The translations under genes and the position numbers were made by a program. DNA of 64,000 nucleotides from a virus. Location: the IMG/VR virus record IMGVR_UViG_3300026183_000827; one strand, given 5' to 3'. Below, in pieces: positions 1-64,000 of the stretch. Positions within the stretch are counted from its first letter, which is position 1; every line of letters begins with the position of its first letter. The notes below the pieces were generated by a model. It saw only the letters and a program-made list of their open reading frames with translations. It did not search any database and was not told the DNA's origin.

Positions 1-1
1 T

Positions 2-517
2 GGACTGTGGTTATACACAGAAGAGGAAAGCCAACAATTGAAATACAAGCAGGACTTGAGTTTATACCGCTTAGGCAATCAGGACGATTTGGTTATCCCG
101 CCCAATGGTTATCAAATGACACAAGGTTTCCACACTTTCGACCATCCTGTGCGTTTAGATAGTTTTCAACCGCACGGACATCTGCGTATGAACGCAGCAA
201 GTTTAGAGATTTTTTATCCTGAAACTGGTAGAACAGAACCAGTAAGTCAAATCTCTAATTGGAGCGCAACCTGGCATCACAGTCATTTGTATGCTCCTGA
301 TGTAGCACCACTAATACCTGCGGGCGCAGTTATTATTCTCAAGCAATGGTATGACAACACTGCTGACAACAAAAACAATCCTGATCCCGATATGTGGGTA
401 ATGGGTGGTTCACGCACAGGCGATGAGATGACTCACGCTTGGCTTGCTATTACTCATTTAGATGAAGAAGGATACAACAAACTATTAGAGCAACGTAACA
501 TCACAGGAGATGATTAA
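2..517 (+). CDS. Copper type II (PHM/DBH-like) monooxygenase, C-terminal part (5' end lies outside the window)
   Basis: Frame is open from position 2. It has the CuM-type motif QPHGHLR and the C-terminal GDEM, and is paralogous to the C-terminal half of 878..2119. Confidence 0.75.
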   Translation, partial: GLWLYTEEESQQLKYKQDLSLYRLGNQDDLVIPPNGYQMTQGFHTFDHPVRLDSFQPHGHLRMNAASLEIFYPETGRTEPVSQISNWSATWHHSHLYAPDVAPLIPAGAVIILKQWYDNTADNKNNPDPDMWVMGGSRTGDEMTHAWLAITHLDEEGYNKLLEQRNITGDD

Positions 518-885
518 TGCCTACAGTAAAACAAGCAAGACAAGGTTTATGGGGAAGTGCAATAATATTTGTAGCACTTTTAATATTCCAATTGGTAGTA
601 TTATTAGGAGCAAGAACTCTATATGCACAAGAAGTGGATTTTAGTTCAGTAAAAGCAAAATGGAATACGTGTGCCGCTTGTCACGGTAACAAAGCACAAG
701 GCAAGCCAGGCTTTCCTGGTCTAAGTTTTCTTGAAGAAGATCATATTGTTGAAGCACTACAAGATTACAAAGCAGGAGTGTATCGTGGAGATATGAGCGG
801 TATTATGTTTGGACAAGCAGCAACACTAAGCGATGAAGAAATTATTTTGATGGCGAAATACATCAAGGAGATATCTAATGATTAA
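517..885 (+). CDS. Class I cytochrome c (c553/c4-like), exported or membrane-anchored
   Basis: Hydrophobic N-terminus, heme motif CAACH, candidate distal Met (GIM) and LSDEEI helix. Confidence 0.85.
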   Translation: MPTVKQARQGLWGSAIIFVALLIFQLVVLLGARTLYAQEVDFSSVKAKWNTCAACHGNKAQGKPGFPGLSFLEEDHIVEALQDYKAGVYRGDMSGIMFGQAATLSDEEIILMAKYIKEISND

Positions 886-2119
886 AATTTTACACACAAG
901 TTTTGTGGTGCTGTTGACAAGTGTACTAGGACTAGTAGCATTAGCAGCACGAGCACAAGACGTAGACTATGTACGTGATGTTGCACCTATTCTAATAGAG
1001 CAGTGTCAAATGTGCCACAGAGAAAATGGCATAGCACCGTGGGCAATGAGCAACTATCAAGTAGTACAGGCATTTGCTCCTGCAATCAAAGAAGCTATTG
1101 TATCAAAACGTATGCCACCTGGACAAATCAATCCCAAGTATAGAGACACTATCATCAATCACAGAACATTAAGTGATGATGAAATGAAAACTCTTGTAGA
1201 TTGGGTTGATGCAGGCGCACCAGTTGAAGGTGTAATAGATCCTTTAACACAAACAGTATACCCTGATTCAGAATGGGTACACGGTGAACCTGATATGATT
1301 GTTGAAGTACCTGCACAAGAAATACCTGCAGGGCCATCAGCAATACCATATCGTTATGTAGGAGTTGACCTAGGACTCACAGAAGATCGTTGGTTACGTG
1401 GTTCAGAGTTTTTACCTTCAGAACCTACTGTTATGCACCATATGTTAAACTCAGTGTCAGTGCCTGGTGAACGTAATATGAACTTGTTGGGTACACAAGG
1501 AGGCGAACAACAGAATATGGATTATGCTAGTATTAGTGCTTATGTTCCTGGCGGCGACCCTGACTACTATGATGAAAACACTGGCGGATTATTACGTGCA
1601 GGATCACAAGTAAACTTACAACTACATTACACACCAGACGGTACAGCACGTACTGACAAAGCACGAATTGGACTATACTTCCACGACGAAGGTGTAGTGC
1701 CAGAAGAAAGAATGGCAGGCGACTGTGCTTGTATATTCCCTAACACGTGGACACCTATTCCGCCATACGATCCTAACTTCAAACAAGAAGCTGATGTTGT
1801 ACTAAAGAATGATGTAATGTTGCATACATTTTTACCGCATATGCATTTCCGCGGTAAAGCAATGAGAGCAACAGCATATTATCCAGACGGTGAAGTAGAA
1901 GAACTTATTGATATTCCACGTTATGAATATGCTTGGCAACTTTCGTACACTTGGCGTGAACCTAAGTTTCTACCACAAGGTACGAGGTTACACGTAGAAG
2001 GATGGTTTGATAACTCAGCGGACAATCCAATGAATCCTGACCCAAGCAGAGAAGTACCTTGGGGACAGATGAGCGAGGATGAAATGTTCTTTGGAGCATT
2101 TACTTGGAAAAACCTATAA
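878..2119 (+). CDS. Secreted cytochrome c / copper type II (PHM-like) monooxygenase fusion
   Basis: Signal peptide ending ARA-Q; CQMCH heme motif plus MPP; CuH ligands HH (VMHHM) and LHY; CuM ligands PHMH and DEM. Confidence 0.8.
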   Translation: MIKILHTSFVVLLTSVLGLVALAARAQDVDYVRDVAPILIEQCQMCHRENGIAPWAMSNYQVVQAFAPAIKEAIVSKRMPPGQINPKYRDTIINHRTLSDDEMKTLVDWVDAGAPVEGVIDPLTQTVYPDSEWVHGEPDMIVEVPAQEIPAGPSAIPYRYVGVDLGLTEDRWLRGSEFLPSEPTVMHHMLNSVSVPGERNMNLLGTQGGEQQNMDYASISAYVPGGDPDYYDENTGGLLRAGSQVNLQLHYTPDGTARTDKARIGLYFHDEGVVPEERMAGDCACIFPNTWTPIPPYDPNFKQEADVVLKNDVMLHTFLPHMHFRGKAMRATAYYPDGEVEELIDIPRYEYAWQLSYTWREPKFLPQGTRLHVEGWFDNSADNPMNPDPSREVPWGQMSEDEMFFGAFTWKNL

Positions 2120-2401
2120 TTTACTTATAGGTATATCTGAACTGGCGTGGAGATTCCAAACTTGTTTGCGTTCCACGCCTTTCTTTTGAGCAAACACTTT
2201 AGCATCACAGTTTGAACATACGTGAAAATAGTTGTTGTTTAGACGCTTAGGATCCATGCTGCCTCTTGCACGTTCAAACTCTTCATCACAACTGTCGCAA
2301 CGAAACACACACATAGTCAATTCACGCTTGTAGGTGTGTTCTTTGCCCGTTTTACTAGTTCTAACGTGCCGCGTTTGTTTTTTATATTCTTTTATGAACA
2401 T
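2114..2401 (-). CDS. Small Zn-ribbon-like protein
   Basis: Two CxxC pairs (CDSC, CSNC); a TAAATA motif lies 5 nt before the ATG. Confidence 0.65.
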   Translation of the reverse strand: MFIKEYKKQTRHVRTSKTGKEHTYKRELTMCVFRCDSCDEEFERARGSMDPKRLNNNYFHVCSNCDAKVFAQKKGVERKQVWNLHASSDIPISKL

Positions 2402-2406
2402 AATTA

Positions 2407-2412
2407 TATTTA
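2407..2412 (-). promoter_or_regulatory. Late-type promoter (TAAATA) for the reverse gene, probably leaderless
   Basis: The minus strand reads GTAAATA-TAATT-ATG. Confidence 0.5.
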
Positions 2413-2434
2413 CATTAAGATTATAAAATTATAT

Positions 2435-2442
2435 CATAAATA
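2435..2442 (+). promoter_or_regulatory. T4-like late promoter CATAAATA
   Basis: Intergenic, upstream of the AAGGA RBS of iscA and the structural operon. Confidence 0.6.
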
Positions 2443-2462
2443 GTATTAAGAAAGGAAAAAAC

Positions 2463-2822
2463 ATGAGTATCTGTACACTTACTGATGCTGCAAAAGCACA
2501 AATTGATTTACTATGTGAGGAAAATTCGTGTTATGCAATTAGTTTAAACATCAAAGGCGGAGGTTGTGCAGGTTTTGAGTATGAATGGGGAATGATGCAG
2601 TCCCCTGAAGAGCTTGAAGAAGGCGACGAAGTTATTAAAACTGACAACAATTGCAGTTTTGTAATAGGCAAACACTCACTTATGTTTTTGATAGGAACAA
2701 CAGTTGACTATACACGCAGTTTAGTAGGTTCAACTTTTGAAATAAAAAATCCTAATGCCCAATCGTCGTGCGGTTGTGGTGTTAGTGTAAACTTTGATAT
2801 GGATAGTATTCCACAAATTTAA
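2463..2822 (+). CDS. iscA: Fe-S cluster A-type carrier (IscA/SufA/HesB)
   Basis: GGGCAGF and NPNAQSSCGCG motifs. Confidence 0.92.
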   Translation: MSICTLTDAAKAQIDLLCEENSCYAISLNIKGGGCAGFEYEWGMMQSPEELEEGDEVIKTDNNCSFVIGKHSLMFLIGTTVDYTRSLVGSTFEIKNPNAQSSCGCGVSVNFDMDSIPQI

Positions 2823-2835
2823 CGGAGCAAATTAA

Positions 2836-5800
2836 ATGGCAAGACAACAGGTTGATATTGGCGTAGAAGGTAATGACGGCACAGGCGATAGTATTCGCGA
2901 ATCGTTTCGTAAAGTAAATGAAAACTTCCAAGAACTATACGCTGTATTTGGTATAGGTGGACAAATATCGTTTACAGACCTAAGTGATACTCCTAACAAT
3001 TATGAAGGCAATGAAAATAAAATTCCTGTTGTACGTTCAGACGGCAGTGGACTAAACTTATTAGAATTTGCTTCTGATAATGCTTTAGACGGATCTAACG
3101 ATACTATCGGATTTGATTTTTCGATTGACGGAAAATTAATTGTAAAACAATTAGTATCTAAACTGTCAAATGACCCAGAACCTACTCTAAGTGGACCTTT
3201 AGATGCAGCAACTCAACCTATTGCAAACGTTACTGTTTCCCAAGACGCAATTAACCTTTTTAACGATGTACACGGAACAAATTTAGATATTGGTGCATTA
3301 GTAATTAATAAAAACTATGCTGACAGAAACTATCAAGAAAAGGCAGTTGCAGGCGGTGGCTTAAGAGTTGGTGACGAACCTGCTAGTACTGATATCTATA
3401 CAATAACAGCTGACGGACTTACAGCAGGTTATTTTAGAGCAAATAGTCATGGACTATCAGAAGCTTACACAGGTGCTCCTTTTATTTTTAACAGCACAGG
3501 AGACGATCCTTTTGGTGTTGTGACCGGAACAACATATTATATAGGTATTGCTAATGATAACGATATAGGGTTATTTGCTACAGAAGATGACGCTATTGCT
3601 GGTAATAATAGAATATTATTAAGTGGCGGTTCAGGAGTATTTACTTTACTCGATGCTGCTTATGACGATAGTTTAGAAGGTAATTGGTTATCTAATGTAG
3701 CGTTACCGCGTAAGAGTATTGTTCGTCGTCAAGGCGATACAATGACAGGACCGTTAAATTTATATGATCATCCTGGCGAATTAATTGGTACAGGTTTACC
3801 ATTTGGTCCAGATGACCTGCAGGCAGCAACAAAACTTTATGTTGATAATGCCGCAGCATCTAGTAAAGTTAACATTTATGTTAGTGCTGCATCAGGAGAC
3901 GACAGACAAACTTATACTCCAGTAGGAAAAGAAGGCAGAAATCCTGCGTATGCATATAAAACAATAAATGCTGCTGCACAAAAAGCAGAAGAAATAATGT
4001 TGTCTGCTCCAAAAGAACCAGGTCCTTATATGCAGACTATGACATATAATACTGGCGAAAATGAAGGATCTATTGTTACTGCAGGTATAACAAGTCCTAT
4101 TTCGGGAAGATCAAATGCAAGAACTCTTATAGTTGAAAATAAAGAGTTTGTTGCAAAAGAAGTCACAGGTTATATAGATGCACTATACCCTTCTTTTGCA
4201 GATAATTATGACAAAGAAATATGTCAGCGAGATGTACAATTAATACTAGATAGTGTTAGTCTTGATGCATTGCTAGGAAATAACGCTAACTATCTATCCC
4301 GCTATGCAGGTTTAAGATATTATTCAAATGTAAGCGCACAAAAAGCAATCGGTTCACAAAAAGCATACACTGTTGCTGGCATAGAATATGCTAAAGTACT
4401 AGTTAGAGATTATATTCTCACTAACACTGCTGTTCCAACAACTTATCAAGATAGAGTAGAACAATTTATAGATGTTGCTGTTATACCTGACAGTTTAGCA
4501 GACGAATCTATTGCAGCTAAGTTTGATATTATTTTAGAAGTTATTGAAAACGGCGTACTAGATGCTCCTCAAATTGTTGACGGCACTACAAATTACAAAA
4601 TTAACATCAGTAACGGTAACTTTGGATTTATAGATCAAGCTAATCCAGGAAATACAGATATTATTCCAGGTAAAGTAGTACGAGGTAAAAATTCAGGTGC
4701 TATTGGTAGAATAATCGACTATAAGTATGAAGCAGGAACAAGACCGGTTAGTGTAATTGAGACTGACGAAATTGAAATACAACTGCTGAAACCTATTGAA
4801 TTTGAAGAAGGCGAGCCTTTAGAATATGGTAATATTGTCAATGAAACTCAAGTCACTATTAGAGTTGAATCTGGTATATACGAAGAAGATTTTCCCATAC
4901 GTGTTCCGCCAAACGTTTCTATCAAAGGTGACGAATTTAGAAGAACTATAATACGTCCAAAAGACCGCATATCGCAATCACGATATGCAAGTCTTTTCTT
5001 TTATAGAGATGCAGTATTTGATGGTCTTGTATTAGGTAAATCAAGTATTGAAACTATAGACTTTACTGCTAGTGCAGATGCACTAAGACCAGCAGGTACT
5101 TACACTGTAACCGATGTAGACTATTCTACAAACAAATTAGGCAGCGATGCAATATTTGAAATTACAGTAGATGGAACAGGGGCTGTTACAGATGTAACAG
5201 TAACTAATGCTGGTAAAGATTTTCAAGCAAATGAAATTGTTTCAGTACAAGATGCTGCTTTAGGTAACAATGGCGCAGCAGCATACAGCTTTACAGTAGT
5301 AACAGTTCCAAATGGTGTACAATATACTAATCCTATTTCAGACGAAGTAGACGGTTATTTTGGTAATCATTATCTATTAAAGCCTAATAAACTTAAAAAC
5401 GTAGGTGCTGGTTACGAAAACGTTGGCGATTGGGAAACGGCAGCACTAGCGTTAATTGACAACAGAGAGTTTATTCAAGAACAAGTTGTAAACTACATAG
5501 AAACAACCTATCCGGCACTAATCGGCTTATATTCAAGAACAAAATGTTCTAGAGACACAGGCTTAATTGTAGATGCTTTAGTGAATGACTTGCGTAATGG
5601 TGGCAACGAATTTTCTTTAGAAGCACAAGGTGAGTATTATGTAGGTGCATTACCGGTAGATGGAAGCCAAACAGAAGAAACAATAGATGGCATCCGTCAT
5701 ATATTTACCCTTGCAGACGATATTATTAGAGGTGTAGAACCAACTACACTATATGGCCCGAGTGGATCAGCGCCAAATCCTGGTGTTAACTTAGATTATG

Positions 5801-8800
5801 CATATGATGGATTTAACGGCGACGGCGATCCAGCAGAATGGACTGCTTCTACACTATATAGATTAGGTAACGTAGTAAAATATTTTATTGGAGGTGAAGA
5901 TCGTTATTATACTCCAACAACAGAACACACATCGGGTAATACATTTAATGCAGTTGAAATAGCTAATTTTTGGAGACAAATAGACGGACCACAAAATGTT
6001 GTATATAACTTGATTGAAACAGTTGTATTTGCATTTAATGATGATTATAATCCGCCATTAAGAAACACAGAAATGGATGTGTTCCTAATGAATGATGCTA
6101 CTATTCTACGTAACATTACTGGACAAGGACACGGCGGTTTCCAGATGGTACTTGATCCTGAAGGGCAAGTACTTACTAAATCACCTTATTGTCAAACTGG
6201 TACAGGTTTTGCCGCAAGTATTAACAAACAAGCATTCCGAGGAGGATTATTTGTTGATGCATTCGTAGGTAACTCAGCAGTTCAAGTTGTTGAAAGAGTA
6301 GACGGTGATGCATTTAGATTAAGCATACAGAGTTTAGGTAGTGCATTAGAACCACAAGGATTATTTGTTAGAAGACCAGAAACTCCAAGTGTATTTTATA
6401 TTGATGGTAGACGCTTCCAGATTAACGCAGTCACACAGTACGATAAAGAACTAGGAACAGCAGAACTAATATTGTCACCGGGCTCAAATGACGGTCAAGG
6501 ATTTGCAGGACTAACTAGTGAATTATCTACAGGAGTAGATCTCGACGATTTAAGTTCGCCTATTCCAATTACATTGCAAACAGCTGGTAACAGAAGTATG
6601 CTAGGTAACGACTTTACTCAAATTAATGATAAAGGTTATGGTCTAGTTTGTGTAAACGGTGCGCTATCAGAAATGGTTAGTATGTTTACGTACTATTGTT
6701 GGACCAGTTACTATGCTAAAAATGGATCAGAGATTAGATCGCTAACAGGCTCAAGCTGTTATGGTGAATACGGTCTAGTTGCTGAAGGATCAGATCCAAA
6801 CGAAATTCCAGACAGTATTGCACTTGCACAAGACATGGTTGAAAGTGCAAAAACATTTAGTGCTAACGTAATTTTAGAACTTGCAGGTCCGATTATACTA
6901 GAAGAAGGCGAAATAATAACACAAAACATAACAAATGCTACAGGTACTGTATCTAAAGATACGAGTCAACTAGGAGATAGCGTAGCTGTTCCTATCGGAG
7001 AATCAGTAATATATTTAAAAGATACTTCAGGTGCTTTTGATACAACAAACGAACTAGTAGTTACTGGCCCAATTACAGGAGATTCTACTGCAATAGCATT
7101 AGGCTCGGATAGCATACCTATAAGAGTAGATAGCACAGGTTATGCTAACGAAAAATTAAATCTATTCTTATATGCTTATGACTTTAAAGAACTTCCTAGC
7201 AATAGATCAGAATTTGATATATATCACCCTGATCGTCCTGCTTTTGCACGTTATGAAGTTGCAAATGTTGCACCAACAGCCGCTCATATAGGAAGAATAA
7301 GATATTTAGGCGGTGATATTCCATTTAAGAACGAAGTTTTAGATAACGGTTTAGCAGCAGGTGTTACATTTACTTTATACAAAACTATTAGAGATGGTTA
7401 CAGTATAGAGATAAACAATCCTGGCAGTAATTATACAGTTGGCGACACTATGGAAGTTGACGGATTGTATTTAGGCGGCGGCACAATTGAAAATGATGCA
7501 TTTATTACAATTACTGAAGTTGATGGCGGATCTGTAACAGGCGCAACAATAACAGGATCTCCGTTTGTAGATTCTAATAGCCCAATGTATAGTGGTAAAG
7601 TTTACAAACTAAATTTCTCAACTAGTGACTCACAGTTTAGTACAGATGGGTTATTAGAGGATGTAGGATTTGGTGATAGAATTAACTATAGAAGAAACCA
7701 AACTCATACTATTTCAGACTTTGCAAGACCAGATATTCTTACAATTCGTCCAAGTACTGCTGTTATCTTTAACGAAAATCCAGACTTTGTTTATAGAAGT
7801 ATTAGTTTCTTAACATCAGATAGTCTAGGCAATGAATTAGAAAATGATCAATTACAATCAGGTTTTGATAGTTCATATGATTATATTAGATTGATTATAG
7901 ATAGTGCAAAAGCCCAAGAAATTCCTTTAGCAGGATTAGGAACAACCAAAGGCGGCACAATTGGAGACAGAGTTCTTGCAGTACAACCAACACTAGATGA
8001 TAATGAAATTTCTAGATTGAATAATAATGCTAGAACTCCTGAAGCTAATAGACCGATTGGTTGGACAGTGGAAAACTTACAAGAAGCTCCTATATTTACA
8101 TGGAGTGGTAAAAAGTTTTATGTGTATAATGCAAGAGGAGTAGATGGAACTAATACAGAAGTTCCGTTAGCCGAAGACAATGAATATGTAATTGTCGACA
8201 TTGAAGTAATCGACAGTATTAATTTAGAAGATTATTCTAATCCAGGCGGATTAGAAGAGGGGTTAGGCTCTCCTGTTGTATTAGGGTCAGAAACTGTAAC
8301 AATTAGAGCAGGTCTAAAAGCTGGTGCTGAAGGAACAGTAACAGTTAATATTTCAACTTGTCGTGCTACATCACATGACTTCTTAGATGTTGGATCGGGC
8401 GGGTTTAATGAATCCAATTATCCTACAGTTATTTTTGGTGAACCAGCCTCAAAAGATCAAGCAAAAGAAGTTGACGAACGTGGTAAAGGTCGTGTGTTCT
8501 ATGTAAGTACAGACCAAAACGGTATCTTTAGAGTTGGTAGATTCTTTAGCGTTGACCAAGGTACTGGTACAGTTACATTTAGTGCGTCACTTGCACTTTC
8601 AGATGTTGATGGACTAGGTTTTAAACGTGGTGTTGTTATTACTGAATTCTCAACAGATACAGCAATGACAGATAATGCATCAGATACTGTTCCGACAGAA
8701 CTTGCTGTACGTGGTTATGTTAACAGAAGACTAGGTTACGATGTAAACGGTACTCCTGTTTCAAACAAATTAGGTCCAGGTGTACTTGCTCCTAACGGTG

Positions 8801-10770
8801 CTGTTCCAATGACAGACGATTTAAACGCAGCAGGTAACACAATTACAAACCTAAAAGCACCTAATTCTGAATCAGATGCTGCAACTAAAAAATATGTTGA
8901 TGACGGTCGTGGTTTAAGTGACGAAATTAAAGATCTAAGAAGTTTACAATATCAAAGCTTTGGTGCTAACCAATTATTAGTATCAACAGAGTATAAAAAA
9001 ATCTATGTATTATTAAGCAGCATAGTAAGTGGACCCTTTGAACGAGGAGATACAATTACAGGTAGTGTTACAGGTGCTACAGGAACAATCGTAGATGTAC
9101 AAAATGTAGAAGGATATGAAGGTGATTTAATTGAAATAACATTTACACCTCTTACCGGTACATTTAGTGACGGTAAACCGATTGGAAGTTCGCCTGATCC
9201 TGATGTACTATTAGTATCAGGAGGTGCTGAAGGTTTAGTAGTAGACGGACCTGTTGACGAATGGGTAAACGGTGTTGAAAGTCCGGCTAGTGATATAGAA
9301 CTGTTAACAAATAAAGAAGTTACTATAGACGGATTTGGAGTTGTAACAGATAGATATACAACTCTAAATTTCCAATTAAAACCAAACTCTATTGTAAATG
9401 ACGATGTAAATGGTGTAGCAAATATTTCTCAAAGTAAACTTAACTTGAATAGTGCAACTACAAGAGGAAGTGCTACAGGCATTACACAAAATGATTTAGG
9501 TGTTGTTGCATTTGATGAAAGAATATTTACAACTACTGATGGTTGGGTAAGCATAGACAACGGCCAGCTACCATTAGAAAAAATACAAAGAATAAATGAC
9601 GGTACTGTGTTAGGAAACTGGAGTGGTGATAGTTCAGATAATGACATAGATCAAATTCCATTTAGCACAGTTATTTCAGAAGGCGGTGGCCTAGGAGATG
9701 CGGACTTTATAACTGAATTAACAACACTAGATGATCCAGGCGAGGCATTAATTAAAACTGGTGAAGGTACTTATGGTATTTCGAATGTAAGTGTTTCAGG
9801 TGAAGTTAACAGCATTGTTAAAACAGATGCAGATGGCAGTATACAAGTTAACTCACTTATACTAGGTGGTAATGCAAGTTACGAAGTACTATCGCTAGAT
9901 GGTACAACTGTAATTTTCAAAACTCCTTCGCAAGGTGAAATACTAAGAGCTGCTGGCGGTTCTCCTGCTGTAGGTGCACCTGCTGATCCTGGATATGTAG
10001 CTCCTACATTTCCTGATTTAGAAATTTCAGGAAGTGTTAATATTGGTGCAACAGGTGTAGCAGAAAGTACACTACAAGGTTTGTCAAACTTTAATGGCGA
10101 AAGCAATTTAGGTGTAGATTGGATTTATTCTAGTTTTATCGAAGCACCAGGCGAAAAAGGCGCAGCATCAACAGGTATAGGTATTGGTGCTAATACTGGT
10201 AAATCACTTGTAGGTGAAATTGCAATAATTACTGCTGATAGTGCTACAAGTTCAAGTGTATCTCCGATGACATTTAGTTCGTCAGGTGCATTACCTGATA
10301 CAGATAATACCTATGATATTGGTAGTTCATCACTAAAATATGCAAACGTATATGCAACAACATTCCATGGTACTGCTACTGAAGCATATTATGCTGACTT
10401 GGCAGAAAACTACTTAGGTGATGCTGATTACGAACCAGGAACAGTGCTAGTGTTTGGTGGTGATGCAGAAGTTACTGTATGTACTGCTAAAGGACAAACA
10501 AGTGTAGCAGGTGTTGTTACAACTAACCCAGCACACTTGATGAACAGTGCATTGGAAGGTGATCACGTTGTAGGACTAGCACTACAAGGTAGAGTACCAT
10601 GTAAAGTTATTGGCACTGTAAAGAAAGGCGACATGCTGGTTACAAGTGCAGTACCAGGTTATGCAATAGTGAATAACTCCCCAGGCGTTGGAACTGTTAT
10701 CGGTAAAGCAATAAGCGAAAAAACTGATCAGGATAGAGGAATTGTTGAAGTGGTTGTAGGGAAGCACTAA
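2836..10770 (+). CDS. Very large virion structural protein (tail fibre/baseplate-associated) with C-terminal intramolecular-chaperone-like domain
   Basis: N-terminal NDGTGDSIRESFRKVNENF (T4 gp9/gp10-like), DAATKKYVD fibre motifs, C-terminal YADLAENY...ALQGRVPCKV...GDMLVTS. Confidence 0.8.
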   Translation: MARQQVDIGVEGNDGTGDSIRESFRKVNENFQELYAVFGIGGQISFTDLSDTPNNYEGNENKIPVVRSDGSGLNLLEFASDNALDGSNDTIGFDFSIDGKLIVKQLVSKLSNDPEPTLSGPLDAATQPIANVTVSQDAINLFNDVHGTNLDIGALVINKNYADRNYQEKAVAGGGLRVGDEPASTDIYTITADGLTAGYFRANSHGLSEAYTGAPFIFNSTGDDPFGVVTGTTYYIGIANDNDIGLFATEDDAIAGNNRILLSGGSGVFTLLDAAYDDSLEGNWLSNVALPRKSIVRRQGDTMTGPLNLYDHPGELIGTGLPFGPDDLQAATKLYVDNAAASSKVNIYVSAASGDDRQTYTPVGKEGRNPAYAYKTINAAAQKAEEIMLSAPKEPGPYMQTMTYNTGENEGSIVTAGITSPISGRSNARTLIVENKEFVAKEVTGYIDALYPSFADNYDKEICQRDVQLILDSVSLDALLGNNANYLSRYAGLRYYSNVSAQKAIGSQKAYTVAGIEYAKVLVRDYILTNTAVPTTYQDRVEQFIDVAVIPDSLADESIAAKFDIILEVIENGVLDAPQIVDGTTNYKINISNGNFGFIDQANPGNTDIIPGKVVRGKNSGAIGRIIDYKYEAGTRPVSVIETDEIEIQLLKPIEFEEGEPLEYGNIVNETQVTIRVESGIYEEDFPIRVPPNVSIKGDEFRRTIIRPKDRISQSRYASLFFYRDAVFDGLVLGKSSIETIDFTASADALRPAGTYTVTDVDYSTNKLGSDAIFEITVDGTGAVTDVTVTNAGKDFQANEIVSVQDAALGNNGAAAYSFTVVTVPNGVQYTNPISDEVDGYFGNHYLLKPNKLKNVGAGYENVGDWETAALALIDNREFIQEQVVNYIETTYPALIGLYSRTKCSRDTGLIVDALVNDLRNGGNEFSLEAQGEYYVGALPVDGSQTEETIDGIRHIFTLADDIIRGVEPTTLYGPSGSAPNPGVNLDYAYDGFNGDGDPAEWTASTLYRLGNVVKYFIGGEDRYYTPTTEHTSGNTFNAVEIANFWRQIDGPQNVVYNLIETVVFAFNDDYNPPLRNTEMDVFLMNDATILRNITGQGHGGFQMVLDPEGQVLTKSPYCQTGTGFAASINKQAFRGGLFVDAFVGNSAVQVVERVDGDAFRLSIQSLGSALEPQGLFVRRPETPSVFYIDGRRFQINAVTQYDKELGTAELILSPGSNDGQGFAGLTSELSTGVDLDDLSSPIPITLQTAGNRSMLGNDFTQINDKGYGLVCVNGALSEMVSMFTYYCWTSYYAKNGSEIRSLTGSSCYGEYGLVAEGSDPNEIPDSIALAQDMVESAKTFSANVILELAGPIILEEGEIITQNITNATGTVSKDTSQLGDSVAVPIGESVIYLKDTSGAFDTTNELVVTGPITGDSTAIALGSDSIPIRVDSTGYANEKLNLFLYAYDFKELPSNRSEFDIYHPDRPAFARYEVANVAPTAAHIGRIRYLGGDIPFKNEVLDNGLAAGVTFTLYKTIRDGYSIEINNPGSNYTVGDTMEVDGLYLGGGTIENDAFITITEVDGGSVTGATITGSPFVDSNSPMYSGKVYKLNFSTSDSQFSTDGLLEDVGFGDRINYRRNQTHTISDFARPDILTIRPSTAVIFNENPDFVYRSISFLTSDSLGNELENDQLQSGFDSSYDYIRLIIDSAKAQEIPLAGLGTTKGGTIGDRVLAVQPTLDDNEISRLNNNARTPEANRPIGWTVENLQEAPIFTWSGKKFYVYNARGVDGTNTEVPLAEDNEYVIVDIEVIDSINLEDYSNPGGLEEGLGSPVVLGSETVTIRAGLKAGAEGTVTVNISTCRATSHDFLDVGSGGFNESNYPTVIFGEPASKDQAKEVDERGKGRVFYVSTDQNGIFRVGRFFSVDQGTGTVTFSASLALSDVDGLGFKRGVVITEFSTDTAMTDNASDTVPTELAVRGYVNRRLGYDVNGTPVSNKLGPGVLAPNGAVPMTDDLNAAGNTITNLKAPNSESDAATKKYVDDGRGLSDEIKDLRSLQYQSFGANQLLVSTEYKKIYVLLSSIVSGPFERGDTITGSVTGATGTIVDVQNVEGYEGDLIEITFTPLTGTFSDGKPIGSSPDPDVLLVSGGAEGLVVDGPVDEWVNGVESPASDIELLTNKEVTIDGFGVVTDRYTTLNFQLKPNSIVNDDVNGVANISQSKLNLNSATTRGSATGITQNDLGVVAFDERIFTTTDGWVSIDNGQLPLEKIQRINDGTVLGNWSGDSSDNDIDQIPFSTVISEGGGLGDADFITELTTLDDPGEALIKTGEGTYGISNVSVSGEVNSIVKTDADGSIQVNSLILGGNASYEVLSLDGTTVIFKTPSQGEILRAAGGSPAVGAPADPGYVAPTFPDLEISGSVNIGATGVAESTLQGLSNFNGESNLGVDWIYSSFIEAPGEKGAASTGIGIGANTGKSLVGEIAIITADSATSSSVSPMTFSSSGALPDTDNTYDIGSSSLKYANVYATTFHGTATEAYYADLAENYLGDADYEPGTVLVFGGDAEVTVCTAKGQTSVAGVVTTNPAHLMNSALEGDHVVGLALQGRVPCKVIGTVKKGDMLVTSAVPGYAIVNNSPGVGTVIGKAISEKTDQDRGIVEVVVGKH

Positions 10771-10916
10771 TGGAAAATAAAAACATAGATAAATTGATTC
10801 AAAAAGGAGCAAAAGCTTCTGTAGACAATAAAAACCCGCAGCCAAGACGTGTTGTTGCAACTGCTGGAAAATTAAGAGTACAACTTGGAGCACCAAATGG
10901 CAAAACAAATAATTGA
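10770..10916 (+). CDS. Small basic hypothetical protein (48 aa), not in ORF track
   Basis: TAATG coupling with the upstream stop; fills the gap to the next gene (MENKNIDKLIQKG...). Confidence 0.55.
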   Translation: MENKNIDKLIQKGAKASVDNKNPQPRRVVATAGKLRVQLGAPNGKTNN

Positions 10917-11838
10917 TTTAGGAACAAGTCCAAATAAGGGCGACGGAGATCCGCTACGCACAGCATTCGACAAAGTCAACGATAACTTTGATGAATTATA
11001 TCTTGCTTTAGGAAATCCTTCCGGAGCAACAACAGATGTTTTGCCAAACACTAACGGTACTATAAATTTAGGTAGTGCAGATAAAGCGTGGGCAGACTTA
11101 CATGTTGCAGACTTTATCTACTTAAATGGTGCTAGAATCGAAGTTACAGCAGGAGGCGCATTACTTGTAAATGGTGGCGCACCTGCAGAAGTACAAGATA
11201 CTGTAGGCAGTGTATTTGGCGACGATTCAACACTACTTGTAGATGGTGTTAATTCGCAAATTGTTGGAGATTATTACGGAACACTCAGAAACCAAAATTG
11301 GATGGCAGCATATGATGGATTTCTAACTATTGCAAATGGTGGCTCTACTGGTCCAGGACCTATTCAAATTGTAGCATCAGCAAATTTAGATCTTTCTGCA
11401 GGCGCGGGACAAGTAATTAATGCAAATAGAAATATTGTAGCAGCAGAAGGTGTAACTGGCGATGTAACTGGTAACGTTTCGGGTAATATTACAGGTGATG
11501 TCAAAGGTAGCGTGTTTGGCGACGATAGTACACTATTAGTTGACGCAGTAAATAGCGTTATACCTAAAGCAGTAGTAGAAGATAGTGCAAATTGGGACAC
11601 AGCGTACAGCTGGGGAGACCATAGTGTTGCAGGTTACTTAACTACATTTACAGAAACAGATCCTATAGTAGGTGCTGTCAACGGTATTGTAAAAGCAGAC
11701 GGCGCAGGCAATATTACAGCAGCAGTTGCAGGAACTGATTATATTGTTTCTGAAACAATTGACTTGGCAACACTTAAAACAGAAGTAGCAGCAAGTGTAG
11801 ATTTTACAGACTTCCAAACTAGGATAGCGGCGCTTTAA
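10897..11838 (+). CDS. Virion structural/fibre protein
   Basis: GGAG RBS before ATG 10897; gp9/10-like N-terminus GDGDPLRTAFDKVNDNF; two GSVFGDDSTLLVD repeats. Confidence 0.75.
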   Translation: MAKQIIDLGTSPNKGDGDPLRTAFDKVNDNFDELYLALGNPSGATTDVLPNTNGTINLGSADKAWADLHVADFIYLNGARIEVTAGGALLVNGGAPAEVQDTVGSVFGDDSTLLVDGVNSQIVGDYYGTLRNQNWMAAYDGFLTIANGGSTGPGPIQIVASANLDLSAGAGQVINANRNIVAAEGVTGDVTGNVSGNITGDVKGSVFGDDSTLLVDAVNSVIPKAVVEDSANWDTAYSWGDHSVAGYLTTFTETDPIVGAVNGIVKADGAGNITAAVAGTDYIVSETIDLATLKTEVAASVDFTDFQTRIAAL

Positions 11839-11845
11839 GCAGATA

Positions 11846-11854
11846 CGATAAATA
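11846..11854 (+). promoter_or_regulatory. Late promoter CGATAAATA
   Basis: Recurrent intergenic motif before structural genes. Confidence 0.65.
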
Positions 11855-11878
11855 TATTAAATAACAGGATTTATAAGA

Positions 11879-14416
11879 ATGGCAAATAGATTTCCACTAA
11901 TACTAGACACAACAGATGGTAATAAAATTAAAGAATTGCCAGACGGAGATAATCTTGATTTAACTAACAGTAGCATAACAAGTGTTAACGATATTACATC
12001 AGCTGGTACAATAAGCACACAAGAACTTCTTGTTAGAGGTAATACTGTTGCTCCTGTTGAATTTTCTGATCTAGTAGACACTCCAGACAATTTTACAGGC
12101 TCTGCAAATTATTTTGTAAAAGTTAATGCGGCAGGCACCGGCATAGAATTTAGACCGTTGAGCGATATTGGTAATATCGATGTTGAAGGTATTAATATAA
12201 GTGGTGATATTATTCCTACTGATAACGGATCGCAAAATATAGGAAGTGACGATTTTAAATTTAATAAAATTAGAGTTCAGCAATTAGCCGGTAATCTTGT
12301 TGATACAACCGGAAGTGTTGTTTTTGATTATGATACAGGTAAAATAACTTATGCAGCACTACAAGGCGCTCCTCAATTTTTATCTGAATTTACAGACGAT
12401 GTTGGATATTTAAGAACTGCTGATTTAGATGACACTCTAGGTACGTTATTCGGTTCAGAACCTTTTGTTTCAGATCTTAAAGGTAGTGTTGTTGCTGACG
12501 ATTCTACCGTTATAATCGATGGAGTAGCAGGACTTGTTGTTGGTGATATACAAAACGATTTTACTCAATCTAATGAAATTGTTGTTGGTGACTTAACAGT
12601 TACAAATGTGGATGTTAACGGAACATTTGTTTTTAGTGGTGCTCAAGCAGTCGGATTAACCATTCAAGATAGTATAACAGGTGTAGGTGGACTTGTACTA
12701 ACAACTAATGGATCATTATTACAAGAACTTATTAACATTTCTCCAGCACTAGCAGACGGTGAAGTTAATATTGATGCAAATAAAATTAGATTACTAGGTG
12801 ATGTTTCAGAACCTATTACAGCTAGTGGCGGATTTGTAGGCGACCTTACTGGTTCTGTTGTATCGGATAACAGTACAGTTATTATAGACGGCGTTGCCGG
12901 AAAAATTGTAGCACCAAATGTAACAGGTACAGCAACATTTGAAGATAATGTAATTGTTGTAGGAAACCTAACAGTACAAGGTTCGACTACTAGTGTAGAA
13001 ACAACTAATACAACCATCACTGATAATATTATTACACTTAATGATGGTGAAACTGGTGCAGGAGTATCATTAGGAACAGCAGGAATTGAGATCGATCGTG
13101 GTACCAATCCTAACGTATCTTTTGTTTGGAGTGAAGCTGATAGTTATTTTACTACAGAAACAAATAATTTAAATGGGAACATTGTTTCTGCAACAACTCG
13201 TTTTGAAGGTGCGCTTACAGGTAATGTAACTGGCGATGTAACAGGTGACCTAACTGGTGATTCTGCAGGTACACACACAGGACCTGTAGTAGGCATAGTG
13301 ACAGGTTACTTGATTGGTGACATGACAGGTTCTGTATTTGCCGATGATAGTACAGTTATAGTAGATGCTGTTAATAACTCTATAAATGCTACAACCGCAG
13401 ATCTTCCAATTATAATTGGTGGACAAATCAATCCATCAGATGGCGGCACAATATCTTTGGGCGGATCGTTTGGCAGTGTAAGCTATAATGATAGTTCTGG
13501 TAATATACAAATTGCAACAACAGGTACAACTAGTATAATTGGTGCTGCTTCGGGTGCTATTAACATCGGAACAAGCACAAGTGGAACAGTAACTATCGGT
13601 AATGGTACTAACACTATAGATATTAATACTGGTTCAACTTTAGATTTATCAGGAGTTACAGTTACAGGCGCAACATTTAATCTATCAGGTGATATCGACA
13701 ACTCGGCTGAACTTGATATAGGTGGAACTAATGCTACTGCTGTTAATATTGGTAGGGCAGGAATTACAACAACAATAAACGGTACTGTAAGTTTTGCAAG
13801 TGCTCTTATTGCAAATAATATTACAGCAGACGACAGTATACAAATTACAACAGCAGTTGGGTCTAATAATGCAATTACAATTAGGCCTCAAGGTACTAAT
13901 AATTCTATTAACTTAACTTCAGATACAATTAATATTAATGGAACTGTAGGTACTTCATTTACAGTAAATGGCGTCATAACTGGTGACATTAAAGGTAGTA
14001 TTTTTGCAGACGATTCAACATTACTTGTAGATAGTGTAAATGGGATTATACCTAAAGCAAATATACAAGATAGCACTAATTGGGATACAGCACACGGATG
14101 GGGAGATCATGCAGGCGCTGGATATTTAACTAGTGTAGCATTTGGCGATCTTACGTCAACACCTTCAACGCTTGCAGGTTACGGTATTATCGATGCTGCA
14201 ACATCAGCACAAGGTGCTCTTGCAGATAGTGCTTTACAAGAAGGCGACAAATTTGATGTGATAGGTTCTGTTTTTGCAGACGATTCAACTGTTCTTGTTG
14301 ATGCACTAACTGGGACTATACCAGGTTATGTAAGTATTGAAGATCTAAAAACAGCATTACAAGATGGCGCTGGAGACTATGCTGCATTTAAAGCATGGGT
14401 ACTAGCAAATCTATAA
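11879..14416 (+). CDS. Virion fibre protein with repeated GSVxxDDST modules
   Basis: Gly/Thr/Asp-rich beta-fibre composition, five GSV(F/V)ADDST-like repeats, GNVTGDVTG repeats. Confidence 0.75.
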   Translation: MANRFPLILDTTDGNKIKELPDGDNLDLTNSSITSVNDITSAGTISTQELLVRGNTVAPVEFSDLVDTPDNFTGSANYFVKVNAAGTGIEFRPLSDIGNIDVEGINISGDIIPTDNGSQNIGSDDFKFNKIRVQQLAGNLVDTTGSVVFDYDTGKITYAALQGAPQFLSEFTDDVGYLRTADLDDTLGTLFGSEPFVSDLKGSVVADDSTVIIDGVAGLVVGDIQNDFTQSNEIVVGDLTVTNVDVNGTFVFSGAQAVGLTIQDSITGVGGLVLTTNGSLLQELINISPALADGEVNIDANKIRLLGDVSEPITASGGFVGDLTGSVVSDNSTVIIDGVAGKIVAPNVTGTATFEDNVIVVGNLTVQGSTTSVETTNTTITDNIITLNDGETGAGVSLGTAGIEIDRGTNPNVSFVWSEADSYFTTETNNLNGNIVSATTRFEGALTGNVTGDVTGDLTGDSAGTHTGPVVGIVTGYLIGDMTGSVFADDSTVIVDAVNNSINATTADLPIIIGGQINPSDGGTISLGGSFGSVSYNDSSGNIQIATTGTTSIIGAASGAINIGTSTSGTVTIGNGTNTIDINTGSTLDLSGVTVTGATFNLSGDIDNSAELDIGGTNATAVNIGRAGITTTINGTVSFASALIANNITADDSIQITTAVGSNNAITIRPQGTNNSINLTSDTININGTVGTSFTVNGVITGDIKGSIFADDSTLLVDSVNGIIPKANIQDSTNWDTAHGWGDHAGAGYLTSVAFGDLTSTPSTLAGYGIIDAATSAQGALADSALQEGDKFDVIGSVFADDSTVLVDALTGTIPGYVSIEDLKTALQDGAGDYAAFKAWVLANL

Positions 14417-14427
14417 CGGAGATATAA

Positions 14428-15156
14428 ATGGCTATAGAATTAATTAACATAGGGCAAATAGCAAATGACGGAACAGGAGATGATCTCCGTGAAGCATTTA
14501 TAAAAGTTAATGCAAACTTTGAAGATCTTGATCTTCGTGATAATGAAAAAACAACAGTTACTAATTTAGGATCTGGCGAGGGTATTTTTGATAATATTGT
14601 TAACTATGATATTAAATTAAAAAGTATTAGTGCAGGCGACGGAATTGGTATAGAAGCTACTCCTACTGGAGAAATACAAATATCAAATATAACAGAGTCA
14701 TTTAACGAAATAATAGTAGAATCTAATAATCGTCAAGAGATGACATTATCTACAACCGATAGATTTAAATTATATGCAGGTGTTGGTTTATCAACTAGTA
14801 TAGATCCTGTTGCAAAAATTATGAGGATCGATAATACAAAGACTACTAGAGTAATACAAGACACAGACCCTACTCTAGGTGGCGATTTGGATGCAGATGC
14901 TCATAATATTTTAAGTGCTAACAACATTCAAGCAAATACTTTTACAGGTAATCTTATAGGTAATGTCACAGGTTTAATAAATGGCTACGATCCTTCTACT
15001 ATTGCACCTTATTTTGACAATTATTTTGATTTTGGAGAAATGGGAAGAACAGTAAACGGTATTATCGATTGGCTTATTGAAGATGCTGATGTAGATTTTG
15101 GAACATTCCCACTTCCTGATCCAAGGACAATTGATCTAGGCGCAATCGCAGATTAA
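14428..15156 (+). CDS. Baseplate/tail structural protein
   Basis: gp9/10-like N-terminus NDGTGDDLREAFIKVNANF; DTDPTLGGDLD fibre motif. Confidence 0.75.
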   Translation: MAIELINIGQIANDGTGDDLREAFIKVNANFEDLDLRDNEKTTVTNLGSGEGIFDNIVNYDIKLKSISAGDGIGIEATPTGEIQISNITESFNEIIVESNNRQEMTLSTTDRFKLYAGVGLSTSIDPVAKIMRIDNTKTTRVIQDTDPTLGGDLDADAHNILSANNIQANTFTGNLIGNVTGLINGYDPSTIAPYFDNYFDFGEMGRTVNGIIDWLIEDADVDFGTFPLPDPRTIDLGAIAD

Positions 15157-15160
15157 CGCT

Positions 15161-15169
15161 CGATAAATA
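15161..15169 (+). promoter_or_regulatory. Late promoter CGATAAATA
   Basis: Recurrent intergenic motif. Confidence 0.65.
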
Positions 15170-15191
15170 CTGTTACAAAAGGAAAAACAAT

Positions 15192-18100
15192 ATGGCAGAA
15201 CCTGGCAGTATTTGGACAGTTGGTACTGGATACAAAATTACAACTTTAATAGAAAGATCTACAGTAAGCATTCGCTTACCTTTAGTTTCTTATTTACAAA
15301 ATCCTAGTGCTGAATTAATTTCGGGTTCTTTACCTCGTGGGTGTAGACTAGAAGGATTATACATAGTAGGAACTGCATACGAAGTTATTAGAGACACGTC
15401 ATATAAATTTACAATACGTGTATATCATGAAGATATATTTGAAGATAGAACTTTAGAAATTGTTGTAAGTGGACCAGATGAACCAATTTGGTTAACAAAT
15501 GAAGGATTGTTACCAGTAGGATCAAATGAACAACTTTTTATACTCGATAACTCAATAATAGACTATCAATTAATAGCAACAGATCCTGATATTTCTGCAG
15601 GAGACGAGTTAGAATATTTTATTGCAGAAGGAGATGGCCAATTACCGCCCGGTATATCTTTAACTGAAGATGGTAGACTTACCGGAATAGTTGAGCCTTT
15701 ATTAGCATTAGATCAGCGAACAGAACGAGGTGGATACGATGCAGCACCATACGGAAATTTGCCTATAGATTTTGCAGCATTGTCTAATAATGGTTACGGA
15801 AGTTATTTTTACGATAGTGAAGTCTTTGATTTTAATACAACTACTAACCAGCCAAAAAAACTTAATAGATACTATCCTTTCAGAGTAACTGTAACAGACG
15901 GTGACACTTTTACCACAAGAGAGTTTAAAATATATCTTGTCGGTGATGATTATTTAAAATCTGATAACACTCTAATGCATGCAGGTACTGGCGTATTTAC
16001 ATCGGATGCAACAAATGTAAGAACACCAGTATGGCTTACACCTAATAATTTAGGTTATAAAAGAGCAGATAATTTTGTAATTTTACCAATCGAAACTATT
16101 GAAAACGATCAACTGGAAGGCATTGTACGTTATACACTAGAAGATATAAACAATGACGGTACACCTAGTGTTTTACCTACAGGATTAAATTTAGATTATT
16201 CTACAGGAACAATTACAGGCTATTTGCCATACCAACCTGCTGTAGTAAAAGATCATAAATTTACACTACGTGCAACAAGACTAACTTTTGATTTAGAAAC
16301 TGTAGAAATATTTGGAACATATTATGAAGATGTTTTATTAGGAAATTCTAGTTTTAAAATTTATAAAACTGATTTAACAGGGTTAGATGACGGCGTTAAC
16401 GACTTGTTAGCACTGAGAGGCAGACAAATTTTAATAAAAAATAGATTGTATAATGTTATAAACGTAGATGATTCTAATACAGACTATGATGTAATATTTT
16501 TAGATGAAACATTGGCTCCTGAAATAAGTTTAGTTGTTTCTCAAACAGCAAAAACAGGCCAGTCTTATTTTTTTGCTAATAGATTAGGATTAAAAGAAAA
16601 AGAAAAATATAAAAATAGAACATTAAAATTCTCAGAAACAGAAAAATACACAATTGGAAGTATTGTTCCTTACATCGAATATGATGTTGTTCAAATCAGT
16701 CCGCAGAATAATCCAATATTTCCTTATTATGCACCTAGTAATATTGAAATAGGCGAAAGTTATTTTGTAGACGACTATGTTATATACGACGAAAACTTAG
16801 GTGGTAATGGATTTATATATAAATGTGTTGAAGCACATACTACTGAAGCACAGATAGACGGCGACGGAGATTTTATTTTAGATGCTAATGGTAATCAGCA
16901 AATAATATTTGAAGGTGCAAAATGGACACAAGTTGCAGAGACATTAGAAGAATTAAGTTTATCTAATAGGCTCACAGTAACTAGGCAGGCAATACAAAGA
17001 GAATATGGCGGGCCGGTTTATATTACAGCTAAAGATGACAGAGTTTGGAATGTTAAACTACCTAGTACAAGTTTAACAAGAATTAAGCAAAATATAAGTC
17101 AATTTTTTAAAGGTGCCGACAGTTCAGACTTTAGAATAGATTTAATAAGAGATAATGAAGATCGAATCGAATTAGATATTAATTTACAAAGCAATCTAAA
17201 TCAAGGAAGAAATATAGGTATTGCATTATTCCAAAAGGACTTTTTCAGTAAAAATATTGTTATATCAAATAGGGACGAAGTAGATATACCAAGCTCAATA
17301 AAAACCTTTGAACTTAAAACAATTGGTGAAATAGATAGTACTATTGCTTGGATTACCGATAGTGATTTAGGTACTATTGCAGCAAACTTACAAAGCACAT
17401 TAAGTGTTAAGGCTGAAAGTACAGTACCTGATACAAAAATGATATATTCAATTGTAAGCGGTAAACTGCCAAATGGGATGTCTCTTACATATGACGGGGA
17501 AATTATAGGTGTTCCTAGACAATATCAAAATTCAGATGGCTCAGGTTTAACATATTTCGACGGTGATGCAACTTGGGATGGTGTATTTCCGGGAGATACG
17601 TCATTTGATAGACAATTTAAGTTTACGGTACAAGCAAGAGACAGATTTAATTACGCTACTCTAACAAGAGAATTTGTTTTAGTTGTAGAGGATAATGATA
17701 ATACAAAGTATACTAAAATATATATGAAACCTATGCTAAAAGAAACAGAAAGAAGCTATTTGCAATCTTTTACTAGCAATTCAGATATATTTGAGCCAGA
17801 GAAAATCTATAGACCTCAAGACCCTGAATTTGGAATACAAACTGATTTAGAACTTTTAGTGTACTCTGGAATAGAAGCAAAGGATATAAACAATTTTGTT
17901 TCAGCTGCTGCAAAAAATCACAAAAGAAAGAAATATATTCTAGGAAGTTTACAATCTGCTTTTGCAAAATTGCCAGGCACAAATGATGTTATCTATGAAG
18001 TAGTTTATATTCCTGTAATAGATCCTGCTAATGCTTCAAAAGGAACAACAGCAAAATCTTTTAAAATAAACACTACTAAAAAAATTACAGTAGACAGTAT

Positions 18101-18713
18101 GCTTTATAATACAAAAGATGATGTTACTAAAACAGGAGCAGGATATGATGCACTACCTATTTACGGAAGAAATACAGTAAAATTTATACAAATAGATAAT
18201 AGCGAAATTGTAATAGAAACTAAAGATCAAACATTATCAGTTGATGCAGATGAAAGCGATTTTGAAATAGTAATCCGTAGTACCGATAATGTAACGATTG
18301 AATTACAAATAACAGATTCAGAGCCTTATAAAATACAACCTCAACCTATAAACACAATAAAAGTAGATTCTAATGCAATTAATATAAGTCAAAGTAAAGA
18401 TAATTTGAAATATATTAGTAGCTTAGATAATATGAGAGATAACATATCAACTATTGGAAAAACTAAAAGAAGCTACTTGCCTTTGTGGATGAGAACTCCG
18501 CAAGTAGGTTTACAAGAATTAGATTACATTCCTGCAATACCGTTATGCTATTGTAAACCAGGATATGCAGCAGACATAATTAGAAATCTTAACGGATACA
18601 ATTTTGATCCTAAAAAACTTAACTACGACATAGATAGATATATTGTAAAGTCTGCAAATGATAAAGAAAATGAAACTTTTATATTATTTGCAAATTATCA
18701 ATTTAATGAATAA
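15192..18713 (+). CDS. Baseplate-associated protein with putative Ig-like repeats
   Basis: Repeated G-x-LP-x-G(L/I/M)xL...G-x-(I/L)xG motifs (He_PIG-like); structural-gene context. Confidence 0.7.
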   Translation: MAEPGSIWTVGTGYKITTLIERSTVSIRLPLVSYLQNPSAELISGSLPRGCRLEGLYIVGTAYEVIRDTSYKFTIRVYHEDIFEDRTLEIVVSGPDEPIWLTNEGLLPVGSNEQLFILDNSIIDYQLIATDPDISAGDELEYFIAEGDGQLPPGISLTEDGRLTGIVEPLLALDQRTERGGYDAAPYGNLPIDFAALSNNGYGSYFYDSEVFDFNTTTNQPKKLNRYYPFRVTVTDGDTFTTREFKIYLVGDDYLKSDNTLMHAGTGVFTSDATNVRTPVWLTPNNLGYKRADNFVILPIETIENDQLEGIVRYTLEDINNDGTPSVLPTGLNLDYSTGTITGYLPYQPAVVKDHKFTLRATRLTFDLETVEIFGTYYEDVLLGNSSFKIYKTDLTGLDDGVNDLLALRGRQILIKNRLYNVINVDDSNTDYDVIFLDETLAPEISLVVSQTAKTGQSYFFANRLGLKEKEKYKNRTLKFSETEKYTIGSIVPYIEYDVVQISPQNNPIFPYYAPSNIEIGESYFVDDYVIYDENLGGNGFIYKCVEAHTTEAQIDGDGDFILDANGNQQIIFEGAKWTQVAETLEELSLSNRLTVTRQAIQREYGGPVYITAKDDRVWNVKLPSTSLTRIKQNISQFFKGADSSDFRIDLIRDNEDRIELDINLQSNLNQGRNIGIALFQKDFFSKNIVISNRDEVDIPSSIKTFELKTIGEIDSTIAWITDSDLGTIAANLQSTLSVKAESTVPDTKMIYSIVSGKLPNGMSLTYDGEIIGVPRQYQNSDGSGLTYFDGDATWDGVFPGDTSFDRQFKFTVQARDRFNYATLTREFVLVVEDNDNTKYTKIYMKPMLKETERSYLQSFTSNSDIFEPEKIYRPQDPEFGIQTDLELLVYSGIEAKDINNFVSAAAKNHKRKKYILGSLQSAFAKLPGTNDVIYEVVYIPVIDPANASKGTTAKSFKINTTKKITVDSMLYNTKDDVTKTGAGYDALPIYGRNTVKFIQIDNSEIVIETKDQTLSVDADESDFEIVIRSTDNVTIELQITDSEPYKIQPQPINTIKVDSNAINISQSKDNLKYISSLDNMRDNISTIGKTKRSYLPLWMRTPQVGLQELDYIPAIPLCYCKPGYAADIIRNLNGYNFDPKKLNYDIDRYIVKSANDKENETFILFANYQFNE

Positions 18714-18724
18714 GGATTTAAAAC

Positions 18725-19252
18725 ATGTTTTTACGATCTACCGAAAATTATAGCGTATTATGTGCTCCGAGAAGTGGACACTTTAGTATGTACAATTACT
18801 TTGGATTGAACTATTTAACAGAACCAGATTCATCAGGAAAACGTAAATTAAGTTCTTCAGGTAACGTAGGAGAATGGCTAAATTCTGAATCTAAAAATAA
18901 AATACTTGTTATTAGGAATCCTTATTCAAGATTACAGTCTGCAATTAAACATACAGAAAATATGAACAAAGGCGATGATTGGACTAAAAGTCATTCAGGA
19001 TTGTTTCTTGAACAGATTAGTTTTACAAAAGTTGACTTTGAAATTATTAAATTTGAAAAATACAACGACTACGTTACAGAATACGGTCCACACGTAATTA
19101 CTACACATTCTAATTGCAGAAATTGGCAACCAATGTTTGAACGCTATTATTCAAAAAAACAAATGGATGCAGAATTTGCTGCTTATAGAAAAATTCTTTC
19201 TGAAAGAAAAGAGATTTCAGTAGATAAATGGAAAAAACTTACTTCAGAATAA
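18725..19252 (+). CDS. Sulfotransferase-like protein
   Basis: 5'-PSB-like APRSGHFS and 3'-PB-like IRNPYSRLQS. Confidence 0.55.
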   Translation: MFLRSTENYSVLCAPRSGHFSMYNYFGLNYLTEPDSSGKRKLSSSGNVGEWLNSESKNKILVIRNPYSRLQSAIKHTENMNKGDDWTKSHSGLFLEQISFTKVDFEIIKFEKYNDYVTEYGPHVITTHSNCRNWQPMFERYYSKKQMDAEFAAYRKILSERKEISVDKWKKLTSE

Positions 19253-19272
19253 ATTATAATAGAAGCACTATA

Positions 19273-19281
19273 CGATAAATA
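19273..19281 (+). promoter_or_regulatory. Late promoter CGATAAATA
   Basis: Recurrent intergenic motif before a GAGG RBS. Confidence 0.65.
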
Positions 19282-19299
19282 ATACAAAGAGGAAACATC

Positions 19300-19881
19300 A
19301 TGAGCAATATAGTAGCAACAACAATTGACGCAGCATATCCGGTAGCCGGGGTAGATAACGATACTCAAGGGTTTCGTGATAATTTCCAAATCATTAAAGA
19401 TGGATTAACAACTGCCGCTACAGAAATTACTACACTAGAAGATAGCACTGCAAAACTAAATGCCGAGAATAACTTTAACGGTACACTTCTTACAAATGGC
19501 ACACTTAATGCAAGCACCGAATCCTTTTCCTCTGTCGGTAATGTTTCATCAGAACAAGAAATTAGTTTTACTAACGGAATGTATCAAAGTATTAGATTTG
19601 CTGAAGAAGCAGCCGGAACAACTATAAGTTTAACATTATCAAATTTCCCAGCAGATGGTGACAGGGTAGCCAAATTTAGATTACAGTTTTTTGGTACAGA
19701 AGGTGAGCCTGTAACTGTAAATTTTTCAGCCCTAGGCGGAGCAACAATTTATAAATCTCCAAATTGGCCAGCAAACTTTTTAGTAGACAGTCCAACTAAT
19801 CCAATAATCGTAGACTTTTGGTCGTATGATGGCGGCAATTCTTATGTGTTTGGAGAATACTTAGGAAGGTTTGAACCTTAA
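19300..19881 (+). CDS. Probable virion structural protein
   Basis: N-terminal YPVAGVDNDTQGFRDNF followed by a coiled coil; late promoter upstream. Confidence 0.6.
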   Translation: MSNIVATTIDAAYPVAGVDNDTQGFRDNFQIIKDGLTTAATEITTLEDSTAKLNAENNFNGTLLTNGTLNASTESFSSVGNVSSEQEISFTNGMYQSIRFAEEAAGTTISLTLSNFPADGDRVAKFRLQFFGTEGEPVTVNFSALGGATIYKSPNWPANFLVDSPTNPIIVDFWSYDGGNSYVFGEYLGRFEP

Positions 19882-20117
19882 TGCACCCGTTGATTAACGA
19901 TGCTAACCAATTATCCGAGTCTGAGTTGGAAGAAAAAATCTTTAAACTTAACAGAGTTTATCATATTACTTCTAACGAACAGACTAGACATCAAATTATT
20001 CTTGCTCTTGACACATATAAAATTGCTTTAGAAGAAAAACGACAAGAACAAAAAAAATTACAGCAAGAACAAAATCAAGGCAATTCTGATCTTGACAATC
20101 TTATAAATGTATCGTAA
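19881..20117 (+). CDS. Hypothetical coiled-coil protein
   Basis: TAATG-coupled ORF. Confidence 0.7.
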   Translation: MHPLINDANQLSESELEEKIFKLNRVYHITSNEQTRHQIILALDTYKIALEEKRQEQKKLQQEQNQGNSDLDNLINVS

Positions 20118-20120
20118 AAT
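20092..20120 (+). promoter_or_regulatory. Sigma70-type early promoter
   Basis: TTGACA-17 nt-TAAAAT, with the ATG 6 nt downstream. Confidence 0.7.
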
Positions 20121-20126
20121 ACATAT

Positions 20127-20648
20127 ATGCTTATGAAAACTGACGAACTAGGTATACCAAGATTCTCTAATCGTGATCTTATCGATATGATTTATTCTGG
20201 CCAAACAGATAAAATTCATGTGGTTTTGTGTGAACCTACTGATGAAATAGAAAAATTCAATAGTGCAATGGAAGAACAAGGTATGGGTCCATTGCAGAAA
20301 TATATTCCACTAGATGTAGATCAAAAGACTTTTGACGGTGTATGTCAAGGTGAATGGTTTATGCCTGAAGAATATAAGAACATGGACATATATTCATGGG
20401 TAGAACAAAGATGTCAAACACACAAAGAAGTTGATAGAATTGATGAAGAATTTATTGCGTATGAAGAAAAAGGTTTATTAGACTTATTACGCTATATGGT
20501 ATATCTTGTAGACTTTATGCGTGAGAATGACATTGTATGGGGTGTAGGCAGAGGATCAAGTGTAGCAAGTTATGTATTATACATAATAGGTGTACATAAA
20601 ATAAATTCAATCCAGTTTGACCTGGATTGGCGAGAGTTTTTACGATAA
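20127..20648 (+). CDS. DNA polymerase III alpha (DnaE) fragment, mini/split form
   Basis: WGVGRGSSVASYVLYIIGVHKIN matches the DnaE GRGS motif; the ORF stops before the catalytic PDIDxD. Confidence 0.8.
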   Translation: MLMKTDELGIPRFSNRDLIDMIYSGQTDKIHVVLCEPTDEIEKFNSAMEEQGMGPLQKYIPLDVDQKTFDGVCQGEWFMPEEYKNMDIYSWVEQRCQTHKEVDRIDEEFIAYEEKGLLDLLRYMVYLVDFMRENDIVWGVGRGSSVASYVLYIIGVHKINSIQFDLDWREFLR

Positions 20649-20651
20649 ATA
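20643..20651 (+). promoter_or_regulatory. Late promoter CGATAAATA
   Basis: Overlaps the dnaE-fragment stop; AGGAG RBS follows. Confidence 0.6.
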
Positions 20652-20678
20652 TATACGTATATAATAGGAGAAGGCAAA

Positions 20679-21086
20679 ATGGCCAAAGGTAGAAAAACAT
20701 ATAGAAGCATGCGAGGTAAAGCCGTTGACATGGATCTATTAATGAAAAAGAATGAACTAACTCCGGCTGTTGGTAATGCAAAAGTAAACGCCCGAGGTGA
20801 TCGTTTGGGACCAGGCGGACAAATTGTAAAAAAGCGTGAAGATCTAATTAAAGAATATTACGATCAGGTTGGATCAGTAAAACAATCTAGTGGCAAGCCA
20901 GCACCTACGCCAACAGAAGAAGTTCAAGAATCAGTAGTTGAAGAGAAACCAGCTAAAAAAACTACAAAAAAAGTAGAACCAAAAGTTGAGTTAACTACTG
21001 AAGAACAAGAAATGTTCGATGAAGCTGAAGCACAAGATGAATGGATAGAAGACGCAGACGGAAATTTTGTAAGAAAAGGTGAATAA
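20679..21086 (+). CDS. Hypothetical phage protein
   Basis: AGGAG RBS; basic N-terminus and acidic C-terminus. Confidence 0.75.
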   Translation: MAKGRKTYRSMRGKAVDMDLLMKKNELTPAVGNAKVNARGDRLGPGGQIVKKREDLIKEYYDQVGSVKQSSGKPAPTPTEEVQESVVEEKPAKKTTKKVEPKVELTTEEQEMFDEAEAQDEWIEDADGNFVRKGE

Positions 21087-21490
21087 TGTCTCAAAACATT
21101 AATAGTATTAAAGGAACTCCAAAAGCAATTGGTGATAGAGTTTTAGTAACTGATATGTATTTTGGTGAGCAAACTACTAAGGGTGGAATAATTTTAGGCA
21201 ACGATGACGGTAAAACTAGAGGAATTTATCCACGTTGGGCAAAAATATATTCTAAAGGACCTAGAAATAGAGATCCTTATGAAGTTGGAGAATGGATTCT
21301 TATAGAACACGGTCGCTGGACACGTAGTATTAAATTAGAAACAGAAGAAGGTGAAATAGAAATACGTATGGTAGAAACTGAAAGTATTTTAGCATACTCG
21401 GATGAAAAACCCGAAAGTGTTCAAATTGGCGCAGAATATAGTGACGGTGAACATGCAACTATAGATCCTTCAGCTTTTGTGAGTCAGTAA
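21086..21490 (+). CDS. groES: GroES-like co-chaperonin
   Basis: KAIGDRVLV...TTKGGIIL mobile loop, and E-S-I-L-A C-terminal motif. Confidence 0.75.
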   Translation: MSQNINSIKGTPKAIGDRVLVTDMYFGEQTTKGGIILGNDDGKTRGIYPRWAKIYSKGPRNRDPYEVGEWILIEHGRWTRSIKLETEEGEIEIRMVETESILAYSDEKPESVQIGAEYSDGEHATIDPSAFVSQ

Positions 21491-21840
21491 TGAATCCATT
21501 TAAAGATATTGACACGTTTCAAACAGCGTGTGATCAAGAGCCATCAGAAGCAAACTATAAAATGTATCTTGATTTGATCCGTGAAGAAACAGATGAACTA
21601 GAAGAAGCTATCCTAGATAACGACAAAGTAGAACAGTTAGACGCACTAGTAGATATTCTTGTTGTTACCATGGGTGCTATTCGTGCCGCAGGTTGGGACG
21701 GGGAAGGTGCATGGAAAGAAGTAATGGACACAAACTTTGCAAAGATCGATCCAGACACAGGCAAGGTACGCAAACGTGAAGATGGCAAAGTTCTAAAGCC
21801 AGAAGGCTGGCAACCCCCTAAGTTAGATAAATTTATATAA
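21490..21840 (+). CDS. MazG-like / PRA-PH-like NTP pyrophosphohydrolase
   Basis: EETDELEEA...DALVDILVV and REDGKVLKP motifs. Confidence 0.85.
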   Translation: MNPFKDIDTFQTACDQEPSEANYKMYLDLIREETDELEEAILDNDKVEQLDALVDILVVTMGAIRAAGWDGEGAWKEVMDTNFAKIDPDTGKVRKREDGKVLKPEGWQPPKLDKFI

Positions 21841-21847
21841 AAACTAC

Positions 21848-21876
21848 TTGACTCCTTAGCATTTATACGTTATAAT
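21848..21876 (+). promoter_or_regulatory. Sigma70-type promoter
   Basis: TTGACT-17 nt-TATAAT. Confidence 0.8.
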
Positions 21877-21895
21877 ATGTATAAAGCTAAGGAGT
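21851..21895 (+). repeat. 17-bp inverted repeat with one bulge, covering the promoter and RBS; possible terminator or translation-masking hairpin
   Basis: ACTCCTTAGC-A-TTTATAC ... GTATAAA-GCTAAGGAGT followed by TTT. Confidence 0.8.
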
Positions 21896-21899
21896 TTTC

Positions 21900-22061
21900 A
21901 TGAAAATTACACCACAAACAGCAGGCGTAGGTACAACAGGACTTACAGGCATTGCATTAATGGCACTACATATCACAGGATTCTTAACAGGATGGGCATG
22001 GCCTATTCTTTATGTATTCCTTATCATCTCAGGCATTGGACAAGAAAATAGGAAGGGCTAA
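21900..22061 (+). CDS. Small membrane protein (53 aa), not in ORF track
   Basis: AAGGAG RBS; MKITPQTAGVG...WAWPILYVFLIISG is hydrophobic. Confidence 0.7.
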   Translation: MKITPQTAGVGTTGLTGIALMALHITGFLTGWAWPILYVFLIISGIGQENRKG

Positions 22062-22063
22062 CT

Positions 22064-22588
22064 ATGGCTACTCACGGAATGATCGATTTAGAAACGCTGC
22101 ATACTACACCTAAAGCAAGCGTTTTAACAGTAGGTGGTGTAAAATTTAATCCTTACGACAACTCTGAACCTCATAGTGAGTTTTATTTTAAATTAGAATT
22201 TGACAGTCAAGATAGAGATGTTAGCGAAGACACACTTGCTTGGTGGAGTAACCAAGATCCAAAAGCGCAAGAAGAAGCATTTGGAGAAGACGACAGAACA
22301 CCCGTAATAGACTTTTTATATACATTGCCTAAATGGATAAATGGTGTTGATGTACTTTGGGGTCACGGTTATGGATTTGATATTACTATTCTTGAAGACA
22401 TGCTTAGACAAAACAAGAAAAATATTCCTTGGAACTTTTGGCAAGTACGAGATAGCCGCACACTTTTTAGCATGTGCAAAAGTGACCCTAGAAAAGGTAT
22501 ACAAAAAGATTTACACAACGCATTAGCTGATGCATACTTCCAAGCAAAAGGTGTGCAAATGGCCTATAAAGAATTAGGGTTATCTTAA
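22064..22588 (+). CDS. DEDDh 3'-5' exonuclease (Rv2179c-like)
   Basis: MIDLETL, FDITIL, RDSRT and HNALADA motifs. Confidence 0.88.
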   Translation: MATHGMIDLETLHTTPKASVLTVGGVKFNPYDNSEPHSEFYFKLEFDSQDRDVSEDTLAWWSNQDPKAQEEAFGEDDRTPVIDFLYTLPKWINGVDVLWGHGYGFDITILEDMLRQNKKNIPWNFWQVRDSRTLFSMCKSDPRKGIQKDLHNALADAYFQAKGVQMAYKELGLS

Positions 22589-23469
22589 TGCAAAAACTTG
22601 ATCACCAATTTAATGTTCAACTAGAACATAACAATCCTGTCTTTGAAGCAGTTGTAGGTAGTTACTTAACTGAAACAAACAAAGAAAATAGTGATCGAGA
22701 CAGTATACTTTTTTATTCACACAAAGTACAGATTAATCCTTTCTTCGCTTTTCCTAATAATGACGAAGTATTATCAATAACTTATGATAAAGGATTAATG
22801 CAAGAGCAAGCATCAGCAATACTTGCTAATTATGCTGCAATGCTACTTCGTCCTAAGTATTTAAAACAAAATGAATTTTCACATGCTATTAAACATCTAG
22901 CAGCAATTAAGTTTGACAAAATTAGTATCACAAATCAAGAATTATTTTCTAAGTATTATGATTTTATTTGTGTTCCTGGCAATGGATTAAACTTTTGGCA
23001 GCAGGCACGGTTGTCTTATGAAAATTTTTGGAATTGTATTCCTAGTGTAGAATGCAATTGGAGTCAAAAATTTGAAGGTAGTAGCCAAGAACATGTCGAC
23101 AAGAAAAATAATTGGAGTATGTATAATGATTACTATCCAACTGTTGACAGTAAGGTAGGCTATGATATAAATTATGTTGTTTGGTTGCTAACAGATATGA
23201 TTCTTATTAAACACATATTGTTTAATGATCATATCATTGATAAAGAAGAAGTTAATACTATAATGCGAATTAAAAACAAAGATGTAAGTTGGGATGAAAT
23301 TAAAACTATAAAAATTCAACTATGGAAAAATGCTCGTAAGGGATTAGAAAGTCCTATGTCTTCTTACCTGCTAGGTAGAGGAATGAGCTTACAAGAAGCA
23401 CAACAAAAAAACCTTTTTGGACTACAAGGATTTTTGAACACTGTAAATAGTTTTGAGGAAAGCAAATGA
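22588..23469 (+). CDS. Hypothetical protein (AT-rich)
   Basis: 293-aa ORF coupled to both neighbours; no motif recognised. Confidence 0.7.
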   Translation: MQKLDHQFNVQLEHNNPVFEAVVGSYLTETNKENSDRDSILFYSHKVQINPFFAFPNNDEVLSITYDKGLMQEQASAILANYAAMLLRPKYLKQNEFSHAIKHLAAIKFDKISITNQELFSKYYDFICVPGNGLNFWQQARLSYENFWNCIPSVECNWSQKFEGSSQEHVDKKNNWSMYNDYYPTVDSKVGYDINYVVWLLTDMILIKHILFNDHIIDKEEVNTIMRIKNKDVSWDEIKTIKIQLWKNARKGLESPMSSYLLGRGMSLQEAQQKNLFGLQGFLNTVNSFEESK

Positions 23470-24380
23470 AAGAATTATGGGTAGAAAAGTATCGTCCTAA
23501 AACAGTAGATGGATATGTATTTAGAGATGAAGCACAAAAAAATCAAGTCAAAACATGGATCAAAGATAAAACTATTCCGCACTTGCTTTTTAGTGGCAAT
23601 GCTGGGATTGGTAAAACTACTCTTGCTAAGTTATTATTTAACGAGCTTGAAGTAAATGATCTAGACATTCTAGAGATTAATGCATCGCGGACAAACTCAG
23701 TAGATGATGTGCGTGATAAAATTGTAAACTTTGTACAAATGATCCCATTTGGGGACTTTAAGGTTGTATTACTAGATGAAGCAGATTACTTATCACCAAA
23801 CGCTCAAGCAGCTCTCCGTGGGGTTATGGAGGAGTATCATACTACTGCTCGTTTCATTCTTACTTGTAACTATCCAAATCGTGTTATACCCGCTTTGCAC
23901 AGTAGGTGTCAAGGTTTCCACATTGCTAAGATTGACCAAACTGAATTCACGGCTAGAGTTGCTGAAATTCTTATCAGCGAAGGTGTTACTCCTGATTTGG
24001 ATACGCTTGATACATACGTAAAAGCAACATATCCAGACTTGCGTAAGTGTATCAACACTGTACAAATGAATTCAGTTGACGGTGTGTTGAACAAACCCAA
24101 TGAAGGTGACACAGGCGAAAGCGACTGGAAACTTGATATGGTTGAGTTGTTTAAAGCAGGCAAAATTCAAGAAGCACGTAAGCTACTATGTGGTGCTATT
24201 CGTCCAGAAGAAATGGAAGAAGTGTATCGTTGGTTGTACGACAACATTACACTGTTTGGTGAAGAAGAAAAACAAGACCAAGCAGTACTAACAATCAAAC
24301 AAGGGATGGTTGATCACACACTAGTGGTTGACCCTGAGATTAACTTAGCGGCAACGCTTATTAGATTAGCGAGGTTATAG
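23466..24380 (+). CDS. Clamp loader ATPase subunit (T4 gp44 / RFC-like)
   Basis: LWVEKYRP, Walker [15 protein letters not shown] and SRC motifs. Confidence 0.95.
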
Positions 24381-24727
24381 TGACATATCTAGTAACAGAA
24401 AATTGTATAAAATGTAAACATACAGACTGTGTTGAAGTCTGTCCTGTAGACTGTTTTTACGAAGGTGAAAATTTTTTAGTAATTAATCCAAACGAATGCA
24501 TAGATTGCGGAGTATGTGTTCCAGAATGTCCGATTGATGCAATTGTAGCTGACCACGAGTTAGAAGAACCTGAGCGAATAAAATGGATCGAAATAAATGA
24601 AAAATATTCAGACATTTGGCCTGTAATTACAGAATCAAAAGGTTCACTACCAGATGCAGTTGATTGGGAAGATGTAGAAGGAAAACTAGAAATGTTGTCA
24701 CCGGAACCCGGAGAAGGAGACTTATAA
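24380..24727 (+). CDS. fdxA: 7Fe ferredoxin (FdxA-type)
   Basis: [18 protein letters not shown] and [12 protein letters not shown]. Confidence 0.93.
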
Positions 24728-25216
24728 TTGATTAGAGCAATCTTAGCTTGTGATGACACAGGCGGCGTAAGCAAAGATGGTACACTACCGTGGCCTAACA
24801 ATTCAACAGACTTAAAATGGTTTAAGGAAAATACAGCAGGACATATTGTTGTAATGGGGTCTACTACTTGGGACGATCCCCATATGCCTCGTCCCTTACC
24901 AAATAGACAAAATGTACTTGTAACTACTCGTTCCAATGAATATACAGGCGCCCATGATTATATTAACGGTGATCTTAAACATCAAATAGGATTATACGCA
25001 GATAACAATCCAGGTTTAATTACTTGGATTATTGGTGGCCCGAACATTATCGAACAAACACTAGGCATTATTGATGAATTTTATCTAAGCCGTATTCCAG
25101 GTGAATACGATTGTGATACTTTCTTACCTTTAGGAAAAATTGCTACATTGTTTGAACTAGACTGGGAAGAAAAACACCCAGAAGTAACATTTCAAATTTG
25201 GAAAAAACGTAAATGA
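24728..25216 (+). CDS. folA: Dihydrofolate reductase
   Basis: LPW, VVMGSTTW, PLPNRQN, IIGG and CDTF motifs. Confidence 0.93.
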   Translation: MIRAILACDDTGGVSKDGTLPWPNNSTDLKWFKENTAGHIVVMGSTTWDDPHMPRPLPNRQNVLVTTRSNEYTGAHDYINGDLKHQIGLYADNNPGLITWIIGGPNIIEQTLGIIDEFYLSRIPGEYDCDTFLPLGKIATLFELDWEEKHPEVTFQIWKKRK

Positions 25217-26079
25217 AACAATATCTTGACGCATTAGAACACATATTAGAAAACGGCAAGGATCGTAATGATAGAACAGGTGTAGGAACACGTGGTGTTT
25301 TTGGCTATCAAATGCGTTTTGATTTGCGCAAAGGATTTCCTGCTGTTACAACTAAAAAACTTGCTTGGCGTAGTGTAGTAAGTGAACTACTTTGGATGCT
25401 AGAAGGATCTAGTGATGAACGCAGACTAGCAGAAATACATTATGGTAAGCCTAGAGAAGAACTTGTAGGTAAAACTACTATTTGGACTGCTAACGCAGAT
25501 GCACAAGGTAAAGATTTAGGATACATTAACGACGATACTACTAAAGACCTAGGTCCTGTATATGGTCATCAATGGCGCAAGTGGGATGCACAACTTGGTT
25601 TTGTTGATCAGATTGCAGAAGTACTAGAAAATATGTATTACAACCCAGAAAGTCGTAGACATATTGTAAGTGCTTGGAATGCAGATCGTGTAAATGTAAT
25701 GGCTTTACCGCCTTGTCATACATTATTCCAATTTCATATACAAGACGGAGAACTAAGTTGTCAATTGTATCAACGTAGTGCAGATATGTTTTTAGGTGTT
25801 CCTTTTAATATTGCTAGTTACAGTCTACTTACTCACATGTTTGCACAACTATTAAATCTTAAGGTTGGTGATTTCGTATGGACAGGTGGTGATTGTCATA
25901 TTTATCAAAATCATATGGAACAAGTTAAAGAGCAAATTACTAGACAACCTAGAGAATTACCAGAATTATTAATGCCCCAGTTTGCTAATTTAGAAGAATT
26001 AGTAAACACAAAACCTACTGATTATGAATTAATTAGATATGATCCTATGGATAGTATCAAAGCACCGATGGCGGTATAA
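25213..26079 (+). CDS. thyA: Thymidylate synthase ThyA
   Basis: DRTGVGT, ALPPCH and YQRSADMFLGVPFN motifs. Confidence 0.97.
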   Translation: MKQYLDALEHILENGKDRNDRTGVGTRGVFGYQMRFDLRKGFPAVTTKKLAWRSVVSELLWMLEGSSDERRLAEIHYGKPREELVGKTTIWTANADAQGKDLGYINDDTTKDLGPVYGHQWRKWDAQLGFVDQIAEVLENMYYNPESRRHIVSAWNADRVNVMALPPCHTLFQFHIQDGELSCQLYQRSADMFLGVPFNIASYSLLTHMFAQLLNLKVGDFVWTGGDCHIYQNHMEQVKEQITRQPRELPELLMPQFANLEELVNTKPTDYELIRYDPMDSIKAPMAV

Positions 26080-26080
26080 T

Positions 26081-26299
26081 ATGTTTAATAATGACGAAGA
26101 TTATGAACTACAAAAAGAAGCAAAAGAAGTTGCTCGTAAAACAATGCAAATGGATGATTGGGAACGTTATGTAGAAGGTGCAGCATTTAAAATTTTGAAA
26201 CTTGAAAGAGAGGTACAGCGTCTCAAGTATAATTTTTATCTTGCAGCATTCTTACTTTTTGGTTTGCCTATTATATTAGCAGTACTAGGCATTAGATGA
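26081..26299 (+). CDS. Hypothetical protein with C-terminal TM helix
   Basis: ATG 26081 directly follows the thyA stop; hydrophobic C-terminus. Confidence 0.6.
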   Translation: MFNNDEDYELQKEAKEVARKTMQMDDWERYVEGAAFKILKLEREVQRLKYNFYLAAFLLFGLPIILAVLGIR

Positions 26300-26538
26300 A
26301 ACATATAAGTGCATACTTTGATCAAGTAGAAACTGCACATGAAAAGTTTGCGTGGTGGCCTGTACGCAGCAGTTTTAGTAAAAAGCTAATATGGTTTAAA
26401 AAATATGTGCTGCTTGAAATTACATATGACGATATGGGACGTCCTCCAATTAAAGGACGTAGCTGGAACTTAATATATACTCAACACGAGTATCTTCTAT
26501 ATTTGTTAAAGAAAGGAAAAAATGGGGAGAATTACTGA
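26296..26538 (+). CDS. Hypothetical protein
   Basis: ATGA coupling; FAWWPV motif typical of small phage proteins. Confidence 0.65.
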   Translation: MKHISAYFDQVETAHEKFAWWPVRSSFSKKLIWFKKYVLLEITYDDMGRPPIKGRSWNLIYTQHEYLLYLLKKGKNGENY

Positions 26539-26779
26539 TCCTTATTCAGGAAAACAAAAGTTTTTTAAAGGGAAAGGTCGTAAAGGAAATAAAAAATTAG
26601 ACGAGTATCAAAAAACTTTATTACAACAAGAACACAATAACAAATTAGAAGAAGCTGGTAAGCTCAACCAAACAAGGCAAAAACCGTTAAAAGGTAAAGC
26701 ACTAAAAGAATACCAAGTAAAAATGAAAGCACTAAAGATGCAACGCTATTACGGAATACAACCAAAGAATAAACAGTAA
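26522..26779 (+). CDS. Hypothetical basic protein
   Basis: AAGGA RBS; Lys-rich. Confidence 0.6.
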   Translation: MGRITDPYSGKQKFFKGKGRKGNKKLDEYQKTLLQQEHNNKLEEAGKLNQTRQKPLKGKALKEYQVKMKALKMQRYYGIQPKNKQ

Positions 26780-27531
26780 TGGAAGATCGTTATACACTTA
26801 ATTATGATCCTAACAATCTCTTATTAGTCTTAGGTGACAGCTGGTCATGGGGAGATAGTTTAAAAAATCGAATTCAAGACACCTATGCATCTATACTAGC
26901 AAAAAAACTAGATTTTAGTCTTATTAATAATAGTGTATGTGGTTGTAGTAATTTCGATATGCTAGATCGATTGAGTCAAGAATTAAAAAATATTGATGCA
27001 AAAAAATATAATAAAATTATTATTATTCTTGGATTAACTGAAACAGGCAGAGAGTGGCACAGATATCAAATTCTAACAAACGACATTGATAATAAGTTTA
27101 AAATGATTGAACAAAGCACAGTTGATCGTATAGATTTTTTATCAAAATTACTTCCAAATAATGTTCAACTTATTGTTAGTAGAAATTTTACAAATTTTTA
27201 TCCAGAAACAACTTTACATAATAATAAATTTTTTACTCGTAAAATTTGGTGTGAAATAATATCACAAAAATGTAAAGTTGAATGGCCTATAACGTATGGT
27301 CCTATTAGTGGCTGTGTTTTTGAACCTATGCTTTCTCGTTATAAAAATGATGCTAGTTTTAAATCTTGGTTTTCTGAAAAAATAGACCTTGCACAAAAAA
27401 CTTGGGATTGGTTAGACAACAGTCCTTATAATTATAAAAAGTTCACTAAACATCCAACCGAAGAAGGTCATGTTTTATGGGCAGAGTATTTGTTGCTTTT
27501 GATAAAGGAATTTAAGTTAAATGAAAAGTAA
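26779..27531 (+). CDS. SGNH/GDSL hydrolase-like protein
   Basis: LGDSWSWG block I, GCSN, and C-terminal KHPTEEGH. Confidence 0.7.
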   Translation: MEDRYTLNYDPNNLLLVLGDSWSWGDSLKNRIQDTYASILAKKLDFSLINNSVCGCSNFDMLDRLSQELKNIDAKKYNKIIIILGLTETGREWHRYQILTNDIDNKFKMIEQSTVDRIDFLSKLLPNNVQLIVSRNFTNFYPETTLHNNKFFTRKIWCEIISQKCKVEWPITYGPISGCVFEPMLSRYKNDASFKSWFSEKIDLAQKTWDWLDNSPYNYKKFTKHPTEEGHVLWAEYLLLLIKEFKLNEK

Positions 27532-27958
27532 GTTTATAAATGCATATATGGACGTTGCTGAACGTTTTGCACAACTAAGTTCAGCAAAGCGTTTACAAGT
27601 AGGTGCGATTGTTGTAAAGGATGATCGCATTATCAGTATTGGCTACAATGGTATGCCTAGTGGATGGGATAATTGCTGTGAAGAATGGGATGGTGAGGAT
27701 GAATGGGGGAACACCATTACTAAAAGTAAAAAGGAAGTGCTTCATGCAGAATCAAATACGATTGCTAAACTTGCCCGATCTTCTGAAAGTGGTGAAGGGG
27801 CAACTATTTTTATTACACACGCACCTTGCATAGATTGTGCTAAACTAATCTATCAAAGCGGAATAGCCACTGTGTACTACAAAAATGAATATCGTAGTAC
27901 ACAGGGCATAGATTTTCTTAAAAAGTCAGGTGTTGTTATTCATCACCATAAACTTTAA
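27521..27958 (+). CDS. dCMP deaminase
   Basis: GYNG, HAE and PCIDC zinc motifs. Confidence 0.93.
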   Translation: MKSKFINAYMDVAERFAQLSSAKRLQVGAIVVKDDRIISIGYNGMPSGWDNCCEEWDGEDEWGNTITKSKKEVLHAESNTIAKLARSSESGEGATIFITHAPCIDCAKLIYQSGIATVYYKNEYRSTQGIDFLKKSGVVIHHHKL

Positions 27959-28655
27959 GAACTTCTTTTACGGCTTGATGTCTTTCTATATCTCCTTGGC
28001 CAAAGTTGACTATGTCAATGTACGATGAGTCTGAGTTTGTTAAACGATTAGTGAAATCGATAAGTCCGTTATCTTTTAACCTATCTGCTTGAGCTAAATC
28101 TCCTGTTACACACATCTGACTACCTTCACCTAAACGTGTTAGTAGCATTTTCATTTGATTTTGCGTAGCATTTTGCATTTCATCAGCTAAAATAAATGCA
28201 TTTTTAAAGGTACGTCCACGCATATAAGCTAATGGAGCGATTTCAATTATACCTTCTTCTATCATACCTTCAATTTGTCTTGCGTCAAAATATTCACGCA
28301 GCACATCAAATATCGGTCTTGTCCATGGAGCCATTTTTTGTTCTAGCGTTCCTGGTAAAAACCCAAGATCTTCGTCAACTGACACAGCTGGTCTAGTTAC
28401 AATAATCTTGTCAACTTTACCTTCCTTAAACAATTTAACTGCGACCTGAACTGCAAGTAATGTTTTGCCTGTGCCTGCAGGACCAATTCCAAATACTATG
28501 TCTTTAGAATCGTCTAACAGTTTAACCACATATGATTCTTGTGATTTATTTCTAGGAAGTATTGTAACTGATTGTTTTTTTTGATGATTATTAAAATTTA
28601 CTACGTTTGAATAGTTTTGACTTGCACGTGATTGTGCTTTTTTCTTTGCACCCAT
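27936..28655 (-). CDS. phoH: PhoH-like ATPase
   Basis: GPAGTGKT, LGFLPG, YMRGRT, DEMQN and GDLAQAD motifs. Confidence 0.96.
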   Translation of the reverse strand: MGAKKKAQSRASQNYSNVVNFNNHQKKQSVTILPRNKSQESYVVKLLDDSKDIVFGIGPAGTGKTLLAVQVAVKLFKEGKVDKIIVTRPAVSVDEDLGFLPGTLEQKMAPWTRPIFDVLREYFDARQIEGMIEEGIIEIAPLAYMRGRTFKNAFILADEMQNATQNQMKMLLTRLGEGSQMCVTGDLAQADRLKDNGLIDFTNRLTNSDSSYIDIVNFGQGDIERHQAVKEVLKVYGDE

Positions 28656-28680
28656 TAAAGATCCTCCTTTTGGATGTGGA

Positions 28681-28719
28681 GTAGGGTAGTTTGTGTTCCG
28701 TAGAACTCAGTTGCCCTAC
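28681..28719 (-). promoter_or_regulatory. Structured 5' leader hairpin of phoH with a cUACGg tetraloop
   Basis: Minus strand reads GTAGGGCAACTGAGTTC-TACG-GAACACAAACTACCCTAC. Confidence 0.55.
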
Positions 28720-28724
28720 AAAAG

Positions 28725-28732
28725 TATTTATA
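28725..28732 (-). promoter_or_regulatory. T4 consensus late promoter TATAAATA for phoH
   Basis: Exact TATAAATA on the minus strand upstream of phoH. Confidence 0.65.
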
Positions 28733-28796
28733 CGACTACACACTTTAAAAACACATACTTTATCTTTCTTTTAAAAAAATATAAGTATCCCTTTCA

Positions 28797-28804
28797 GATA
28801 AATA
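28797..28804 (+). promoter_or_regulatory. Late promoter GATAAATA
   Basis: Divergent from phoH; precedes the operon that leads into the lysis genes. Confidence 0.6.
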
Positions 28805-28829
28805 ATACTAATAGACAATAGGTTAACCA

Positions 28830-29348
28830 ATGTACGACTCACTAGACATAATTAAAAATATCGAATCTATATATGATTCTAATACAGCGTTTAACGTTCT
28901 TAAAGACTTTGAAAGAGTGTTAGATCATTTAGATTTATATGTATACGCTAATTGGCCAGAAGGTGAATTGGCAGAAGGACCTAAGATTGATAGACATTGG
29001 GTCACTTGTTCATTTATGTGGCCAGAAGATAAAATGCCAGATCCGATGGGCGGAAAACGTCTATTAGATTATGATTGCAAAGTAAAATACAAAAAAACTA
29101 GTATTATACTTCCTAGAAAAATTGAATCACCGGATGATATTCGTCCTGGTACTAAAAAAGGTAAACTAGATAGACATCCTATTTGGGTTGTTGAAATTCA
29201 GATGCCTAAAAAACTTATTATGGATATTTACACAGGGTACATGCAAGATATTAATCTAAGTGCAGAAACACCTATGCCTCAAGCGCCTGAAATGCAGCCA
29301 GCAGAAGAAGCTTCTCAAGAAACAGCACCCGAAGGAGAAAGTGTATGA
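28830..29348 (+). CDS. Hypothetical phage protein
   Basis: Long ORF after a late promoter. Confidence 0.75.
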   Translation: MYDSLDIIKNIESIYDSNTAFNVLKDFERVLDHLDLYVYANWPEGELAEGPKIDRHWVTCSFMWPEDKMPDPMGGKRLLDYDCKVKYKKTSIILPRKIESPDDIRPGTKKGKLDRHPIWVVEIQMPKKLIMDIYTGYMQDINLSAETPMPQAPEMQPAEEASQETAPEGESV

Positions 29349-30064
29349 CTTTGAAAGCAGGAGATCTAAGAGACTTGTTAAACAAAGTAGTAGAAATTGA
29401 TTCTCATAAAAGTAAAATGGGGAATGATTCAGATATTGTTGTAGTTACACTAAGCACACTTACTAAAGAATCAGCAGACGATTTAAGTAGTTTTATAGAA
29501 AGAGGATATTCTTTTGTACTTGACGCTGATGCCACACCGGGTGAAACAAGTGACGGAACATATAAAGTTTTTATAGAAATTGAACGAGACGGAGAAGCAG
29601 CAGCAAACATTATAGAAATGGTAGATGGCATTTCAAAATTATCTAATATGGATGATCTTAGATTTAGATATTATAAAAACTTTAAAAGTAAAGAGTTAAA
29701 TGCAACTAACTTAGAAGAAGTACTTCCTACAACAGCAGACGACTATGATGTAGCAATACAAGAAGGAAGAATGCAAAACTATAAAAATTTCTTTAATAAA
29801 AGTTTTGTGGAAGATGTGTATATGGAAGATGATATGATAGTAATTAACAAAGCATATGCTGATCCAGTTGCATTTAATTTTATAGATTTTGGACCAACAC
29901 AAGAGACACTAGATTCTATAAACGAATCATTTAATGCTGACGACTTTGCAGAAATTATATTTCTTTCAAAATATGTCGGCGACTACAATATAACTAAATA
30001 TGGACACAAGCTAACCTTTGAAAACCAAGGAAATACGCTTGTTGTAGAAAGAGTTGTAGTATAA
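29345..30064 (+). CDS. Hypothetical phage protein
   Basis: ATGA-coupled; GGAG RBS. Confidence 0.75.
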   Translation: MTLKAGDLRDLLNKVVEIDSHKSKMGNDSDIVVVTLSTLTKESADDLSSFIERGYSFVLDADATPGETSDGTYKVFIEIERDGEAAANIIEMVDGISKLSNMDDLRFRYYKNFKSKELNATNLEEVLPTTADDYDVAIQEGRMQNYKNFFNKSFVEDVYMEDDMIVINKAYADPVAFNFIDFGPTQETLDSINESFNADDFAEIIFLSKYVGDYNITKYGHKLTFENQGNTLVVERVVV

Positions 30065-30074
30065 AGGACAAACA

Positions 30075-30923
30075 ATGGCAGTAGAAGATTTTAAATTTGA
30101 ATTCACCGAAGAAATGGTGATTGAAATGCTTCGCGGAAACGAAGAAGCAGAAGATTGGTATGACGCAATGTGCGAAATACTTCCACTATGGGAAATGGAC
30201 ACGCCGGAGCGTGTAGCAATGTTTATTGCACAATGTGGACACGAATCAAATAACTTTAAAGTACTAAGTGAAAATTTGAACTACAGTGCTAAAGCACTTG
30301 ATAGTTTATTTGGCAAGTATTTTAAGAGAGCAGGTAGAGATGCACAAGAATATCACAGACAGCCTCGCAAGATTGCAAACGTTATTTACGCAAACAGAAT
30401 GGACAACGGTGACACAGAAAGCGGTGATGGTTGGACTTTCCGCGGAGGCGGCATACTTCAGCTTACTGGACGTTACAACTATACCAAGTTCGCAGAAGAA
30501 ATGGAAATGTCACCGGAAGAAGCAGTAGAATATGTGCGCACTAAAAAAGGCGCACTTGACTCAGCTTGCTGGTTTTGGGATACAAACGGTCTAAACAAGT
30601 ATGCAGATGCGTGTGATGTTAAAGGTGCAACAAAGCGTATCAACGGTGGATACATTGGACTAGAAGATCGTGAGAAGCACTACAAACACGCTATGGAAGT
30701 ACTAGGCGGAGACTGGGAGCCTGGCAAAATTGAATATGAAACAATTCGCCTAGGTTCTAAAGGACCAACTGTTAAAGCAGTACAAGAAGAATTAGAAATT
30801 GGTGCAGACGGCATCTTTGGTAGAGGTACAGAAGCACACGTTAAGACTTGGCAAGAGGAAAATGGGCTAACACCAGATGGTATTATGGGTCCTCAAAGTC
30901 TTAAATTAATGTTTGGGGAATAA
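30075..30923 (+). CDS. Endolysin: GH19 catalytic domain plus C-terminal peptidoglycan-binding domain
   Basis: FIAQCGHES, ENLNYS, FRGGGILQLTGRYNY, TKRINGG; DGIFG...WQ...GLTPDGIMGP. Confidence 0.92.
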   Translation: MAVEDFKFEFTEEMVIEMLRGNEEAEDWYDAMCEILPLWEMDTPERVAMFIAQCGHESNNFKVLSENLNYSAKALDSLFGKYFKRAGRDAQEYHRQPRKIANVIYANRMDNGDTESGDGWTFRGGGILQLTGRYNYTKFAEEMEMSPEEAVEYVRTKKGALDSACWFWDTNGLNKYADACDVKGATKRINGGYIGLEDREKHYKHAMEVLGGDWEPGKIEYETIRLGSKGPTVKAVQEELEIGADGIFGRGTEAHVKTWQEENGLTPDGIMGPQSLKLMFGE

Positions 30924-30925
30924 AA

Positions 30926-31429
30926 ATGAAACTGTCAGGGATACTTTTAATTGTTATTATGACGATGGGCGGCATAGGATACTGGTACTATACTGATACA
31001 CAGCGGACTATTGCTGTTCTAACTGAAAACAATGCAAAACTTGAACTGGCAGTTGCAACCAACGAAGAAACAATCAAAACAATGGCGGCGGATTTTGCTG
31101 CCGCCAATAATGAATTAAAAAGAGTTAACGAAGAGTTTAATGCTATTCGTCAACAAAACAACAGACTAGCAAGCAAACTTGCTGATTTTGATCTGGCATT
31201 ACTAGCAGCAAACAAGCCAGCTTCAATCGAACGTGCTGTAAATAGAGGTACTGCAAACGCAGCTAGATGTTTTGAATTACTAGCAGGTGCTGCACTAACA
31301 GAGGAAGAGAAAAATGCAAAGAATGGCGAGTCTTTTAACAAAGAGTGCCCTTGGCTTTATGATAATTATAAGTCTAGCGGCATGCTCAACGACACCACGA
31401 GCAATAACAGTAACCAGCAAACCAATTGA
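30926..31429 (+). CDS. Inner-membrane spanin (Rz-like)
   Basis: N-terminal TM plus coiled coil; follows the endolysin and overlaps a lipoprotein gene. Confidence 0.7.
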   Translation: MKLSGILLIVIMTMGGIGYWYYTDTQRTIAVLTENNAKLELAVATNEETIKTMAADFAAANNELKRVNEEFNAIRQQNNRLASKLADFDLALLAANKPASIERAVNRGTANAARCFELLAGAALTEEEKNAKNGESFNKECPWLYDNYKSSGMLNDTTSNNSNQQTN

Positions 31430-31784
31430 TAAACCTGAGTTAGTGTTACCTGGTGTTGACCCTGTCAACATGCGCCGTGTTGAATGGGTTGTTATCAACC
31501 AAGAAAACATGGAAGAAAAGATTGCTGAACTTACAGCAGGTGGCGCTCCTCTAGCTATGTTTGTACTAACAGCACAGGGTTACGAAAACCTAGGTTTAAA
31601 CTTCTCTGACATCCGTGCAATGGTACAGCAACAACAACAAATTATTCTTGCATACGAAAACTACTACAAAGAAGCAAACAAAGCTCTTGACGATGCAGAA
31701 GCTCAACGTCAAGCAGAAGAAGCAGAAGATGCTGCACGAGAAGCAAAACTCAATAAAGGTATAGACCTAAATCCATTTGATTAA
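31314..31784 (+). CDS. Outer-membrane spanin lipoprotein (Rz1-like)
   Basis: Lipobox LAAC and Pro-rich segment; overlaps the i-spanin 3' end. Confidence 0.7.
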   Translation: MQRMASLLTKSALGFMIIISLAACSTTPRAITVTSKPIDKPELVLPGVDPVNMRRVEWVVINQENMEEKIAELTAGGAPLAMFVLTAQGYENLGLNFSDIRAMVQQQQQIILAYENYYKEANKALDDAEAQRQAEEAEDAAREAKLNKGIDLNPFD

Positions 31785-31785
31785 A

Positions 31786-31794
31786 CGATAAATA
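31786..31794 (+). promoter_or_regulatory. Late promoter CGATAAATA
   Basis: Recurrent motif followed by a GGAGG RBS. Confidence 0.65.
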
Positions 31795-31813
31795 CATTAG
31801 CGGAGGGTAGCTA

Positions 31814-32176
31814 ATGGAAATGATAAGCCGCATGTTTGGTGACACGCTGTGGATATACACAGCAATAGCTGGATCGCTGTTGGGCGCAGCATTTTTAGCG
31901 TGGTTTAGAAATACACACGCAGCATTATACTTAATGTCTAAATTTGATGCACTACTAGATAGTCTAGTAGATCGTTTTGGTTGGGACTTCCTTCAAGACG
32001 ATCCAAATGCTTGGCGTAAAAGATATCCAAAAGTTACTAAAAAAATAGATGAGTTAGAAGAACGCATTCGTCAATTAGAAACTGACAGTCATCCTCCAAA
32101 AGAATTATACGAATTTGAAGTTTGGCCTGAGCTAGATGCTAGGCTAAAAGCATTGGAGAAGAAGCGTGGAAAATGA
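31814..32176 (+). CDS. Membrane protein with one N-terminal TM helix
   Basis: Hydrophobic LWIYTAIAGSLLGAAFLAW. Confidence 0.7.
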   Translation: MEMISRMFGDTLWIYTAIAGSLLGAAFLAWFRNTHAALYLMSKFDALLDSLVDRFGWDFLQDDPNAWRKRYPKVTKKIDELEERIRQLETDSHPPKELYEFEVWPELDARLKALEKKRGK

Positions 32177-32582
32177 AATAATGGGTGCAGGGGGCGTAGG
32201 GCTCGAAATAGCAGAACTAGCAATGCCATTTATCGGAGCATTAGTTGCATTAGTTGTAACACTAATGTTCAAAGACTATGCAACAAAAATTGCAAAGGGT
32301 ATGGCATTTAAAATGAACCCTGCTTTTAAAGAAGGTGACAAAGTTATACTAGACGGTGAAAGAGCTCTTATTGTAAAAATAGGAAATACTGAAACAGTAT
32401 TTGGTATACACAAAGCTAGTGGAGAATTTAAAGGCGATTATATTTGGCGATATGTACCAAATGAAAGAATACCTGCACTAAAGATTGAAAAGATAATTTT
32501 TGATGCGACTCCAGAAGTAAATGAGAGACGTATTAATGAAAATGGGCATAAGATCGACGAACTTATTAAGGAGGGAAAATAA
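32166..32582 (+). CDS. Minimal MscS-like membrane protein
   Basis: TM helix then PAFKEGDKVILDG...IVKIG...YVPN, resembling the MscS middle beta domain. Confidence 0.55.
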   Translation: MENEIMGAGGVGLEIAELAMPFIGALVALVVTLMFKDYATKIAKGMAFKMNPAFKEGDKVILDGERALIVKIGNTETVFGIHKASGEFKGDYIWRYVPNERIPALKIEKIIFDATPEVNERRINENGHKIDELIKEGK

Positions 32583-33004
32583 TGCCACGTAGAAAACCAG
32601 AAGAACTAGAAAGCGCAGTACCAGCAGCTGATCCAGCACCAGCACCAGCACCAGCGCCTGAAGTATCATACGAAAGAATGACAATTGATAGAGGTGCAGT
32701 TCCTGAAAGTGCTGATATGAATGGTGACGGACATATTACTAAGCAAGAAATGGAAATGCATTTAGAATTCAAACGTAAAGAGCTAGAAGACCAAGATGCT
32801 ATGCGTGATGCACAGCGTTCAATGGCTTGGTTTGCTCTATTTGGTATGTTACTGTATCCATTTGCAGTTGTAGCAGCTAGTTATTTCAACCTAGATAATT
32901 CAGCAACTGTCCTTGGATCAATGGCAGCAACATACTTTGTTTCAGTTGCAGCAATTGTGATGGCATTTTTTGGTGCTAACGCTTACTCTGCTAAAGGCAA
33001 ATAA
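32582..33004 (+). CDS. Holin-like membrane protein with EF-hand loop
   Basis: Pro-Ala N-terminus, DMNGDGHITKQE EF-hand, two C-terminal TM helices; lysis-cassette context. Confidence 0.55.
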   Translation: MPRRKPEELESAVPAADPAPAPAPAPEVSYERMTIDRGAVPESADMNGDGHITKQEMEMHLEFKRKELEDQDAMRDAQRSMAWFALFGMLLYPFAVVAASYFNLDNSATVLGSMAATYFVSVAAIVMAFFGANAYSAKGK

Positions 33005-33020
33005 TCACTACTGTTAATAT

Positions 33021-33059
33021 GTAATAGTCCATGCGATAAGTAGTAGTATGGACTATTAC
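33021..33059 (+). repeat. Perfect 12-bp inverted repeat masking the dnaJ start codon, with a late promoter in the loop
   Basis: GTAATAGTCCAT (33021-32) pairs with ATGGACTATTAC (33048-59); CGATAAGTA lies at 33034-42. Confidence 0.8.
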
Positions 33060-33893
33060 TCTATTCTAGGTGTTTCTAAAAATGCTTCTGAAAAAGAAAT
33101 AAGATCTGCGTACAAAAAGAAAAGTATGCAACACCATCCTGACCGCGGTGGCAACGAAGAAGAATTTAAACGAGTAAACGAAGCATATAGCACACTAAAA
33201 GATCCTCAAAAAAGAGGAATATACGATCATTCACAAACTGCTGGCGCCGGCGGGTTTCATTTTAATAGTAATAATTTTTCTAATGGGCAAAATCCTTTTT
33301 CTGGAACACCTTTTGATCATATATTTGGACAAGGATTTGCTCAACAACATAGCAGAACACCGAGAAATAGAGATATACATGTTAGAGCCGAAATGGATTT
33401 AGCAGATGTATTAACTGGTAAAAATGTTGTAATACAGTATAGAACACAAAGAGGTAGAATAGAAACTGTCACTGTTGACATTCCACCTGGTGCCAAACAT
33501 GGCGACACAGTGAGATATACAGAACTAGGAGACGATGGATACGGCCAATATCCTAGAGGTGATTTACACGTTAAGTTATATGTAAAAAAACTTAAAGATT
33601 GGGAGCGAGATGGCAATAATTTAATTACCAAAAAATACATAAATGTATTTGACTTATTGTTAGGATGTGTTACAATAGTTACTACGTTAGACAAAAAAAA
33701 TGTAAAACTTACAATTCCACAAGGCACAAAAATAGGTCAAACATTCAATATTCCAGGATATGGAATACCAGATTTACACACAGGCAAAAAAGGAAATTTG
33801 TATGTAACAATTGATGCAAATATGCCAATAATAAAAGACGAATCTATACTACAACAGATTCGAGACATAAAGAATAAAACAAAAGGTGAATAA
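33048..33893 (+). CDS. dnaJ: DnaJ-class (CbpA-type) co-chaperone
   Basis: DYYSILGV, HPD, G/F region and C-terminal domains; no Zn finger. Confidence 0.93.
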   Translation: MDYYSILGVSKNASEKEIRSAYKKKSMQHHPDRGGNEEEFKRVNEAYSTLKDPQKRGIYDHSQTAGAGGFHFNSNNFSNGQNPFSGTPFDHIFGQGFAQQHSRTPRNRDIHVRAEMDLADVLTGKNVVIQYRTQRGRIETVTVDIPPGAKHGDTVRYTELGDDGYGQYPRGDLHVKLYVKKLKDWERDGNNLITKKYINVFDLLLGCVTIVTTLDKKNVKLTIPQGTKIGQTFNIPGYGIPDLHTGKKGNLYVTIDANMPIIKDESILQQIRDIKNKTKGE

Positions 33894-36142
33894 TGGTTGA
33901 ACCAAGCAAAGAATTACAAATAGTTTTTGATAAAGCTATTAGAGATGCAAAAAATTTAAGACACGAATATGTAACACTAGAGCATTTAGTGTATGCAATT
34001 CTTTGTGAAGAAAAATTTTCTAATCTACTTACTGCATATGGTGCTAATATTGAGTATATTAAATCTAATATTGAACAGTATTTGCGCAACGATCTAGAAA
34101 ACATAAAAATTGATACAAAAAAATTCAAACCAAAAAAAACAAGCACTGTAGAAAGAGTATTGAATAGAGCTTTTACACAGACTCTTTTCGCTGGTAGAAC
34201 CACAATAGAATTAACTGATCTAATTTTAAGTGTTTTGCACGAGAAAAAAAGTATTTCGGTGTATTACTTAGAAAAAGGCGGCGTAGATAAGTCTTCTTTT
34301 GGAGAATTTTTAGACGACGAACAACTAATTGGTGCTGAAGAAGATGACGAATTATCTTCAGAAGCAAAACGTGCATTACGTGCATTTACTTCTAATCTTA
34401 ATGATCAAGTTAAAAAAGGAAAAGTAGATCCAATTATTGGACGCTCAGATGAACTAGAAAGTCTTGCACTTGCTCTTGGACGCCGTAATAAAAATAATGT
34501 ACTAATGGTAGGAGACCCTGGCGTAGGTAAAACTGCTATTGCAGAAGGTCTTGCTTACAAAATTGTAAACAACGAAGTTCCTGAGTTCTTAAAGGAATAT
34601 AAAGTATATAATCTAGATATTGGTAGTATGCTTGCTGGTTCAAAATATCGTGGTGATTTTGAAGAACGGTTTAAACTTGTTATACATGCACTAACTAAAC
34701 AAGGCAAAACTATTATGTTTGTCGACGAAGCACACATGATGATGGGTGCAGGTGCCGCTGGATCGAGTAATGCAAATGATATGGCAAACATGCTTAAACC
34801 TGCACTAACTAAAGGTGATTTAAAAGTAGTTGCGAGCACAACTTGGGAAGAATATCGCAAGTACTTTGAAAAGGATCGTGCGCTAATGCGTCGATTCCAG
34901 CGTGTAGTAATTGACGAACCGACAACAGAAAGTACAAAAGATATTTTACGTGGTTTGAAAAAATATTACGAAGATTATCACGGTACAGAAATTACAGATG
35001 ATGCAATTGATGCTGCTGTTAAATTAAGTGTAAAATATCAAACTGATAAAAAATTACCTGATAAAGCAATTGATCTAATTGATGTAGCATGTAGTAGATT
35101 TAAAGTTAATAATCAAAGTGAAAATATTATAGTAGGCGAAGCTGAAATACAATTTGAACTTGCAAAAATGTTAAAATTGCCAGCGGAACAAGTTGCTGAA
35201 AAAGAAACAGAAAACCTTGCTAATCTAGAAAACAATCTTAAAAAGGTTGTGTTTGGCCAAGATGACGCAATTGAATCAATTGTTGATAAAATACTTGTTA
35301 GTCAAGCAGGACTTAAACCAGATGATAAGCCTATTGGTGCGTTTGTGTTTATGGGCCCAACGGGCACAGGTAAAACTGAAACTGCTAAGGCACTTGCTAA
35401 AAATCTTGGGGTACAACTTGTACGTTTTGATATGTCAGAATACATGGAAAAACATTCTGTTGCTAAATTAATTGGTTCACCTCCAGGTTATGTAGGACAC
35501 GAAGAAAACGGTGGACTATTAATTACCAAATTACAAGAACATCCTAATTGTGTACTATTGTTAGACGAAATAGAAAAAGCACACCCCGACGTTTCGCAAA
35601 TTCTATTACAACTTATGGATAATGGTAAAGTTACAGGTTCGCAAGGCAAAGAAGCAGATGCTCGTAACTGTACTCTTATTCTTACAACTAACCTAGGTGC
35701 TGCCCAAGCAGAGAAAAACTCAATTGGGTTTGACAGCGAAGAAAGTTACGATTATGAAGATACAGAACTAAAGCGTTTCTTCGCTCCAGAATTCCGCAAC
35801 AGACTTGACGGTGTAATTACATTTGCTAAACTAAGCAAAGAAGTAATGATGAAAATTGTTGGTAAGTTCCTGCTTGAACTTAAGAACATGGTTGTTGATA
35901 AAAACATTTCTATTAAGATTACAGATGATGCACTTGATTATCTAGTAGACAAAGGATTTGATCCTAAAAATGGTGCCCGTCCATTACAACGTGTAATTGA
36001 CAAAGATATTAAACGTCCTTTATCACGCCAAATCTTGTTTGGTGATCTAAAGAACGGTGGCACAGTTACAGTTGATTTAAAGGATAATTCAATTGTTCTA
36101 CACACTGCGGAAAAAGAAGAACTTTTAAATGGACATACTTGA
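33893..36142 (+). CDS. clpA: ClpA-type AAA+ unfoldase
   Basis: N-domain HEYVTLEHL and two Walker A motifs (GDPGVGKT, GPTGTGKT); no ClpB M-domain; IGF loop. Confidence 0.93.
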   Translation: MVEPSKELQIVFDKAIRDAKNLRHEYVTLEHLVYAILCEEKFSNLLTAYGANIEYIKSNIEQYLRNDLENIKIDTKKFKPKKTSTVERVLNRAFTQTLFAGRTTIELTDLILSVLHEKKSISVYYLEKGGVDKSSFGEFLDDEQLIGAEEDDELSSEAKRALRAFTSNLNDQVKKGKVDPIIGRSDELESLALALGRRNKNNVLMVGDPGVGKTAIAEGLAYKIVNNEVPEFLKEYKVYNLDIGSMLAGSKYRGDFEERFKLVIHALTKQGKTIMFVDEAHMMMGAGAAGSSNANDMANMLKPALTKGDLKVVASTTWEEYRKYFEKDRALMRRFQRVVIDEPTTESTKDILRGLKKYYEDYHGTEITDDAIDAAVKLSVKYQTDKKLPDKAIDLIDVACSRFKVNNQSENIIVGEAEIQFELAKMLKLPAEQVAEKETENLANLENNLKKVVFGQDDAIESIVDKILVSQAGLKPDDKPIGAFVFMGPTGTGKTETAKALAKNLGVQLVRFDMSEYMEKHSVAKLIGSPPGYVGHEENGGLLITKLQEHPNCVLLLDEIEKAHPDVSQILLQLMDNGKVTGSQGKEADARNCTLILTTNLGAAQAEKNSIGFDSEESYDYEDTELKRFFAPEFRNRLDGVITFAKLSKEVMMKIVGKFLLELKNMVVDKNISIKITDDALDYLVDKGFDPKNGARPLQRVIDKDIKRPLSRQILFGDLKNGGTVTVDLKDNSIVLHTAEKEELLNGHT

Positions 36143-36845
36143 AACAAAAAAGTTATTTTATAACAAGTATGCCTATAAAATTGTAATCTATAATCGTTTA
36201 GCAAGCATATTTAGATCTGAGTTGCAACGTGGAAACAAACTATCCTTTGCAAGAGCAGAATTGGATCGTATGCATGCAGAATACGAAAATGGGTTTCCAA
36301 TAACAAAGCGTGTTTTTAGATCGGATACAATAATACCTACTGAAGATTTTTTTGATGCGCAAGATGTTTATAAAATCTTAAAAAAAACTTCTAACGAGTA
36401 TATGATTAGAATTGGTATTGGGAATGATCTAATCATATACTCTCATAGTAAAGAATTTTTATTATCTATAAGTAAAAAAGTGAGATCTACTAATATTAAG
36501 TTTTATGAACCACATGTTGATATTAAGGACTTTTTAGAGAAAAATAAAGATGTTGTTATAGTTAAAAATCAACCAAAATTTCCTATAAAAGTTATACTTG
36601 GTAGGAAAAAATCTGGTTCAATAGATTTAGCTAATTGGTTAAAATTAAATCATGATAAAAGCAAGGTCGGAAATAAAACCTTGTCTTATTTAGAAGAAAG
36701 TTCATATGTTGACGGTTTATACTTTTATGTGCGCGACGAAAAAGTATTACAGTTAGTTTATCTTATGTGTGGCGATAATATTAGAAAAATTGAAAAACTA
36801 GTTTGGCAACACGAAATAGATAAATATAAGTATGGCAGCGAATAG
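36129..36845 (+). CDS. Hypothetical protein
   Basis: 238-aa ORF overlapping both neighbours. Confidence 0.7.
   Translation: MDILETKKLFYNKYAYKIVIYNRLASIFRSELQRGNKLSFARAELDRMHAEYENGFPITKRVFRSDTIIPTEDFFDAQDVYKILKKTSNEYMIRIGIGNDLIIYSHSKEFLLSISKKVRSTNIKFYEPHVDIKDFLEKNKDVVIVKNQPKFPIKVILGRKKSGSIDLANWLKLNHDKSKVGNKTLSYLEESSYVDGLYFYVRDEKVLQLVYLMCGDNIRKIEKLVWQHEIDKYKYGSE
36819..36826 (+). promoter_or_regulatory. Late promoter GATAAATA, 5 nt before ATG 36832
   Basis: GATAAATA-TAAGT-ATG with no SD. Confidence 0.6.
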
Positions 36846-37176
36846 TGAAATAATTTTATCAGCACAAACACACCCTGGAGACAGCACGACAGAGGCTGTA
36901 ACAGGTGACAAATTCAAAGGTGACGGTTACTACGGTCGTAGTGACGGTCTTCATACCGTTCAATATACATATACAGGATTAACTGGAACAATTGTTATTG
37001 AAGCAACTCTAGCAATTGAGCCGGGAGATAGTGACTGGTTTTATGTTCATTCCTATGTTGCAGCGCAAGAGACTTCAAGTAAAATCCAAAGTATTACAGG
37101 CAATTACGTTTGGATTAGAGCAAAATTATACAACTGGACCGACGGTACAATCAATTCAATAGTATTAAATCATTAA
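36832..37176 (+). CDS. Hypothetical beta-rich phage protein
   Basis: Follows a late promoter; GNYVWIRA-type C-terminus. Confidence 0.7.
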   Translation: MAANSEIILSAQTHPGDSTTEAVTGDKFKGDGYYGRSDGLHTVQYTYTGLTGTIVIEATLAIEPGDSDWFYVHSYVAAQETSSKIQSITGNYVWIRAKLYNWTDGTINSIVLNH

Positions 37177-37185
37177 GGTAAAGAT

Positions 37186-37755
37186 ATGGAACACTTTGTA
37201 AGAATAGTAATGGAAAAACAAGAAGGTGCACAATTATTAGATGAAAGCATCTTTGTAGAACAAGAAATTTACGAAACTGAGCAAGGTGCTACAGTATACG
37301 AAATTGCACTTCCTCGCCAACTAGATGAAGAAGAAGCAGACGAGTATGCTAATCGTTTAGCAAACTATATGTTTGAACAAGGCTACGAAGACTTTGATAT
37401 TGAAATCTCAAACGAGATAGGCGAAGATATTACAGAAGAAACATACGACGGTGATGATTTCTTTTTAGAGTACGGTGTTATGTGGTTCAACGAAGATGAC
37501 GACGAATTAGATGAAGCAGAATATCAAGGACGTAAAGTTAAACTAGGCAAGCCAATGCGTGGTGATGTTAAGAAGTTTAAAGTGTACGTCCGTGACCCAA
37601 AGACTAAGAATGTTAAAAAAGTTAACTTTGGCGATCCTAACATGAAGATTAAAAAGTCTAACCCAGCACGTAGACGTTCATTCCGTGCAAGACACAACTG
37701 TGATAATCCAGGTCCACGTACAAAAGCACGTTACTGGTCATGTAGGAAGTGGTAA
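37186..37755 (+). CDS. Probable internal head protein (acidic N-terminus, basic C-terminal domain)
   Basis: LDE|AEYQGRKVKLGKP...FRARHNC...RYWSC. Confidence 0.6.
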   Translation: MEHFVRIVMEKQEGAQLLDESIFVEQEIYETEQGATVYEIALPRQLDEEEADEYANRLANYMFEQGYEDFDIEISNEIGEDITEETYDGDDFFLEYGVMWFNEDDDELDEAEYQGRKVKLGKPMRGDVKKFKVYVRDPKTKNVKKVNFGDPNMKIKKSNPARRRSFRARHNCDNPGPRTKARYWSCRKW

Positions 37756-37756
37756 C

Positions 37757-38077
37757 ATGCGTTTATTTGAATTTGAAAGAAAAGAAGTTCCATTTGACGT
37801 AGTCGATGATGTTGCAATATACATGCGTAATGATCCTATGATTTATCGTAAACAACTATTTCCTGCAATAATGCGTATGAAAGATTCTTATATGCAAGGT
37901 TCTGCGCCTGATGCTAACGAGTGTTTAGGTGAAGCTTGCGGCAATGCAATGGAATCATACTGTAGTAAATTTAAATTAGGTTCGCCTGAAAATGTTTTCA
38001 AACAAGACGACAAAGATGCACTAATACAAAAGTTATTTTCTGAAGAAATGAAAATGATCAAAGATGGAGCATACTGA
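37757..38077 (+). CDS. Hypothetical protein
   Basis: ATG 37757 follows the upstream stop; N-terminus MRLFE. Confidence 0.65.
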   Translation: MRLFEFERKEVPFDVVDDVAIYMRNDPMIYRKQLFPAIMRMKDSYMQGSAPDANECLGEACGNAMESYCSKFKLGSPENVFKQDDKDALIQKLFSEEMKMIKDGAY

Positions 38078-38793
38078 TGTTATTAAGAGAACTGTTCGAA
38101 GCACCGTCTAAAAAAGCAGTTCTTGCTTTTGGTAGGTTAAATCCTCCAACTATTGGTCATGCAAAATTAGTAGATACACTGAAATCGTATGAAGGTGATC
38201 ATTACCTTTTTCTTTCTCAAAGTCAAAAACCAAAAACAGATCCACTAGACTTTCCAACTAAAATAAAATTTGTAAAAAGTTTTTTTCCTGACATAAATGT
38301 TGGACATCAAAATGTTCGCACACCAGTTCAAGCACTAGAAATGCTACAAAATTTAGGATATACTGATATAATTTTTATTGCTGGTTCGGATAGAGTAGAT
38401 GGTTTTCAGAAACTGTTCGATACATACAATGGTCAACCAGACAAGTCTGGTAATATTCCATTTAGTTTTAAAACAATTAAGGTAGCAAGTGCAGGCGAGC
38501 GTGACCCAGATGCTGGTGATGTAAGTGGCATGAGTGCTAGTAAAATGAGAGCATTAGCAGCACAGGGCGAACTAGAAAGTTTCGCACAGGGTGTACCAGA
38601 TAAAAAACTAGCAAAAACGATGTACGATGCTGTACGTAAAGGTATGGGTATTAAAGATACTGAAACTGTAGAAGATGTTAGTCCAAAAGACGAGAAAAAG
38701 TTCCATAACGAATTAGACAAACTTGTTCACAAGTATTTTGGAGATTCTCCAGACGAGGAGAAGATGAAAAAGAAAATGAAAAAGGCTTACTAA
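38077..38793 (+). CDS. Cytidylyltransferase-like (HxGH-family) nucleotidyltransferase
   Basis: FGRLNPPTIGH, AGSDR and MSASKMR motifs. Confidence 0.85.
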   Translation: MLLRELFEAPSKKAVLAFGRLNPPTIGHAKLVDTLKSYEGDHYLFLSQSQKPKTDPLDFPTKIKFVKSFFPDINVGHQNVRTPVQALEMLQNLGYTDIIFIAGSDRVDGFQKLFDTYNGQPDKSGNIPFSFKTIKVASAGERDPDAGDVSGMSASKMRALAAQGELESFAQGVPDKKLAKTMYDAVRKGMGIKDTETVEDVSPKDEKKFHNELDKLVHKYFGDSPDEEKMKKKMKKAY

Positions 38794-39008
38794 TGGATGA
38801 ACTTGATTATATTAAAAAACTAGCAGGTATTAATGAGTTCAAAGGTTACACAGAATATACTCTTGAAGATATGAGTCAGACTGCAACTGACTTAAAGCAA
38901 ATAGAAAAAGATCGAGGTATTAAACCAGGTGACAAAGAATGGTTTGAATTATGGTTTAGTAAGCCATACATGACAGGACATACTTTTAGAGGACGTAAGA
39001 AAAAATGA
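38793..39008 (+). CDS. Hypothetical protein
   Basis: TAATG-coupled; KKLAGINE motif. Confidence 0.7.
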   Translation: MDELDYIKKLAGINEFKGYTEYTLEDMSQTATDLKQIEKDRGIKPGDKEWFELWFSKPYMTGHTFRGRKKK

Positions 39009-39700
39009 AGATAGCCGTTTTTGGCTGTTCTTGGACTTATGGTGTTCCAATTGAGTGGTCACAAAAAATTACTTCATCTAAGTATCAACACAATATTCCT
39101 AATAATGATTTTGTAAACTGGACTAGAGAATTAGGCAAATTAGATTCTAGTTTAGAAATTTATAATTATGCAGTACCTGGTACAAACATTGAATTTAGTT
39201 TAGGTATGCTTGAAAGATATTTAAAAAACCCATATTGTGATATTACAGTTTTTCAAGCGACTAGACCTTATAGATATACCTATTGGGAACAAAATTTTGA
39301 TGAAAAGTTACACTTTAAAAAGTTTGAAGAAAATGTATACCAATTTAGTGAAAGTTTATTAAACCATGTTACTATAGTCGATCATCACGAAGATAATAAT
39401 TCTATTTTGGACCTAATTAAACATACAGATTCTGACAGTAAATATGTAAAAAATTATTTTAAAAATACTAGTTACGAAATGTTTGAAAATACATATAGAG
39501 CAGTTTTAGAATATGTAAATCGTAATACTGACATATGCTTTGCACACGAGTCTAATCAATATATAACAAATATAGAAGATATATTAGGCAACGATACTTT
39601 TAATAATTATTGTTGCGACATAGGAAAACATTTTGGACACACTGGCGCAAAATGGCAAGCCAAATGGTTATTAGATAAAATAAATACGTATAGAGGATAA
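39005..39700 (+). CDS. SGNH-like protein
   Basis: VFGCSWTYG block I, NYAVPG, and C-terminal DIGKHF. Confidence 0.6.
   Translation: MKIAVFGCSWTYGVPIEWSQKITSSKYQHNIPNNDFVNWTRELGKLDSSLEIYNYAVPGTNIEFSLGMLERYLKNPYCDITVFQATRPYRYTYWEQNFDEKLHFKKFEENVYQFSESLLNHVTIVDHHEDNNSILDLIKHTDSDSKYVKNYFKNTSYEMFENTYRAVLEYVNRNTDICFAHESNQYITNIEDILGNDTFNNYCCDIGKHFGHTGAKWQAKWLLDKINTYRG
39679..39686 (+). promoter_or_regulatory. Late promoter AATAAATA inside the upstream CDS end
   Basis: Followed by a GAGGA RBS. Confidence 0.5.
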
Positions 39701-39704
39701 TAAC

Positions 39705-39950
39705 ATGAGCTTAAAAACTTGGTGGCAGCGTATAACACGAGAAGAATATGAACTTATTATTACTGTTCCTGGCGAAGTAACAATTCATGCTGACGGTGGA
39801 CGTACCGAAAAAAAGTCTCAACAAATATACCATGCAAAAAAGTTAATTAAAACTACTCCTAAACATTTTGTGTTTATAGATATGAACGGCAAACGTAATG
39901 AAATTAAATTTTTAGATCCTGTAGTATTTCACGTAGTAAAGATTTGGTAA
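39705..39950 (+). CDS. Hypothetical protein
   Basis: GAGGA RBS. Confidence 0.7.
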   Translation: MSLKTWWQRITREEYELIITVPGEVTIHADGGRTEKKSQQIYHAKKLIKTTPKHFVFIDMNGKRNEIKFLDPVVFHVVKIW

Positions 39951-39951
39951 T

Positions 39952-42171
39952 ATGAAGTGGCGCGACATAAAAGAAGATGGTAGAATAGTCAAAGGTGTTA
40001 ACACTACTGTTGACGTGGGCACTGATGAGATCAAAAAGCAGGCAGCAAAATTTGGATTTAAGGTAGACAAGGACGGACGTCCACAAAATCATCCAACTAA
40101 AATTAAAGGTAAATCAACTAATGTATTGTTTAATCTAGGATTAGCAGAAAGTGTTGCTATTAAGTTTGAACGTACAGACGAGTATGACATACTCCATATT
40201 AAAGAAAAAGGTAAAAACCGTGTAGAAGTACGTGGCAAAAAAGGATACGAAAGCGGCAACTACGATCCTAAAGACAAGTTACACCGTGTATTAGATAAAC
40301 TAGGTAAGGCTGCTAATATAAGTGAACTTATGAACGGAGAAACTGTTGTCCTTAATCCTAAACATCCAGACGGTCCTCGTGCTATCAAAACAGTAACATC
40401 TGAATGTCCTAGGACCAAAGCATCTAGTTGTCAATGCGAAAGTGTTAACAAAGTAACAGAAGCACAAGAAACTGTAACAGCAGTATGTGAATTATATCCT
40501 AATGACAATGTTGAAGGGACAATCCTATTTAAGCAACAACCTAATAAACCTACATTAATAATTGGAGAAATCAAAGGATTATCTCCGGGCAAGCATGGTT
40601 TTCATATACACGAATTCGGCGATTTAAGTAAAGGTTGCGAAAGTGCAGGTGGACACTACAACCCAGATAGAATAGATCATGGAGATTTATCTAAAGGTCA
40701 TGTTGGTGATTTAGGTAATATTACAGCAGACGAGAACGGAATAGCAGAAATCCGTATAGTTGCTAAACGAGTAGACTTATTAGGTGAAAGAAGTGTTGTC
40801 GGCAGGTCTGTTGTAGTGCATAGTGATGTTGATGATCTAGGCAGAGGCGACAACGAAGAAAGTTTAAAAACCGGTAATGCAGGCGATAGATTAGCTTGTG
40901 GAGTAATCGTTATGAAAGAAACAGTTAATGAAACAACAGTATATTCTAGAGACGAATTACCACAAATTAAAAACAAACAATTATCAAAACTAAAACATAC
41001 TATAGAAACAGTTGCGCTTGCAGATATAATACCTGTGCAAGAAGAACGTATTGTAGAAAATTTTAAACGTCAAGTTGATAATATTGTTGCTGGCAAGTAT
41101 AAACCAATTATTGTTGATTATAATAATAAAATTGTAAATGGCCATCATAGATACACTGCACTGGAAATGCTAGGCTATGAAAGTATAGAAGTTGCACGTT
41201 TGCCTTGGAGTTTGGAAACAATATTAGAAAAGTGGAGTCAAAAATATAAGCGTAGTATTAATTGCAACAATCCTAAAGGCTTTTCGCAGAAAGCACATTG
41301 TCAAGGACGTAAGAAAAAAGAAAGTATAGAAGAAGGTAAATTAAAATCTAAATCATATAAAAAAGCAGTTAAAGCAGCAGCAATGCAAGGTAAACGTCCT
41401 AAGAAAAAACTTAAAACAAAATTCAGTGAAAACTTTGCTAAAGCAGCAAAAGAAGATTTACTTGCATACAAGAGAATTATAGGACTTGCTAAAAAGGCTT
41501 ATGAAACTAATGAAATAGATCCTTACTTTTATGATGCAGTTAAAATCACTTTTGATATGAACTTGTATAAAAAAAATCCTAAACTTTTAAGCACACTTTT
41601 AAAAGTAGGCAGAAACCTAGCCAAAGAAGATTGGCCGGAAGTTGTTCAAGATATTAAGAAAAATACAGGCATTGATTTAGAAGCACATATTAGTGAAAAC
41701 TTTGCTGAAGGAAATTTACTTGCTAATCCACAGAATAGTGTGTTAGTAAAAAAAGAATATCCTTACGATTGGTATAAAATTGGCACACAGATTGCTAATC
41801 TTGACAATGTATCTCAACATATAAAGGATAGAAATAGACAAGATATCTATATTCAATTCTTTGGTGGAGAAAAAGAAAAAGAATTTATGATGAAAAAGTT
41901 AGGTGCTATTGGTTACGATGTTCAAGACGCTGACGGTTATCGTGATATGCACTTTGATGAGAATACTGAAGGTAGTTACATCCTTAGAATTAGAGAAAAC
42001 TTTGCTGATGGTAAAACAGATAGTAAAAGCAGACCAGGGCGTGTAAAGCGTTCAGGTGCTAGTTGTAATGGCAGTGTAACAGCATTACGCAAACGTGCTA
42101 AGAATGCAAGTGGTGAGAAGGCTAAGATGTACCACTGGTGTGCTAATATGAAAAGCGGAAGGAAAAAGTAA
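39952..42171 (+). CDS. Multidomain polyprotein containing Cu/Zn superoxide dismutase and ParB/Srx-like domains
   Basis: SOD: HGFHIHEFGD, GCESAGGHYNP, HVGDLGN, GRSVVVH, GNAGDRLACG. ParB-like: PIIVD...IVNGHHR. Confidence 0.88.
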   Translation: MKWRDIKEDGRIVKGVNTTVDVGTDEIKKQAAKFGFKVDKDGRPQNHPTKIKGKSTNVLFNLGLAESVAIKFERTDEYDILHIKEKGKNRVEVRGKKGYESGNYDPKDKLHRVLDKLGKAANISELMNGETVVLNPKHPDGPRAIKTVTSECPRTKASSCQCESVNKVTEAQETVTAVCELYPNDNVEGTILFKQQPNKPTLIIGEIKGLSPGKHGFHIHEFGDLSKGCESAGGHYNPDRIDHGDLSKGHVGDLGNITADENGIAEIRIVAKRVDLLGERSVVGRSVVVHSDVDDLGRGDNEESLKTGNAGDRLACGVIVMKETVNETTVYSRDELPQIKNKQLSKLKHTIETVALADIIPVQEERIVENFKRQVDNIVAGKYKPIIVDYNNKIVNGHHRYTALEMLGYESIEVARLPWSLETILEKWSQKYKRSINCNNPKGFSQKAHCQGRKKKESIEEGKLKSKSYKKAVKAAAMQGKRPKKKLKTKFSENFAKAAKEDLLAYKRIIGLAKKAYETNEIDPYFYDAVKITFDMNLYKKNPKLLSTLLKVGRNLAKEDWPEVVQDIKKNTGIDLEAHISENFAEGNLLANPQNSVLVKKEYPYDWYKIGTQIANLDNVSQHIKDRNRQDIYIQFFGGEKEKEFMMKKLGAIGYDVQDADGYRDMHFDENTEGSYILRIRENFADGKTDSKSRPGRVKRSGASCNGSVTALRKRAKNASGEKAKMYHWCANMKSGRKK
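41428..42006 (+). repeat. Three exact in-frame copies of GAAAACTTTGCT (ENFA)
   Basis: Copies at 41428-39, 41695-706 and 41995-42006. Confidence 0.85.
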
Positions 42172-42278
42172 TGGATTGCAAATGCGAAAATTGCGGGTGT
42201 GAACATCACTGCGGAACAGAATGCAAAGATTGTAAAAACGATGTTTGCCAAAACTGCAAGTGTGAACACTGTAAATGA
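42171..42278 (+). CDS. Metallothionein-like Cys-rich peptide (35 aa), not in ORF track
   Basis: MDCKCENCGCEHHCGTECKDCKNDVCQNCKCEHCK: 11 Cys, 3 His, no aromatic residues; TAATG-coupled to the SOD gene. Confidence 0.75.
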   Translation: MDCKCENCGCEHHCGTECKDCKNDVCQNCKCEHCK

Positions 42279-42382
42279 TAGATATAGAATATTACGTTAA
42301 AAAATTAAAAGATCACGAAACACAACGGCTAAGTACTAACGAACGTAATAATTTTTGGAGACAATATAATGAAAATAAATGA
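42275..42382 (+). CDS. Small hypothetical protein (35 aa), not in ORF track
   Basis: ATGA-coupled; MIDIEYYVKKLKDH... Confidence 0.5.
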   Translation: MIDIEYYVKKLKDHETQRLSTNERNNFWRQYNENK

Positions 42383-42575
42383 ATTTGCAACAGCAGGCGC
42401 TACTAGTGCAGGTAATGTTGCATCAGTTGCTAGTGTTCCAGGTGCTAAACGTAAAGTAAAAAAAGATAAAAATGGAATACCTAAAGCACCACAAGCTCTA
42501 AATCCGGACGGAACTGCTAAAAACGCACAAGACATAGACAAAAATTTAATGGGCGGCAAAACTATTAAAAGGTGA
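42369..42575 (+). CDS. Small probable head-associated protein
   Basis: GGAG RBS; MKINE|FATAGATSAGNVA. Confidence 0.65.
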   Translation: MKINEFATAGATSAGNVASVASVPGAKRKVKKDKNGIPKAPQALNPDGTAKNAQDIDKNLMGGKTIKR

Positions 42576-42578
42576 TTA

Positions 42579-43472
42579 GTGACAAATTTATTAATAACCT
42601 TTGGTTGCAGTTGGACATGGGGTGTTGGAATTTTTTATGAAGATGGTATGTCTTCAAAAGAGTATTTTGACCATCCTGTTGTTTATAAGCCTGAAGGAAC
42701 TTTCAGACAAATACTATCAGAAAAATGGAAATGTAAAAATTTAAACTTTTCTACCGGTGCTAGTAGTAATCAAAAACAATTTAGATATGCCAAACATTTT
42801 TTTGCAAGCGATGAATTTCTTAAATTAAAAAAAGAATATAAAAACATCACAGTTTTATGGGGCATTACATCTACTGCTAGAAATGAAATATGGGATTTTA
42901 AAAATAAAGATTTACAAAATTTAATCTTTACTAATCCAGGTAATAATCAATATACTTTTACTGTAAAAGAATGGACTAGATATTTCTATAATCACGAAAA
43001 CGAAGTTTTTACACTTGCAAAAGATATGAATTTTTTTAACAGTTATTTTGAATCATTAGGTATAAAAAATTATTGGTTTGATACTTTTAATCATCACGAT
43101 TATAGTAAAGAACATCCCGCTTTAAAATTTCAAGCAACAAATGAAAAACATCAAAATGAAGATAATTGGCACAAGCTAGAAAATGATGTTATTTTAAACG
43201 AAATAAAATTAAAAAGTTTAAAATCATCGAATAACATAAAAAATATGTTATTTGATAATCAACAACCTAGAGATTTGTGCAGTTTATTGTGTAAAGAATA
43301 TAATATAGATTATATAGATAATAATTATCATACTAGTTCATTTTCGGAAGATAGTAATAGAATAAAGTTTTTAGTCAATAATAATATACTTAATCCACAC
43401 AGCTATCATCCTACAAAATTAGGTCATCAAACTATTGCTAATTTAATACATAAAGAAATAAATACATTATAA
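42579..43472 (+). CDS. SGNH-like protein
   Basis: TFGCSWTWG, GASSN and C-terminal YHPTKLGH. Confidence 0.65.
   Translation: MTNLLITFGCSWTWGVGIFYEDGMSSKEYFDHPVVYKPEGTFRQILSEKWKCKNLNFSTGASSNQKQFRYAKHFFASDEFLKLKKEYKNITVLWGITSTARNEIWDFKNKDLQNLIFTNPGNNQYTFTVKEWTRYFYNHENEVFTLAKDMNFFNSYFESLGIKNYWFDTFNHHDYSKEHPALKFQATNEKHQNEDNWHKLENDVILNEIKLKSLKSSNNIKNMLFDNQQPRDLCSLLCKEYNIDYIDNNYHTSSFSEDSNRIKFLVNNNILNPHSYHPTKLGHQTIANLIHKEINTL
43457..43464 (+). promoter_or_regulatory. Late promoter AATAAATA inside the upstream CDS end
   Basis: Followed by an AGGAG RBS. Confidence 0.5.
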
Positions 43473-43484
43473 CAGGAGTTTAAT

Positions 43485-44315
43485 ATGTCTTTGCAATTCA
43501 AACATGGTTCTTATACCACTAAAAACTTTGACATGTGTGCAGATGCTGTAAAAGAATTTAACAAGGCTGCAAAAGATGAAAAAGTTGATAAACAAAAAAT
43601 GCTTAAGGCTGCTAGAGCAGTTGACAAATACTTAGGTATGGAAAAGAAAGCAAAAGAAAAGGGTAGTGCAACAAATGCCCAATTAGATTCATTTATGAAT
43701 GCTGTAGAAGATGCAAAGACAGCAATCTCAGATGCAGGATTAAAGGGGCACACTTATCACAAGTGGCATGTAGCAGATATGAAAAAATACGCAAAAGAAG
43801 AAGTTAAAGAAGGTTTAGGCGACATGGCGCACATGGCTGAAAAAGACCATGAGGTGCAAATGGCTCGTGCAGACCTGTACAAAATAGCAAAATATTCAAT
43901 TAAATTACACGAAATGTTAAAAGGTGTTTCAGAAGCCGAAGGCTTAGAAGGTTGGGTACAATCAAAAATTACCAAAGCAGCAGACTATTTAGGTTCAGTA
44001 TATCATCATTTAGATTATGAACAAGCAACTGGTGAGCTAGGTGAAGGCAAGTCGCCTCACAAGAAAGGTACTAAAGCATACAAGAAACATATGGCTGCAA
44101 TGCATGCTGAAAGTGCAAACGATCCATATAAGGCACAACTACGTGCTAAGTTAGCTGAAAAAACTAACGAAAGAAGCCTAACCAAAGGTGAAGAAGGCAA
44201 GCGTGAAAAGTATGTCAAGGGCATGAAAAAAGCCAAAGGCGACTTTAAAAAACGCTACGGTAAAGACGCAGAAGCAGTAATGTACGCAACAGCAACTAAG
44301 ATGGCCAAGAAATAA
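43485..44315 (+). CDS. Probable internal head protein (modular, Lys/Ala-rich)
   Basis: Segments separated by xxE sites (VKE|G, LGE|G, TNE|R). Confidence 0.6.
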   Translation: MSLQFKHGSYTTKNFDMCADAVKEFNKAAKDEKVDKQKMLKAARAVDKYLGMEKKAKEKGSATNAQLDSFMNAVEDAKTAISDAGLKGHTYHKWHVADMKKYAKEEVKEGLGDMAHMAEKDHEVQMARADLYKIAKYSIKLHEMLKGVSEAEGLEGWVQSKITKAADYLGSVYHHLDYEQATGELGEGKSPHKKGTKAYKKHMAAMHAESANDPYKAQLRAKLAEKTNERSLTKGEEGKREKYVKGMKKAKGDFKKRYGKDAEAVMYATATKMAKK

Positions 44316-44977
44316 TGGATTACCATAAACTACAACAACAACTATTTGAAATGGATCCTAGTGATCCTAGAGAAGATTTAGCAAAATTGCAACAGGCTGC
44401 ACAAGGCGGCGGAATTGATAATGTTGCTCCTATTAAAAATTATCTAGAAGAAAGTGTTGTAGTCGAAGAAGGATCAATACCATTAGGCATAGACAGTATT
44501 GCAGATTTTGCTGCATTAGCAGGTGTTAAACTAGAAGAAGGCGAACGCTGGGATAGATTTAAAGCAGCAGCAAAACATGGTGTAGATAATTATAACACTG
44601 TCAAAGCATTACGACCAAATCTAGATAAAAATAAAATTAAAAAACCAGGCGAAGAACCAGCAGATAGTACTGATAAAAAGAAGTTTTCTACTAAAAAACC
44701 AAATATAAATCAAGATAAAGTAGAAGCACTTGAGGCTAGAGTTGCATACTTAGAAAGTGTTATAGAAACTTTAATAGAAGCAGACGATCGTAAAATTAAA
44801 CCACGTGATCCTAACGCACAAACACTAAACGATTTACGTAAGAGTGGTGCAATGGGCGCACATAAAGATAAAAAGAAACTAGCAAAACAAGGCTACTCAA
44901 AACACAAAGGCAAATCACAATATGAATCTATCAAAGACGAGCTATGGGCACGTTTAAATGAATTTAATAAATCTTAG
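44315..44977 (+). CDS. Hypothetical, probable head protein
   Basis: LAGV-x-LEE motif; charged composition. Confidence 0.6.
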   Translation: MDYHKLQQQLFEMDPSDPREDLAKLQQAAQGGGIDNVAPIKNYLEESVVVEEGSIPLGIDSIADFAALAGVKLEEGERWDRFKAAAKHGVDNYNTVKALRPNLDKNKIKKPGEEPADSTDKKKFSTKKPNINQDKVEALEARVAYLESVIETLIEADDRKIKPRDPNAQTLNDLRKSGAMGAHKDKKKLAKQGYSKHKGKSQYESIKDELWARLNEFNKS

Positions 44978-45590
44978 ACCAAAATTTACTGACTCACCTT
45001 ATCTAACAAACCCAATCCAGCAACTAGACGCAGAAACATTACCCTTACGTGACTTTGATAAAGACGGTTACGAAGTTCCTGCACCTTTAGAACTAGCATA
45101 TTATCACACAAACAATGTAATTATGAATACTGAAATACAGTATCATATTGCGCCTGTACAAGAATGGTTCACAGATACTGAAAACAGTGAACTCGGCTTA
45201 GTATTAGATCACTGCATGATACTAACACGCTATGCCCTTGCAGGTGAAGCAAGAGAACAATTAGAAAAAGTAGCAAAGAATCGTCCTATTGTAAACAAAC
45301 TATTAAGTATTAAACCTAAATACGGTATAGATTTTTCACTTGACTATGTAACACATGATGTTATAATGGAAGTAATACATATAGAGCAGGACTTTACTAC
45401 TCTAGAAGAAGCAAACGCTGCAAAAGAACGACTAGAACACATAATTGATACTACAGATTGGTATCAAGGTGTTATAGATCTACAAAGCAGAAAACACGAA
45501 TGGGAAAATTTGTCAAGCGATGATCACTCAGACTACAAAGCACAATTTTTCGGTTGGCACAGAGCGTTTGACAACAAAAAAGTATTTTAA
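44958..45590 (+). CDS. Hypothetical protein
   Basis: 210-aa ORF. Confidence 0.7.
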   Translation: MNLINLRPKFTDSPYLTNPIQQLDAETLPLRDFDKDGYEVPAPLELAYYHTNNVIMNTEIQYHIAPVQEWFTDTENSELGLVLDHCMILTRYALAGEAREQLEKVAKNRPIVNKLLSIKPKYGIDFSLDYVTHDVIMEVIHIEQDFTTLEEANAAKERLEHIIDTTDWYQGVIDLQSRKHEWENLSSDDHSDYKAQFFGWHRAFDNKKVF

Positions 45591-45593
45591 TTT

Positions 45594-46574
45594 TTGGAAC
45601 CTAATTTGAGCGTACCTGATCTAGAAAGAGCAGTCGTTGAAGTGTTTGGTGGCTGTAATTATAAGTGTCAAATGTGTCCACAGACTACCGGAAGAGGTAA
45701 AGAGTGGACACGGAAGATGCCAATAGATATGTTTATTAATATATTAGACCAACTTCCTGGTAAACCTGTTATTAACTTAGAAGGGTCAGGTGAGCCTACT
45801 ATGGCAAAAGACTTGCCTAATTATATTGAAGAATGTACTAAGCGAGGATTTCCTAGCTTTATGTACAGCAACGGTAGTTTTTTTAGTGGTCATTTTATGC
45901 AAGAGTGTATTGATGCAGGCTTAAGATTTGCTAGATTTAGTTGTATAGGTTATAACAAAGACAAGTATAAACAATGGATGGCCGTAGATAACTTTGAGTT
46001 GTTAAAAACAAACATAATAAAAGCCAAAGAATACATCAAGGAAACTAATAGTAAATGTGTAGTTAGTAGTTATCATCTAATATTAGATAATAATCAAGTT
46101 GACTATGAAATCGATCAATATAGAAATAATTTTATTGGCCCTACAGGTACAATAGGTTATATATGGAAAATGCACAACTGGAGCGGAAACTATCAACCTT
46201 TATATCTACGTGATCCTAGTAAGCGTAGAACTTGTGGCCGGCCATTTGCTCCTGAAATTACAATACGTAGTGGAGGTAACGGAGGATTAAAAGGTGCAGT
46301 TACGCCTTGCTGTCAAACAATGGGTCCTCCAAATGAAACTTTAAGTGTACTAGGTCATGTACAAAATCAAACCATAGAAGAAATATGGTATGGCGACGAA
46401 TACAATAAACTTCGCAAAGCACATGAAATGAAAGATTTTGATAGTATTGATTATTGTAAAAATTGTGACTTTTTATACGATGATCCAGAAGTACTTGTTT
46501 GGTCAAATGATAAACAAGCAAGCACAGATTACATGCTTGGAACAAAATTTAGTCTAAAAGAGTACATGAATTAA
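45594..46574 (+). CDS. Radical SAM / SPASM domain protein
   Basis: CNYKCQMC, GSGEP, and SPASM-like CGRP...PCC...CKNC. Confidence 0.9.
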   Translation: MEPNLSVPDLERAVVEVFGGCNYKCQMCPQTTGRGKEWTRKMPIDMFINILDQLPGKPVINLEGSGEPTMAKDLPNYIEECTKRGFPSFMYSNGSFFSGHFMQECIDAGLRFARFSCIGYNKDKYKQWMAVDNFELLKTNIIKAKEYIKETNSKCVVSSYHLILDNNQVDYEIDQYRNNFIGPTGTIGYIWKMHNWSGNYQPLYLRDPSKRRTCGRPFAPEITIRSGGNGGLKGAVTPCCQTMGPPNETLSVLGHVQNQTIEEIWYGDEYNKLRKAHEMKDFDSIDYCKNCDFLYDDPEVLVWSNDKQASTDYMLGTKFSLKEYMN

Positions 46575-46575
46575 C

Positions 46576-47193
46576 ATGAGAACTCTTGAATTTTTTGAAA
46601 CAGATATAGATACTATAAACAAACATTTCTATTCTCGCAGCCCTTCTAATATTTTAGAACACTGTGTAAATAAAGTATTTGCTAATGGTAAAATAGTAGA
46701 TACTAAGACTCGTAAATATAGAGAAATTAATCATATAAATGCTTTTTATGAATTGCAAAAAGAATTATCTTCTGGTAAAAAACTAGAAGATCCTCTTTGT
46801 TTAAGTTATTGGAGTACTAATGTACATCAACTTACTGTCGGAAAAGCAAGAATGGCACTAACTGAAGTATATAAACTTCCTGTTGTGCTAATTGTAGACA
46901 ATTTTTCCGGCAAGAAATTTGCAAAAAAATTTAATTTAAAAAGAATAGAATACGACACAACTAATTTTATAAGATGGGAAGCAAGTATTCAACATTTTAA
47001 AAATAAACCTTGGTTTAGAAATTTAGAAAAGCAATACAGAGATATAAATCTAATACAGTTTTTAGCTGATAGAGATAATTATCAAAGACCTACAAGCACT
47101 ATATTTCATTTAGATAATGATAAAGTGTATTGTGAAAATGAAAAATTTTTAGAAAAGAAAAATAACAAATGGTTTTTTTCAAATTTAACTTGA
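46576..47193 (+). CDS. Hypothetical protein (AT-rich)
   Basis: 205-aa ORF. Confidence 0.65.
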   Translation: MRTLEFFETDIDTINKHFYSRSPSNILEHCVNKVFANGKIVDTKTRKYREINHINAFYELQKELSSGKKLEDPLCLSYWSTNVHQLTVGKARMALTEVYKLPVVLIVDNFSGKKFAKKFNLKRIEYDTTNFIRWEASIQHFKNKPWFRNLEKQYRDINLIQFLADRDNYQRPTSTIFHLDNDKVYCENEKFLEKKNNKWFFSNLT

Positions 47194-47218
47194 CAAAAAG
47201 AAAAACACATTGTATACT
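47190..47218 (+). promoter_or_regulatory. Sigma70-type promoter
   Basis: TTGACA-17 nt-TATACT. Confidence 0.8.
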
Positions 47219-47249
47219 AATATAAAATATATACCATAAGGAGATAAAA

Positions 47250-47510
47250 ATGGGATCTCGTACCTACGGCGCTGAAGAAAAAGCAAAACTAGAACGACTA
47301 GTAAAAGAAGGTGTAACTGTATTACAAGAAGTAGAAGATTTAAACACAGGCTTAAAAGAAACTGTAAAGGCTGTTGCAGAAGAACTTGATATTAAACCTA
47401 GTCTTATTAACAAGGCAATTAAAATTGCACAGAAACGTGACTGGGATTCACACGCAGATGCGTATGACGATCTCGAAACTCTTATCACTACGTTAGGGTA
47501 TGATAAATGA
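47250..47510 (+). CDS. dsDNA-binding protein (T4 DsbA/GapR-like)
   Basis: Helical 86-aa protein with LKETVKAVAEELDIKPSLINKAIK; AAGGAG RBS. Confidence 0.6.
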   Translation: MGSRTYGAEEKAKLERLVKEGVTVLQEVEDLNTGLKETVKAVAEELDIKPSLINKAIKIAQKRDWDSHADAYDDLETLITTLGYDK

Positions 47511-48109
47511 TAGAATCTGATGTTGAAAAGTTTGAAGATTTTATTGAGGTATACCACAACGTAGTATCTCCAGAATTTTGTAACGATACTATTGCACATT
47601 ATAATGCATTAGAACGAACAAGACGTGCATATTCTAGACAAGAATCTGAAGGTGCTGCTTATACTGATAAAACAGGCGGAGTAGCATTTCTAACTGATGA
47701 TCCAAATTTACAAAATTTTGATGTAACAGGCGAGATTTTATATCAATTTCACAATGCTAGTGCAGAATGTTTTAAACATTATGCAGAAAAGTTTGGTATT
47801 CTTTCACAACATCAACTTACTATGAATCATAATGTACAATTACAAAAAACGCCTAGAACAGGCGGCTATCATATTTGGCATTTTGAAAACAGCGGCGGCG
47901 GGAGTCATAAAAGAGCATTGTTTGTACAACTTTATCTTAACACGATTGACGAAGGTGGCGAAACGGAATTCTTATACCAAAGTAAACGTATTCCGGCTGT
48001 CCAAGGAAGTATGTTGATATGTCCTGCTGGTTTTACACATACACACAGAGGAAATCCTCCTCTAAAAGGAAACAAGTTTACAATTAATTCATGGGTAGAA
48101 TTTACTTAA
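47507..48109 (+). CDS. 2OG-Fe(II) oxygenase
   Basis: GGYHIWHFE, YLN...GGETEF and THTHRGNPP...K motifs. Confidence 0.9.
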   Translation: MIESDVEKFEDFIEVYHNVVSPEFCNDTIAHYNALERTRRAYSRQESEGAAYTDKTGGVAFLTDDPNLQNFDVTGEILYQFHNASAECFKHYAEKFGILSQHQLTMNHNVQLQKTPRTGGYHIWHFENSGGGSHKRALFVQLYLNTIDEGGETEFLYQSKRIPAVQGSMLICPAGFTHTHRGNPPLKGNKFTINSWVEFT

Positions 48110-48324
48110 TGCAAAAGCCTTATCAATGGTTAGCTTGGTTTAGTACAACAGCATTGTTATCAGCAGCTCTGTTAGCCGCTTTCAATGTCTACCCTTTGTA
48201 TATATACGCATTTATTGTTAGTAATAGTCTATGGACACTAATAGGTATTTTGTGGAAAGAAAAAAGTTTAGTCGTAATGAATACAGGACTAACTATAATA
48301 TATGTAGCAGGATTAGTGCTATAA
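48109..48324 (+). CDS. Small membrane protein
   Basis: TAATG-coupled; 2-3 hydrophobic helices. Confidence 0.7.
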   Translation: MQKPYQWLAWFSTTALLSAALLAAFNVYPLYIYAFIVSNSLWTLIGILWKEKSLVVMNTGLTIIYVAGLVL

Positions 48325-48325
48325 T
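48317..48325 (+). promoter_or_regulatory. Extended -10 promoter for polB
   Basis: TG-C-TATAAT. Confidence 0.5.
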
Positions 48326-48343
48326 CGCCCAAGAGGCAAGTAG

Positions 48344-48367
48344 ATGGTTAAGTTGGCCATAAGCAAC
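48344..48367 (+). promoter_or_regulatory. Predicted H-type pseudoknot next to the polB SD
   Basis: S1 ATGGT/GCCAT and S2 GTTG/CAAC, immediately before GAAGGAG. Confidence 0.5.
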
Positions 48368-48382
48368 GAAGGAGAAAAATGA

Positions 48383-51055
48383 ATGCCATACGTTGATGCG
48401 ATGTTCGATCGTGATCAAGATATTATACGTGTCGTAGAACGCCGTGACGGCAAAAGACACTATACAGAATATCCTGCAAAATATACATTTTACTATGAGG
48501 ATCCAAGAGGCAAGTACAAAAGTGTGTACGGCGATCCTCTTACACGCATTGTCTGTAAGAACACAAAAGACTTTCGCAAAGAAGTTGCTATAAACAAAAG
48601 CAAGAAATTGTTCGAAAGCGACATCAATCCAATCTTTCAATGTTTAAGTGAACACTATCTCAATCAAGATGCTCCTAAACTAAACATTGCGTTCTTTGAT
48701 ATCGAGACGGACTTTGATCCAGAGCGTGGGTTTGCTGATCCAGCAGACCCATTTATGCCCATTACATCTATAAGTGTATACTTACAGTGGATGGAAACAA
48801 TGGTATGTCTTGCTGTTCCACCCAAAACACTCACAATGGAGCAGGCAAAAGTAGAACTTGAAGGCATTGAAAATGTAATGCTGTTTGAGAAAGAAGGTGA
48901 CATGATTGACACGTTCTTAACACTGATTGAGGATGCTGATATTTTATCAGGTTGGAACAGTGAAGGTTATGATATCCCATATACTGTAAACAGAACAAGC
49001 CGTGTGTTATCTAAAGATGACACAAGACGTTTTTGTTTGTGGGGACAGTTGCCTAAGAAGCGTGAATATGAAAAATACGGAAAGCAAGCAGTTACATTTG
49101 ATCTAGTAGGTCGTGTACACTTAGACTCATTAGAACTATATCGCAAGTACACATATGAAGAACGTCACTCATATCGCTTGGATGCAATTGGTGAAATTGA
49201 AGTAGGCGAAAACAAAGTGCCATATGAAGGCACACTGGATCAGTTGTACAACAATGACTTCCGCAAGTTTATTGAATATAACATTCAGGATACTGCACTG
49301 CTAGACAAACTGGACAAGAAGCTACGCTTTATTGATCTAAGCAATAGCATTGCACACGAGAACACTGTGTTACTACAGACTACAATGGGTGCTGTTGCTG
49401 TTACAGAGCAAGGTATTATCAACGAAGCACACAACAGAGATTTGCGAGTACCTAACCGTCCAAAGCGTGATGACACAGAAAGCACACAAGCAGCAGGTGC
49501 GTATGTTGCGTTTCCTAAAAAAGGTTTGCACAAGTATATTGGTTCAATGGATTTGAATTCACTGTATCCATCAGTAATTCGTGCATTGAATATGGCTCCG
49601 GAAACTATTATAGGACAGATACGTCCTGAAATTACAGATGCTCGTGTACATGAAGATATGACACTAAAGAAAAAGTCATTTGCAGGTAGTTGGGAAGGAC
49701 GCTTTAATGTTGAAGAATACGACATAGTTATGGAGAAGCGCAAAGATGTTGCACTTACTGTTGATTGGGAAGATGGACGTTCAGACGTACTAAGTGGTGC
49801 AGAAATTTATCAACTTATTTTTGACAGTCAAATGCCATGGATGTTGAGTGCAAATGGCACAATCTTTACAACAGAGTTTGAAGGTGTTATTCCAGGTATT
49901 CTAAAGCGTTGGTATGCAGAACGTAAAGAACTACAAAAGAAACTTAAAAAAGCCAAAGACGCAGGTCTTGATGCGGAAATTGAGTATTGGGACAAACGAC
50001 AATTGGTTAAGAAAATTAATCTTAACAGTCTATATGGTGCTATTCTCAATCCTGGTTGTCGTTTCTTTGATAAACGCATTGGCCAGTCTACTACACTAAC
50101 AGGTAGACAAATTGTTAAGCATATGAGTGCAGAAGTTAACAAAGTTATTACAGGCGAATATGATCATGTAGGCAAAAGTGTTATCTATGGCGATACTGAT
50201 TCTGTGTATTTTAGTGCATGGCCTGCTCTCAAAGATGATGTAGAATCAGGCAAACTTGACTTTAATATTGACAAGTGTATTGCACTATATGACCAAGTGT
50301 GTGAACAAGCAAACACAACATTTCCAGACTTTATGGTGCGAGCATTTCACTGTCCAAAAACAAGAAGTGATGTTATTGCCGCAGGTAGAGAAATTGTTGC
50401 ACAAAGTGGACTGTATATTACTAAGAAGCGTTATGCGGCATTGGTAATTGATAATGAAGGATTCCGCACAGACGGTGACGGCAAGCCAGGCAAAGTAAAA
50501 GCAATGGGCTTGGATCTGCGTAGATCAGATACTCCTGTGTTTATGCAGAAGTTCCTGAGTGAATTGCTGCTAATGGTGCTTACTGATGTCCCACAAGAAG
50601 ATGTGCTACAGCGTATCACAGAATTCCGCAAAGAGTTTGAACAGCGTCCGGGATTTGAAAAGGGTTCGCCAAAACGTGCTAATAAAATTGGACACTATCA
50701 ACGTCTTGAAGAAAAGCAAGGTAAAGCAAATATGCCTGGACACGTAAGAGCAAGCATTAACTGGAACACACTCAAGCGTATGAACGGTGACAAGTATTCG
50801 CAAGAGATTGTAGATGGTATGAAAGTTATCGTTTGTAAACTCAAACCAAATCCACTAGGTTATACTAGTGTAGCATATCCAACAGATGAACTACGTTTGC
50901 CAGAGTGGTTCAAAGAACTTCCGTTTGATGATGCAGCAATGGCAGAAACAATTATTGATAACAAACTAGACAACTTGATCGGTGTGCTAAATTATCCTCT
51001 AGAAGATACAAAGCAACACAACACCTTCTCAAGTTTATTTGATTTTGGAGACTAG
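48383..51055 (+). CDS. Family B DNA polymerase (T4 gp43-like)
   Basis: FDIETD exonuclease motif, DLNSLYPS, KINLNSLYG, YGDTDS, KKRYA, and a C-terminal clamp-binding-like SLFDF. Confidence 0.97.
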   Translation: MPYVDAMFDRDQDIIRVVERRDGKRHYTEYPAKYTFYYEDPRGKYKSVYGDPLTRIVCKNTKDFRKEVAINKSKKLFESDINPIFQCLSEHYLNQDAPKLNIAFFDIETDFDPERGFADPADPFMPITSISVYLQWMETMVCLAVPPKTLTMEQAKVELEGIENVMLFEKEGDMIDTFLTLIEDADILSGWNSEGYDIPYTVNRTSRVLSKDDTRRFCLWGQLPKKREYEKYGKQAVTFDLVGRVHLDSLELYRKYTYEERHSYRLDAIGEIEVGENKVPYEGTLDQLYNNDFRKFIEYNIQDTALLDKLDKKLRFIDLSNSIAHENTVLLQTTMGAVAVTEQGIINEAHNRDLRVPNRPKRDDTESTQAAGAYVAFPKKGLHKYIGSMDLNSLYPSVIRALNMAPETIIGQIRPEITDARVHEDMTLKKKSFAGSWEGRFNVEEYDIVMEKRKDVALTVDWEDGRSDVLSGAEIYQLIFDSQMPWMLSANGTIFTTEFEGVIPGILKRWYAERKELQKKLKKAKDAGLDAEIEYWDKRQLVKKINLNSLYGAILNPGCRFFDKRIGQSTTLTGRQIVKHMSAEVNKVITGEYDHVGKSVIYGDTDSVYFSAWPALKDDVESGKLDFNIDKCIALYDQVCEQANTTFPDFMVRAFHCPKTRSDVIAAGREIVAQSGLYITKKRYAALVIDNEGFRTDGDGKPGKVKAMGLDLRRSDTPVFMQKFLSELLLMVLTDVPQEDVLQRITEFRKEFEQRPGFEKGSPKRANKIGHYQRLEEKQGKANMPGHVRASINWNTLKRMNGDKYSQEIVDGMKVIVCKLKPNPLGYTSVAYPTDELRLPEWFKELPFDDAAMAETIIDNKLDNLIGVLNYPLEDTKQHNTFSSLFDFGD

Positions 51056-51056
51056 T

Positions 51057-51635
51057 GTGACTAAAAGAATATATTCACATGAAATTGGTAAATGTACAAA
51101 AGTTTATAATAACGCTCTAGTATATATTCCAAAAAATGCATCTACTCTTTTACGAAATTGGTGTCAAAAGCAGACAGATACTAATATAAGCGATTCTAAT
51201 TATTTAGATTTTGAAGTTGACAAATATTATGTACTTATACGAGATCCTTTTGATAGATGGGTAAGCGGAGTAACAGAGTATTATTATAGAAATAAATTTC
51301 AAGTAGAACATATATTAGATCGTATAGAAATGATAGAATTTGACGAGCATACTACTCCACAAAATCAATTTTTAAATTTTGATTATACTAAAAATACTGT
51401 TTTTGTACCTATGGATAGAAAGGGAATAGGTTATTTAAATAATAAATTTTTAAAATATCCTCATCATCCTATAAACAAATATAATTCTAAAAGTAGCATA
51501 AGAAAAATAAAATTTAAAAATTTATTGTTAAAAAAAATACAAGAACAGCCTAGTTTAAAAGATAAAGTAATAGAATTTTATAAACAAGACTATGAAATTA
51601 TAGAAAATTACTTTGATAGGATTTCTATCTTATGA
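51057..51635 (+). CDS. Sulfotransferase family protein
   Basis: YIPKNAST, IRDPFDRWVSG, HTTPQ and FYKQDY motifs; GGAG RBS before GTG. Confidence 0.7.
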   Translation: MTKRIYSHEIGKCTKVYNNALVYIPKNASTLLRNWCQKQTDTNISDSNYLDFEVDKYYVLIRDPFDRWVSGVTEYYYRNKFQVEHILDRIEMIEFDEHTTPQNQFLNFDYTKNTVFVPMDRKGIGYLNNKFLKYPHHPINKYNSKSSIRKIKFKNLLLKKIQEQPSLKDKVIEFYKQDYEIIENYFDRISIL

Positions 51636-52021
51636 CAGAACACGAACAAATGATAAAAGACGAGTACAAAGAGACATCTAGAGAAAATCGTGCGTCTCAG
51701 CTTGCGGCAGAATTGTCAAAAGAACGTAAACGTCTTAAACAAGAGCTTGCAGAACTACAACACGAAGTTGAAGATCTAACACCTACAACACCTACTGGTA
51801 CAGTAGACTGGTATGTAAAATGGGTAAGTATGGTACTTGCTGTAATAGGTGTATTTTCAATTAGTGCAGGATTTACTATGTATGGACAAATAGCATATAT
51901 TCTTAGTTCAATAGGCTGGGTATTTGTAGGTATGCAATGGAGTGATAGAGCAATTATGATAGGATCTAGTATTAGCGGCACAGCAGTTGCTATGAATCTA
52001 GTCCAAGGACTAACACAATGA
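51632..52021 (+). CDS. Membrane protein (coiled coil plus TM helices)
   Basis: Hydrophobic C-terminal half. Confidence 0.7.
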   Translation: MTEHEQMIKDEYKETSRENRASQLAAELSKERKRLKQELAELQHEVEDLTPTTPTGTVDWYVKWVSMVLAVIGVFSISAGFTMYGQIAYILSSIGWVFVGMQWSDRAIMIGSSISGTAVAMNLVQGLTQ

Positions 52022-52125
52022 AAATAAAAGTAGAAGTAGAATTTGATACAGAAAAAACACAAGACGAAGAACTAATGCAAAAGCTATTAGAACTTCTTGA
52101 AGAATTAAGGGAGCAGTTAGAATGA
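52018..52125 (+). CDS. Small hypothetical protein (35 aa), not in ORF track
   Basis: ATGA-coupled at both ends; MKIKVEVEFDTE... Confidence 0.6.
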   Translation: MKIKVEVEFDTEKTQDEELMQKLLELLEELREQLE

Positions 52126-52568
52126 AAGTAGGATTTACTTGTTCAACTTTTGATTTGCTACACGCAGGTCATGTACAAATGTTACGAGAAGCAAAAGATC
52201 AGTGTGATTATTTAATATGCGGATTACAAGTAGATCCAAACTTAGATAGATCTGAGAAGAACTCTCCTATACAAACTATTGTTGAACGTTACACACAACT
52301 CAAAGCAGTTGGTTACGTAGATGAAATTATTCCGTATGGTACTGAAAGAGACCTAGAAGATATCTTGACAATGTATCATATTGATGTTAGAATATTAGGA
52401 GAAGAGTATAGAGACAAAACGTTTACCGGTAGAGCTATATGTGCTAAACGTGGAATTGAACTATATTTTAATAAACGTGATCATAGATTTTCATCTAGCG
52501 ATCTAAGAGCAAGAGTTGCAGAAAGACATACACATGGGAATGAATTCAGTCGGCAGAAAACTAAGTGA
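52122..52568 (+). CDS. tagD: Glycerol-3-phosphate cytidylyltransferase-like
   Basis: STFDLLHAGH and RDHRFSSSDLR motifs. Confidence 0.88.
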   Translation: MKVGFTCSTFDLLHAGHVQMLREAKDQCDYLICGLQVDPNLDRSEKNSPIQTIVERYTQLKAVGYVDEIIPYGTERDLEDILTMYHIDVRILGEEYRDKTFTGRAICAKRGIELYFNKRDHRFSSSDLRARVAERHTHGNEFSRQKTK

Positions 52569-52707
52569 CGAAGATCAAAAATTAGTTGATGAGTATTTAA
52601 AAAAAGGTGGGACTATTAAAAAAGGTGTAAGTGGTCAACGAACCGAAGATATTGAATTTAAAAACGGATTTTACGGTAAACGTAAAAAACAAAGTAAGGC
52701 AGAGTAA
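52534..52707 (+). CDS. Small hypothetical protein
   Basis: EYLKKGGTIKK motif common in small phage proteins. Confidence 0.55.
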   Translation: MGMNSVGRKLSDEDQKLVDEYLKKGGTIKKGVSGQRTEDIEFKNGFYGKRKKQSKAE

Positions 52708-52709
52708 CA

Positions 52710-52850
52710 ATGAAGTATTTTTTTATATTATTAGCATTTATCTTAGGATGGATTGCAGGAACATATACACATCCTTATGAACAATGCAAACGTGTGTATG
52801 TTATAGCCGAAGATATTGGCGAATGCGTTTGGCTTAAGGAAGATCTTTGA
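52710..52850 (+). CDS. Small exported or membrane protein (46 aa), not in ORF track
   Basis: MKYFFILLAFILGWIAG hydrophobic N-terminus; two Cys. Confidence 0.55.
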   Translation: MKYFFILLAFILGWIAGTYTHPYEQCKRVYVIAEDIGECVWLKEDL

Positions 52851-53014
52851 TGTGGACACTTTGGATTGTTAGCACTATTATCGGAAGTGCAGAACCTAAA
52901 TACACTCGCTATGATACATATGAAACTAAAATGGCTTGCCAAATAGAGTGGCATCTTGTTACTATGGATTTTACTGAAGACGAAGTAGCGTATTGTGAAG
53001 GACCAGATGAATAA
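52850..53014 (+). CDS. Small hypothetical protein (54 aa), not in ORF track
   Basis: TGATG-coupled; MWTLWIVS...C...C. Confidence 0.55.
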   Translation: MWTLWIVSTIIGSAEPKYTRYDTYETKMACQIEWHLVTMDFTEDEVAYCEGPDE

Positions 53015-53714
53015 ATTTATTTTTGATGTAGACGGAACACTAACTCCTAGTAGAGGAAAGATAGATAAAGAATTTGCAGCATGGTTTGAGCATTTTGCAA
53101 CACATAATGCTTGCTATTTTGTAACCGGATCTGATAAGATAAAAACAGTTGAGCAAATAGGTTTACCGATTTATAATCTCGCTATTAGAGTTTATAATTG
53201 CAACGGTAATGATGTTTGGGAACAGAACGTAAATGTTCGTACAAATGAATGGATACTACCTGAAGATGCACATGCATATTTGAGTGACGAACTTTGTGCA
53301 AGTGCATTTCCTTTGCGTACAGGATTACACTTTGAACATCGGCCAGGTATGTGTAATTTTAGTGTTGTAGGACGCAATGCTACACAAAAACAACGTGCAG
53401 AGTATGTAACCTGGGATAAAGATTTTGACGAACGTGTTTATATTGCTCATAACTTTAATCAACTGTTTCCAGAGCTTGAAGCAAAAGTAGGTGGCGAAAC
53501 AGGAATTGATATTGCACCAAAAGGAGCAGACAAAAGTCAAATTTTAAATGACTTTGATAAAGATGATGTTATTGTGTTCTTTGGCGATGCAATGCACCAA
53601 AACGGTAACGATTATCCATTAGCACAGGCTAATATAAAAGGAGAAAATTATCATGTGCAAGATTGGAAAGACACATGGAGGAAATTAAATGAAAATTTTA
53701 ATAACAGGTCATAA
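53007..53714 (+). CDS. HAD-family phosphomannomutase (eukaryote-type PMM fold)
   Basis: FDVDGTLT, VTGSD, NFSVVGR, GGETGIDI and FFGD...GNDY motifs. Confidence 0.88.
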   Translation: MNKFIFDVDGTLTPSRGKIDKEFAAWFEHFATHNACYFVTGSDKIKTVEQIGLPIYNLAIRVYNCNGNDVWEQNVNVRTNEWILPEDAHAYLSDELCASAFPLRTGLHFEHRPGMCNFSVVGRNATQKQRAEYVTWDKDFDERVYIAHNFNQLFPELEAKVGGETGIDIAPKGADKSQILNDFDKDDVIVFFGDAMHQNGNDYPLAQANIKGENYHVQDWKDTWRKLNENFNNRS

Positions 53715-54414
53715 AGGATTTATAGGCACACAGCTTTGTAAGTTCTTAAAAGACTACGATATTATAGGTCTTGATGTAAAAGAACATGAAGATCAAGATA
53801 TACTAACTTGCGAATTACCTGATGTAGATATGGTTATACACCTTGCTGGTATAGGCGGTGTTAGAGAAAGCATGGACAATCCAAAACGCTATTGGTATAA
53901 TAATGTAGAAGGCACAAAACGTATACTAGAAAGATATAAAAATATTCGTGTATTAGTTGCTGGATCCAGTTCGCAATACGAACCACATCTTAATCCTTAT
54001 GCTGCAAGCAAAAATATAATAGAATACATTCCTCACTCTAATGTTTGTTTTATGCGATTTCATACTGTTTACGGTGATATTCCTAGAGCAAATATGTTTT
54101 TTGACAAACTGTTAAACAATAAGCTTGAATATGTTACTAATCATGAAAGAGATTTTATACACATAGAAGATTTGTGCAATGCTATTGGAATGATTATGAA
54201 CGACAATAGAATACAAGGTCCTATTGATATTGGCACCGGAACTTGTGTAAAAATTTCAAATATAAGACCAGATTTGCCTATTCGCCTAAATACACCGGGG
54301 GAAAGACAAAGGACACAAGCTAATATTATGAAATTGTCAAGTTTAGGTTGGAAACCAAAACACACTGTAAAAGAATTTTTAAAAAATAAAGGTTTCTTGT
54401 ATGAAGAAATTTGA
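53689..54414 (+). CDS. NAD-dependent sugar epimerase/dehydratase
   Basis: ITGHKGFIG, YAASK and RDFIHIED motifs. Confidence 0.9.
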   Translation: MKILITGHKGFIGTQLCKFLKDYDIIGLDVKEHEDQDILTCELPDVDMVIHLAGIGGVRESMDNPKRYWYNNVEGTKRILERYKNIRVLVAGSSSQYEPHLNPYAASKNIIEYIPHSNVCFMRFHTVYGDIPRANMFFDKLLNNKLEYVTNHERDFIHIEDLCNAIGMIMNDNRIQGPIDIGTGTCVKISNIRPDLPIRLNTPGERQRTQANIMKLSSLGWKPKHTVKEFLKNKGFLYEEI

Positions 54415-54955
54415 TGCAGTTTTGTTAGTTGATTGTTGGACTCCGAATTTTTGGAAAGACGATGAAAGAGCAAGAAAACAAAAAAAGTTTCACAATAGTC
54501 TTTTATCATTTTTAAGAACACAAGAATTTGATCAAGTGTTATTTGCAACAAAAGGCTTACCTGAAACCCAAACTGATCCTCGTTTAAAATATAAATTACA
54601 TAGCAAAACAAAATCTAATAGCGAATTACATATTGAAGATATTGTTTCGTATTACGATTTGTACAAAAATTTGCAAGATAAAAGTAATATACTTTTAGGT
54701 GGCGCAGCATGGCAAATGTGTGTTCACGGAAATCATATAGGATTGTATGAATTAATGGATGAAAAAAATCTTACAATTCTTTCACATCCTTCTATGGTAG
54801 ATAGTTTTATTGACGACGAAGAGCCTGTTACTAAACAAGACTTTGAAAATGATTGGATGATTACATGGTTCGAACGTGGCGATGGTTTTTATCATGCCAG
54901 TCATAGAAAGCATATAACAAAGTCTTTTAGAAAAATTGATGTTGACAAAACATAA
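54401..54955 (+). CDS. Hypothetical protein (weakly isochorismatase-like)
   Basis: VLLVDCW...LLGGAAWQMCV. Confidence 0.55.
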   Translation: MKKFDAVLLVDCWTPNFWKDDERARKQKKFHNSLLSFLRTQEFDQVLFATKGLPETQTDPRLKYKLHSKTKSNSELHIEDIVSYYDLYKNLQDKSNILLGGAAWQMCVHGNHIGLYELMDEKNLTILSHPSMVDSFIDDEEPVTKQDFENDWMITWFERGDGFYHASHRKHITKSFRKIDVDKT

Positions 54956-54970
54956 AAAATGTAATATAAT
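54942..54970 (+). promoter_or_regulatory. Sigma70 consensus promoter
   Basis: TTGACA-17 nt-TATAAT. Confidence 0.85.
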
Positions 54971-54995
54971 AAATTAAATCAATGGAGAAATACAA

Positions 54996-55724
54996 ATGAA
55001 AGATATTTTACAAGACGTAGTAGCACATACTCATGCACTAGGATTTCTTAGTCTAGTTAAAGTTAGCAACGACGAAGGCACAGCAATTGATTCAATGGCA
55101 GAAGACCGTAGTGTTATTTTGTCAGCAGAAACACATTCACCCGTAGCAGAGTTTGTAGGCACATTTGGTATGCCTAACTTAGATAAACTTGCATTGCATT
55201 TAAAAAATCCAGAGTACAAAGACAATGCAAAAATTGATGTAGTACAAGCAGAACGCAACGGCGAAACTATTCCAACACACATTCACTTTGAAAATGCAGC
55301 AGGCGATTTTGAAAATGATTACCGCTTTATGAATAAAGCAATCATTGAAGAAAAACTAAAAACTGTTAAGTTCAAAGGCGCAAGTTGGAATGTAACACTA
55401 CAACCTAGTGTAGCAAGCATTGCACGTATGAAGCTCATGAGTGCAGCACATAGTGAAGAGCCTACATTCAATGTTAAAACTGTAGACGGTAACTTAGTAT
55501 TTTCGTTTGGTGATGCTAGTACACACGCAGGTGAGTTTGTATTCCAACACGGTGTAGAAGGTGCGCTACAACACATCTGGAGTTGGCCAGTAGCGCAGGT
55601 ACAAAGTATTTTGAGCTTAGACGGCGATTTGACCATGAGCATTTCAGATCAAGGTGCTATGAAGATTAGCGTAAACTCAGGTATGGCAACATACGATTAC
55701 ATCCTACCAGCACAGAGTAAGTAA
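54996..55724 (+). CDS. Probable sliding clamp (gp45/PCNA-like)
   Basis: 242 aa with a two-domain alpha/beta pattern and C-terminal YxYILPA; clamp loader and polB are in the same window. Confidence 0.65.
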   Translation: MKDILQDVVAHTHALGFLSLVKVSNDEGTAIDSMAEDRSVILSAETHSPVAEFVGTFGMPNLDKLALHLKNPEYKDNAKIDVVQAERNGETIPTHIHFENAAGDFENDYRFMNKAIIEEKLKTVKFKGASWNVTLQPSVASIARMKLMSAAHSEEPTFNVKTVDGNLVFSFGDASTHAGEFVFQHGVEGALQHIWSWPVAQVQSILSLDGDLTMSISDQGAMKISVNSGMATYDYILPAQSK

Positions 55725-55727
55725 AAT

Positions 55728-57275
55728 ATGCGCAAAGACTTAACTGCATCACAAAATGACTACGCTAGATTTCTCCCAGCACTAAGTGGCTTCTATGCCA
55801 CTTACGTGGGCAAACAGCGTTATAACGAATATGTAGATAAGTCACGTATCCCTTCAAACTTTACACACGGTGTAGAGAGTTTAAACTATCTTAACAAGCA
55901 AGAAGGTCAATTCCAGTACCAGTGGACACTTTACTCTGCAGGACACGCTGAACTAGACATTAACAAACATGCACCTAAAGAAGATATGGTGCGTAATAGA
56001 GATAGACAAAACTCTTGGATACTAGGCGACTCAGGTGGTTTCCAGATTGGTAAAGGCGTGTGGGAAGGTGACTGGAAGAATCCTAATTGTCCTAAAGCAC
56101 AAAAGAAAAGAGAACAAGTTCTCCGTTGGATGGATGCTTATATGGACTATGGTATGATCCTTGATATTCCTGCCTGGGTATGTCGCTCGCCTGCGGGTAG
56201 AGAAGCAACTGGTATTACTAGTTATATGGAAGCTGTTGAAGGCACATACATTAACAATGACTACTGGATTGCTAATCGTACAGGTGCTTGTAAGTTCTTA
56301 AATGTTCTACAGGGTGAGAATCACGCTGAAGCAGATGACTGGTATGATCGTATGAAAAAGTACTGTGATCCTAAGCAGTATCCAGACAATCACTTTAATG
56401 GTTGGGCAATGGGTGGACAGAATATGTGTGATGTACATCTAGTGCTTAAACGTATTGTAACTATGCATTTTGACGGTTTGCTAGAAAAAGGCATTCACGA
56501 TGTAATGCACTTCTTAGGAACATCAAAGCTAGAGTGGGCTTGTTTGCTTACTGACATTCAACGTGCTGTACGGAAAAACTATAATGAAAACTTTACTATT
56601 ACCTTTGACTGTGCTAGTCCTTTCCTCGCAACCGCGAACGGACAGATCTACATTCAAAACGAAACTGAAGACAGAAGCAAATGGACGTATCGTATGGTGC
56701 CGTCAGTTGACGATAAGAAATATGCTACAGACAACCGTATCTTTAGAGACGCTGTTATATCAGATGGGATATTTAAAAACTTTGAAGACTCACCGCTTAC
56801 CGCTGAACTCAAAGTATCAGACGTTTGCACTTATGCTCCAGGAGACTTAAATAAAATAGGTAAAGAAGGAAAGACATCGTGGGATAGTTTTAGTTACGCT
56901 ATCCAAATGGGACATAATGTGTGGAGCCACATAAATGCAGTGCAAGAAGCTAACAGACAATACGACAATGGATGCATTCCGAGAATGCTTGTCCAAGAAC
57001 GTTTTGATAGAATCTTGTTCAAAGATGTTGTGAACGAAATTTTTGCAAAAGACAATAAAGACGCTGCTCTTGCACTAATTGAAGAATATTCTAAGTTTTG
57101 GATGGCTATTCCAGGTACACGAGGTGCAGTAGGTAAGAAAACTGTAAACGCTAGTACACACTTTAATGCGCTTTTTGACGTAGAAGAACCAGAGACAGAA
57201 AATGATCACGAAGATGGTTTATTCACAGAAGCAGAGGAACATAAATTGGAGGAAATGGAGAATGAGCAACTATGA
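55728..57275 (+). CDS. dpdA: TGT-family guanine transglycosylase (DpdA-like, 7-deazaguanine insertion)
   Basis: GDSGGFQ, LDIP, VLQG, GWAMGG, HFLG and TFDCASP motifs; QueD-like and FolE genes nearby. Confidence 0.8.
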   Translation: MRKDLTASQNDYARFLPALSGFYATYVGKQRYNEYVDKSRIPSNFTHGVESLNYLNKQEGQFQYQWTLYSAGHAELDINKHAPKEDMVRNRDRQNSWILGDSGGFQIGKGVWEGDWKNPNCPKAQKKREQVLRWMDAYMDYGMILDIPAWVCRSPAGREATGITSYMEAVEGTYINNDYWIANRTGACKFLNVLQGENHAEADDWYDRMKKYCDPKQYPDNHFNGWAMGGQNMCDVHLVLKRIVTMHFDGLLEKGIHDVMHFLGTSKLEWACLLTDIQRAVRKNYNENFTITFDCASPFLATANGQIYIQNETEDRSKWTYRMVPSVDDKKYATDNRIFRDAVISDGIFKNFEDSPLTAELKVSDVCTYAPGDLNKIGKEGKTSWDSFSYAIQMGHNVWSHINAVQEANRQYDNGCIPRMLVQERFDRILFKDVVNEIFAKDNKDAALALIEEYSKFWMAIPGTRGAVGKKTVNASTHFNALFDVEEPETENDHEDGLFTEAEEHKLEEMENEQL

Positions 57276-57471
57276 AACAGAAGAAGATAAACTTCGAGCT
57301 CATTACGAGGAATTAGAGAGAAAACATAGAGAACTTGACAACGAGCTAATCGAACGTTATAATAATCAAACAGTAACAGACGAAGTTCGTAGAATGAAAA
57401 CTATGAAACTCTATTTAAAAGACGAAATGCATCGTATTAACGCTTACTTGATACAAAAAGGCTTAGAATGA
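57262..57471 (+). CDS. Small coiled-coil protein (DUF465-like)
   Basis: HRELDNEL...KLYLKDEM. Confidence 0.65.
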   Translation: MSNYETEEDKLRAHYEELERKHRELDNELIERYNNQTVTDEVRRMKTMKLYLKDEMHRINAYLIQKGLE

Positions 57472-57998
57472 AAAGAGATTACGAAAACGGTGAACACGAC
57501 GATGTTGTGTTCTTTACAGGCATTGAAGTAGAACGTACACCTGCTTACGGCAAGAAAACACTATTTGTAACTGGCGTTCAAGATATTGAAACAGTGTTTG
57601 AACATTTTGCAACACAAGAATGTGAGCATATTTTCTTTGGTGCTAATCATAGTTTTAATCCTGGCGTTAATTTTCCAAAAGATGCAGATGCATGGGAAGA
57701 ATGGGAAAACATGATTGAATACTTTTTAGAAAAGGGTGTACCTTGTACACTAGATGTTCCGTTCAGTCACGCAGAAGCATTACTAGAAACTACAATGATT
57801 GAAACAGATTTGTTTATTCCACAAATCCGCATTCCACTTCCTTACATCAAGCAATATAATTATAACACTATGATTAAAATCGATGACAGAGATTTTAAAG
57901 CAACTAATCCAGGTGTTTGGTGTCATAGACTACACAATCTAATGGACGATAAAAAATTCACTGATTGGAGTGAATACGAACTTGACAAACCTCTATAA
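57468..57998 (+). CDS. Hypothetical protein in the deazaguanine locus
   Basis: ATGA-coupled 176-aa ORF (GIEVE...HIFFGANHS). Confidence 0.75.
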   Translation: MKRDYENGEHDDVVFFTGIEVERTPAYGKKTLFVTGVQDIETVFEHFATQECEHIFFGANHSFNPGVNFPKDADAWEEWENMIEYFLEKGVPCTLDVPFSHAEALLETTMIETDLFIPQIRIPLPYIKQYNYNTMIKIDDRDFKATNPGVWCHRLHNLMDDKKFTDWSEYELDKPL

Positions 57999-58010
57999 AG
58001 AAAGTATAGT
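57982..58010 (+). promoter_or_regulatory. Sigma70-type promoter
   Basis: TTGACA-17 nt-TATAGT, with the ATG 6 nt downstream. Confidence 0.7.
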
Positions 58011-58016
58011 AATAAT

Positions 58017-58478
58017 ATGCAAGAACGATATTATGAATATATGAAACGTAGAATGAAAGAAGAAGATAAAAAAATGTCAATGCAAAATGCAGAACGTAGT
58101 ATTTGGGTAACCTTTTCAAAAGAAGGGGTACATATGTACCCAGGTGCTGACACAGATCCTAAACTAGCAACTGGCGATTGGGATGATGTATCATTCCTTG
58201 GTATTCCACATCGTCATATTTTCCACTTTCGTGTTCGTATTGAAGTATTTCATAACGATCGCGACATTGAATTCATTCAGTTTAAACGCTGGATGGAACG
58301 GTTGTATGCAGAAGTAGATAGTTCTACAGCAGTACTACAACTTAACCACAAGTCATGTGAGATGATTGCAGATGACTTGTATCAAGAAATTTCTAACAAA
58401 TATCCAGGCCGGTTTGTAGAAATTAGTGTTGCTGAAGACAACGAAAACGGCTGTTCAATTTTTTACCCAAGGTCATAA
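58017..58478 (+). CDS. QueD/PTPS-like T-fold protein
   Basis: H...PHRHIFHFRV, RDIEF, SCE and V-x-E-D motifs. Confidence 0.7.
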   Translation: MQERYYEYMKRRMKEEDKKMSMQNAERSIWVTFSKEGVHMYPGADTDPKLATGDWDDVSFLGIPHRHIFHFRVRIEVFHNDRDIEFIQFKRWMERLYAEVDSSTAVLQLNHKSCEMIADDLYQEISNKYPGRFVEISVAEDNENGCSIFYPRS

Positions 58479-58500
58479 CCATCATAAGAGGATTATTAAA

Positions 58501-58707
58501 ATGGCTAATAACTTTCCACCGGTACAAAAGATTTTTGACGACTTGGACAAGTTTCGCGACTATTGTCGCTTTGAAGGCAAGCCCTTCAATGAAGCAGATT
58601 TATACAACGATAAATCATGGGTTTGGGGTGCATACAAAAAGCACCAAGGTTGGTTGAGAGCTAAAGCTCGAAATAATAATAGGAATCAAGTACAAAGGAG
58701 AAGCTAA
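58501..58707 (+). CDS. Hypothetical protein
   Basis: GAGGA RBS before ATG 58501. Confidence 0.7.
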   Translation: MANNFPPVQKIFDDLDKFRDYCRFEGKPFNEADLYNDKSWVWGAYKKHQGWLRAKARNNNRNQVQRRS

Positions 58708-59792
58708 TGACAATTTATATCGTAGACATTGAAGCAGTAGACACACGTTACACAAAGCAGTGGAAGGACTTTCTTCCTACGCAACTGCAACATGCTACGA
58801 ATAATGAAGTTGTTGTAATTAGTGGAGGGGAAACGCCTCAGGCAACTACGCCTGGGGCTTTTCTTAACTTTGGTGGAACCAATGTGTACAAGAGCAAACA
58901 GCTCGAACAAATTGGTGAAATGTTTTGCAAAGGAGAAATTAAAGATGGAGATTATTTCCTATATACGGATGCGTGGAACCCAACTGTTATCCAGTTGCGC
59001 TACATGGCTGAACTCCTTGGGGTCGACATTAGAATTGGTGGTCTTTGGCATGCTGGTTCTTATGATCCACATGATTTCCTAGGTAGGCTCATAGGCGATA
59101 AGCCTTGGGTCAGACATGCTGAAAAAAGCATGTACTACACATACGATAACAACTTCTTTGCAACAGATTTTCATATCGATATGTTTGTTGATACTATTTT
59201 AGATAAAAATAATAATGATCACTGGACAACTGAAGAAGTAATAGATTTTTACGAAACAACTCAACGTGTAGGTTGGCCTATGGAGTATCTAAAAGAAAGC
59301 CTTGTTACTTACAGCGGTATGGACAAACGCAATCTTATACTCTTTCCGCATCGCATTGCTCCAGAAAAACAAGTTGATATCTTCCGTGATCTATCAGAGC
59401 AACTTCCTGAATATGAATTTGTAGTGTGCCAAGAACGTGAACTTACTAAGAACGAATATCACAACTTGCTAGGCGAAGCTAAAATGGTGTTCTCAGCTAA
59501 CTTGCAGGAAACACTTGGTATTAGTTGGTATGAAGGCGCACTTGTAAATGCTATTCCAATGGTTCCTGATAGACTGAGTTATACAGAAATGGCACTGCCT
59601 GAGTTTAAGTATCCTAGTGTGTGGACTGAAGACTTTGCTAGTTATCGCAAACATAGAGGAGAAGTTGTTGCTAAGATTCGTGACTATATGGAAAACTATG
59701 ACGATTACCTTGTAAGTTTAGACAAGCAACGAACTAAACTAAACAAAGATTTCTTTAGCGGAGCAGCATTGTATGACGCAATCAAAGGATGA
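58707..59792 (+). CDS. GT-B glycosyltransferase
   Basis: FPHRIAPEKQ, ETLGISWYEG (E-x7-E) and PDRLSYTE motifs. Confidence 0.85.
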   Translation: MTIYIVDIEAVDTRYTKQWKDFLPTQLQHATNNEVVVISGGETPQATTPGAFLNFGGTNVYKSKQLEQIGEMFCKGEIKDGDYFLYTDAWNPTVIQLRYMAELLGVDIRIGGLWHAGSYDPHDFLGRLIGDKPWVRHAEKSMYYTYDNNFFATDFHIDMFVDTILDKNNNDHWTTEEVIDFYETTQRVGWPMEYLKESLVTYSGMDKRNLILFPHRIAPEKQVDIFRDLSEQLPEYEFVVCQERELTKNEYHNLLGEAKMVFSANLQETLGISWYEGALVNAIPMVPDRLSYTEMALPEFKYPSVWTEDFASYRKHRGEVVAKIRDYMENYDDYLVSLDKQRTKLNKDFFSGAALYDAIKG

Positions 59793-60186
59793 TACATTTA
59801 CTATAGATATTAGTGATTTAAAGTTAGATGATATCTTAGATACTTCTGATAATATTACACTCGATCTAGGTGATATTAACATGGGTACTACTACAACGTA
59901 TTGGGCAGGCGATAGTGTAACTGATATAACTATGTCTACTGGCGATGGTACATTTACACTAACAAGCAATGATACCATTACAATAGACGGGCATAATACT
60001 GAGTTTAACACAGATTGGATTTATAATTATAACCAAATTGACCCAGATAAAGTTGAACGTATGTGTAAACAGTATCCAGCACTAGAAAAAGTTTGGCGCA
60101 ACTTTAAAAGCGTATACGATATGGTTAAACAAGATTACGAAGGTAAGAAAAAAGCAGGAGAAATAGACGATGACCTTCCGTTCTAA
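59773..60186 (+). CDS. Hypothetical protein (Thr/Asp-rich N-terminus)
   Basis: GGAG RBS; C-terminal YPALEKVW motif. Confidence 0.65.
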   Translation: MTQSKDDTFTIDISDLKLDDILDTSDNITLDLGDINMGTTTTYWAGDSVTDITMSTGDGTFTLTSNDTITIDGHNTEFNTDWIYNYNQIDPDKVERMCKQYPALEKVWRNFKSVYDMVKQDYEGKKKAGEIDDDLPF

Positions 60187-60607
60187 ATTTTTAAACTGGC
60201 TAGAGAAATTAGGTCGTAAAAGAGTTATAATGGATAGACACAATAACGAGCCATACCTAACTAGGTATTACTTGTTTTTAAAAGAAAGGAAATGGTTTCC
60301 TTTTAACATTTTTTTACACAATTTCCACAAAGGAGACTTAGATGATTTACATGATCACCCTTGGCCTTTTATCACTTTTATCATTAAAGGTGGTTATTGG
60401 GAACATACACCAAATGGCCGTTTTTGGCGCGGCGCAGGCACGTTACGGATTGCCAGCTGTCATAGCCTTCACCGTGTTGAGCTTGAACCTGGCGTTGATG
60501 TATGGACTTTATTCATCCCAGGTCCTAAGCTAAGAGATTGGGGATTCTTACGTAAAGGCGAATGGATTCAACACGAGCAATATATGAGAGAAAAATATGA
60601 ACGTTAA
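60170..60607 (+). CDS. Cupin-fold protein
   Basis: LHDHPW...GGYWE...HRV metal motif. Confidence 0.75.
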   Translation: MTFRSKFLNWLEKLGRKRVIMDRHNNEPYLTRYYLFLKERKWFPFNIFLHNFHKGDLDDLHDHPWPFITFIIKGGYWEHTPNGRFWRGAGTLRIASCHSLHRVELEPGVDVWTLFIPGPKLRDWGFLRKGEWIQHEQYMREKYER

Positions 60608-61163
60608 AAAGCACTATTATTCGTGGCAGGATGTAGAACGTGCTTGCCTAAACATTGCATTACAAATGTATAACGACAACTGGAAGCCTGACTATATTGT
60701 AGGTATTACTCGAGGCGGCAACGTACCTGCTACTATTTTATCTAATATGTTAGGTGTACGTTGCGAAGCACTAAAGGTTAGTTTGCGTGATAACTACGAC
60801 GGTGAAAGCAGTGAATCTAACTGCTGGATGGCAGAAGATGCGTTTGGCTATATTCCTATAGAAGAACAAGAAACTTGTCGCTGGGATAATAAACTACGCA
60901 AGAACATTCTTATTGTAGACGATATCAACGATACTGGTGCTACATTCAACTGGATTAAACAGGACTGGATGAGCGGATGTTTGCCCAATGAAGAAGATGC
61001 GTGGAACAGTGTTTGGGGTGGACAAAATCCTAATGTTCGATTTGCTGTTATTACAGAAAATCTTTCTAGCAACTTTGATGGTGTACGTTATTACGTACAC
61101 GAAGTTAATAAAGCAGAAGAAGATGTTTGGCTTGTATATCCTTGGGAGAATGTAGGGAAATGA
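60597..61163 (+). CDS. Type I phosphoribosyltransferase (purine PRT-like)
   Basis: VGITRGG, ILIVDDINDTGAT and WLVYPWE motifs. Confidence 0.9.
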   Translation: MNVKKHYYSWQDVERACLNIALQMYNDNWKPDYIVGITRGGNVPATILSNMLGVRCEALKVSLRDNYDGESSESNCWMAEDAFGYIPIEEQETCRWDNKLRKNILIVDDINDTGATFNWIKQDWMSGCLPNEEDAWNSVWGGQNPNVRFAVITENLSSNFDGVRYYVHEVNKAEEDVWLVYPWENVGK

Positions 61164-61363
61164 ACGAAAAAGAACGACAAGATAAATTAAATTATCTCAA
61201 AGGTTTAGAGAGTAGTATACAAGCAAGACTTGAAGAGCTAAAAGAAGCACAAGAAAACAATGCAAAAGGTAATCATATAAACAGTATTCAATCTGGAATT
61301 TTTGCAAGACGTAGACAGATTGCGAAACTAAAAAGAGAATTAGGCATTGAAAGAAAGAACTAA
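61160..61363 (+). CDS. Hypothetical coiled-coil protein
   Basis: ATGA-coupled. Confidence 0.6.
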   Translation: MNEKERQDKLNYLKGLESSIQARLEELKEAQENNAKGNHINSIQSGIFARRRQIAKLKRELGIERKN

Positions 61364-61374
61364 GGAGTCGTAAA

Positions 61375-62100
61375 ATGGCAACAACAGAAGAAAAGGTAGA
61401 ACTAGTAGAAACAATCAAAGGTCCACGATACTACCGCATTCACATTTCAGGATACGGTGGCGAAGCGGCTTATATGAGCATTACAAAAGAAGCACACGAC
61501 TTTTGGCAACCTATTTGCGAAGAACACGGTGACAGTGACTTTGTTAACTATCTTGTATCAGACGAGGATGAAGAAGAATACGAAAACATCGATAGTGTCC
61601 CGCCTGAAGCAGACTTTCTAACTAGTTATGGCGCCGACGATTACAAGTCATCTTGGTACGAAGCACCATCTGAATATGAGCATCAATGGGGTGTTGAAAT
61701 TGGTAGTGCATATATGGACATTGACGAAGTAGACAGCGATGACTATAGTGCAAACGTTGTTCGTGAAGTAATGAATCGTGAAGGTGTACAAGACTTGTGT
61801 GAACGAATTGGTGAAGAAACAGATTGGAATGTAGAAATGTGGGATTCACAAGAGTGTTATGCTGGTGAAGATGTAGAGTATATTGCACAGATGTATTCAA
61901 GTGAAAAAGGGTCGTTCTTTGATGGCGTAATTGAAACCGTAGGAGAGTTTGATCCTAAGAAACTTGAGTTTCATTGTAGCGAATATGACAACGGCGAAGA
62001 ATGTATTACATCAATTGTATATGACGGTGTTGAAATTGATAATAATGGTGGCGATACTAACGGAAAAGGCTACTACGCAAGTGTATGGAAAAATAATTAA
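61375..62100 (+). CDS. Highly acidic hypothetical protein
   Basis: AAGGAG RBS; D/E-rich. Confidence 0.75.
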   Translation: MATTEEKVELVETIKGPRYYRIHISGYGGEAAYMSITKEAHDFWQPICEEHGDSDFVNYLVSDEDEEEYENIDSVPPEADFLTSYGADDYKSSWYEAPSEYEHQWGVEIGSAYMDIDEVDSDDYSANVVREVMNREGVQDLCERIGEETDWNVEMWDSQECYAGEDVEYIAQMYSSEKGSFFDGVIETVGEFDPKKLEFHCSEYDNGEECITSIVYDGVEIDNNGGDTNGKGYYASVWKNN

Positions 62101-62525
62101 TGATTGATACTTTAGAAAAAGCTCAACAAGAAGGTCGTGCACCTTGGACTGATGTAGAATATAACACAAAGGATTTTGTTGTATACAAAGACAAGTTTCC
62201 AGTTACAGAAGGTCATACATTAGTTGTTCCAAAACAAAACACTGTAGATGACATCATGCGTTGTTTTAAATTTGCTGTAGAAATGGGCAATCAAAATGTT
62301 CAAAGTTTAGCAAATAATATTACAGGTTATAATGTAGGAATTAATGCAGGAGAAAGTGCGGGACAAACTTGCATGTATCCCCATGTACATTTAATATTCC
62401 GTAGACACGGAGATTGCGAAAATCCAAAAGGAGGTATACGTCATTGTGTTCCCGGTAAAGGAGATTATACTAGACTTTCTTCTGGATTTACAGAATATGA
62501 TATAAGCACTCTTGAAAGGACGTAA
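62100..62525 (+). CDS. HIT family nucleotide hydrolase
   Basis: FPVTEGHTLVVP and AGQTCMYPHVHLI motifs. Confidence 0.9.
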   Translation: MIDTLEKAQQEGRAPWTDVEYNTKDFVVYKDKFPVTEGHTLVVPKQNTVDDIMRCFKFAVEMGNQNVQSLANNITGYNVGINAGESAGQTCMYPHVHLIFRRHGDCENPKGGIRHCVPGKGDYTRLSSGFTEYDISTLERT

Positions 62526-63209
62526 ATGAATACTGTACCAATTCCAGATAAAGTTATAGAATTTAATCCTTTAAAAATGGATAACGAAGTTCTAGTAGAT
62601 GATTATCTATGGCTATTTAAATTTGACGATATTGATAATAACAAATTGTTACAGACCTGTTTTGATGTAGGAAATTATATAGATGATAATTTTCCTCCTG
62701 TTCCTGATACAGGAGTTTATGGATGTCCAACATCCTATTACCACGGACATTATAATCTTTTTAGTTTTCCCAGTACTGAATTATATAAGCTATACAATAA
62801 TATGGCTAAAAAATTATATTCAGTGATGAGAGAAGATGATTATTACATACGGTGTTGGGTTAATTTATTTGAACCTGGTCAAAATATAGATTGGCACAAA
62901 CATTGGGGTAAAGATAGTAGAGCTTATCACGGATTTTATTGTGTTAATGTAGAAGGCGAAAATCATTCTTATACAGACTATCTTATAAAAGGGTACTGGG
63001 ATAATCGATTTAGAGTATTAAGTAAGAATGGATATTGTGTATTTGGAAAATCTGAAGATGATTTGCATAGAGCTTCGCCCTGGGAAAATGATGGTTATAG
63101 AGTTACTATAGCATTTGACGTAGGGCCAATATCAGTTTTACAAACGCAAAATGGGTATATGACTGACAAGCCTCATGATTTAATACCTTTAATTAAAAAA
63201 AATGTTTGA
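62526..63209 (+). CDS. 2OG-Fe(II) oxygenase-like protein
   Basis: WVN...WHKH...LHRA...RVTIAFD. Confidence 0.65.
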   Translation: MNTVPIPDKVIEFNPLKMDNEVLVDDYLWLFKFDDIDNNKLLQTCFDVGNYIDDNFPPVPDTGVYGCPTSYYHGHYNLFSFPSTELYKLYNNMAKKLYSVMREDDYYIRCWVNLFEPGQNIDWHKHWGKDSRAYHGFYCVNVEGENHSYTDYLIKGYWDNRFRVLSKNGYCVFGKSEDDLHRASPWENDGYRVTIAFDVGPISVLQTQNGYMTDKPHDLIPLIKKNV

Positions 63210-63234
63210 CAAAAACCTAAATAAAGTATATAAT
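63206..63234 (+). promoter_or_regulatory. Sigma70 consensus promoter
   Basis: TTGACA-17 nt-TATAAT. Confidence 0.85.
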
Positions 63235-63277
63235 ATAAACAATAAGACATCCTCGTCTTTAACTCGGAGAATATAAA

Positions 63278-63961
63278 TTGAGCAAAGCAGAACAAATTAA
63301 AGCAAAACTAGAAGATGCTGGTATCCGTTACTGGGCAGGCGATAATATTTCAGAAGTCCTACAAAACGGTGACAAAGAAGCACTTATTGATGATGCTACA
63401 CTAGCATTTGAAGGTGTACTTGATGCACTACTAATTGATCGTCATAACGATCCTAACTCTAAAGGCACAGCAAAACGTCTTGCTAAAATGTACTTTAATG
63501 AGATTATGGCAGGACGTTACGATCCTGCACCAGATGCAACAGCATTTCCAAACGACTCAGATGAACGTTACGAAGGTATGCTTGTAGTGCGTTCTGAACT
63601 TAAAAGTATGTGTTCACATCATCACCAGCCAGTAGCAGGTGTTGCATATATTGGTATTATTGCCGCAGACAAATTAATTGGCTTATCTAAATACACACGT
63701 ATTGCACAGTGGTGTGCTAGACGTGGTACACTGCAAGAAGAACTTGCAAACGACATCGCACGTGAAATCCAAAAAGCAACTGGTGCAGAACACTTAGGTG
63801 TTTACATTCAAGCAACACACGGTTGCTGTGAGAATCGCGGTATTATGGCACATAGTTCATTGACACAAACAACTGTACTTAAAGGTGCGTTTAAAGATGA
63901 TCCCGGTACAAAGAAAGAGTTCTTTGACAACATTAAACTACAACAGGAGTTCAGCTGCTAA
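63278..63961 (+). CDS. folE: GTP cyclohydrolase I
   Basis: SMCSHH, GLSK, LQEEL and HGCCENRG motifs; TTG start with GGAG RBS. Confidence 0.95.
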   Translation: MSKAEQIKAKLEDAGIRYWAGDNISEVLQNGDKEALIDDATLAFEGVLDALLIDRHNDPNSKGTAKRLAKMYFNEIMAGRYDPAPDATAFPNDSDERYEGMLVVRSELKSMCSHHHQPVAGVAYIGIIAADKLIGLSKYTRIAQWCARRGTLQEELANDIAREIQKATGAEHLGVYIQATHGCCENRGIMAHSSLTQTTVLKGAFKDDPGTKKEFFDNIKLQQEFSC

Positions 63962-64000
63962 TGGGTGATTATATTGCAGTGCGCATAGCACAAGTGTTTA

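What the first reader, a model, noticed from the sequence alone, without database searches (positions are those of the whole stretch)
2..2119. Phage-borne copper monooxygenase system: two PHM/DBH-like enzymes flanking a cytochrome c
Seen: 878..2119 has a signal peptide, an N-terminal heme c motif (CQMCH) and all six expected copper ligands (HH and H for CuH; HxH and M for CuM). 2..517 is the C-terminal half of a paralog (HGH...EM). A monoheme cytochrome c (CAACH) is translationally coupled between them. Established: PHM and DBH are two-copper monooxygenases that use ascorbate as reductant in eukaryotes, and bacterial homologues are poorly characterised. Inference: this is an exported oxygenase module in which heme c replaces ascorbate. 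It would need the host's cytochrome c maturation and copper supply, and it sits next to virion genes in a phage, an unexpected auxiliary metabolic system with unknown substrate.
Basis: partly seen in the sequence, partly recalled or inferred. Interest (0 to 1): 0.82.

Follow-up and report, generated by a model that had tools for sequence, protein, structure and literature searches.

The report
Phage haem-copper monooxygenase pair
An uncultured marine giant phage carries two exported enzymes, each a cytochrome c fused to a two-copper oxygenase of the kind animals use to make noradrenaline and amidated hormones. A small extra cytochrome c gene lies between them, the cassette is real and common in ocean phages, and what it oxidises is unknown.

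Summary
ORF3 (878-2119, 413 aa) and ORF1 are 28%-identical paralogs. ORF1 is complete in the parent record: 424 aa, starting 757 nt before the window.

- **Architecture.** Each has a signal peptide, a CxxCH...M haem c domain and a PHM/DBH-fold core.
- **Fold.** AlphaFold2 pLDDT is 90 and 88. VIA-align gives Z of about 20 to DBH and PHM; the next fold scores about 9.
- **Copper ligands.** Family profiles place HH, H and HxH on the known copper histidines. All six ligands are invariant in 60 and 76 viral copies, and dN/dS is about 0.09.
- **Cytochrome gene.** ORF2 (517-885) is a cytochrome c553-like gene that overlaps both neighbours. It occurs in only 11 of 80 related loci.
- **Not a chimera.** Phage genes flank the cassette within the 126-kb record, a jumbo phage whose polymerase is nearest Atu_ph07 and 121Q. 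The pair recurs in 112 IMG/VR contigs and at least six gene orders.
- **Cellular relatives.** They number thousands and are uncharacterised. Most carry an extra redoxin domain that the phage genes lack.

The best reading is periplasmic, cytochrome-c-driven copper monooxygenases with an unknown substrate. This scan found the same cassette earlier on other phage DNA, and I found no publication describing it. It is a new variant of a known enzyme kind.

The parts
2..517 (+). C-terminal 171 aa of ORF1. This is haem c / PHM-DBH-like paralog 1. The full gene is 424 aa and starts 757 nt upstream of the window (L002:1420-2691:-).
   Evidence: AlphaFold2 pLDDT 87.6. VIA-align Z 20.2 to DBH 4zel and 20.0 to PHM.
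173..181 (+). ORF1 H311-G-H313, the predicted CuM histidines.
   Evidence: Invariant in 60 viral copies and in alignment A4.
428..430 (+). ORF1 M396 in the DEM motif, the predicted CuM methionine.
   Evidence: Invariant. It lies 11 residues before the end of the stretch aligned to PHM, as PHM M314 does.
517..885 (+). ORF2, a monohaem cytochrome c (c553-like) of 122 aa with an N-terminal signal peptide or membrane anchor.
   Evidence: Pfam Cytochrom_C 2.9e-7, above its cut-off. Sources name relatives cytochrome c553. It overlaps ORF1 by 1 nt and ORF3 by 8 nt. It occupies this position in 11 of 80 related loci.
670..684 (+). ORF2 CAACH haem-attachment motif (residues 52-56).
   Evidence: Read from the sequence.
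878..2119 (+). ORF3, haem c / PHM-DBH-like paralog 2, 413 aa.
   Evidence: AlphaFold2 pLDDT 90.1, pTM 0.84. Foldseek PHM 3.5e-12 and DBH 2.8e-11. VIA-align Z 20.1 and 19.9. Family profile against DBH 6.5e-8 and PHM about 1e-4.
878..958 (+). ORF3 signal peptide, about residues 1-27 (hydrophobic core, then ARA-Q).
   Evidence: Read from the sequence. The model shows a helix at residues 2-26. No signal-peptide predictor was available.
1004..1018 (+). ORF3 CQMCH haem c motif (residues 43-47).
   Evidence: At least 90% conserved in 82 relatives and invariant in 76 viral copies. The domain resembles the haem c domain of hydrazine synthase alpha.
1112..1114 (+). ORF3 M79 in the MPP motif, the predicted sixth haem ligand.
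   Evidence: Invariant column in A1 and in the viral copies.
1436..1441 (+). ORF3 H187-H188, predicted CuH ligands.
   Evidence: Aligned to the HHM motif of PHM and DBH. Invariant.
1625..1627 (+). ORF3 H250, the predicted third CuH ligand.
   Evidence: Aligned to LQVHY of PHM and LEVHY of DBH. At least 90% conserved and invariant in the viral copies.
1838..1846 (+). ORF3 H321-M-H323, predicted CuM histidines.
   Evidence: Aligned to HTH of PHM and DBH. Invariant in the viral copies.
2084..2086 (+). ORF3 M403 in the DEM motif, the predicted CuM methionine.
   Evidence: At least 90% conserved. It lies 10 residues before the end of the stretch aligned to PHM residues ..324, as M314 does.

Best explanation
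The cassette encodes two Sec-exported periplasmic enzymes. Each joins a His/Met-ligated monohaem cytochrome c domain to a PHM/DBH-type catalytic core with two copper sites (CuH: His3; CuM: His2Met).

Proposed mechanism (inferred, not shown):
1. After infection the host Sec system exports the proteins. The host Ccm machinery attaches haem and the host supplies copper.
2. Electrons from the host periplasmic cytochrome c pool reach the fused haem domain. In this phage the cassette's own c553-like ORF2 may relay or supplement them.
3. The haem reduces CuH, doing the job that ascorbate does in animals.
4. CuM binds O2 and hydroxylates a C-H bond of a substrate that is still unknown.

PHM's carboxylate-binding Arg is not kept, so the substrate is probably not peptidylglycine. 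The two paralogs belong to different old subfamilies and are always inherited together, so they probably act on two substrates or on two steps. The cassette is mobile auxiliary cargo of marine T4-like and jumbo myoviruses and is kept under strong purifying selection.
For: - **Fold.** AlphaFold2 models are confident (pLDDT 90.1 and 87.6). PHM and DBH are the only strong structural matches: Foldseek 3.5e-12 and 2.8e-11; VIA-align Z 19-20 over 240-270 residues, with the next fold at Z about 9.
- **Sequence.** The family profile hits DBH at 6.5e-8 and PHM at about 1e-4. HH, H and HxH fall exactly on the copper histidines.
- **Conservation.** All six copper ligands, CxxCH and the axial Met are invariant in 60 and 76 phage copies. 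They are conserved across 82 distant relatives.
- **Selection.** Median dN/dS is 0.09 for both genes.
- **Cytochrome c.** The three cytochrome c matches in the 126-kb record are exactly these three genes. ORF2 passes the Pfam cut-off and is coupled by overlapping stop and start codons.
- **Host dependence.** No Ccm, SCO1 or PCuAC gene was found in the record.
- **Phage setting.** Flanking genes are a phage tail fibre and baseplate, a DNA polymerase, a ligase and others. The pair occurs in 112 IMG/VR contigs and at least six gene orders.
- **Origin.** Each phage clade is monophyletic and sits inside cellular diversity.
- **Precedent.** Copper nitrite reductases with a tethered cytochrome c show that a fused cytochrome c can act as redox partner of a copper enzyme (abstract of PMC13324648, listed).
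Against: - No biochemical data exist for any member of this family.
- ORF3 alone is below the Pfam Cu2_monoox_C cut-off.
- I could not read model coordinates, so the geometry of the copper sites and the haem-to-CuH distance were not measured.
- PHM's substrate-binding Arg240 is Leu or another residue here (alignment), so the chemistry may differ.
- ORF2 is missing from most cassettes (11 of 80 loci), so it cannot be essential.
- Most cellular relatives carry an AhpC/TSA-like redoxin domain that the phage genes lack. That domain could point to peroxide or thiol chemistry.
- Bacterial neighbourhoods show no conserved operon that would suggest a pathway.
- There is no expression evidence.
Confidence: 0.6

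Rival explanations
1. The proteins are oxidases or reactive-oxygen enzymes with no organic substrate. They would take electrons from the cytochrome c pool and reduce O2 or peroxide. That would make them an electron sink or an oxidative-stress device during infection.
For: Most cellular relatives fuse the same core to an AhpC/TSA peroxiredoxin-like domain. The same phage encodes a protein with a Cu/Zn superoxide dismutase domain. No substrate-binding residues of PHM are recognisable.
Against: The full CuM His2Met set is strictly kept; by established knowledge this is the hallmark of the C-H hydroxylating members. Two divergent paralogs kept side by side fit two substrates better than one sink. 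The phage genes lack the redoxin domain.
Confidence: 0.17
2. The proteins act on the cell envelope or on the virion. They would be late-expressed enzymes that modify an envelope or virion component, for example for lysis timing, superinfection exclusion or fibre decoration. In that case they are not metabolic genes.
For: The cassette sits beside structural or lysis genes in every context. Here that is a 2644-aa tail-fibre-like gene. Elsewhere it follows a gp23-like capsid gene, or sits next to a holin-like gene and a lysozyme. A TATAAATA late-promoter-like box lies upstream of the cluster.
Against: Signal peptides send the proteins to the periplasm, away from virion assembly. Structural matches to capsid jelly rolls are weak (Z 6-8) against Z 20 for PHM and DBH. 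Cargo islands in T4-like phages often lie between structural modules (own knowledge).
Confidence: 0.13
3. The segment is bacterial DNA joined to the phage contig by misassembly, or dead cargo that is not used.
For: GC content of the first 2 kb is 41% against about 35% for the rest of the window. No match was found in 50,697 deposited phage genomes. One close copy sits in a contig binned as a Pseudomonadales MAG.
Against: The cassette lies 35 kb inside the record with PHROG-matching phage genes on both sides. The identical gene order (small TM ORF, ORF1, ORF3, zinc-ribbon gene, HesB, giant fibre) recurs in about 17 contigs from other samples. dN/dS is 0.09 and all ligands are invariant. The nearest cellular protein is only 52% identical.
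Confidence: 0.02
4. The proteins are copper- or haem-binding proteins for metal capture or storage, not catalysts.
For: The phage also carries metal-related cargo: HesB/IscA and IscU-like genes, a haem-oxygenase-like gene upstream, and an SOD domain.
Against: A fused electron-transfer haem together with the complete catalytic ligand set of an O2-activating enzyme is unnecessary for storage. Both features are kept under strong purifying selection.
Confidence: 0.05

Closest known systems
Peptidylglycine alpha-hydroxylating monooxygenase (PHM, EC 1.14.17.3; PDB 1PHM, 1OPM, 1SDW)
   Same: It shares the two jelly-roll domain fold (VIA-align Z 19-20, rmsd 2.5-3.1 A over about 243 residues). The HH...H and HxH...M ligand pattern is the same, and profile alignment puts the five histidines on the PHM ligands.
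   Different: Identity is only 11-16%. PHM has no haem domain and uses ascorbate. PHM's substrate-binding Arg240, two residues before H242, is not conserved. The phage family has its own invariant motifs (HxHxRG, FDNSxxNPxNPDP). The phage proteins are prokaryotic and periplasmic, whereas PHM works in secretory granules.
Dopamine beta-hydroxylase / tyramine beta-monooxygenase (DBH, PDB 4ZEL)
   Same: It gives the best profile hit (6.5e-8) and the best Z (20.1 and 20.2). Like DBH, the phage proteins carry an extra N-terminal domain in front of the catalytic core.
   Different: DBH's N-terminal domain is a DOMON domain, not a cytochrome c. DBH is ascorbate-dependent and acts on phenylethylamines. 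Nothing suggests that substrate here.
Uncharacterised bacterial family with redoxin (AhpC/TSA-like), cytochrome c and Cu2_monoox_C-like domains, annotated 'mono/diheme cytochrome c family protein' or hypothetical
   Same: These are true homologues over the whole cytochrome c plus copper core. There are 12,213 clusters at E of 0.001 or better. The nearest is 52% identical and comes from Gammaproteobacteria (Steroidobacteraceae and Pseudohongiellaceae MAGs).
   Different: The phage genes lack the N-terminal redoxin domain of about 190 aa that most cellular forms carry. They form their own clades and always occur as a pair drawn from two subfamilies.
Copper nitrite reductases with a tethered cytochrome c (three-domain CuNiR)
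   Same: Same design principle: a class I cytochrome c fused to a copper enzyme as a built-in electron donor (abstract of PMC13324648, listed).
   Different: The fold (cupredoxin trimer) and the chemistry (nitrite reduction) are unrelated. This is an analogy only.
Viral PQQ-related auxiliary genes (pqqA and methanol dehydrogenase in Lake Baikal methylotroph phages, PMC7678222)
   Same: Both are periplasmic-redox cargo in aquatic phages. A pqqA-like peptide follows the ORF3 gene directly in four related jumbo-phage contigs (L055-L058).
   Different: This record has no pqqA at that position. A functional link between PQQ enzymes, cytochrome c and these oxygenases is speculation.

Membership tests
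Copper type II ascorbate-dependent monooxygenase superfamily (PHM/DBH; Pfam PF01082 and PF03712) | Two-domain antiparallel beta-sandwich catalytic core | tested here: met
   Foldseek PHM 3.5e-12 and DBH 2.8e-11. VIA-align Z 19-20 for both paralogs, with the next fold at Z about 9.
Copper type II ascorbate-dependent monooxygenase superfamily (PHM/DBH; Pfam PF01082 and PF03712) | CuH site: three histidines (HH and H; PHM H107, H108, H172) | tested here: met
   The profile alignment puts family VvHH on vHHM of PHM and DBH, and lqlHY on LQVHY and LEVHY. The residues are invariant. The 3D geometry was not measured.
Copper type II ascorbate-dependent monooxygenase superfamily (PHM/DBH; Pfam PF01082 and PF03712) | CuM site: HxH plus Met (PHM H242, H244, M314) | tested here: met
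   PHmH aligns on HTH. The Met of DEM lies 10-11 residues before the end of the stretch aligned to PHM residue 324-325, as M314 does. It is invariant. The Met assignment rests on position, not on a residue-level alignment.
Copper type II ascorbate-dependent monooxygenase superfamily (PHM/DBH; Pfam PF01082 and PF03712) | Pfam model score above the gathering cut-off | tested here: not met
   ORF3 scores 11.4 bits against 23 and ORF1 has no hit. Of ten cellular relatives, one passes (25.2 bits) and seven give sub-threshold hits. This is a divergent branch that the current models do not capture.
Copper type II ascorbate-dependent monooxygenase superfamily (PHM/DBH; Pfam PF01082 and PF03712) | Ascorbate as the physiological reductant | not testable with these tools
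   The fused cytochrome c domain argues for a different donor. That is inference only.
PHM proper (EC 1.14.17.3) | Arg240 (with Tyr318 and Asn316) binding the C-terminal carboxylate of peptidylglycine | tested here: not met
   In the alignment, PHM Y-R-V-H-T-H lies over family l-l-P-H-m-H, so Arg240 falls on Leu. Tyr318 and Asn316 were not aligned. I therefore do not file these proteins as PHM.
Class I c-type cytochrome | CxxCH haem-attachment motif with a distal Met ligand | tested here: met
   ORF2 has CAACH and passes Pfam at 32.1 bits against 21.3. ORF1 has CVVCH and M69; ORF3 has CQMCH and M79. These are invariant. The fused domains match PF00034 below its cut-off (E 4.4e-4 and 5e-3) and match the haem domain of hydrazine synthase alpha.
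Class I c-type cytochrome | Covalently bound haem after export | not testable with these tools
   This needs expression with Ccm followed by haem staining or mass spectrometry.
Bacterial redoxin / cytochrome c / Cu2_monoox-like family | Homology across the cytochrome c and copper domains | tested here: met
   phmmer 1.1e-130 to P0121 at 52% identity, and 1,675 clusters at E of 1e-30 or better.
Bacterial redoxin / cytochrome c / Cu2_monoox-like family | N-terminal AhpC/TSA-like redoxin domain | tested here: not met
   Both phage proteins go straight from the signal peptide to the cytochrome c domain. The redoxin domain is present in most cellular forms of 580-650 aa. Short cellular forms without it also exist.

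The most novel reading that the evidence does not exclude
These proteins found a previously unrecognised enzyme class: PHM/DBH-type two-copper monooxygenases that draw their electrons from the respiratory cytochrome c pool through a built-in haem c. Ocean phages spread a two-enzyme version, optionally with its own cytochrome c or with pqqA, to rewire periplasmic oxidation in infected cells. For example, they might oxidise or dealkylate an abundant dissolved organic compound to feed phage production.
Probability: 0.4. Interest if true: 0.85.

Novelty: new variant of a known kind. Interest (0 to 1): 0.7.

Why it matters
PHM and DBH chemistry is known almost only from animals, with ascorbate as the electron donor. 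Here the same copper core is fused to a cytochrome c. It is exported, it is carried by many ocean phages from several lineages, and selection keeps it intact.

If the proteins are active, three things follow:
- The cofactor logic of this enzyme class would extend from ascorbate to a haem donor.
- It would be one of the few exported, cofactor-heavy auxiliary gene sets known in phages. It depends on host haem attachment and copper supply.
- Phages would gain a role in periplasmic oxidation of an unknown marine substrate.

It would also give an experimental handle on a bacterial family of more than ten thousand sequence clusters that has no assigned function.

Tried and rejected
- **Pfam and NCBIfam on the single proteins.** No significant copper-monooxygenase hit. 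PHROGs gave none either.
- **phmmer of ORF3 against PDB.** Only the haem domain of hydrazine synthase came up.
- **A six-sequence profile (A2).** Too shallow to reach PHM. The 26- and 82-sequence profiles did reach it.
- **Deposited phage genomes.** megablast and tblastn found no match. BFVD viral structures gave only weak generic jelly-roll matches with TM of 0.33 or less.
- **Bacterial gene neighbourhoods.** 28 gammaproteobacterial loci showed no conserved operon. Neighbours were an MMPL transporter, an inositol monophosphatase, a thiolase, AbgT, a beta-lactamase-fold protein and others.
- **Complex prediction of ORF1 with ORF3.** No verdict (score 0.01). This is evidence neither for nor against a heterodimer.
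- **Pfam PqqA search of the record.** The search also rang in none of the control genomes, so it is uninformative. A motif scan found pqqA only in L055-L058.
- **Literature.** Seven searches found no paper on phage or bacterial cytochrome-c-fused PHM-like enzymes. Two marine-phage papers I checked mention none.
- **Chimeric assembly.** Considered and rejected; see the rival explanations.
Full report
**What is there**

The window is the reverse strand of bases 27365-91364 of a 126,256-bp IMG/VR virus record, which CheckV rates 34% complete. At its left edge are three same-strand genes.
- A 5'-open frame at 2-517.
- ORF2 at 517-885 (122 aa).
- ORF3 at 878-2119 (413 aa).

Reading the parent record shows that the open frame is the end of a complete 424-aa gene, ORF1, which starts 757 nt before the window.

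ORF1 and ORF3 are 28% identical over their whole length (E 2.7e-33). They share one plan: a signal peptide, then CxxCH and a downstream invariant Met in an MPP motif, then about 280 residues carrying HH, H, HxH and a DEM methionine.

ORF1 and ORF2 share one base (TAATG). ORF2 and ORF3 overlap by 8 nt, and each downstream start has a ribosome-binding site.

**Are they PHM/DBH-like?**

ORF3 alone does not pass the Pfam model: Cu2_monoox_C gives E 0.22 and 11.4 bits against a cut-off of 23. A plain sequence search of the PDB finds only the haem c domain of hydrazine synthase.

The family as a whole settles the question.
- An exhaustive search found 12,213 sequence clusters at E of 0.001 or better.
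- A profile of 26 members hits human DBH at 6.5e-8 and rat PHM at about 1e-4.
- Its alignments lay the family's VvHH, lqlHY and PHmH motifs on the HHM, L(Q/E)VHY and HTH motifs. By established knowledge these carry the CuH (H107, H108, H172) and CuM (H242, H244) histidines of PHM.

AlphaFold2 models of both paralogs are confident: pLDDT 90.1 with pTM 0.84, and pLDDT 87.6 with pTM 0.83.
- Foldseek returns PHM (3.5e-12) and DBH (2.8e-11) and nothing else of weight.
- VIA-align gives Z 20.1-20.2 to DBH and 19-20 to PHM over 240-270 residues at 2.5-3.4 A. The next unrelated fold scores about 9.
- The aligned ranges end at PHM residue 324-328. This puts M403 of ORF3 and M396 of ORF1 at the position of PHM M314.

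I could not read the model coordinates, so the copper-site geometry itself is untested.

**Conservation**
- CxxCH, the MPP methionine and all six copper ligands are invariant or at least 90% conserved in 82 diverse relatives.
- They are strictly invariant in 60 ORF1-type and 76 ORF3-type viral copies.
- Median pairwise dN/dS among phage copies is 0.09 for both genes.

These genes are in use. They are not decaying cargo.

**The phage setting**

Downstream lie a convergent 95-aa zinc-ribbon gene, a HesB/IscA-type Fe-S protein, a 2644-aa tail-fibre-like protein and baseplate-like genes.

Further on are a Clp-type ATPase, a protein with a Cu/Zn-SOD-like domain and a family B DNA polymerase. The polymerase is nearest to those of jumbo phages Phosso, Atu_ph07, Vibrio phage 2.275.O and 121Q, at 43-50% identity.

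The 11 kb upstream all match PHROG families: endonuclease, glycosyltransferase, QueD, a fibre-like structural protein, dCMP deaminase, DNA ligase and phosphoesterase.

A scan of IMG/VR found 112 contigs with a copy 75-91% identical. In the 80 contigs fetched, the ORF1-type and ORF3-type genes are neighbours in this order wherever both ends are present. They sit in at least six gene orders:
- the one seen here, in about 17 contigs;
- directly after a gp23-like capsid gene that is 72% identical to Methylophilales phage Melnitz and 66-67% to pelagimyophages;
- after an Hsp20 gene, next to a holin-like gene and a lysozyme;
- and others, including contigs of 217 and 340 kb.

No copy exists in 50,697 deposited phage genomes. 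BFVD holds no convincing structural relative. The one hit in the species genome set is a 7-kb contig binned as a Pseudomonadales MAG. It is probably a phage fragment, though I did not check this.

**The middle cytochrome c**

ORF2 passes Pfam Cytochrom_C and has relatives that sources name cytochrome c553. It occupies the same slot in 11 of 80 loci, spread over three gene orders. In 41 of 63 loci the two oxygenase genes abut.

ORF2 is therefore an optional part of the cassette. The three cytochrome c matches in the whole record are these three genes. No Ccm, SCO1 or PCuAC gene is present in the 126 kb, which is about a third of the predicted genome. This fits dependence on the host for haem attachment and copper.

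**Origin**

Most cellular relatives are 580-650 aa long and carry an extra N-terminal AhpC/TSA-like redoxin domain. The phage genes lack it.

In a maximum-likelihood tree:
- The ORF3-type phage genes form one clade (support 100). It sits inside a clade of redoxin-bearing proteins from gammaproteobacterial MAGs of Steroidobacteraceae and Pseudohongiellaceae (support 96). The closest is 52% identical.
- The ORF1-type genes form another clade (support 100) on a long stem. It lies inside a subfamily of short forms whose sampled relatives are mostly Acidobacteriota, at 45% identity or less.

The two genes are therefore old paralogs, not a phage duplication. Each seems to have entered phages once. 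The tree is unrooted, so the direction of transfer is inferred from nesting only. Bacterial neighbourhoods give no pathway clue.

**How it most likely works**

Shown here: the fold, the ligand pattern, the fused and the separate cytochrome c, the export signals, purifying selection and phage residence.

Inferred: the proteins are exported by Sec, receive haem from the host Ccm system and receive copper in the periplasm. The haem domain, fed by the periplasmic cytochrome c pool (here perhaps through ORF2), supplies the two electrons per turnover that ascorbate supplies to PHM and DBH. CuM then activates O2 and hydroxylates a substrate.

PHM's carboxylate-binding Arg240 is replaced. The family also has its own invariant motifs, HxHxRG and FDNSxxNPxNPDP. 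I therefore do not expect peptidylglycine to be the substrate, and I do not file these proteins as PHM.

The rivals are listed separately: an oxidase or reactive-oxygen role, an envelope or virion role, metal storage, and an assembly artefact. I give the monooxygenase reading about 0.6.

**Novelty**

Seven literature searches and three papers that I searched for key terms gave no description of such enzymes in phages, or of the cytochrome-c-fused bacterial family.

This scan has already reported the same cassette at least eight times on other phage DNA. Some of those reports include pqqA or small lipoproteins. I confirmed a pqqA-like peptide directly after the ORF3 gene in four related jumbo-phage contigs. 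It is absent here.

What this window adds is the variant with a dedicated cytochrome c between the two genes. It also shows that the cassette sits in a jumbo phage of the Atu_ph07/121Q polymerase group.

**Verdict**

The feature is real, under selection and widespread. It is a new variant of a known enzyme kind, its substrate is unknown, and it is worth experimental follow-up.

Noticed in passing
L055:9363, L057:9363, L056:3772 and L058:5138 (related jumbo-phage contigs, directly after the ORF3-type gene): A 23-aa pqqA-like peptide ([23 protein letters not shown]) sits between the ORF3-type gene and the zinc-ribbon gene. In this window that slot is empty: ORF3 and the zinc-ribbon gene overlap tail to tail.
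   Followed up: partly
L002:2790-2960 on the minus strand (about 90-250 nt upstream of the ORF1 start, outside the window): A TATAAATA box (the T4 late-promoter consensus) precedes a conserved 54-61-aa ORF with a hydrophobic stretch (MVQKWINARLKERTTLDG...), just upstream of ORF1. The ORF recurs in L007 and L030. TATAAATA is strongly depleted in the window: 1 copy against about 10 expected.
   Followed up: partly
window 2463-2822 (+); also about 12.5 kb upstream of the window (window coordinates -12900..-12481): The window gene is a HesB/IscA-type Fe-S assembly protein (TIGR00049, 1.3e-24). By its sequence, the upstream gene looks IscU-like. The record's upstream part also holds genes that, from their N-terminal sequences only, look like haem oxygenase, a PebS/PcyX-type bilin reductase, ClpP, ClpS and Hsp20. 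Together this would be a rich cofactor and proteostasis cargo.
   Followed up: partly
window 39952-42171 (+): A 739-aa protein joins a region matching a PHROG superoxide-dismutase-precursor family with a ParB-like region. It would be a second copper-related protein in the same phage.
   Followed up: no
window 2114-2401 (-): A 95-aa zinc-ribbon protein (two CxxC pairs) converges on ORF3 and overlaps it by 6 nt. It is conserved with the cassette in the jumbo-phage gene order (80-96% identical in about 17 contigs) but matches no family above threshold.
   Followed up: partly
L093:3490-4845 (-), with equivalents in four other gammaproteobacterial loci (L094, L096, L097, L103): In five marine gammaproteobacterial MAGs an FAD-linked oxidase with an ALO (D-arabinono-1,4-lactone oxidase) domain lies two genes from the cellular homologue. 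ALO enzymes make ascorbate-like reductants. This could be coincidence.
   Followed up: no
L098:1418-6993, L108 (two adjacent homologous ORFs of 569 and 591 aa, starting at 5968 and 7773): Some bacteria also carry two copies of the family close together or adjacent. Tandem pairs are therefore not unique to phages.
   Followed up: no
window 1-2000: GC content of the cassette is 41% against roughly 31-39% for most of the window. This fits acquired cargo.
   Followed up: no

Follow-up and report, generated by a model that had tools for sequence, protein, structure and literature searches.

A putative metallothionein-like metal-cluster mini-protein encoded by a sporadic gene cassette of large aquatic phages

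The alpha-type domain of vertebrate metallothioneins (M(II)4Cys11) comprises about 30-35 residues with 11 Cys in CxC/CxxC arrays, features shared by the product of a 35-codon gene in the 64,000-nucleotide stretch of viral DNA analysed here (IMG/VR record IMGVR_UViG_3300026183_000827; hereafter the window). As in that domain, no hydrophobic core is possible, Lys is conserved between Cys residues and the window copy is free of aromatics. The mini-protein is nonetheless unrelated to the metallothionein domain in sequence and differs from it in having three conserved His, a zinc-knuckle spacing at its N terminus, an invariant N-D-V/I and a distribution restricted to phages, its own metal content being putative. 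With the bacterial metallothioneins SmtA and BmtA (PF02069; Zn4Cys9His2) it shares a prokaryotic setting, mixed Cys/His ligation (predicted in the mini-protein), a likely preference for zinc and, only in those members with Cys at position 10, an N-terminal C-x-C-x2-C-x-C array. However, it does not match the PF02069 HMM even at an E-value of 10, has 35 residues rather than about 55 and 14 ligands rather than 11, and lacks both the aromatics of SmtA and its zinc-finger-like core of beta-hairpin and helix. Zinc knuckles of the zf-CCHC type (PF00098; HIV-1 NCp7, Air2) show exactly the spacing C5-x2-C8-x4-H13-x4-C18, whose four residues are invariant in our alignment, but a Pfam match is absent, and the family profile retrieves only NCp7-type knuckles from PDB sequences, at a non-significant E-value of about 1. 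Unlike a knuckle, the mini-protein is acidic (5 Lys against 7 Asp/Glu), lacks base-stacking aromatics and interleaves ten extra ligands. Metallothionein-type auxiliary genes are mentioned in passing in two virome papers (PMC13317609, PMC12917443), and no paper that we found describes a phage-specific metallothionein family.

An earlier note on the window had described a 35-residue, aromatic-free ORF with 11 Cys and 3 His, and our translation reproduces this exactly: there is no F, W or Y, the Cys residues lie at positions 3, 5, 8, 10, 14, 18, 21, 26, 29, 31 and 34, and the His residues at 12, 13 and 33. Genes of such shortness mostly escape annotation. The overlaps reported with both neighbouring genes agree with our coordinates (Table 1), in that the ATG (42171-42173) shares its first A with the TAA (42169-42171) of the gene for a 739-residue protein and the TGA (42276-42278) is overlapped by an ATG at 42275. 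The ORF opened by that second ATG has tblastn matches solely in two viral contigs (L002 and L003) that are 99% twins of the window. The metallothionein-like composition holds as well: Cys accounts for 31% of the mini-ORF, in CxC/CxxC arrays, compared with 0.9% of the window's long ORFs, and on its coding strand the 126-kb record, which carries the mini-gene in single copy, has just one further frame that is truly rich in Cys, a ferredoxin. Metallothioneins are recognised operationally by low mass with about 30% Cys in such arrays and by few or no aromatics; the first pattern recurs in about 45 distinct homologues, and the second describes the window copy, some homologues having W or Y in a C-terminal tail or at core positions that vary.

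Table 1. Positions of the mini-gene and of features around it in the window.
Feature	Position	Strand	Basis or remark
739-aa mosaic protein gene (context only)	39952..42171	+	Pfam, PHROGs
Shine-Dalgarno-like AAGGA	42159..42163	+	read from sequence; 7 nt before ATG, within 3' end of upstream gene
TAATG junction	42169..42173	+	739-aa gene stop / mini-gene start, 1-base overlap
Cys11His3 mini-protein gene, 35 codons	42171..42278 (stop codon counted)	+	ORF and translation, homologues, in-frame selection
Next 35-codon ORF, putative (context only)	42275..42382	+	ATG overlaps mini-gene TGA
rSAM-SPASM protein gene	45594..46574		Pfam radical SAM and SPASM; 3.4 kb downstream of mini-gene

The mini-ORF is a genuine, conserved and unannotated gene under purifying selection. 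Using a 44-residue homologue as query, alignment and DNA patterns, we recovered homologues on 73 IMG/VR viral contigs (two independent DNA patterns identified 68 and 57 contigs, 52 of them common to both), in 2 representative clusters and in 16 protein clusters at 90% identity; elsewhere, gene callers have already predicted homologues as genes. The earlier note had allowed that the ORF might not be conserved. It is instead conserved across these 73 contigs, with a pooled pN/pS of 0.25 in frame compared with 1.0 and 0.8 for the two alternative frames, and because 41 distinct core DNA sequences interchange TGT and TGC freely at Cys codons while the in-frame ratio stays low, a chance ORF is ruled out. 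A Shine-Dalgarno site precedes nearly every copy; in other lineages it reads AGGAG, GGAGG or AAGGA and lies equally far from the start codon. Searching 50,697 phage records with the 35-residue peptide by tblastn gave zero matches, the query having probably been masked by the BLAST low-complexity filter. Contigs from four metatranscriptome runs cover genes that follow the ORF and the conserved basic module that precedes it, not 42171..42278. A DNA pattern scan of prokaryotic genome contigs yielded no carrier; its sole match, in Marinomonas, lies antisense inside a chemotaxis receptor gene and was rejected as chance.

Within the alignment, C5, C8, H13, C14, C18, C21, C26, C29, C31 and C34 are invariant, spacing is strict and indels are almost absent. 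Positions 10, 12 and 33 vary only between Cys and His: among 41 sequences, position 10 is Cys in 25 and His in 16, position 12 is His in 23 and Cys in 18, every one of the four combinations at these two positions occurs, and position 33 is His except in L244 and L245, which have Cys. This exchange at three ligand positions points to metal binding, and we infer that the mini-protein binds metal. All 14 ligand positions are kept across the family, reduced-ligand variants excepted. The latter drop C3, position 12 and H33/C34 jointly, and since these are lost together they behave as if they formed one site; in two such variants (L172 and L236) the stretch separating H13 from the last Cys of the zinc-knuckle spacing is one residue longer. 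Among the non-ligands, K4, N23, D24 and V/I25 are invariant, and one subfamily possesses a conserved C-terminal tail, unique to the mini-protein family, that ends W-x-W-Q-D-S-G-I-E-L-G-F.

No family was found in Pfam at E-values up to 10 for the window copy or for one homologue (L067), nor in PHROGs for the mini-protein, and NCBIfam gave zero matches among 46 members. None of the known metallothionein models matches, the PDB holds no family match, and searches with the AlphaFold model by Foldseek against the PDB and by VIA-align wide returned nothing. That model has a pLDDT of 73.5 and no secondary structure, as expected of a metal-dependent fold. In the ESM Atlas the best score was 0.83, to targets in unnamed clusters, an uninformative result. 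The mini-protein belongs to a phage-only, unnamed family.

The host phages are uncultured aquatic jumbo myoviruses, in which the mini-gene is a sporadic accessory cassette. About 8-13% of relatives carry it, and it lies in the hypervariable island that separates ClpB from DNA polymerase. It was present in 7 of 92 relatives that were picked by DNA polymerase alone and have at least 3 kb of upstream sequence, and in 1 of 12 that span the entire ClpB-to-polymerase interval. A core-gene reading, suggested by the fixed place upstream of the polymerase, was dropped once relatives had been sampled by polymerase alone. Genes on both sides of the mini-gene vary by lineage, and outside the window's own lineage its distance from the gene before it ranges from -4 to +29 nt. 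Natural read-through fusions to the upstream basic protein (P0029, and P0035 with 27 members) have arisen where one stop codon was lost. Larger island proteins of relatives have a different cassette of 8 Cys and 2 His embedded in them, whose relatedness to the mini-protein family is undetectable by hhalign (probability 3.9%). No T4-type prohead protease (PF03420) was found in the 126-kb record, and control genomes likewise gave none.

Our best reading of the locus is that it encodes a putative mini-protein, specific to phages, with a zinc-thiolate cluster and a chemistry like that of metallothioneins, and the product is probably a tiny metal-cluster protein of this kind. The mini-protein would be translated separately and, having no hydrophobic core, could fold only around metal ions. 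The 14 ligands (11 Cys and 3 His) would suffice either for three tetrahedral sites with spares or for a cluster in which thiolates bridge about four M(II) ions, comparable to the metallothionein alpha-domain or to bacterial SmtA; within 35 residues, they cannot all occupy separate sites. In the N-terminal half, the zinc-knuckle spacing would be interleaved with C3, position 10, position 12 and C14, and the C-terminal half would contribute C21, C26, C29, C31, H33 and C34. The metal bound in vivo would most likely be Zn(II), because His ligands are present, and Cu(I) or Cd(II) would be expected to bind too. Inside an infected cell the role of the mini-protein would most likely be the uptake or buffering of zinc or soft metals, with no dependence on the adjacent superoxide dismutase (SOD) gene discussed below. 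Stoichiometry, metal identity and physiological role are what we infer, and the full proposal, of a real gene for a metal-folded 35-residue protein that spreads as a sporadic cassette and takes up or buffers zinc or soft metals independently of SOD, is one in which we place middling confidence.

Some features, namely the invariant non-ligand residues, the tail, the fusions and the embedded Cys cassettes, suit a zinc-stabilised binding module at least as well as they suit a bulk metal buffer. On such an account the metal would be structural, and the mini-protein would be one of several Cys cassettes shuffled within the island, acting to dock onto or inhibit a phage or host partner. The invariance of K4, N23, D24 and V/I25 together with the strict spacing counts in its favour, the acidic tail of the one subfamily, with its aromatic end, resembles a docking peptide, and both the natural fusions to the upstream basic protein and the 8-Cys/2-His cassette inside larger island proteins point the same way. 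However, ligands make up 40% of the residues, which exceeds known structural zinc modules and falls in the metallothionein range; the tail is missing from most members; an occurrence of only about 10% among relatives suits an accessory gene that depends on the environment; and there is no identifiable partner, because the flanking genes differ by lineage. We consider a docking or inhibitor function unlikely, if deserving of serious attention.

The earlier note had placed the mini-protein in a different setting, as a metallochaperone or Cu/Zn buffer that would supply the neighbouring SOD and perhaps copper oxygenases, with SOD, metallothionein, copper oxygenases and cytochrome c together forming a phage copper-handling system. 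The 739-residue protein upstream does contain a Cu/Zn SOD domain (residues 187-319; Pfam Sod_Cu, E 1.5e-45), alongside a ParB-like domain (about 324-450) and basic two-Cys modules, and in the window the mini-gene follows directly after it with overlapping stop and start codons. Such overlaps are the usual gene packing in these phages and hence nothing specific to SOD. Homologues of the 739-residue protein in close relatives are missing the SOD module, which is evidently a lineage-specific insertion into a mosaic protein, a circumstance that itself counts against a chaperone function. The mini-gene was found at only 2 of 73 Cu/Zn-SOD loci, both of them the 99% twins of the window, the other 71 being without it; conversely, 78 of 80 mini-gene loci have no Cu/Zn SOD. 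Long contigs disagree with the pairing in both directions: Sod_Cu was detected on none of five long mini-gene contigs (74-146 kb) and the mini-gene on none of four long SOD contigs (109-237 kb), in searches whose positive controls worked. One other lineage does carry a SOD 3.8 kb upstream of its mini-gene copy, but this is an Fe/Mn SOD, an enzyme that requires neither Cu nor Zn. The cytochrome c is confirmed within the window and lies 40 kb from the mini-gene, and the two supposed copper monooxygenases, also 40 kb away, have no Pfam match. The mini-protein is not a dedicated partner of the adjacent SOD, and a chaperone function for it is improbable. Of what the earlier note expected to see across viral contigs, conservation of Cys is borne out and linkage to SOD is not; the wider copper-handling system finds adjacency in a single lineage only and should not be propagated.

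Could the Cys residues instead hold one or two iron-sulfur clusters, in a miniature protein for electron transfer or redox sensing? Their density would permit this, and the phage has redox proteins in the form of a 2x[4Fe-4S] ferredoxin (24380..24727), a cytochrome c and a radical SAM enzyme. However, a CxxCxxCxxxCP-type motif is absent, ferredoxin and HiPIP models do not match, and the swapping of Cys and His at three conserved positions is typical of zinc sites, all of which makes an iron-sulfur protein very improbable. The presence in the window of a protein with radical SAM and SPASM domains raises the alternative that the mini-protein is a precursor of the SCIFF/ranthipeptide type, from which this enzyme would mature a ribosomally made peptide; SCIFF-type precursors are likewise short and Cys-rich. 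Among mini-gene loci, however, only the window and its twins have the radical SAM gene (found once more at a locus without the mini-gene), and it is absent from three fully covered mini-gene-to-polymerase intervals (L067, L084 and L087), such that the linkage is not conserved. The enzyme falls under every curated NCBIfam cut-off and the peptide matches neither SCIFF nor any other NCBIfam family; having neither a leader peptide nor a leader/core architecture, it is scarcely credible as such a precursor. Finally, although short Cys-rich peptides can adopt knottin-like folds, a metal-free, disulfide-knotted peptide that is secreted or carried in the virion is hardly conceivable, given that the Cys count is odd (11, ranging from 10 to 12 by exchange with His), that His in place of Cys at three positions is not tolerable in disulfides, and that there is no signal peptide, which would place its synthesis in the reducing environment of the cytoplasm.

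Returning to the metal-cluster mini-protein, its ligand density is not exceeded by that of any metallothionein. Should it bind several metal ions, the peptide would offer a model of mixed Cys/His clusters that is minimal in size and easy to synthesise. A bolder form of the proposal, which we regard as possible and put forward tentatively, is that these genes constitute a virus-specific metallothionein family, in which a peptide of 35 residues, His among them, binds about four metal ions and is encoded by some aquatic jumbo phages on an exchangeable cassette for capturing or re-routing the host's zinc or copper pool during infection, with related Cys cassettes in the mosaic proteins of the island. 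Were this true, the peptides would rank with the smallest metallothioneins that contain His and would represent a case of phages manipulating the metal economy of their hosts; the binding of several metal ions would by itself suggest that some large aquatic phages adjust host metal economy.

The earlier note had described a 35-codon ORF rich in Cys and His, lacking aromatic residues and overlapping its neighbours at start and stop, and this mini-gene reads from the sequence as stated (see table). Its ATG and the stop codon (TAA) of the 739-aa gene before it have one base in common, an AAGGA site stands 7 nt ahead of the ATG, and its TGA is overlapped by the next ATG at 42275. Cys accounts for 31% of its product compared with 0.9% in the window's long ORFs, and across the coding strand of the 126-kb record just one further frame, a ferredoxin, is truly Cys-rich. 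The mini-gene is a genuine gene. Changes at synonymous sites approach saturation across 41 distinct core DNA sequences (pS 0.84; pN 0.21), and pN/pS is 0.25 in frame versus 1.0 and 0.8 in the two other frames, with TGT/TGC, CAT/CAC and AAT/AAC swapping freely at invariant residues. Almost all copies carry AGGAG, GGAGG or AAGGA 5-9 nt upstream of the ATG, and the gene callers of other projects have also called it; metatranscriptome contigs matching the region end short of it. The putative ORF that follows, likewise of 35 codons, overlaps both of its neighbours and has a tblastn match only in two loci near-identical to the window (the 99% twins).

Homologues come mostly from marine metagenomes, Tara Oceans included. 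With phmmer, 1.84 billion representative proteins yielded two clusters at 74-76% identity, and 5.8 billion proteins searched with a profile yielded 16, all annotated as 'hypothetical protein' at most. At the DNA level, 68 IMG/VR contigs matched a degenerate pattern for the C-terminal half and 57 matched an independent one covering the N-terminal half; 52 contigs were common to both sets, and the conservation of each half is therefore no sampling artefact. When the same pattern was run against one genome per species across 185,579 prokaryotic species, the sole match, in Marinomonas, was a chance one lying antisense inside a chemoreceptor gene, and thus the family is, as far as can be seen, phage-only. 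The source record, 126 kb long, is 34% complete by CheckV, so the full genome probably belongs to a jumbo phage. The record's B-family DNA polymerase shares 50% identity with the enzymes of two jumbo myoviruses, Sinorhizobium phage Phosso and Agrobacterium phage Atu_ph07. Metagenome runs from estuary, freshwater and 'soil' contain the window DNA as well.

Features of the window and of fetched related loci (L-numbers)
Feature	Location	Strand	Remarks
Cytochrome c	517..885		Pfam
DnaJ and ClpB-type disaggregase	33048-36142
ClpB-polymerase interval (island)	36129-48300; L164-L319		hypervariable
Hydrophobic-x-Glu leaders	39952-39975; 42369-42389; L197:1467; L174:2659
Mini-gene	42171..42278	+	35 codons; 11 Cys, 3 His, zero aromatic residues
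Putative next ORF	42275-42382
Radical SAM protein with SPASM domain	45594-46574		3.4 kb downstream of mini-gene
Fe/Mn SOD gene	L091:6198-6743; L092:6278-6823
Mini-gene in frame with basic protein	L091:9584-10108
Second Cys cassette	L165:1831-1944; L174:2683-2796; L182:6682-6795		about 28 more loci

Whatever the lineage, the mini-gene sits between ClpB/DnaJ and the DNA polymerase, in most cases 1.4-6 kb upstream of the latter, and its adjoining genes vary. Among relatives picked by polymerase similarity only, it is carried by 7/92 with at least 3 kb upstream, by 6/45 with at least 6.5 kb and by 1/12 covering the entire ClpB-to-polymerase interval, counts that rule out a core gene; it is a sporadic accessory cassette. 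Even where a phage's best-matching stretch of polymerase shares 86-99% identity with the query polymerase, island gene content diverges strongly. Island proteins are mosaics of short, highly charged modules in variable order, including the N-terminal, ParB-like and C-terminal modules of the 739-aa protein and homologues of the genes at 42369 and 43485. Beside the island, DnaJ (J domain plus C-terminal domain) adjoins a full-length ClpB, and both are kept across the clade, with ClpB 68-83% identical. Many island proteins begin with short leaders ending hydrophobic-x-Glu, such as M-K-W-R-D-I-K-E and M-K-I-S-E-L-L-E, which resemble the T4 capsid-targeting/prohead-protease signal, whereas the mini-protein has no such leader; a search for a prohead protease found no match in the 126-kb record, and control genomes likewise gave none.

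To judge from its sequence, we favour, at even confidence, the reading that the mini-protein is a phage-specific, metallothionein-like zinc-thiolate-cluster protein whose accessory, metal-binding role would not depend on the SOD. C5, C8, H13, C14, C18, C21, N23, D24, C26, C29, C31 and C34 are invariant, and C3 and K4 nearly so. Cys and His alternate at positions 10 and 12, giving all four combinations, and position 33 is His, replaced by Cys in two contigs found via the N-terminal pattern. Exchange between Cys and His only is expected of metal ligands and impossible for disulfide partners. Reduced variants in close relatives have lost C3, position 12 and H33/C34 together, which suggests a single site, built from these residues, that links the two ends. 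C5-x2-C8-x4-H13-x4-C18 has exact zinc-knuckle spacing, and retroviral nucleocapsid knuckles were the sole matches of the family profile to the PDB (E about 1); because the peptide is acidic and free of aromatic residues, we take this spacing as a probable guide to one metal site and not as evidence of knuckle membership. Neither Pfam, PHROGs nor NCBIfam matched the mini-protein, permissive thresholds included, and AlphaFold, given a 46-sequence alignment, returned a model with zero secondary structure (pLDDT 73.5) and with no counterpart among solved folds in Foldseek or VIA-align searches. Separate tetrahedral sites for all 14 ligands in 35 residues would be impossible; the protein might instead hold about three metal sites with spare ligands, or about four ions sharing bridging thiolates as in metallothionein clusters.

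The main rival, which we consider possible but unlikely, is that the cluster serves structure alone and that the mini-protein works as a docking or inhibitor module, a view favoured by its invariant non-ligand residues. One subfamily (L095, L102, L119, L124, L128, L131; protein clusters P0015, P0017) carries a C-terminal extension of 15-25 residues ending in a conserved W-x-W-Q-D-S-G-I-E-L-G-F, a motif that all other ORFs of the fetched loci lack; this tail may be a docking peptide and speaks for the rival. So do fusions to an upstream basic protein: in the L091 lineage a 135-aa basic protein and the mini-gene share one reading frame, with a single TAG between them that lies within the Shine-Dalgarno site (TAGGAG), and CAG-for-TAG variants encode a natural fusion (P0029; P0035, a 27-member cluster). 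Cys cassettes embedded in island proteins point the same way; a second cassette, about 28 residues long with 8 Cys and 2 His and opening H-C-S-D-K-C-C-G, sits in many close relatives' homologues of window genes 42369 and 43485, is absent from the window's versions, and shows no detectable kinship to the mini-protein family (hhalign probability 3.9%). Against a purely structural role, metal handling is favoured by a density of ligands that is extreme and by a sporadic distribution like that of auxiliary genes.

In the 739-aa protein a Cu/Zn SOD domain (Pfam E 1.5e-45) precedes a ParB-like one, and the mini-protein had been proposed as Cu/Zn chaperone of the SOD, a model that now appears very improbable. 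Among 80 loci fetched with the 739-aa protein as query, 73 encode Cu/Zn SOD and only 2/73 carry the mini-gene, both being the 99% twins. Conversely, 80 mini-gene loci include Cu/Zn SOD in 2 (the same twin contigs) and Fe/Mn SOD 3.7-3.8 kb upstream in 5, with no SOD within reach in the remainder. Long contigs agree both ways: Sod_Cu had zero matches in five mini-gene contigs (74-146 kb), and the family profile had zero in four SOD contigs (109-237 kb) while detecting 3/3 positive controls. The SOD module is a lineage-specific insertion, since the 739-aa homologues of close relatives lack it. In L091 and L092 an Fe/Mn SOD gene lies directly upstream of such a SOD-less homologue, the window's Cu/Zn SOD domain sitting inside the protein; unrelated SOD types thus share a rough island position. 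As for the proposed phage copper-handling system, its cytochrome c was confirmed but lies 40 kb away, and the flanking ORFs read as copper monooxygenases (2..517 and 878..2119) gave no Pfam match.

Fe-S, disulfide and RiPP-precursor readings are each more improbable still, the last being weak because the radical SAM/SPASM gene is restricted to the window's immediate lineage and its product is generic, falling below every curated NCBIfam cut-off with metalloenzyme maturases as best partial matches.

The system-level claim of SOD copper handling, from which the finding drew its excitement, is thus not upheld. The literature searched describes no phage-specific metallothionein family and mentions metallothionein-type auxiliary genes of viromes in passing only. 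The mini-protein, predicted to be chemically akin to a metallothionein domain, is a member of none of the described metallothionein families, and the mini-gene family is real and undescribed.

Follow-up and report, generated by a model that had tools for sequence, protein, structure and literature searches.

Does this stretch of viral DNA encode a machinery that places a 7-deazaguanine in phage DNA, and does the glycosyltransferase (GT) encoded in its midst put a sugar on that base? The window that we analysed is the whole stretch of 64,000 nucleotides of IMGVR_UViG_3300026183_000827, a record that is 34% complete. We propose that it comes from a PA5oct-like jumbo phage with a 7-deazaguanine DNA-modification module, and it is highly probable that this large aquatic phage would use the genes of the locus to swap guanine in its own DNA for a 7-deazaguanine. 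All the open reading frames on which an earlier, sequence-only reading was built are in place on the + strand, as is every feature placed below by window coordinates. Gene frequencies refer to a set of 80 related loci, while linkage was counted over 127 unique related viral loci.

The gene at 55,728-57,275 encodes a protein of 515 residues with no match in Pfam, NCBIfam, PHROG or PADLOC. Its AlphaFold model (pLDDT 90.5) has the fold of the TGT superfamily: the best 50 PDB matches are all TGT structures, and phage DpdA/TGT models in BFVD match it as well. Further, none of 64 family members departs from the catalytic residues D101 (DSGGFQ) and D294 (FDCAS), so fold and aspartates both bear out the earlier description as a long TGT/DpdA-like gene, that is, a guanine transglycosylase. 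With hhalign the family matches the 424-residue DpdA of phage ACP17 at 91.8% probability and DpdA3 of phage phiST at only 54%, while BLAST, Pfam, PHROG and PADLOC give no link to DpdA1-4 or bDpdA. The protein is a member of a long, previously unclassified DpdA-like family, and its homologue in Vibrio phage 2.275.O has as neighbours QueF, a YhhQ-like transporter, QueC, FolE and QueE. The bacterial Dpd system (DpdA/DpdB/DpdC, with dPreQ0 and dADG) also places a deazaguanine in DNA by a TGT-family enzyme, but no PADLOC Dpd model matched at our locus and neither DpdB nor DpdC was seen there.

Immediately 5' of this gene, at 54,996-55,724, lies one that had been labelled a sliding clamp. A PCNA/gp45-type clamp is probable by synteny, and the label is moderately supported: the homologue in phage Phosso, encoded between the polymerase and DpdL/GT, carries a sliding-clamp annotation and ESM Atlas gives a PCNA/gp45 lead, whereas a profile comparison with a gp45-like clamp was negative. 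The order polymerase, clamp-like gene, DpdA-like gene is kept in 79/80 loci and also in PA5oct and Vibrio phage 2.275.O. The disordered C-terminal tail of the 515-residue protein carries FNALFD, which resembles a clamp peptide, FxxLF(D/E). Together with the position of the gene right behind the clamp-like gene, this suggests that the DpdA-like enzyme may ride the replication clamp. Perfect sigma-70 consensus promoters (TTGACA-17-TATAAT, 12/12) precede the clamp-like and DpdA-like genes (54,942-54,970), the 176-residue gene, DpdL and GT (57,335-57,363) and folE (63,206-63,234). Of the claim that all the genes are under such promoters these three sites stand, while promoter-like sites in total are no commoner than in shuffled sequences.

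The genes for making the base are spread over a wider region. FolE, GTP cyclohydrolase I, is encoded at 63,278-63,961 (PF01227, 1e-38). QueE and QueC had been noted as missing from the window, correctly, and a look downstream had been advised. There QueE is the first gene beyond the window end, 107 nt after folE (L002:19005-19898, - strand), with the radical-SAM motif CNFRC and matches to TIGR04322 and TIGR03963 at 1e-12, under their cut-offs; only one relative of QueC was seen, a highly divergent PP-loop protein encoded about 21 kb downstream. A true QueD gene lies 4 kb upstream of the window start. We propose that the module runs without QueC, but the clade as a whole keeps the divergent QueC-family protein, so that ADG- or preQ0-type chemistry is also conceivable.

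The gene at 58,017-58,478 (phrog_17812, 4e-31) had been taken for QueD-like, but it encodes a DpdL-type T-fold protein, a QueD paralogue. Its motif LGIPHRHIF fits the DpdL signature LxxxHRHxF, and the activity proposed for DpdL is decarboxylation of 7-carboxy-7-deazaguanine (CDG) to 7-deazaguanine (PMC10516641). It is 31% identical to gp040 of phiST and 51-62% identical to proteins of ACP17, PA5oct and Phosso. With a DpdL-type protein the expected base shifts to 7-deazaguanine, whose C7 bears no obvious oxygen or nitrogen to serve as a handle. Two conserved genes lie on either side of DpdL. The first, u176 (57,468-57,998, between DpdA and DpdL, in 75/80 loci), encodes an acidic protein of 176 residues with no match in Pfam, PDB or NCBIfam, and its homologue in ACP17 adjoins the DpdA of that phage; the second, u93 (58,426-58,707, between DpdL and GT, in 55/80 loci), is small and basic (pI 10.2).

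With a DpdA-like TGT fold, FolE, QueE just downstream and QueD elsewhere on the contig, the reading as a deazaguanine DNA-modification module holds, and we have little doubt about it. In Cellulophaga phage phiST, FolE, QueD, QueE, DpdL and DpdA3 lead to dDG (Cui, Hutinet et al., NAR 2023, PMC10516641). Our locus resembles that system in FolE, QueD and QueE, the absence of canonical QueC, the LxxxHRHxF motif and a TGT-superfamily transglycosylase, and restriction protection is the expected role in both. It differs in its DpdA-like family, distant from DpdA3 and with its gene fixed behind the clamp-like gene, and in the addition of a GT4 enzyme, the 176-residue protein, a Gpt-like phosphoribosyltransferase (PRTase) and NDP-sugar genes. 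In PA5oct, the pattern of resistance to restriction enzymes indicates a modified G in the DNA (PMC12191111).

The PRTase, of xanthine/guanine type, is encoded at 60,597-61,163 (PF00156, 3e-12; best NCBIfam match NF006613, xanthine PRT, 2e-12, under cut-off) and a HIT-family, HinT-like nucleotide hydrolase/transferase at 62,100-62,525 (PF01230, 4e-10, in 30/80 loci). The presence of a 6-oxopurine-type PRTase together with a HIT enzyme in one cluster could mean that a deazaguanine nucleotide is made by the PRTase, processed by HIT and others and incorporated by the polymerase, with the TGT-like protein acting on tRNA or another target. ToyH in toyocamycin synthesis is an example of PRTase-type conversion of a deazaguanine base to its nucleotide, and much of the clade has the PRTase (48/80 loci), as do PA5oct and the QueC-type locus L092. 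The enzyme is, however, absent from ACP17 and the bacterial cassettes described below, and the block holds no kinase, reductase or dGTP-depleting enzyme. Further, the place of the DpdA-like gene beside the polymerase and clamp genes is fixed, its product has a polymerase-like tail motif, and a DpdA-family protein is present in all phages known to have 7-deazaguanines in DNA (PMC10516641), which makes incorporation by the polymerase quite improbable.

The GT gene (58,707-59,792) encodes 361 residues. Its AlphaFold model (pLDDT 96) has a GT-B, GT4-like fold of the retaining type, close to BshA, MshA and sucrose-phosphate synthase (Foldseek E 1e-10, VIA Z 24-26), and R216, K221, E268 and E276, the R/K and EX7E residues, are nearly invariant, in agreement with the GT-B assignment made from the sequence.

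Conservation of the neighbourhood had been named as a check on its role. DpdL is present in 102 of the 127 loci, and the GT in all 97 evaluable DpdL loci at a median gap of 236 nt; apparent gaps are filled by a GT variant of 21% identity. The pairing also extends to very distant phages. The GT and DpdL genes are neighbours in PA5oct-like phages as well as in Phosso and ACP17, and for PA5oct itself, Phosso and ACP17 the surroundings of the pair include DpdA-like or deazaguanine-synthesis genes; the two are no more than about 3 kb apart in Xanthomonas BUDD/X1 and Burkholderia BCSR5, and the order DpdL-GT-x-DpdA-like persists with a GT only 27% identical. ACP17 and PA5oct have homologous GTs (36-45%) beside DpdL (51-59%), with a DpdA-type gene and QueE. 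ACP17 shares FolE, QueD and the u176 homologue, and its different, 424-residue DpdA is encoded between FolE/u176 and GT/DpdL/QueE, without sugar-nucleotide genes; PA5oct shares the SDR and the PRTase. In the searchable literature we found no link of these two GTs to the deazaguanine pathway.

Alphaproteobacterial genomes carry, on chromosome-size contigs, cassettes of DpdA-like, (DpdL) and GT genes only, with no FolE or SDR nearby; DpdL is often present, and the GT neighbours the DpdA-like gene even where DpdL is undetected. The QueC-type relatives (L092, Vibrio phage) have neither DpdL nor GT. On the other side, no GT lies within 9 kb of DpdL in several further phages, which, with phiST, indicates that DpdL can do without the GT. 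The co-occurrence in 97/97 loci and in distant phages and bacteria, together with the adjacent NDP-sugar genes, strongly supports a functional link, and the GT very probably belongs to the deazaguanine pathway.

Phage cytoplasmic GT-B enzymes amid replication genes are classically DNA glucosyltransferases. The alpha- and beta-glucosyltransferases of T4 are similar to our enzyme in this setting among replication and base-modification genes of a lytic phage, and the proposed reaction would likewise add a second layer of decoration to a modified base. The same acceptor, a hydroxymethylated pyrimidine beside merely incidental deazaguanine genes, is extremely unlikely here. Unlike in T4, we saw no route to a hydroxymethyl-pyrimidine, the enzymes of similar fold are retaining ones of GT4 type rather than those of T4, and the acceptor would be a deazapurine. 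Only one PF00303 homologue is encoded, a genuine thymidylate synthase, ThyA, that scores 362.8 bits where the cut-off is 327 and lies close to the genes for DHFR and dCMP deaminase. In G001, a complete relative, there is likewise a single PF00303-type gene, and the GT keeps company with DpdL and DpdA rather than with pyrimidine genes.

Candidate genes for the sugar donor lie upstream of the clamp-like gene. They encode a sugar-phosphate nucleotidylyltransferase of RfaE domain II/TagD-like type (52,122-52,568; PF01467, 2e-13; TIGR02199, 3e-18, and TIGR01518, 1e-16, both under cut-off; in 40/80 loci), a phosphomannomutase-like HAD-IIB enzyme (52,995-53,714; PF03332, 2e-22; TIGR01484, 9e-13; in 27/80 loci) and a short extended-SDR NDP-sugar epimerase/dehydratase (53,689-54,414; PF01370, 6e-25). 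In other loci ('GT EPI PRT') and in PA5oct the SDR is directly 3' of the GT; the SDR of PA5oct, in the same block, is gene 0320.

The remaining genes are less constant. The acidic u137 (59,773-60,186, no family match) is variable (30/80 loci), and the hyper-acidic u241 (61,375-62,100; pI 4.05, 60 Asp+Glu) is found in 6/80. Database matches agree with the first labels for the cupin (60,170-60,607; phrog_4786, 2e-38; in 31/80 loci), PRTase, HIT and FolE; the 2OG-Fe(II) oxygenase (62,526-63,209) does match phrog_81, but weakly (2.6e-6), and is nearly unique to the source phage (1/80). The genes for oxygenase, cupin and HIT are accessories that vary from locus to locus, and the suggestion that cupin or oxygenase helps in sugar addition loses ground, as such variability makes a core role unlikely.

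In the pathway that we propose, FolE, QueD and QueE would turn GTP into CDG, which the DpdL-type protein would convert further, by the published proposal through decarboxylation to 7-deazaguanine. The DpdA-like transglycosylase, perhaps clamp-borne, would exchange guanine in phage DNA for the modified base. The GT4 enzyme, the obligate partner of DpdL in the clade, would draw on an NDP-sugar that the mutase, nucleotidylyltransferase and SDR encoded nearby produce or modify, and would add the sugar either to the free base before insertion or to the DNA afterwards, giving a glycosylated 7-deazaguanine. Guanine that has been excised is probably returned by the Gpt-like PRTase through GMP to GTP, the precursor of the pathway itself. 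What the analysis shows are the folds, the catalytic residues and the linkage of the genes over hundreds of loci; the chemistry of each step, the sugar acceptor, the DNA target and the tie to the clamp are inferred.

The proposed transfer of a sugar by a GT-B enzyme to a 7-deazaguanine in nucleic acid has a counterpart in animals, where QTMAN/GTDC1, with the Pfam domain QTMAN_N and a GT1 domain, adds mannose to the queuosine of tRNA. Queuosine offers cyclopentenediol hydroxyls whereas DG does not, and the common feature is the GT-B fold; QTMAN_N (PF12038) was not detectable in the source genome. The proposed DpdL product has neither hydroxyl nor amino group at C7, which speaks against a sugar on the base, and we know of no precedent among GT4 enzymes for C-glycosylation or attachment elsewhere on 7-deazaguanine. 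Further observations point the same way: the GT is acidic (pI 4.9), its nearest structural relatives act on small molecules (BshA, MshA, sucrose-phosphate synthase, LmbT) or lipids, not DNA, and phiST makes dDG with DpdL and without a GT.

The relatives of the GT and the case of phiST would also fit DNA that contains plain dDG (or dCDG/dADG), with a GT that shares only precursors or regulation with the pathway and serves another acceptor, such as a protein, a host envelope component or a pterin made from the FolE product by the PTPS-like DpdL. Cyanobacterial biopterin glucoside is made by FolE, PTPS, a reductase and a GT, and our FolE, PTPS-like protein, SDR and GT4 may look like such a gene set. 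However, the SDR (PF01370) belongs with the extended NDP-sugar enzymes rather than with the classical sepiapterin reductases, the ACP17 cluster has no SDR and the bacterial cassettes have neither FolE nor SDR nearby. Further, the GT stays by the DpdA-like gene where DpdL is undetected, and a pterin glycoside is of no evident benefit to lytic Pseudomonas, Acidovorax and Sinorhizobium phages. We regard this reading as the less likely one, at somewhat over a fifth.

The sugar might also be transient, with the GT, perhaps with u176, helping to make or deliver 7-deazaguanine through a glycosylated or ester intermediate and leaving dDG as the final base. To our knowledge such transient glycosylation has no precedent. 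Strict GT-DpdL co-occurrence in the clade and the position of the GT and u176 homologue between the DpdL and DpdA genes of ACP17 would fit, as would the failure of ACP17 DpdL and DpdA to yield dDG in E. coli (PMC10516641). Since phiST reaches dDG without a GT, and a dedicated mutase, nucleotidylyltransferase and epimerase are hard to explain for a discarded sugar, we consider this doubtful.

The constant company that the GT keeps with deazaguanine genes suggests a sugar-decorated base, and we put the probability that the final DNA base bears a sugar at roughly 50%. We found no paper in the literature that describes a glycosylated 7-deazaguanine DNA base; if the proposal is true, the sugar-decorated base in the DNA of these phages would be a type of modification new to science.

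The window corresponds to positions 27365-91364, read on the reverse strand, of a 126-kb IMG/VR virus record that is judged 34% complete, and a record of this size at such completeness implies a jumbo phage. With a GC content of about 35%, it has nearly all of its genes on a single strand. A megablast search of the locus against GenBank phages gave no match. In protein comparisons the locus is syntenic with the Pseudomonas jumbo phage PA5oct (DNA polymerase, clamp-like protein, 515-aa protein, glycosyltransferase or GT, T-fold protein, QueE, RNase H and AAA ATPase), and further with Vibrio phage 2.275.O and Sinorhizobium phage Phosso. Runs with the labels soil, freshwater, estuary or marine metagenome contain near-identical DNA; all of the public data are Illumina contigs. 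A 371-nt contig in two estuary RNA libraries is identical to 58365-58735, which is a weak hint of transcription, with DNA carry-over possible.

All open reading frames named in the sequence-only reading are present at the coordinates it gave. As a whole its observation holds with some corrections, while its interpretation is supported in part. The assignments of FolE (63278-63961; PF01227, 1e-38), the phosphoribosyltransferase (PRTase, 60597-61163; PF00156) and the HIT protein (62100-62525; PF01230) are clear, and the cupin (60170-60607) is backed by PHROG 4786 at 2e-38. For the putative 2OG oxygenase (62526-63209) the match is weak (phrog_81, 2.6e-6). The 515-aa, 176-aa, 153-aa and 361-aa proteins have no Pfam or NCBIfam match in single-protein scans. 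Three perfect TTGACA-17-TATAAT sites are located upstream of the clamp-like gene (54996-55724), the 176-aa gene (u176, 57468-57998) and folE. One such promoter (57335-57363) is included in a candidate 89-aa reading frame at 57202-57471, which matches DUF465 at 3e-7 and overlaps the end of the 515-aa gene.

The 515-aa protein (55728-57275) had been labelled TGT/DpdA-like, and this label is borne out by its fold, by both of its catalytic residues and by its deazaguanine-gene context. Its AlphaFold model has a pLDDT of 90.5 and a pTM of 0.90, and shows the TIM-barrel fold of tRNA-guanine transglycosylases: all 50 of the 50 best Foldseek matches in the PDB are such enzymes, with E-values from 6e-7. 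The BFVD matches of the model include proteins of Vibrio phage 2.275.O and of Achromobacter phage Motura (the latter a 'tRNA guanine transglycosylase'), R9TGF0 of Vibrio phage nt-1, M4SLA5 of phiST, and several phage queuine tRNA-ribosyltransferases. The motifs GDSGGFQ, LDIP, NVLQG, HFLGTS and FDCASPF are invariant in homologues from four distant phages. Further, in an alignment of 64 homologues (29-92% identity, drawn from 160 fetched viral loci) D101 of GDSGGFQ and D294 of FDCASPF are invariant, and hhalign places FDCAS of the family onto MFDCV of E. coli TGT; together this indicates that both catalytic aspartates of TGT are conserved. The counterparts in the Z. mobilis enzyme are, as we take it, D102 in DSGG and the nucleophile D280 in FDC.

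The hhalign probability of the family is 91.8% to a 424-aa protein of phage ACP17, which sits between FolE/u176 and GT/DpdL/QueE, 54.5% to phiST DpdA3 and 20% to E. coli TGT. The 515-aa protein matches nothing in Pfam, NCBIfam, PHROG or PADLOC, including the Dpd models, and the family gave nothing significant in sequence and profile searches against PDB sequences. The gene shares its block with FolE, QueE and DpdL both here and in more than 100 loci, and in Vibrio phage 2.275.O it is accompanied by QueF, QueC and a YhhQ-like gene. We conclude that the encoded enzyme is DpdA-like and represents a long subfamily missing from curated libraries. Its place among replication genes, and what is published on phage DpdA, suggest that the enzyme would exchange guanine in DNA rather than in tRNA. 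In 2.275.O, a relative of the QueC/QueF type, the next gene after the DpdA-like one (469; L005:13723-14835 in a fetched stretch of this phage) encodes a 370-aa protein with a weak Amidoligase_2 match, which may make a further preQ1 derivative.

The gene described as QueD-like (58017-58478) turned out to be of the DpdL type. Its 153-aa T-fold protein (P0003) reads LGIPHRHIF, that is the signature LxxxHRHxF, which separates DpdL, the proposed decarboxylase of 7-carboxy-7-deazaguanine (CDG), from QueD with its CxxxHGH (Cui, Hutinet et al., PMC10516641). In agreement with this, P0003 is homologous to phiST DpdL (gp040/CGPG_00067; tblastn, 31% identity, E 6e-6, 82% of the protein), and the DpdL homologues of ACP17, PA5oct and Phosso are 51-62% identical to it. 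DpdL is proposed to convert CDG to 7-deazaguanine (DG) by decarboxylation, a proposal that is unproven in the source paper (PMC10516641). In Vibrio phage Bakedbeans the annotation has DpdL as the C-terminal third of the 383-aa gp176 (L167:8215-9366 in the fetched locus); the N-terminal 260 residues match nothing among the sequences of this study, and gp176 may be either a fusion protein or a gene called too long.

The deoxynucleoside dDG was not obtained in E. coli from DpdL and DpdA of either phiST or ACP17, and the authors note that further enzymes may be needed (PMC10516641). The GT module described below may explain this failure, and one way in which it could do so is a transient role of the GT in making DG. 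We consider such a role rather improbable; DpdL is found without a GT in phiST, RHph_I1_18, Bakedbeans and Ahp1.

The remaining genes for deazaguanine synthesis are found partly outside the window. A genuine PTPS/QueD lies 4 kb before it (PF01242, 1e-13; L007:1495-2013:- in the flanking stretch). In this protein CHLLHGY replaces the usual CxxxHGH, so that the second zinc-binding histidine is a tyrosine. Downstream, where a search for queE and queC had been advised, QueE is the gene immediately past the window end; it reaches about 1e-12 with several QueE models, which is below their cut-offs, and carries the cluster motif CNFRC. For queC the outcome is less clear, as the only relative on the contig is a divergent PP-loop protein of 215 aa (P0125), about 21 kb past the window end on the opposite strand and among five radical-SAM genes. 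It scores 25.9 bits against a cut-off of 22 with Pfam QueC, and 20.8 against 150 with the NCBIfam QueC equivalog. The protein is kept in relatives, and in a complete 364-kb relative with terminal repeats (G001) the QueC-type content is limited to a P0125-like protein. The operon itself (L003:215-7486, about 19.5-27 kb past the window end, opposite strand) encodes the five radical-SAM proteins together with the QueC-family protein, which reads SGGADS ... CGNCWWCHER.

The claim of a GT-B glycosyltransferase (361 aa, 58707-59792) stands, since fold and donor-binding residues agree. An AlphaFold model built with 114 diverse sequences has a pLDDT of 96.1 and the two Rossmann-like domains of the GT-B fold. 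VIA-align superposes it on sucrose-phosphate synthase, BshA and MshA with Z-scores of 24-26, at an rmsd of about 3 A across 300-317 residues. The structural neighbours in Foldseek and VIA-align are retaining GT4-type enzymes: BshA, MshA, sucrose-phosphate synthase, glycogen synthase, PimB', LmbT and PglA. T4 AGT and BGT are not among the neighbours listed. R216, K221, E268 and E276 are kept in at least 90% of the 114 sequences; we take R216 and K221 to be the diphosphate-binding pair and E268 and E276 the EX7E motif, with R196, K202, E274 and E282 as counterparts in PimA.

As a single sequence the GT has no match in Pfam (Glycos_transf_1) or NCBIfam and nothing useful in PHROG or PADLOC, and its family profile reaches PDB glycosyltransferase chains weakly (8xsg, 2.6e-5). 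We therefore file it as GT4-like by fold and not as a member of a curated family. The family is large, with 1,157 clusters at 50% identity in a whole-library search. It differs from the queuosine mannosyltransferase QTMAN/GTDC1, whose QTMAN_N domain (PF12038) was not found in the whole 126-kb record, even at E up to 10, nor in an hmmscan of the GT. Its FPHRxxPEK presumably resembles a motif of GTDC1.

The neighbourhood of these genes is well conserved. In 80 close loci the order is polymerase, [nucleotidylyltransferase, PMM, SDR], clamp-like, DpdA-like, u176, DpdL, u93 (58426-58707 here), GT, [u137 (59773-60186), cupin], PRTase, [HIT], FolE, QueE, u127 and RNase H. The 2OG oxygenase occurs in one of the 80, u241 in six, and cupin and HIT in about 30 each, so these are accessories. 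The suggestion that cupin or oxygenase take part in sugar addition is accordingly not upheld. The u241 protein (61375-62100) is rare in relatives and hyper-acidic, with 60 Asp+Glu among 241 residues, a pI of 4.05 and a DNA-mimic-like composition; it could be an anti-defence protein. For the u176 family, sequence and profile searches against PDB sequences gave nothing significant, Pfam, NCBIfam, PHROG and PADLOC nothing useful, and the ESM Atlas no usable lead. When compared with the Phosso 'glycosylase' 222 and with PA5oct 0320, u176 showed no relation to either. Farther along, about 10-13.5 kb beyond the window end (L002:6440-9824:-, a flanking stretch), two tandem fatty-acid desaturases, a ferritin-like protein, an Asp/Asn hydroxylase-like protein and a 186-aa reading frame lie behind an Mtd_N tail-fibre gene.

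In an HMM census of 127 non-redundant loci, DpdL is present in 102, and the GT in all 97 of these that could be evaluated; the median distance between the two is 236 nt. A 392-aa reading frame, located where a GT had escaped BLAST, proved to be a family member of 21% identity (hhalign 99.6%). The three loci that have ample sequence yet no DpdL are without the GT as well, one of them having QueC instead. In isolated phages, the GT is next to DpdL in eleven PA5oct-like records, in Phosso and in ACP17, and the two are within about 3 kb of each other in Xanthomonas phages BUDD and X1 and in Burkholderia phage BCSR5. In more distant loci an SDR gene directly follows the GT. A GT of 27% identity is found next to a gp44-type clamp loader, with the gene order DpdL-GT-x-DpdA-like.

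The linkage extends to bacteria. A profile search of genome contigs with a 10-sequence GT alignment found cassettes in Ochrobactrum, Pelagibacterium, Devosia, Aurantimonas, Methylobacterium, Magnetospirillum, Shimia and Sulfitobacter. In these species-representative genomes the GT adjoins a DpdA-like gene, often with DpdL between them, and FolE and QueE are usually absent within 7 kb. The alphaproteobacterial cassettes (loci L179-L206) are compact, consisting of DpdA-like, (DpdL) and GT, plus uncharacterised proteins of about 530 and 585 aa and a very hydrophobic protein of 165-212 aa. The latter has a weak likeness to the YhhQ/VUT-like transporter of Vibrio phage 2.275.O and may be a precursor transporter of this type. 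The cassettes could be prophages or a Dpd-like island of the host.

Three candidate genes for donor synthesis are located upstream of the clamp-like gene: a nucleotidylyltransferase (52122-52568; best matches RfaE domain II and TagD), a phosphomannomutase (PMM)-like HAD-IIB enzyme (52995-53714) and an extended-SDR epimerase/dehydratase (53689-54414). Starting from a sugar phosphate, the three could plausibly yield a tailored NDP-sugar. PA5oct has an SDR (0320) and a PRTase (0321) in the same block. The PRTase is closest to xanthine/guanine phosphoribosyltransferases and is also present in a locus of the QueC type (L092); we infer that it salvages the guanine freed by transglycosylation.

A GT encoded by a phage might also be thought to glycosylate a hydroxymethyl-pyrimidine, as in the T-even DNA glucosyltransferase system. 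Here, the acceptor pathway of that system (dCMP/dUMP hydroxymethylase) was not found in the 34%-complete record or in one complete relative. The single PF00303 homologue is at equivalog level a true thymidylate synthase (ThyA), near genes for DHFR and dCMP deaminase, and this makes a hydroxymethyl-pyrimidine acceptor highly unlikely. The canonical dTMP set (DHFR, thymidylate synthase and dCMP deaminase) is found at 24728-27958, with an RFC-like clamp-loader gene alongside at 23466-24380.

The DpdA-like gene lies directly behind the clamp-like gene, and the order polymerase-clamp-DpdA is seen in 79 of the 80 loci. Further, the disordered C-terminal tail of the DpdA-like family (here 57140-57275) has a conserved FxxLF(D/E) motif (FNALFD in the 515-aa protein), present in its strict form in 37 of the 64 sequences and in looser variants in several others, and the DNA polymerase ends in FSSLFDFGD (C-terminus at 50930-51055). 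From these sequences, the motif looks like a clamp-binding peptide common to both tails. The shared motif, the polymerase ending and the gene position together suggest that the DpdA-like enzyme is tethered to the clamp. A comparison by hhalign of the clamp-like family with a gp45-like clamp was negative. A pre-replicative nucleotide route, in place of exchange in DNA, is improbable in our estimate.

Taken together, it is well supported that the locus is a deazaguanine DNA-modification module. That the GT is part of the deazaguanine pathway is strongly supported by its linkage over very large evolutionary distances and with different DpdA types. These parts of the proposed glycosylated deazaguanine therefore stand, while a sugar on the base itself stays an inference, as the simplest reading of the role of the GT. 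To our knowledge, the 7-deazaguanines reported in DNA so far (dPreQ0, dPreQ1 with its methyl and formyl forms, dG+, dADG, dCDG and dDG) carry at most a small, sugar-free group at C7. No paper connecting a glycosyltransferase with deazaguanines in DNA turned up in a literature search. For PA5oct, a modified G was inferred by the authors from restriction behaviour together with the QueE and PTPS genes, without chemistry (PMC12191111).

A difficulty for a sugar on the base is that 7-deazaguanine has no heteroatom at C7. C-glycosylation could take place at the electron-rich pyrrole carbon, the sugar could be joined elsewhere on the base, or the chemistry of DpdL might be other than the proposed decarboxylation. 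The GT might also act on a different acceptor, for example a pterin; we regard this as unlikely, while ranking it first among the alternatives. For glycosylation of the base, our joint reading has a probability of roughly 0.4: that a widespread set of aquatic jumbo phages, PA5oct-like phages, ACP17, Phosso and some loci on alphaproteobacterial chromosomes swap the guanine of DNA for a glycosylated 7-deazaguanine, where DpdL would free position 7, the GT4 enzyme would add a phage-tailored sugar, possibly C-glycosidic, and a new clamp-tethered DpdA subfamily would install the base during replication.

The module is common, with more than 589 viral contigs in IMG/VR, and its presence in culturable phages makes it directly testable; PA5oct has already been tried in P. 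aeruginosa infection and biofilm models. The work delimits a DpdA subfamily that escapes current HMM libraries, and suggests a way in which the replacement of all guanine could be linked to the replication clamp. If the reading is true, the product would be the first purine analogue in DNA to carry a sugar. Such a deazapurine would add a new class to the known DNA hypermodifications, and would unite the two best-known anti-restriction strategies of phages, base replacement and glycosylation.
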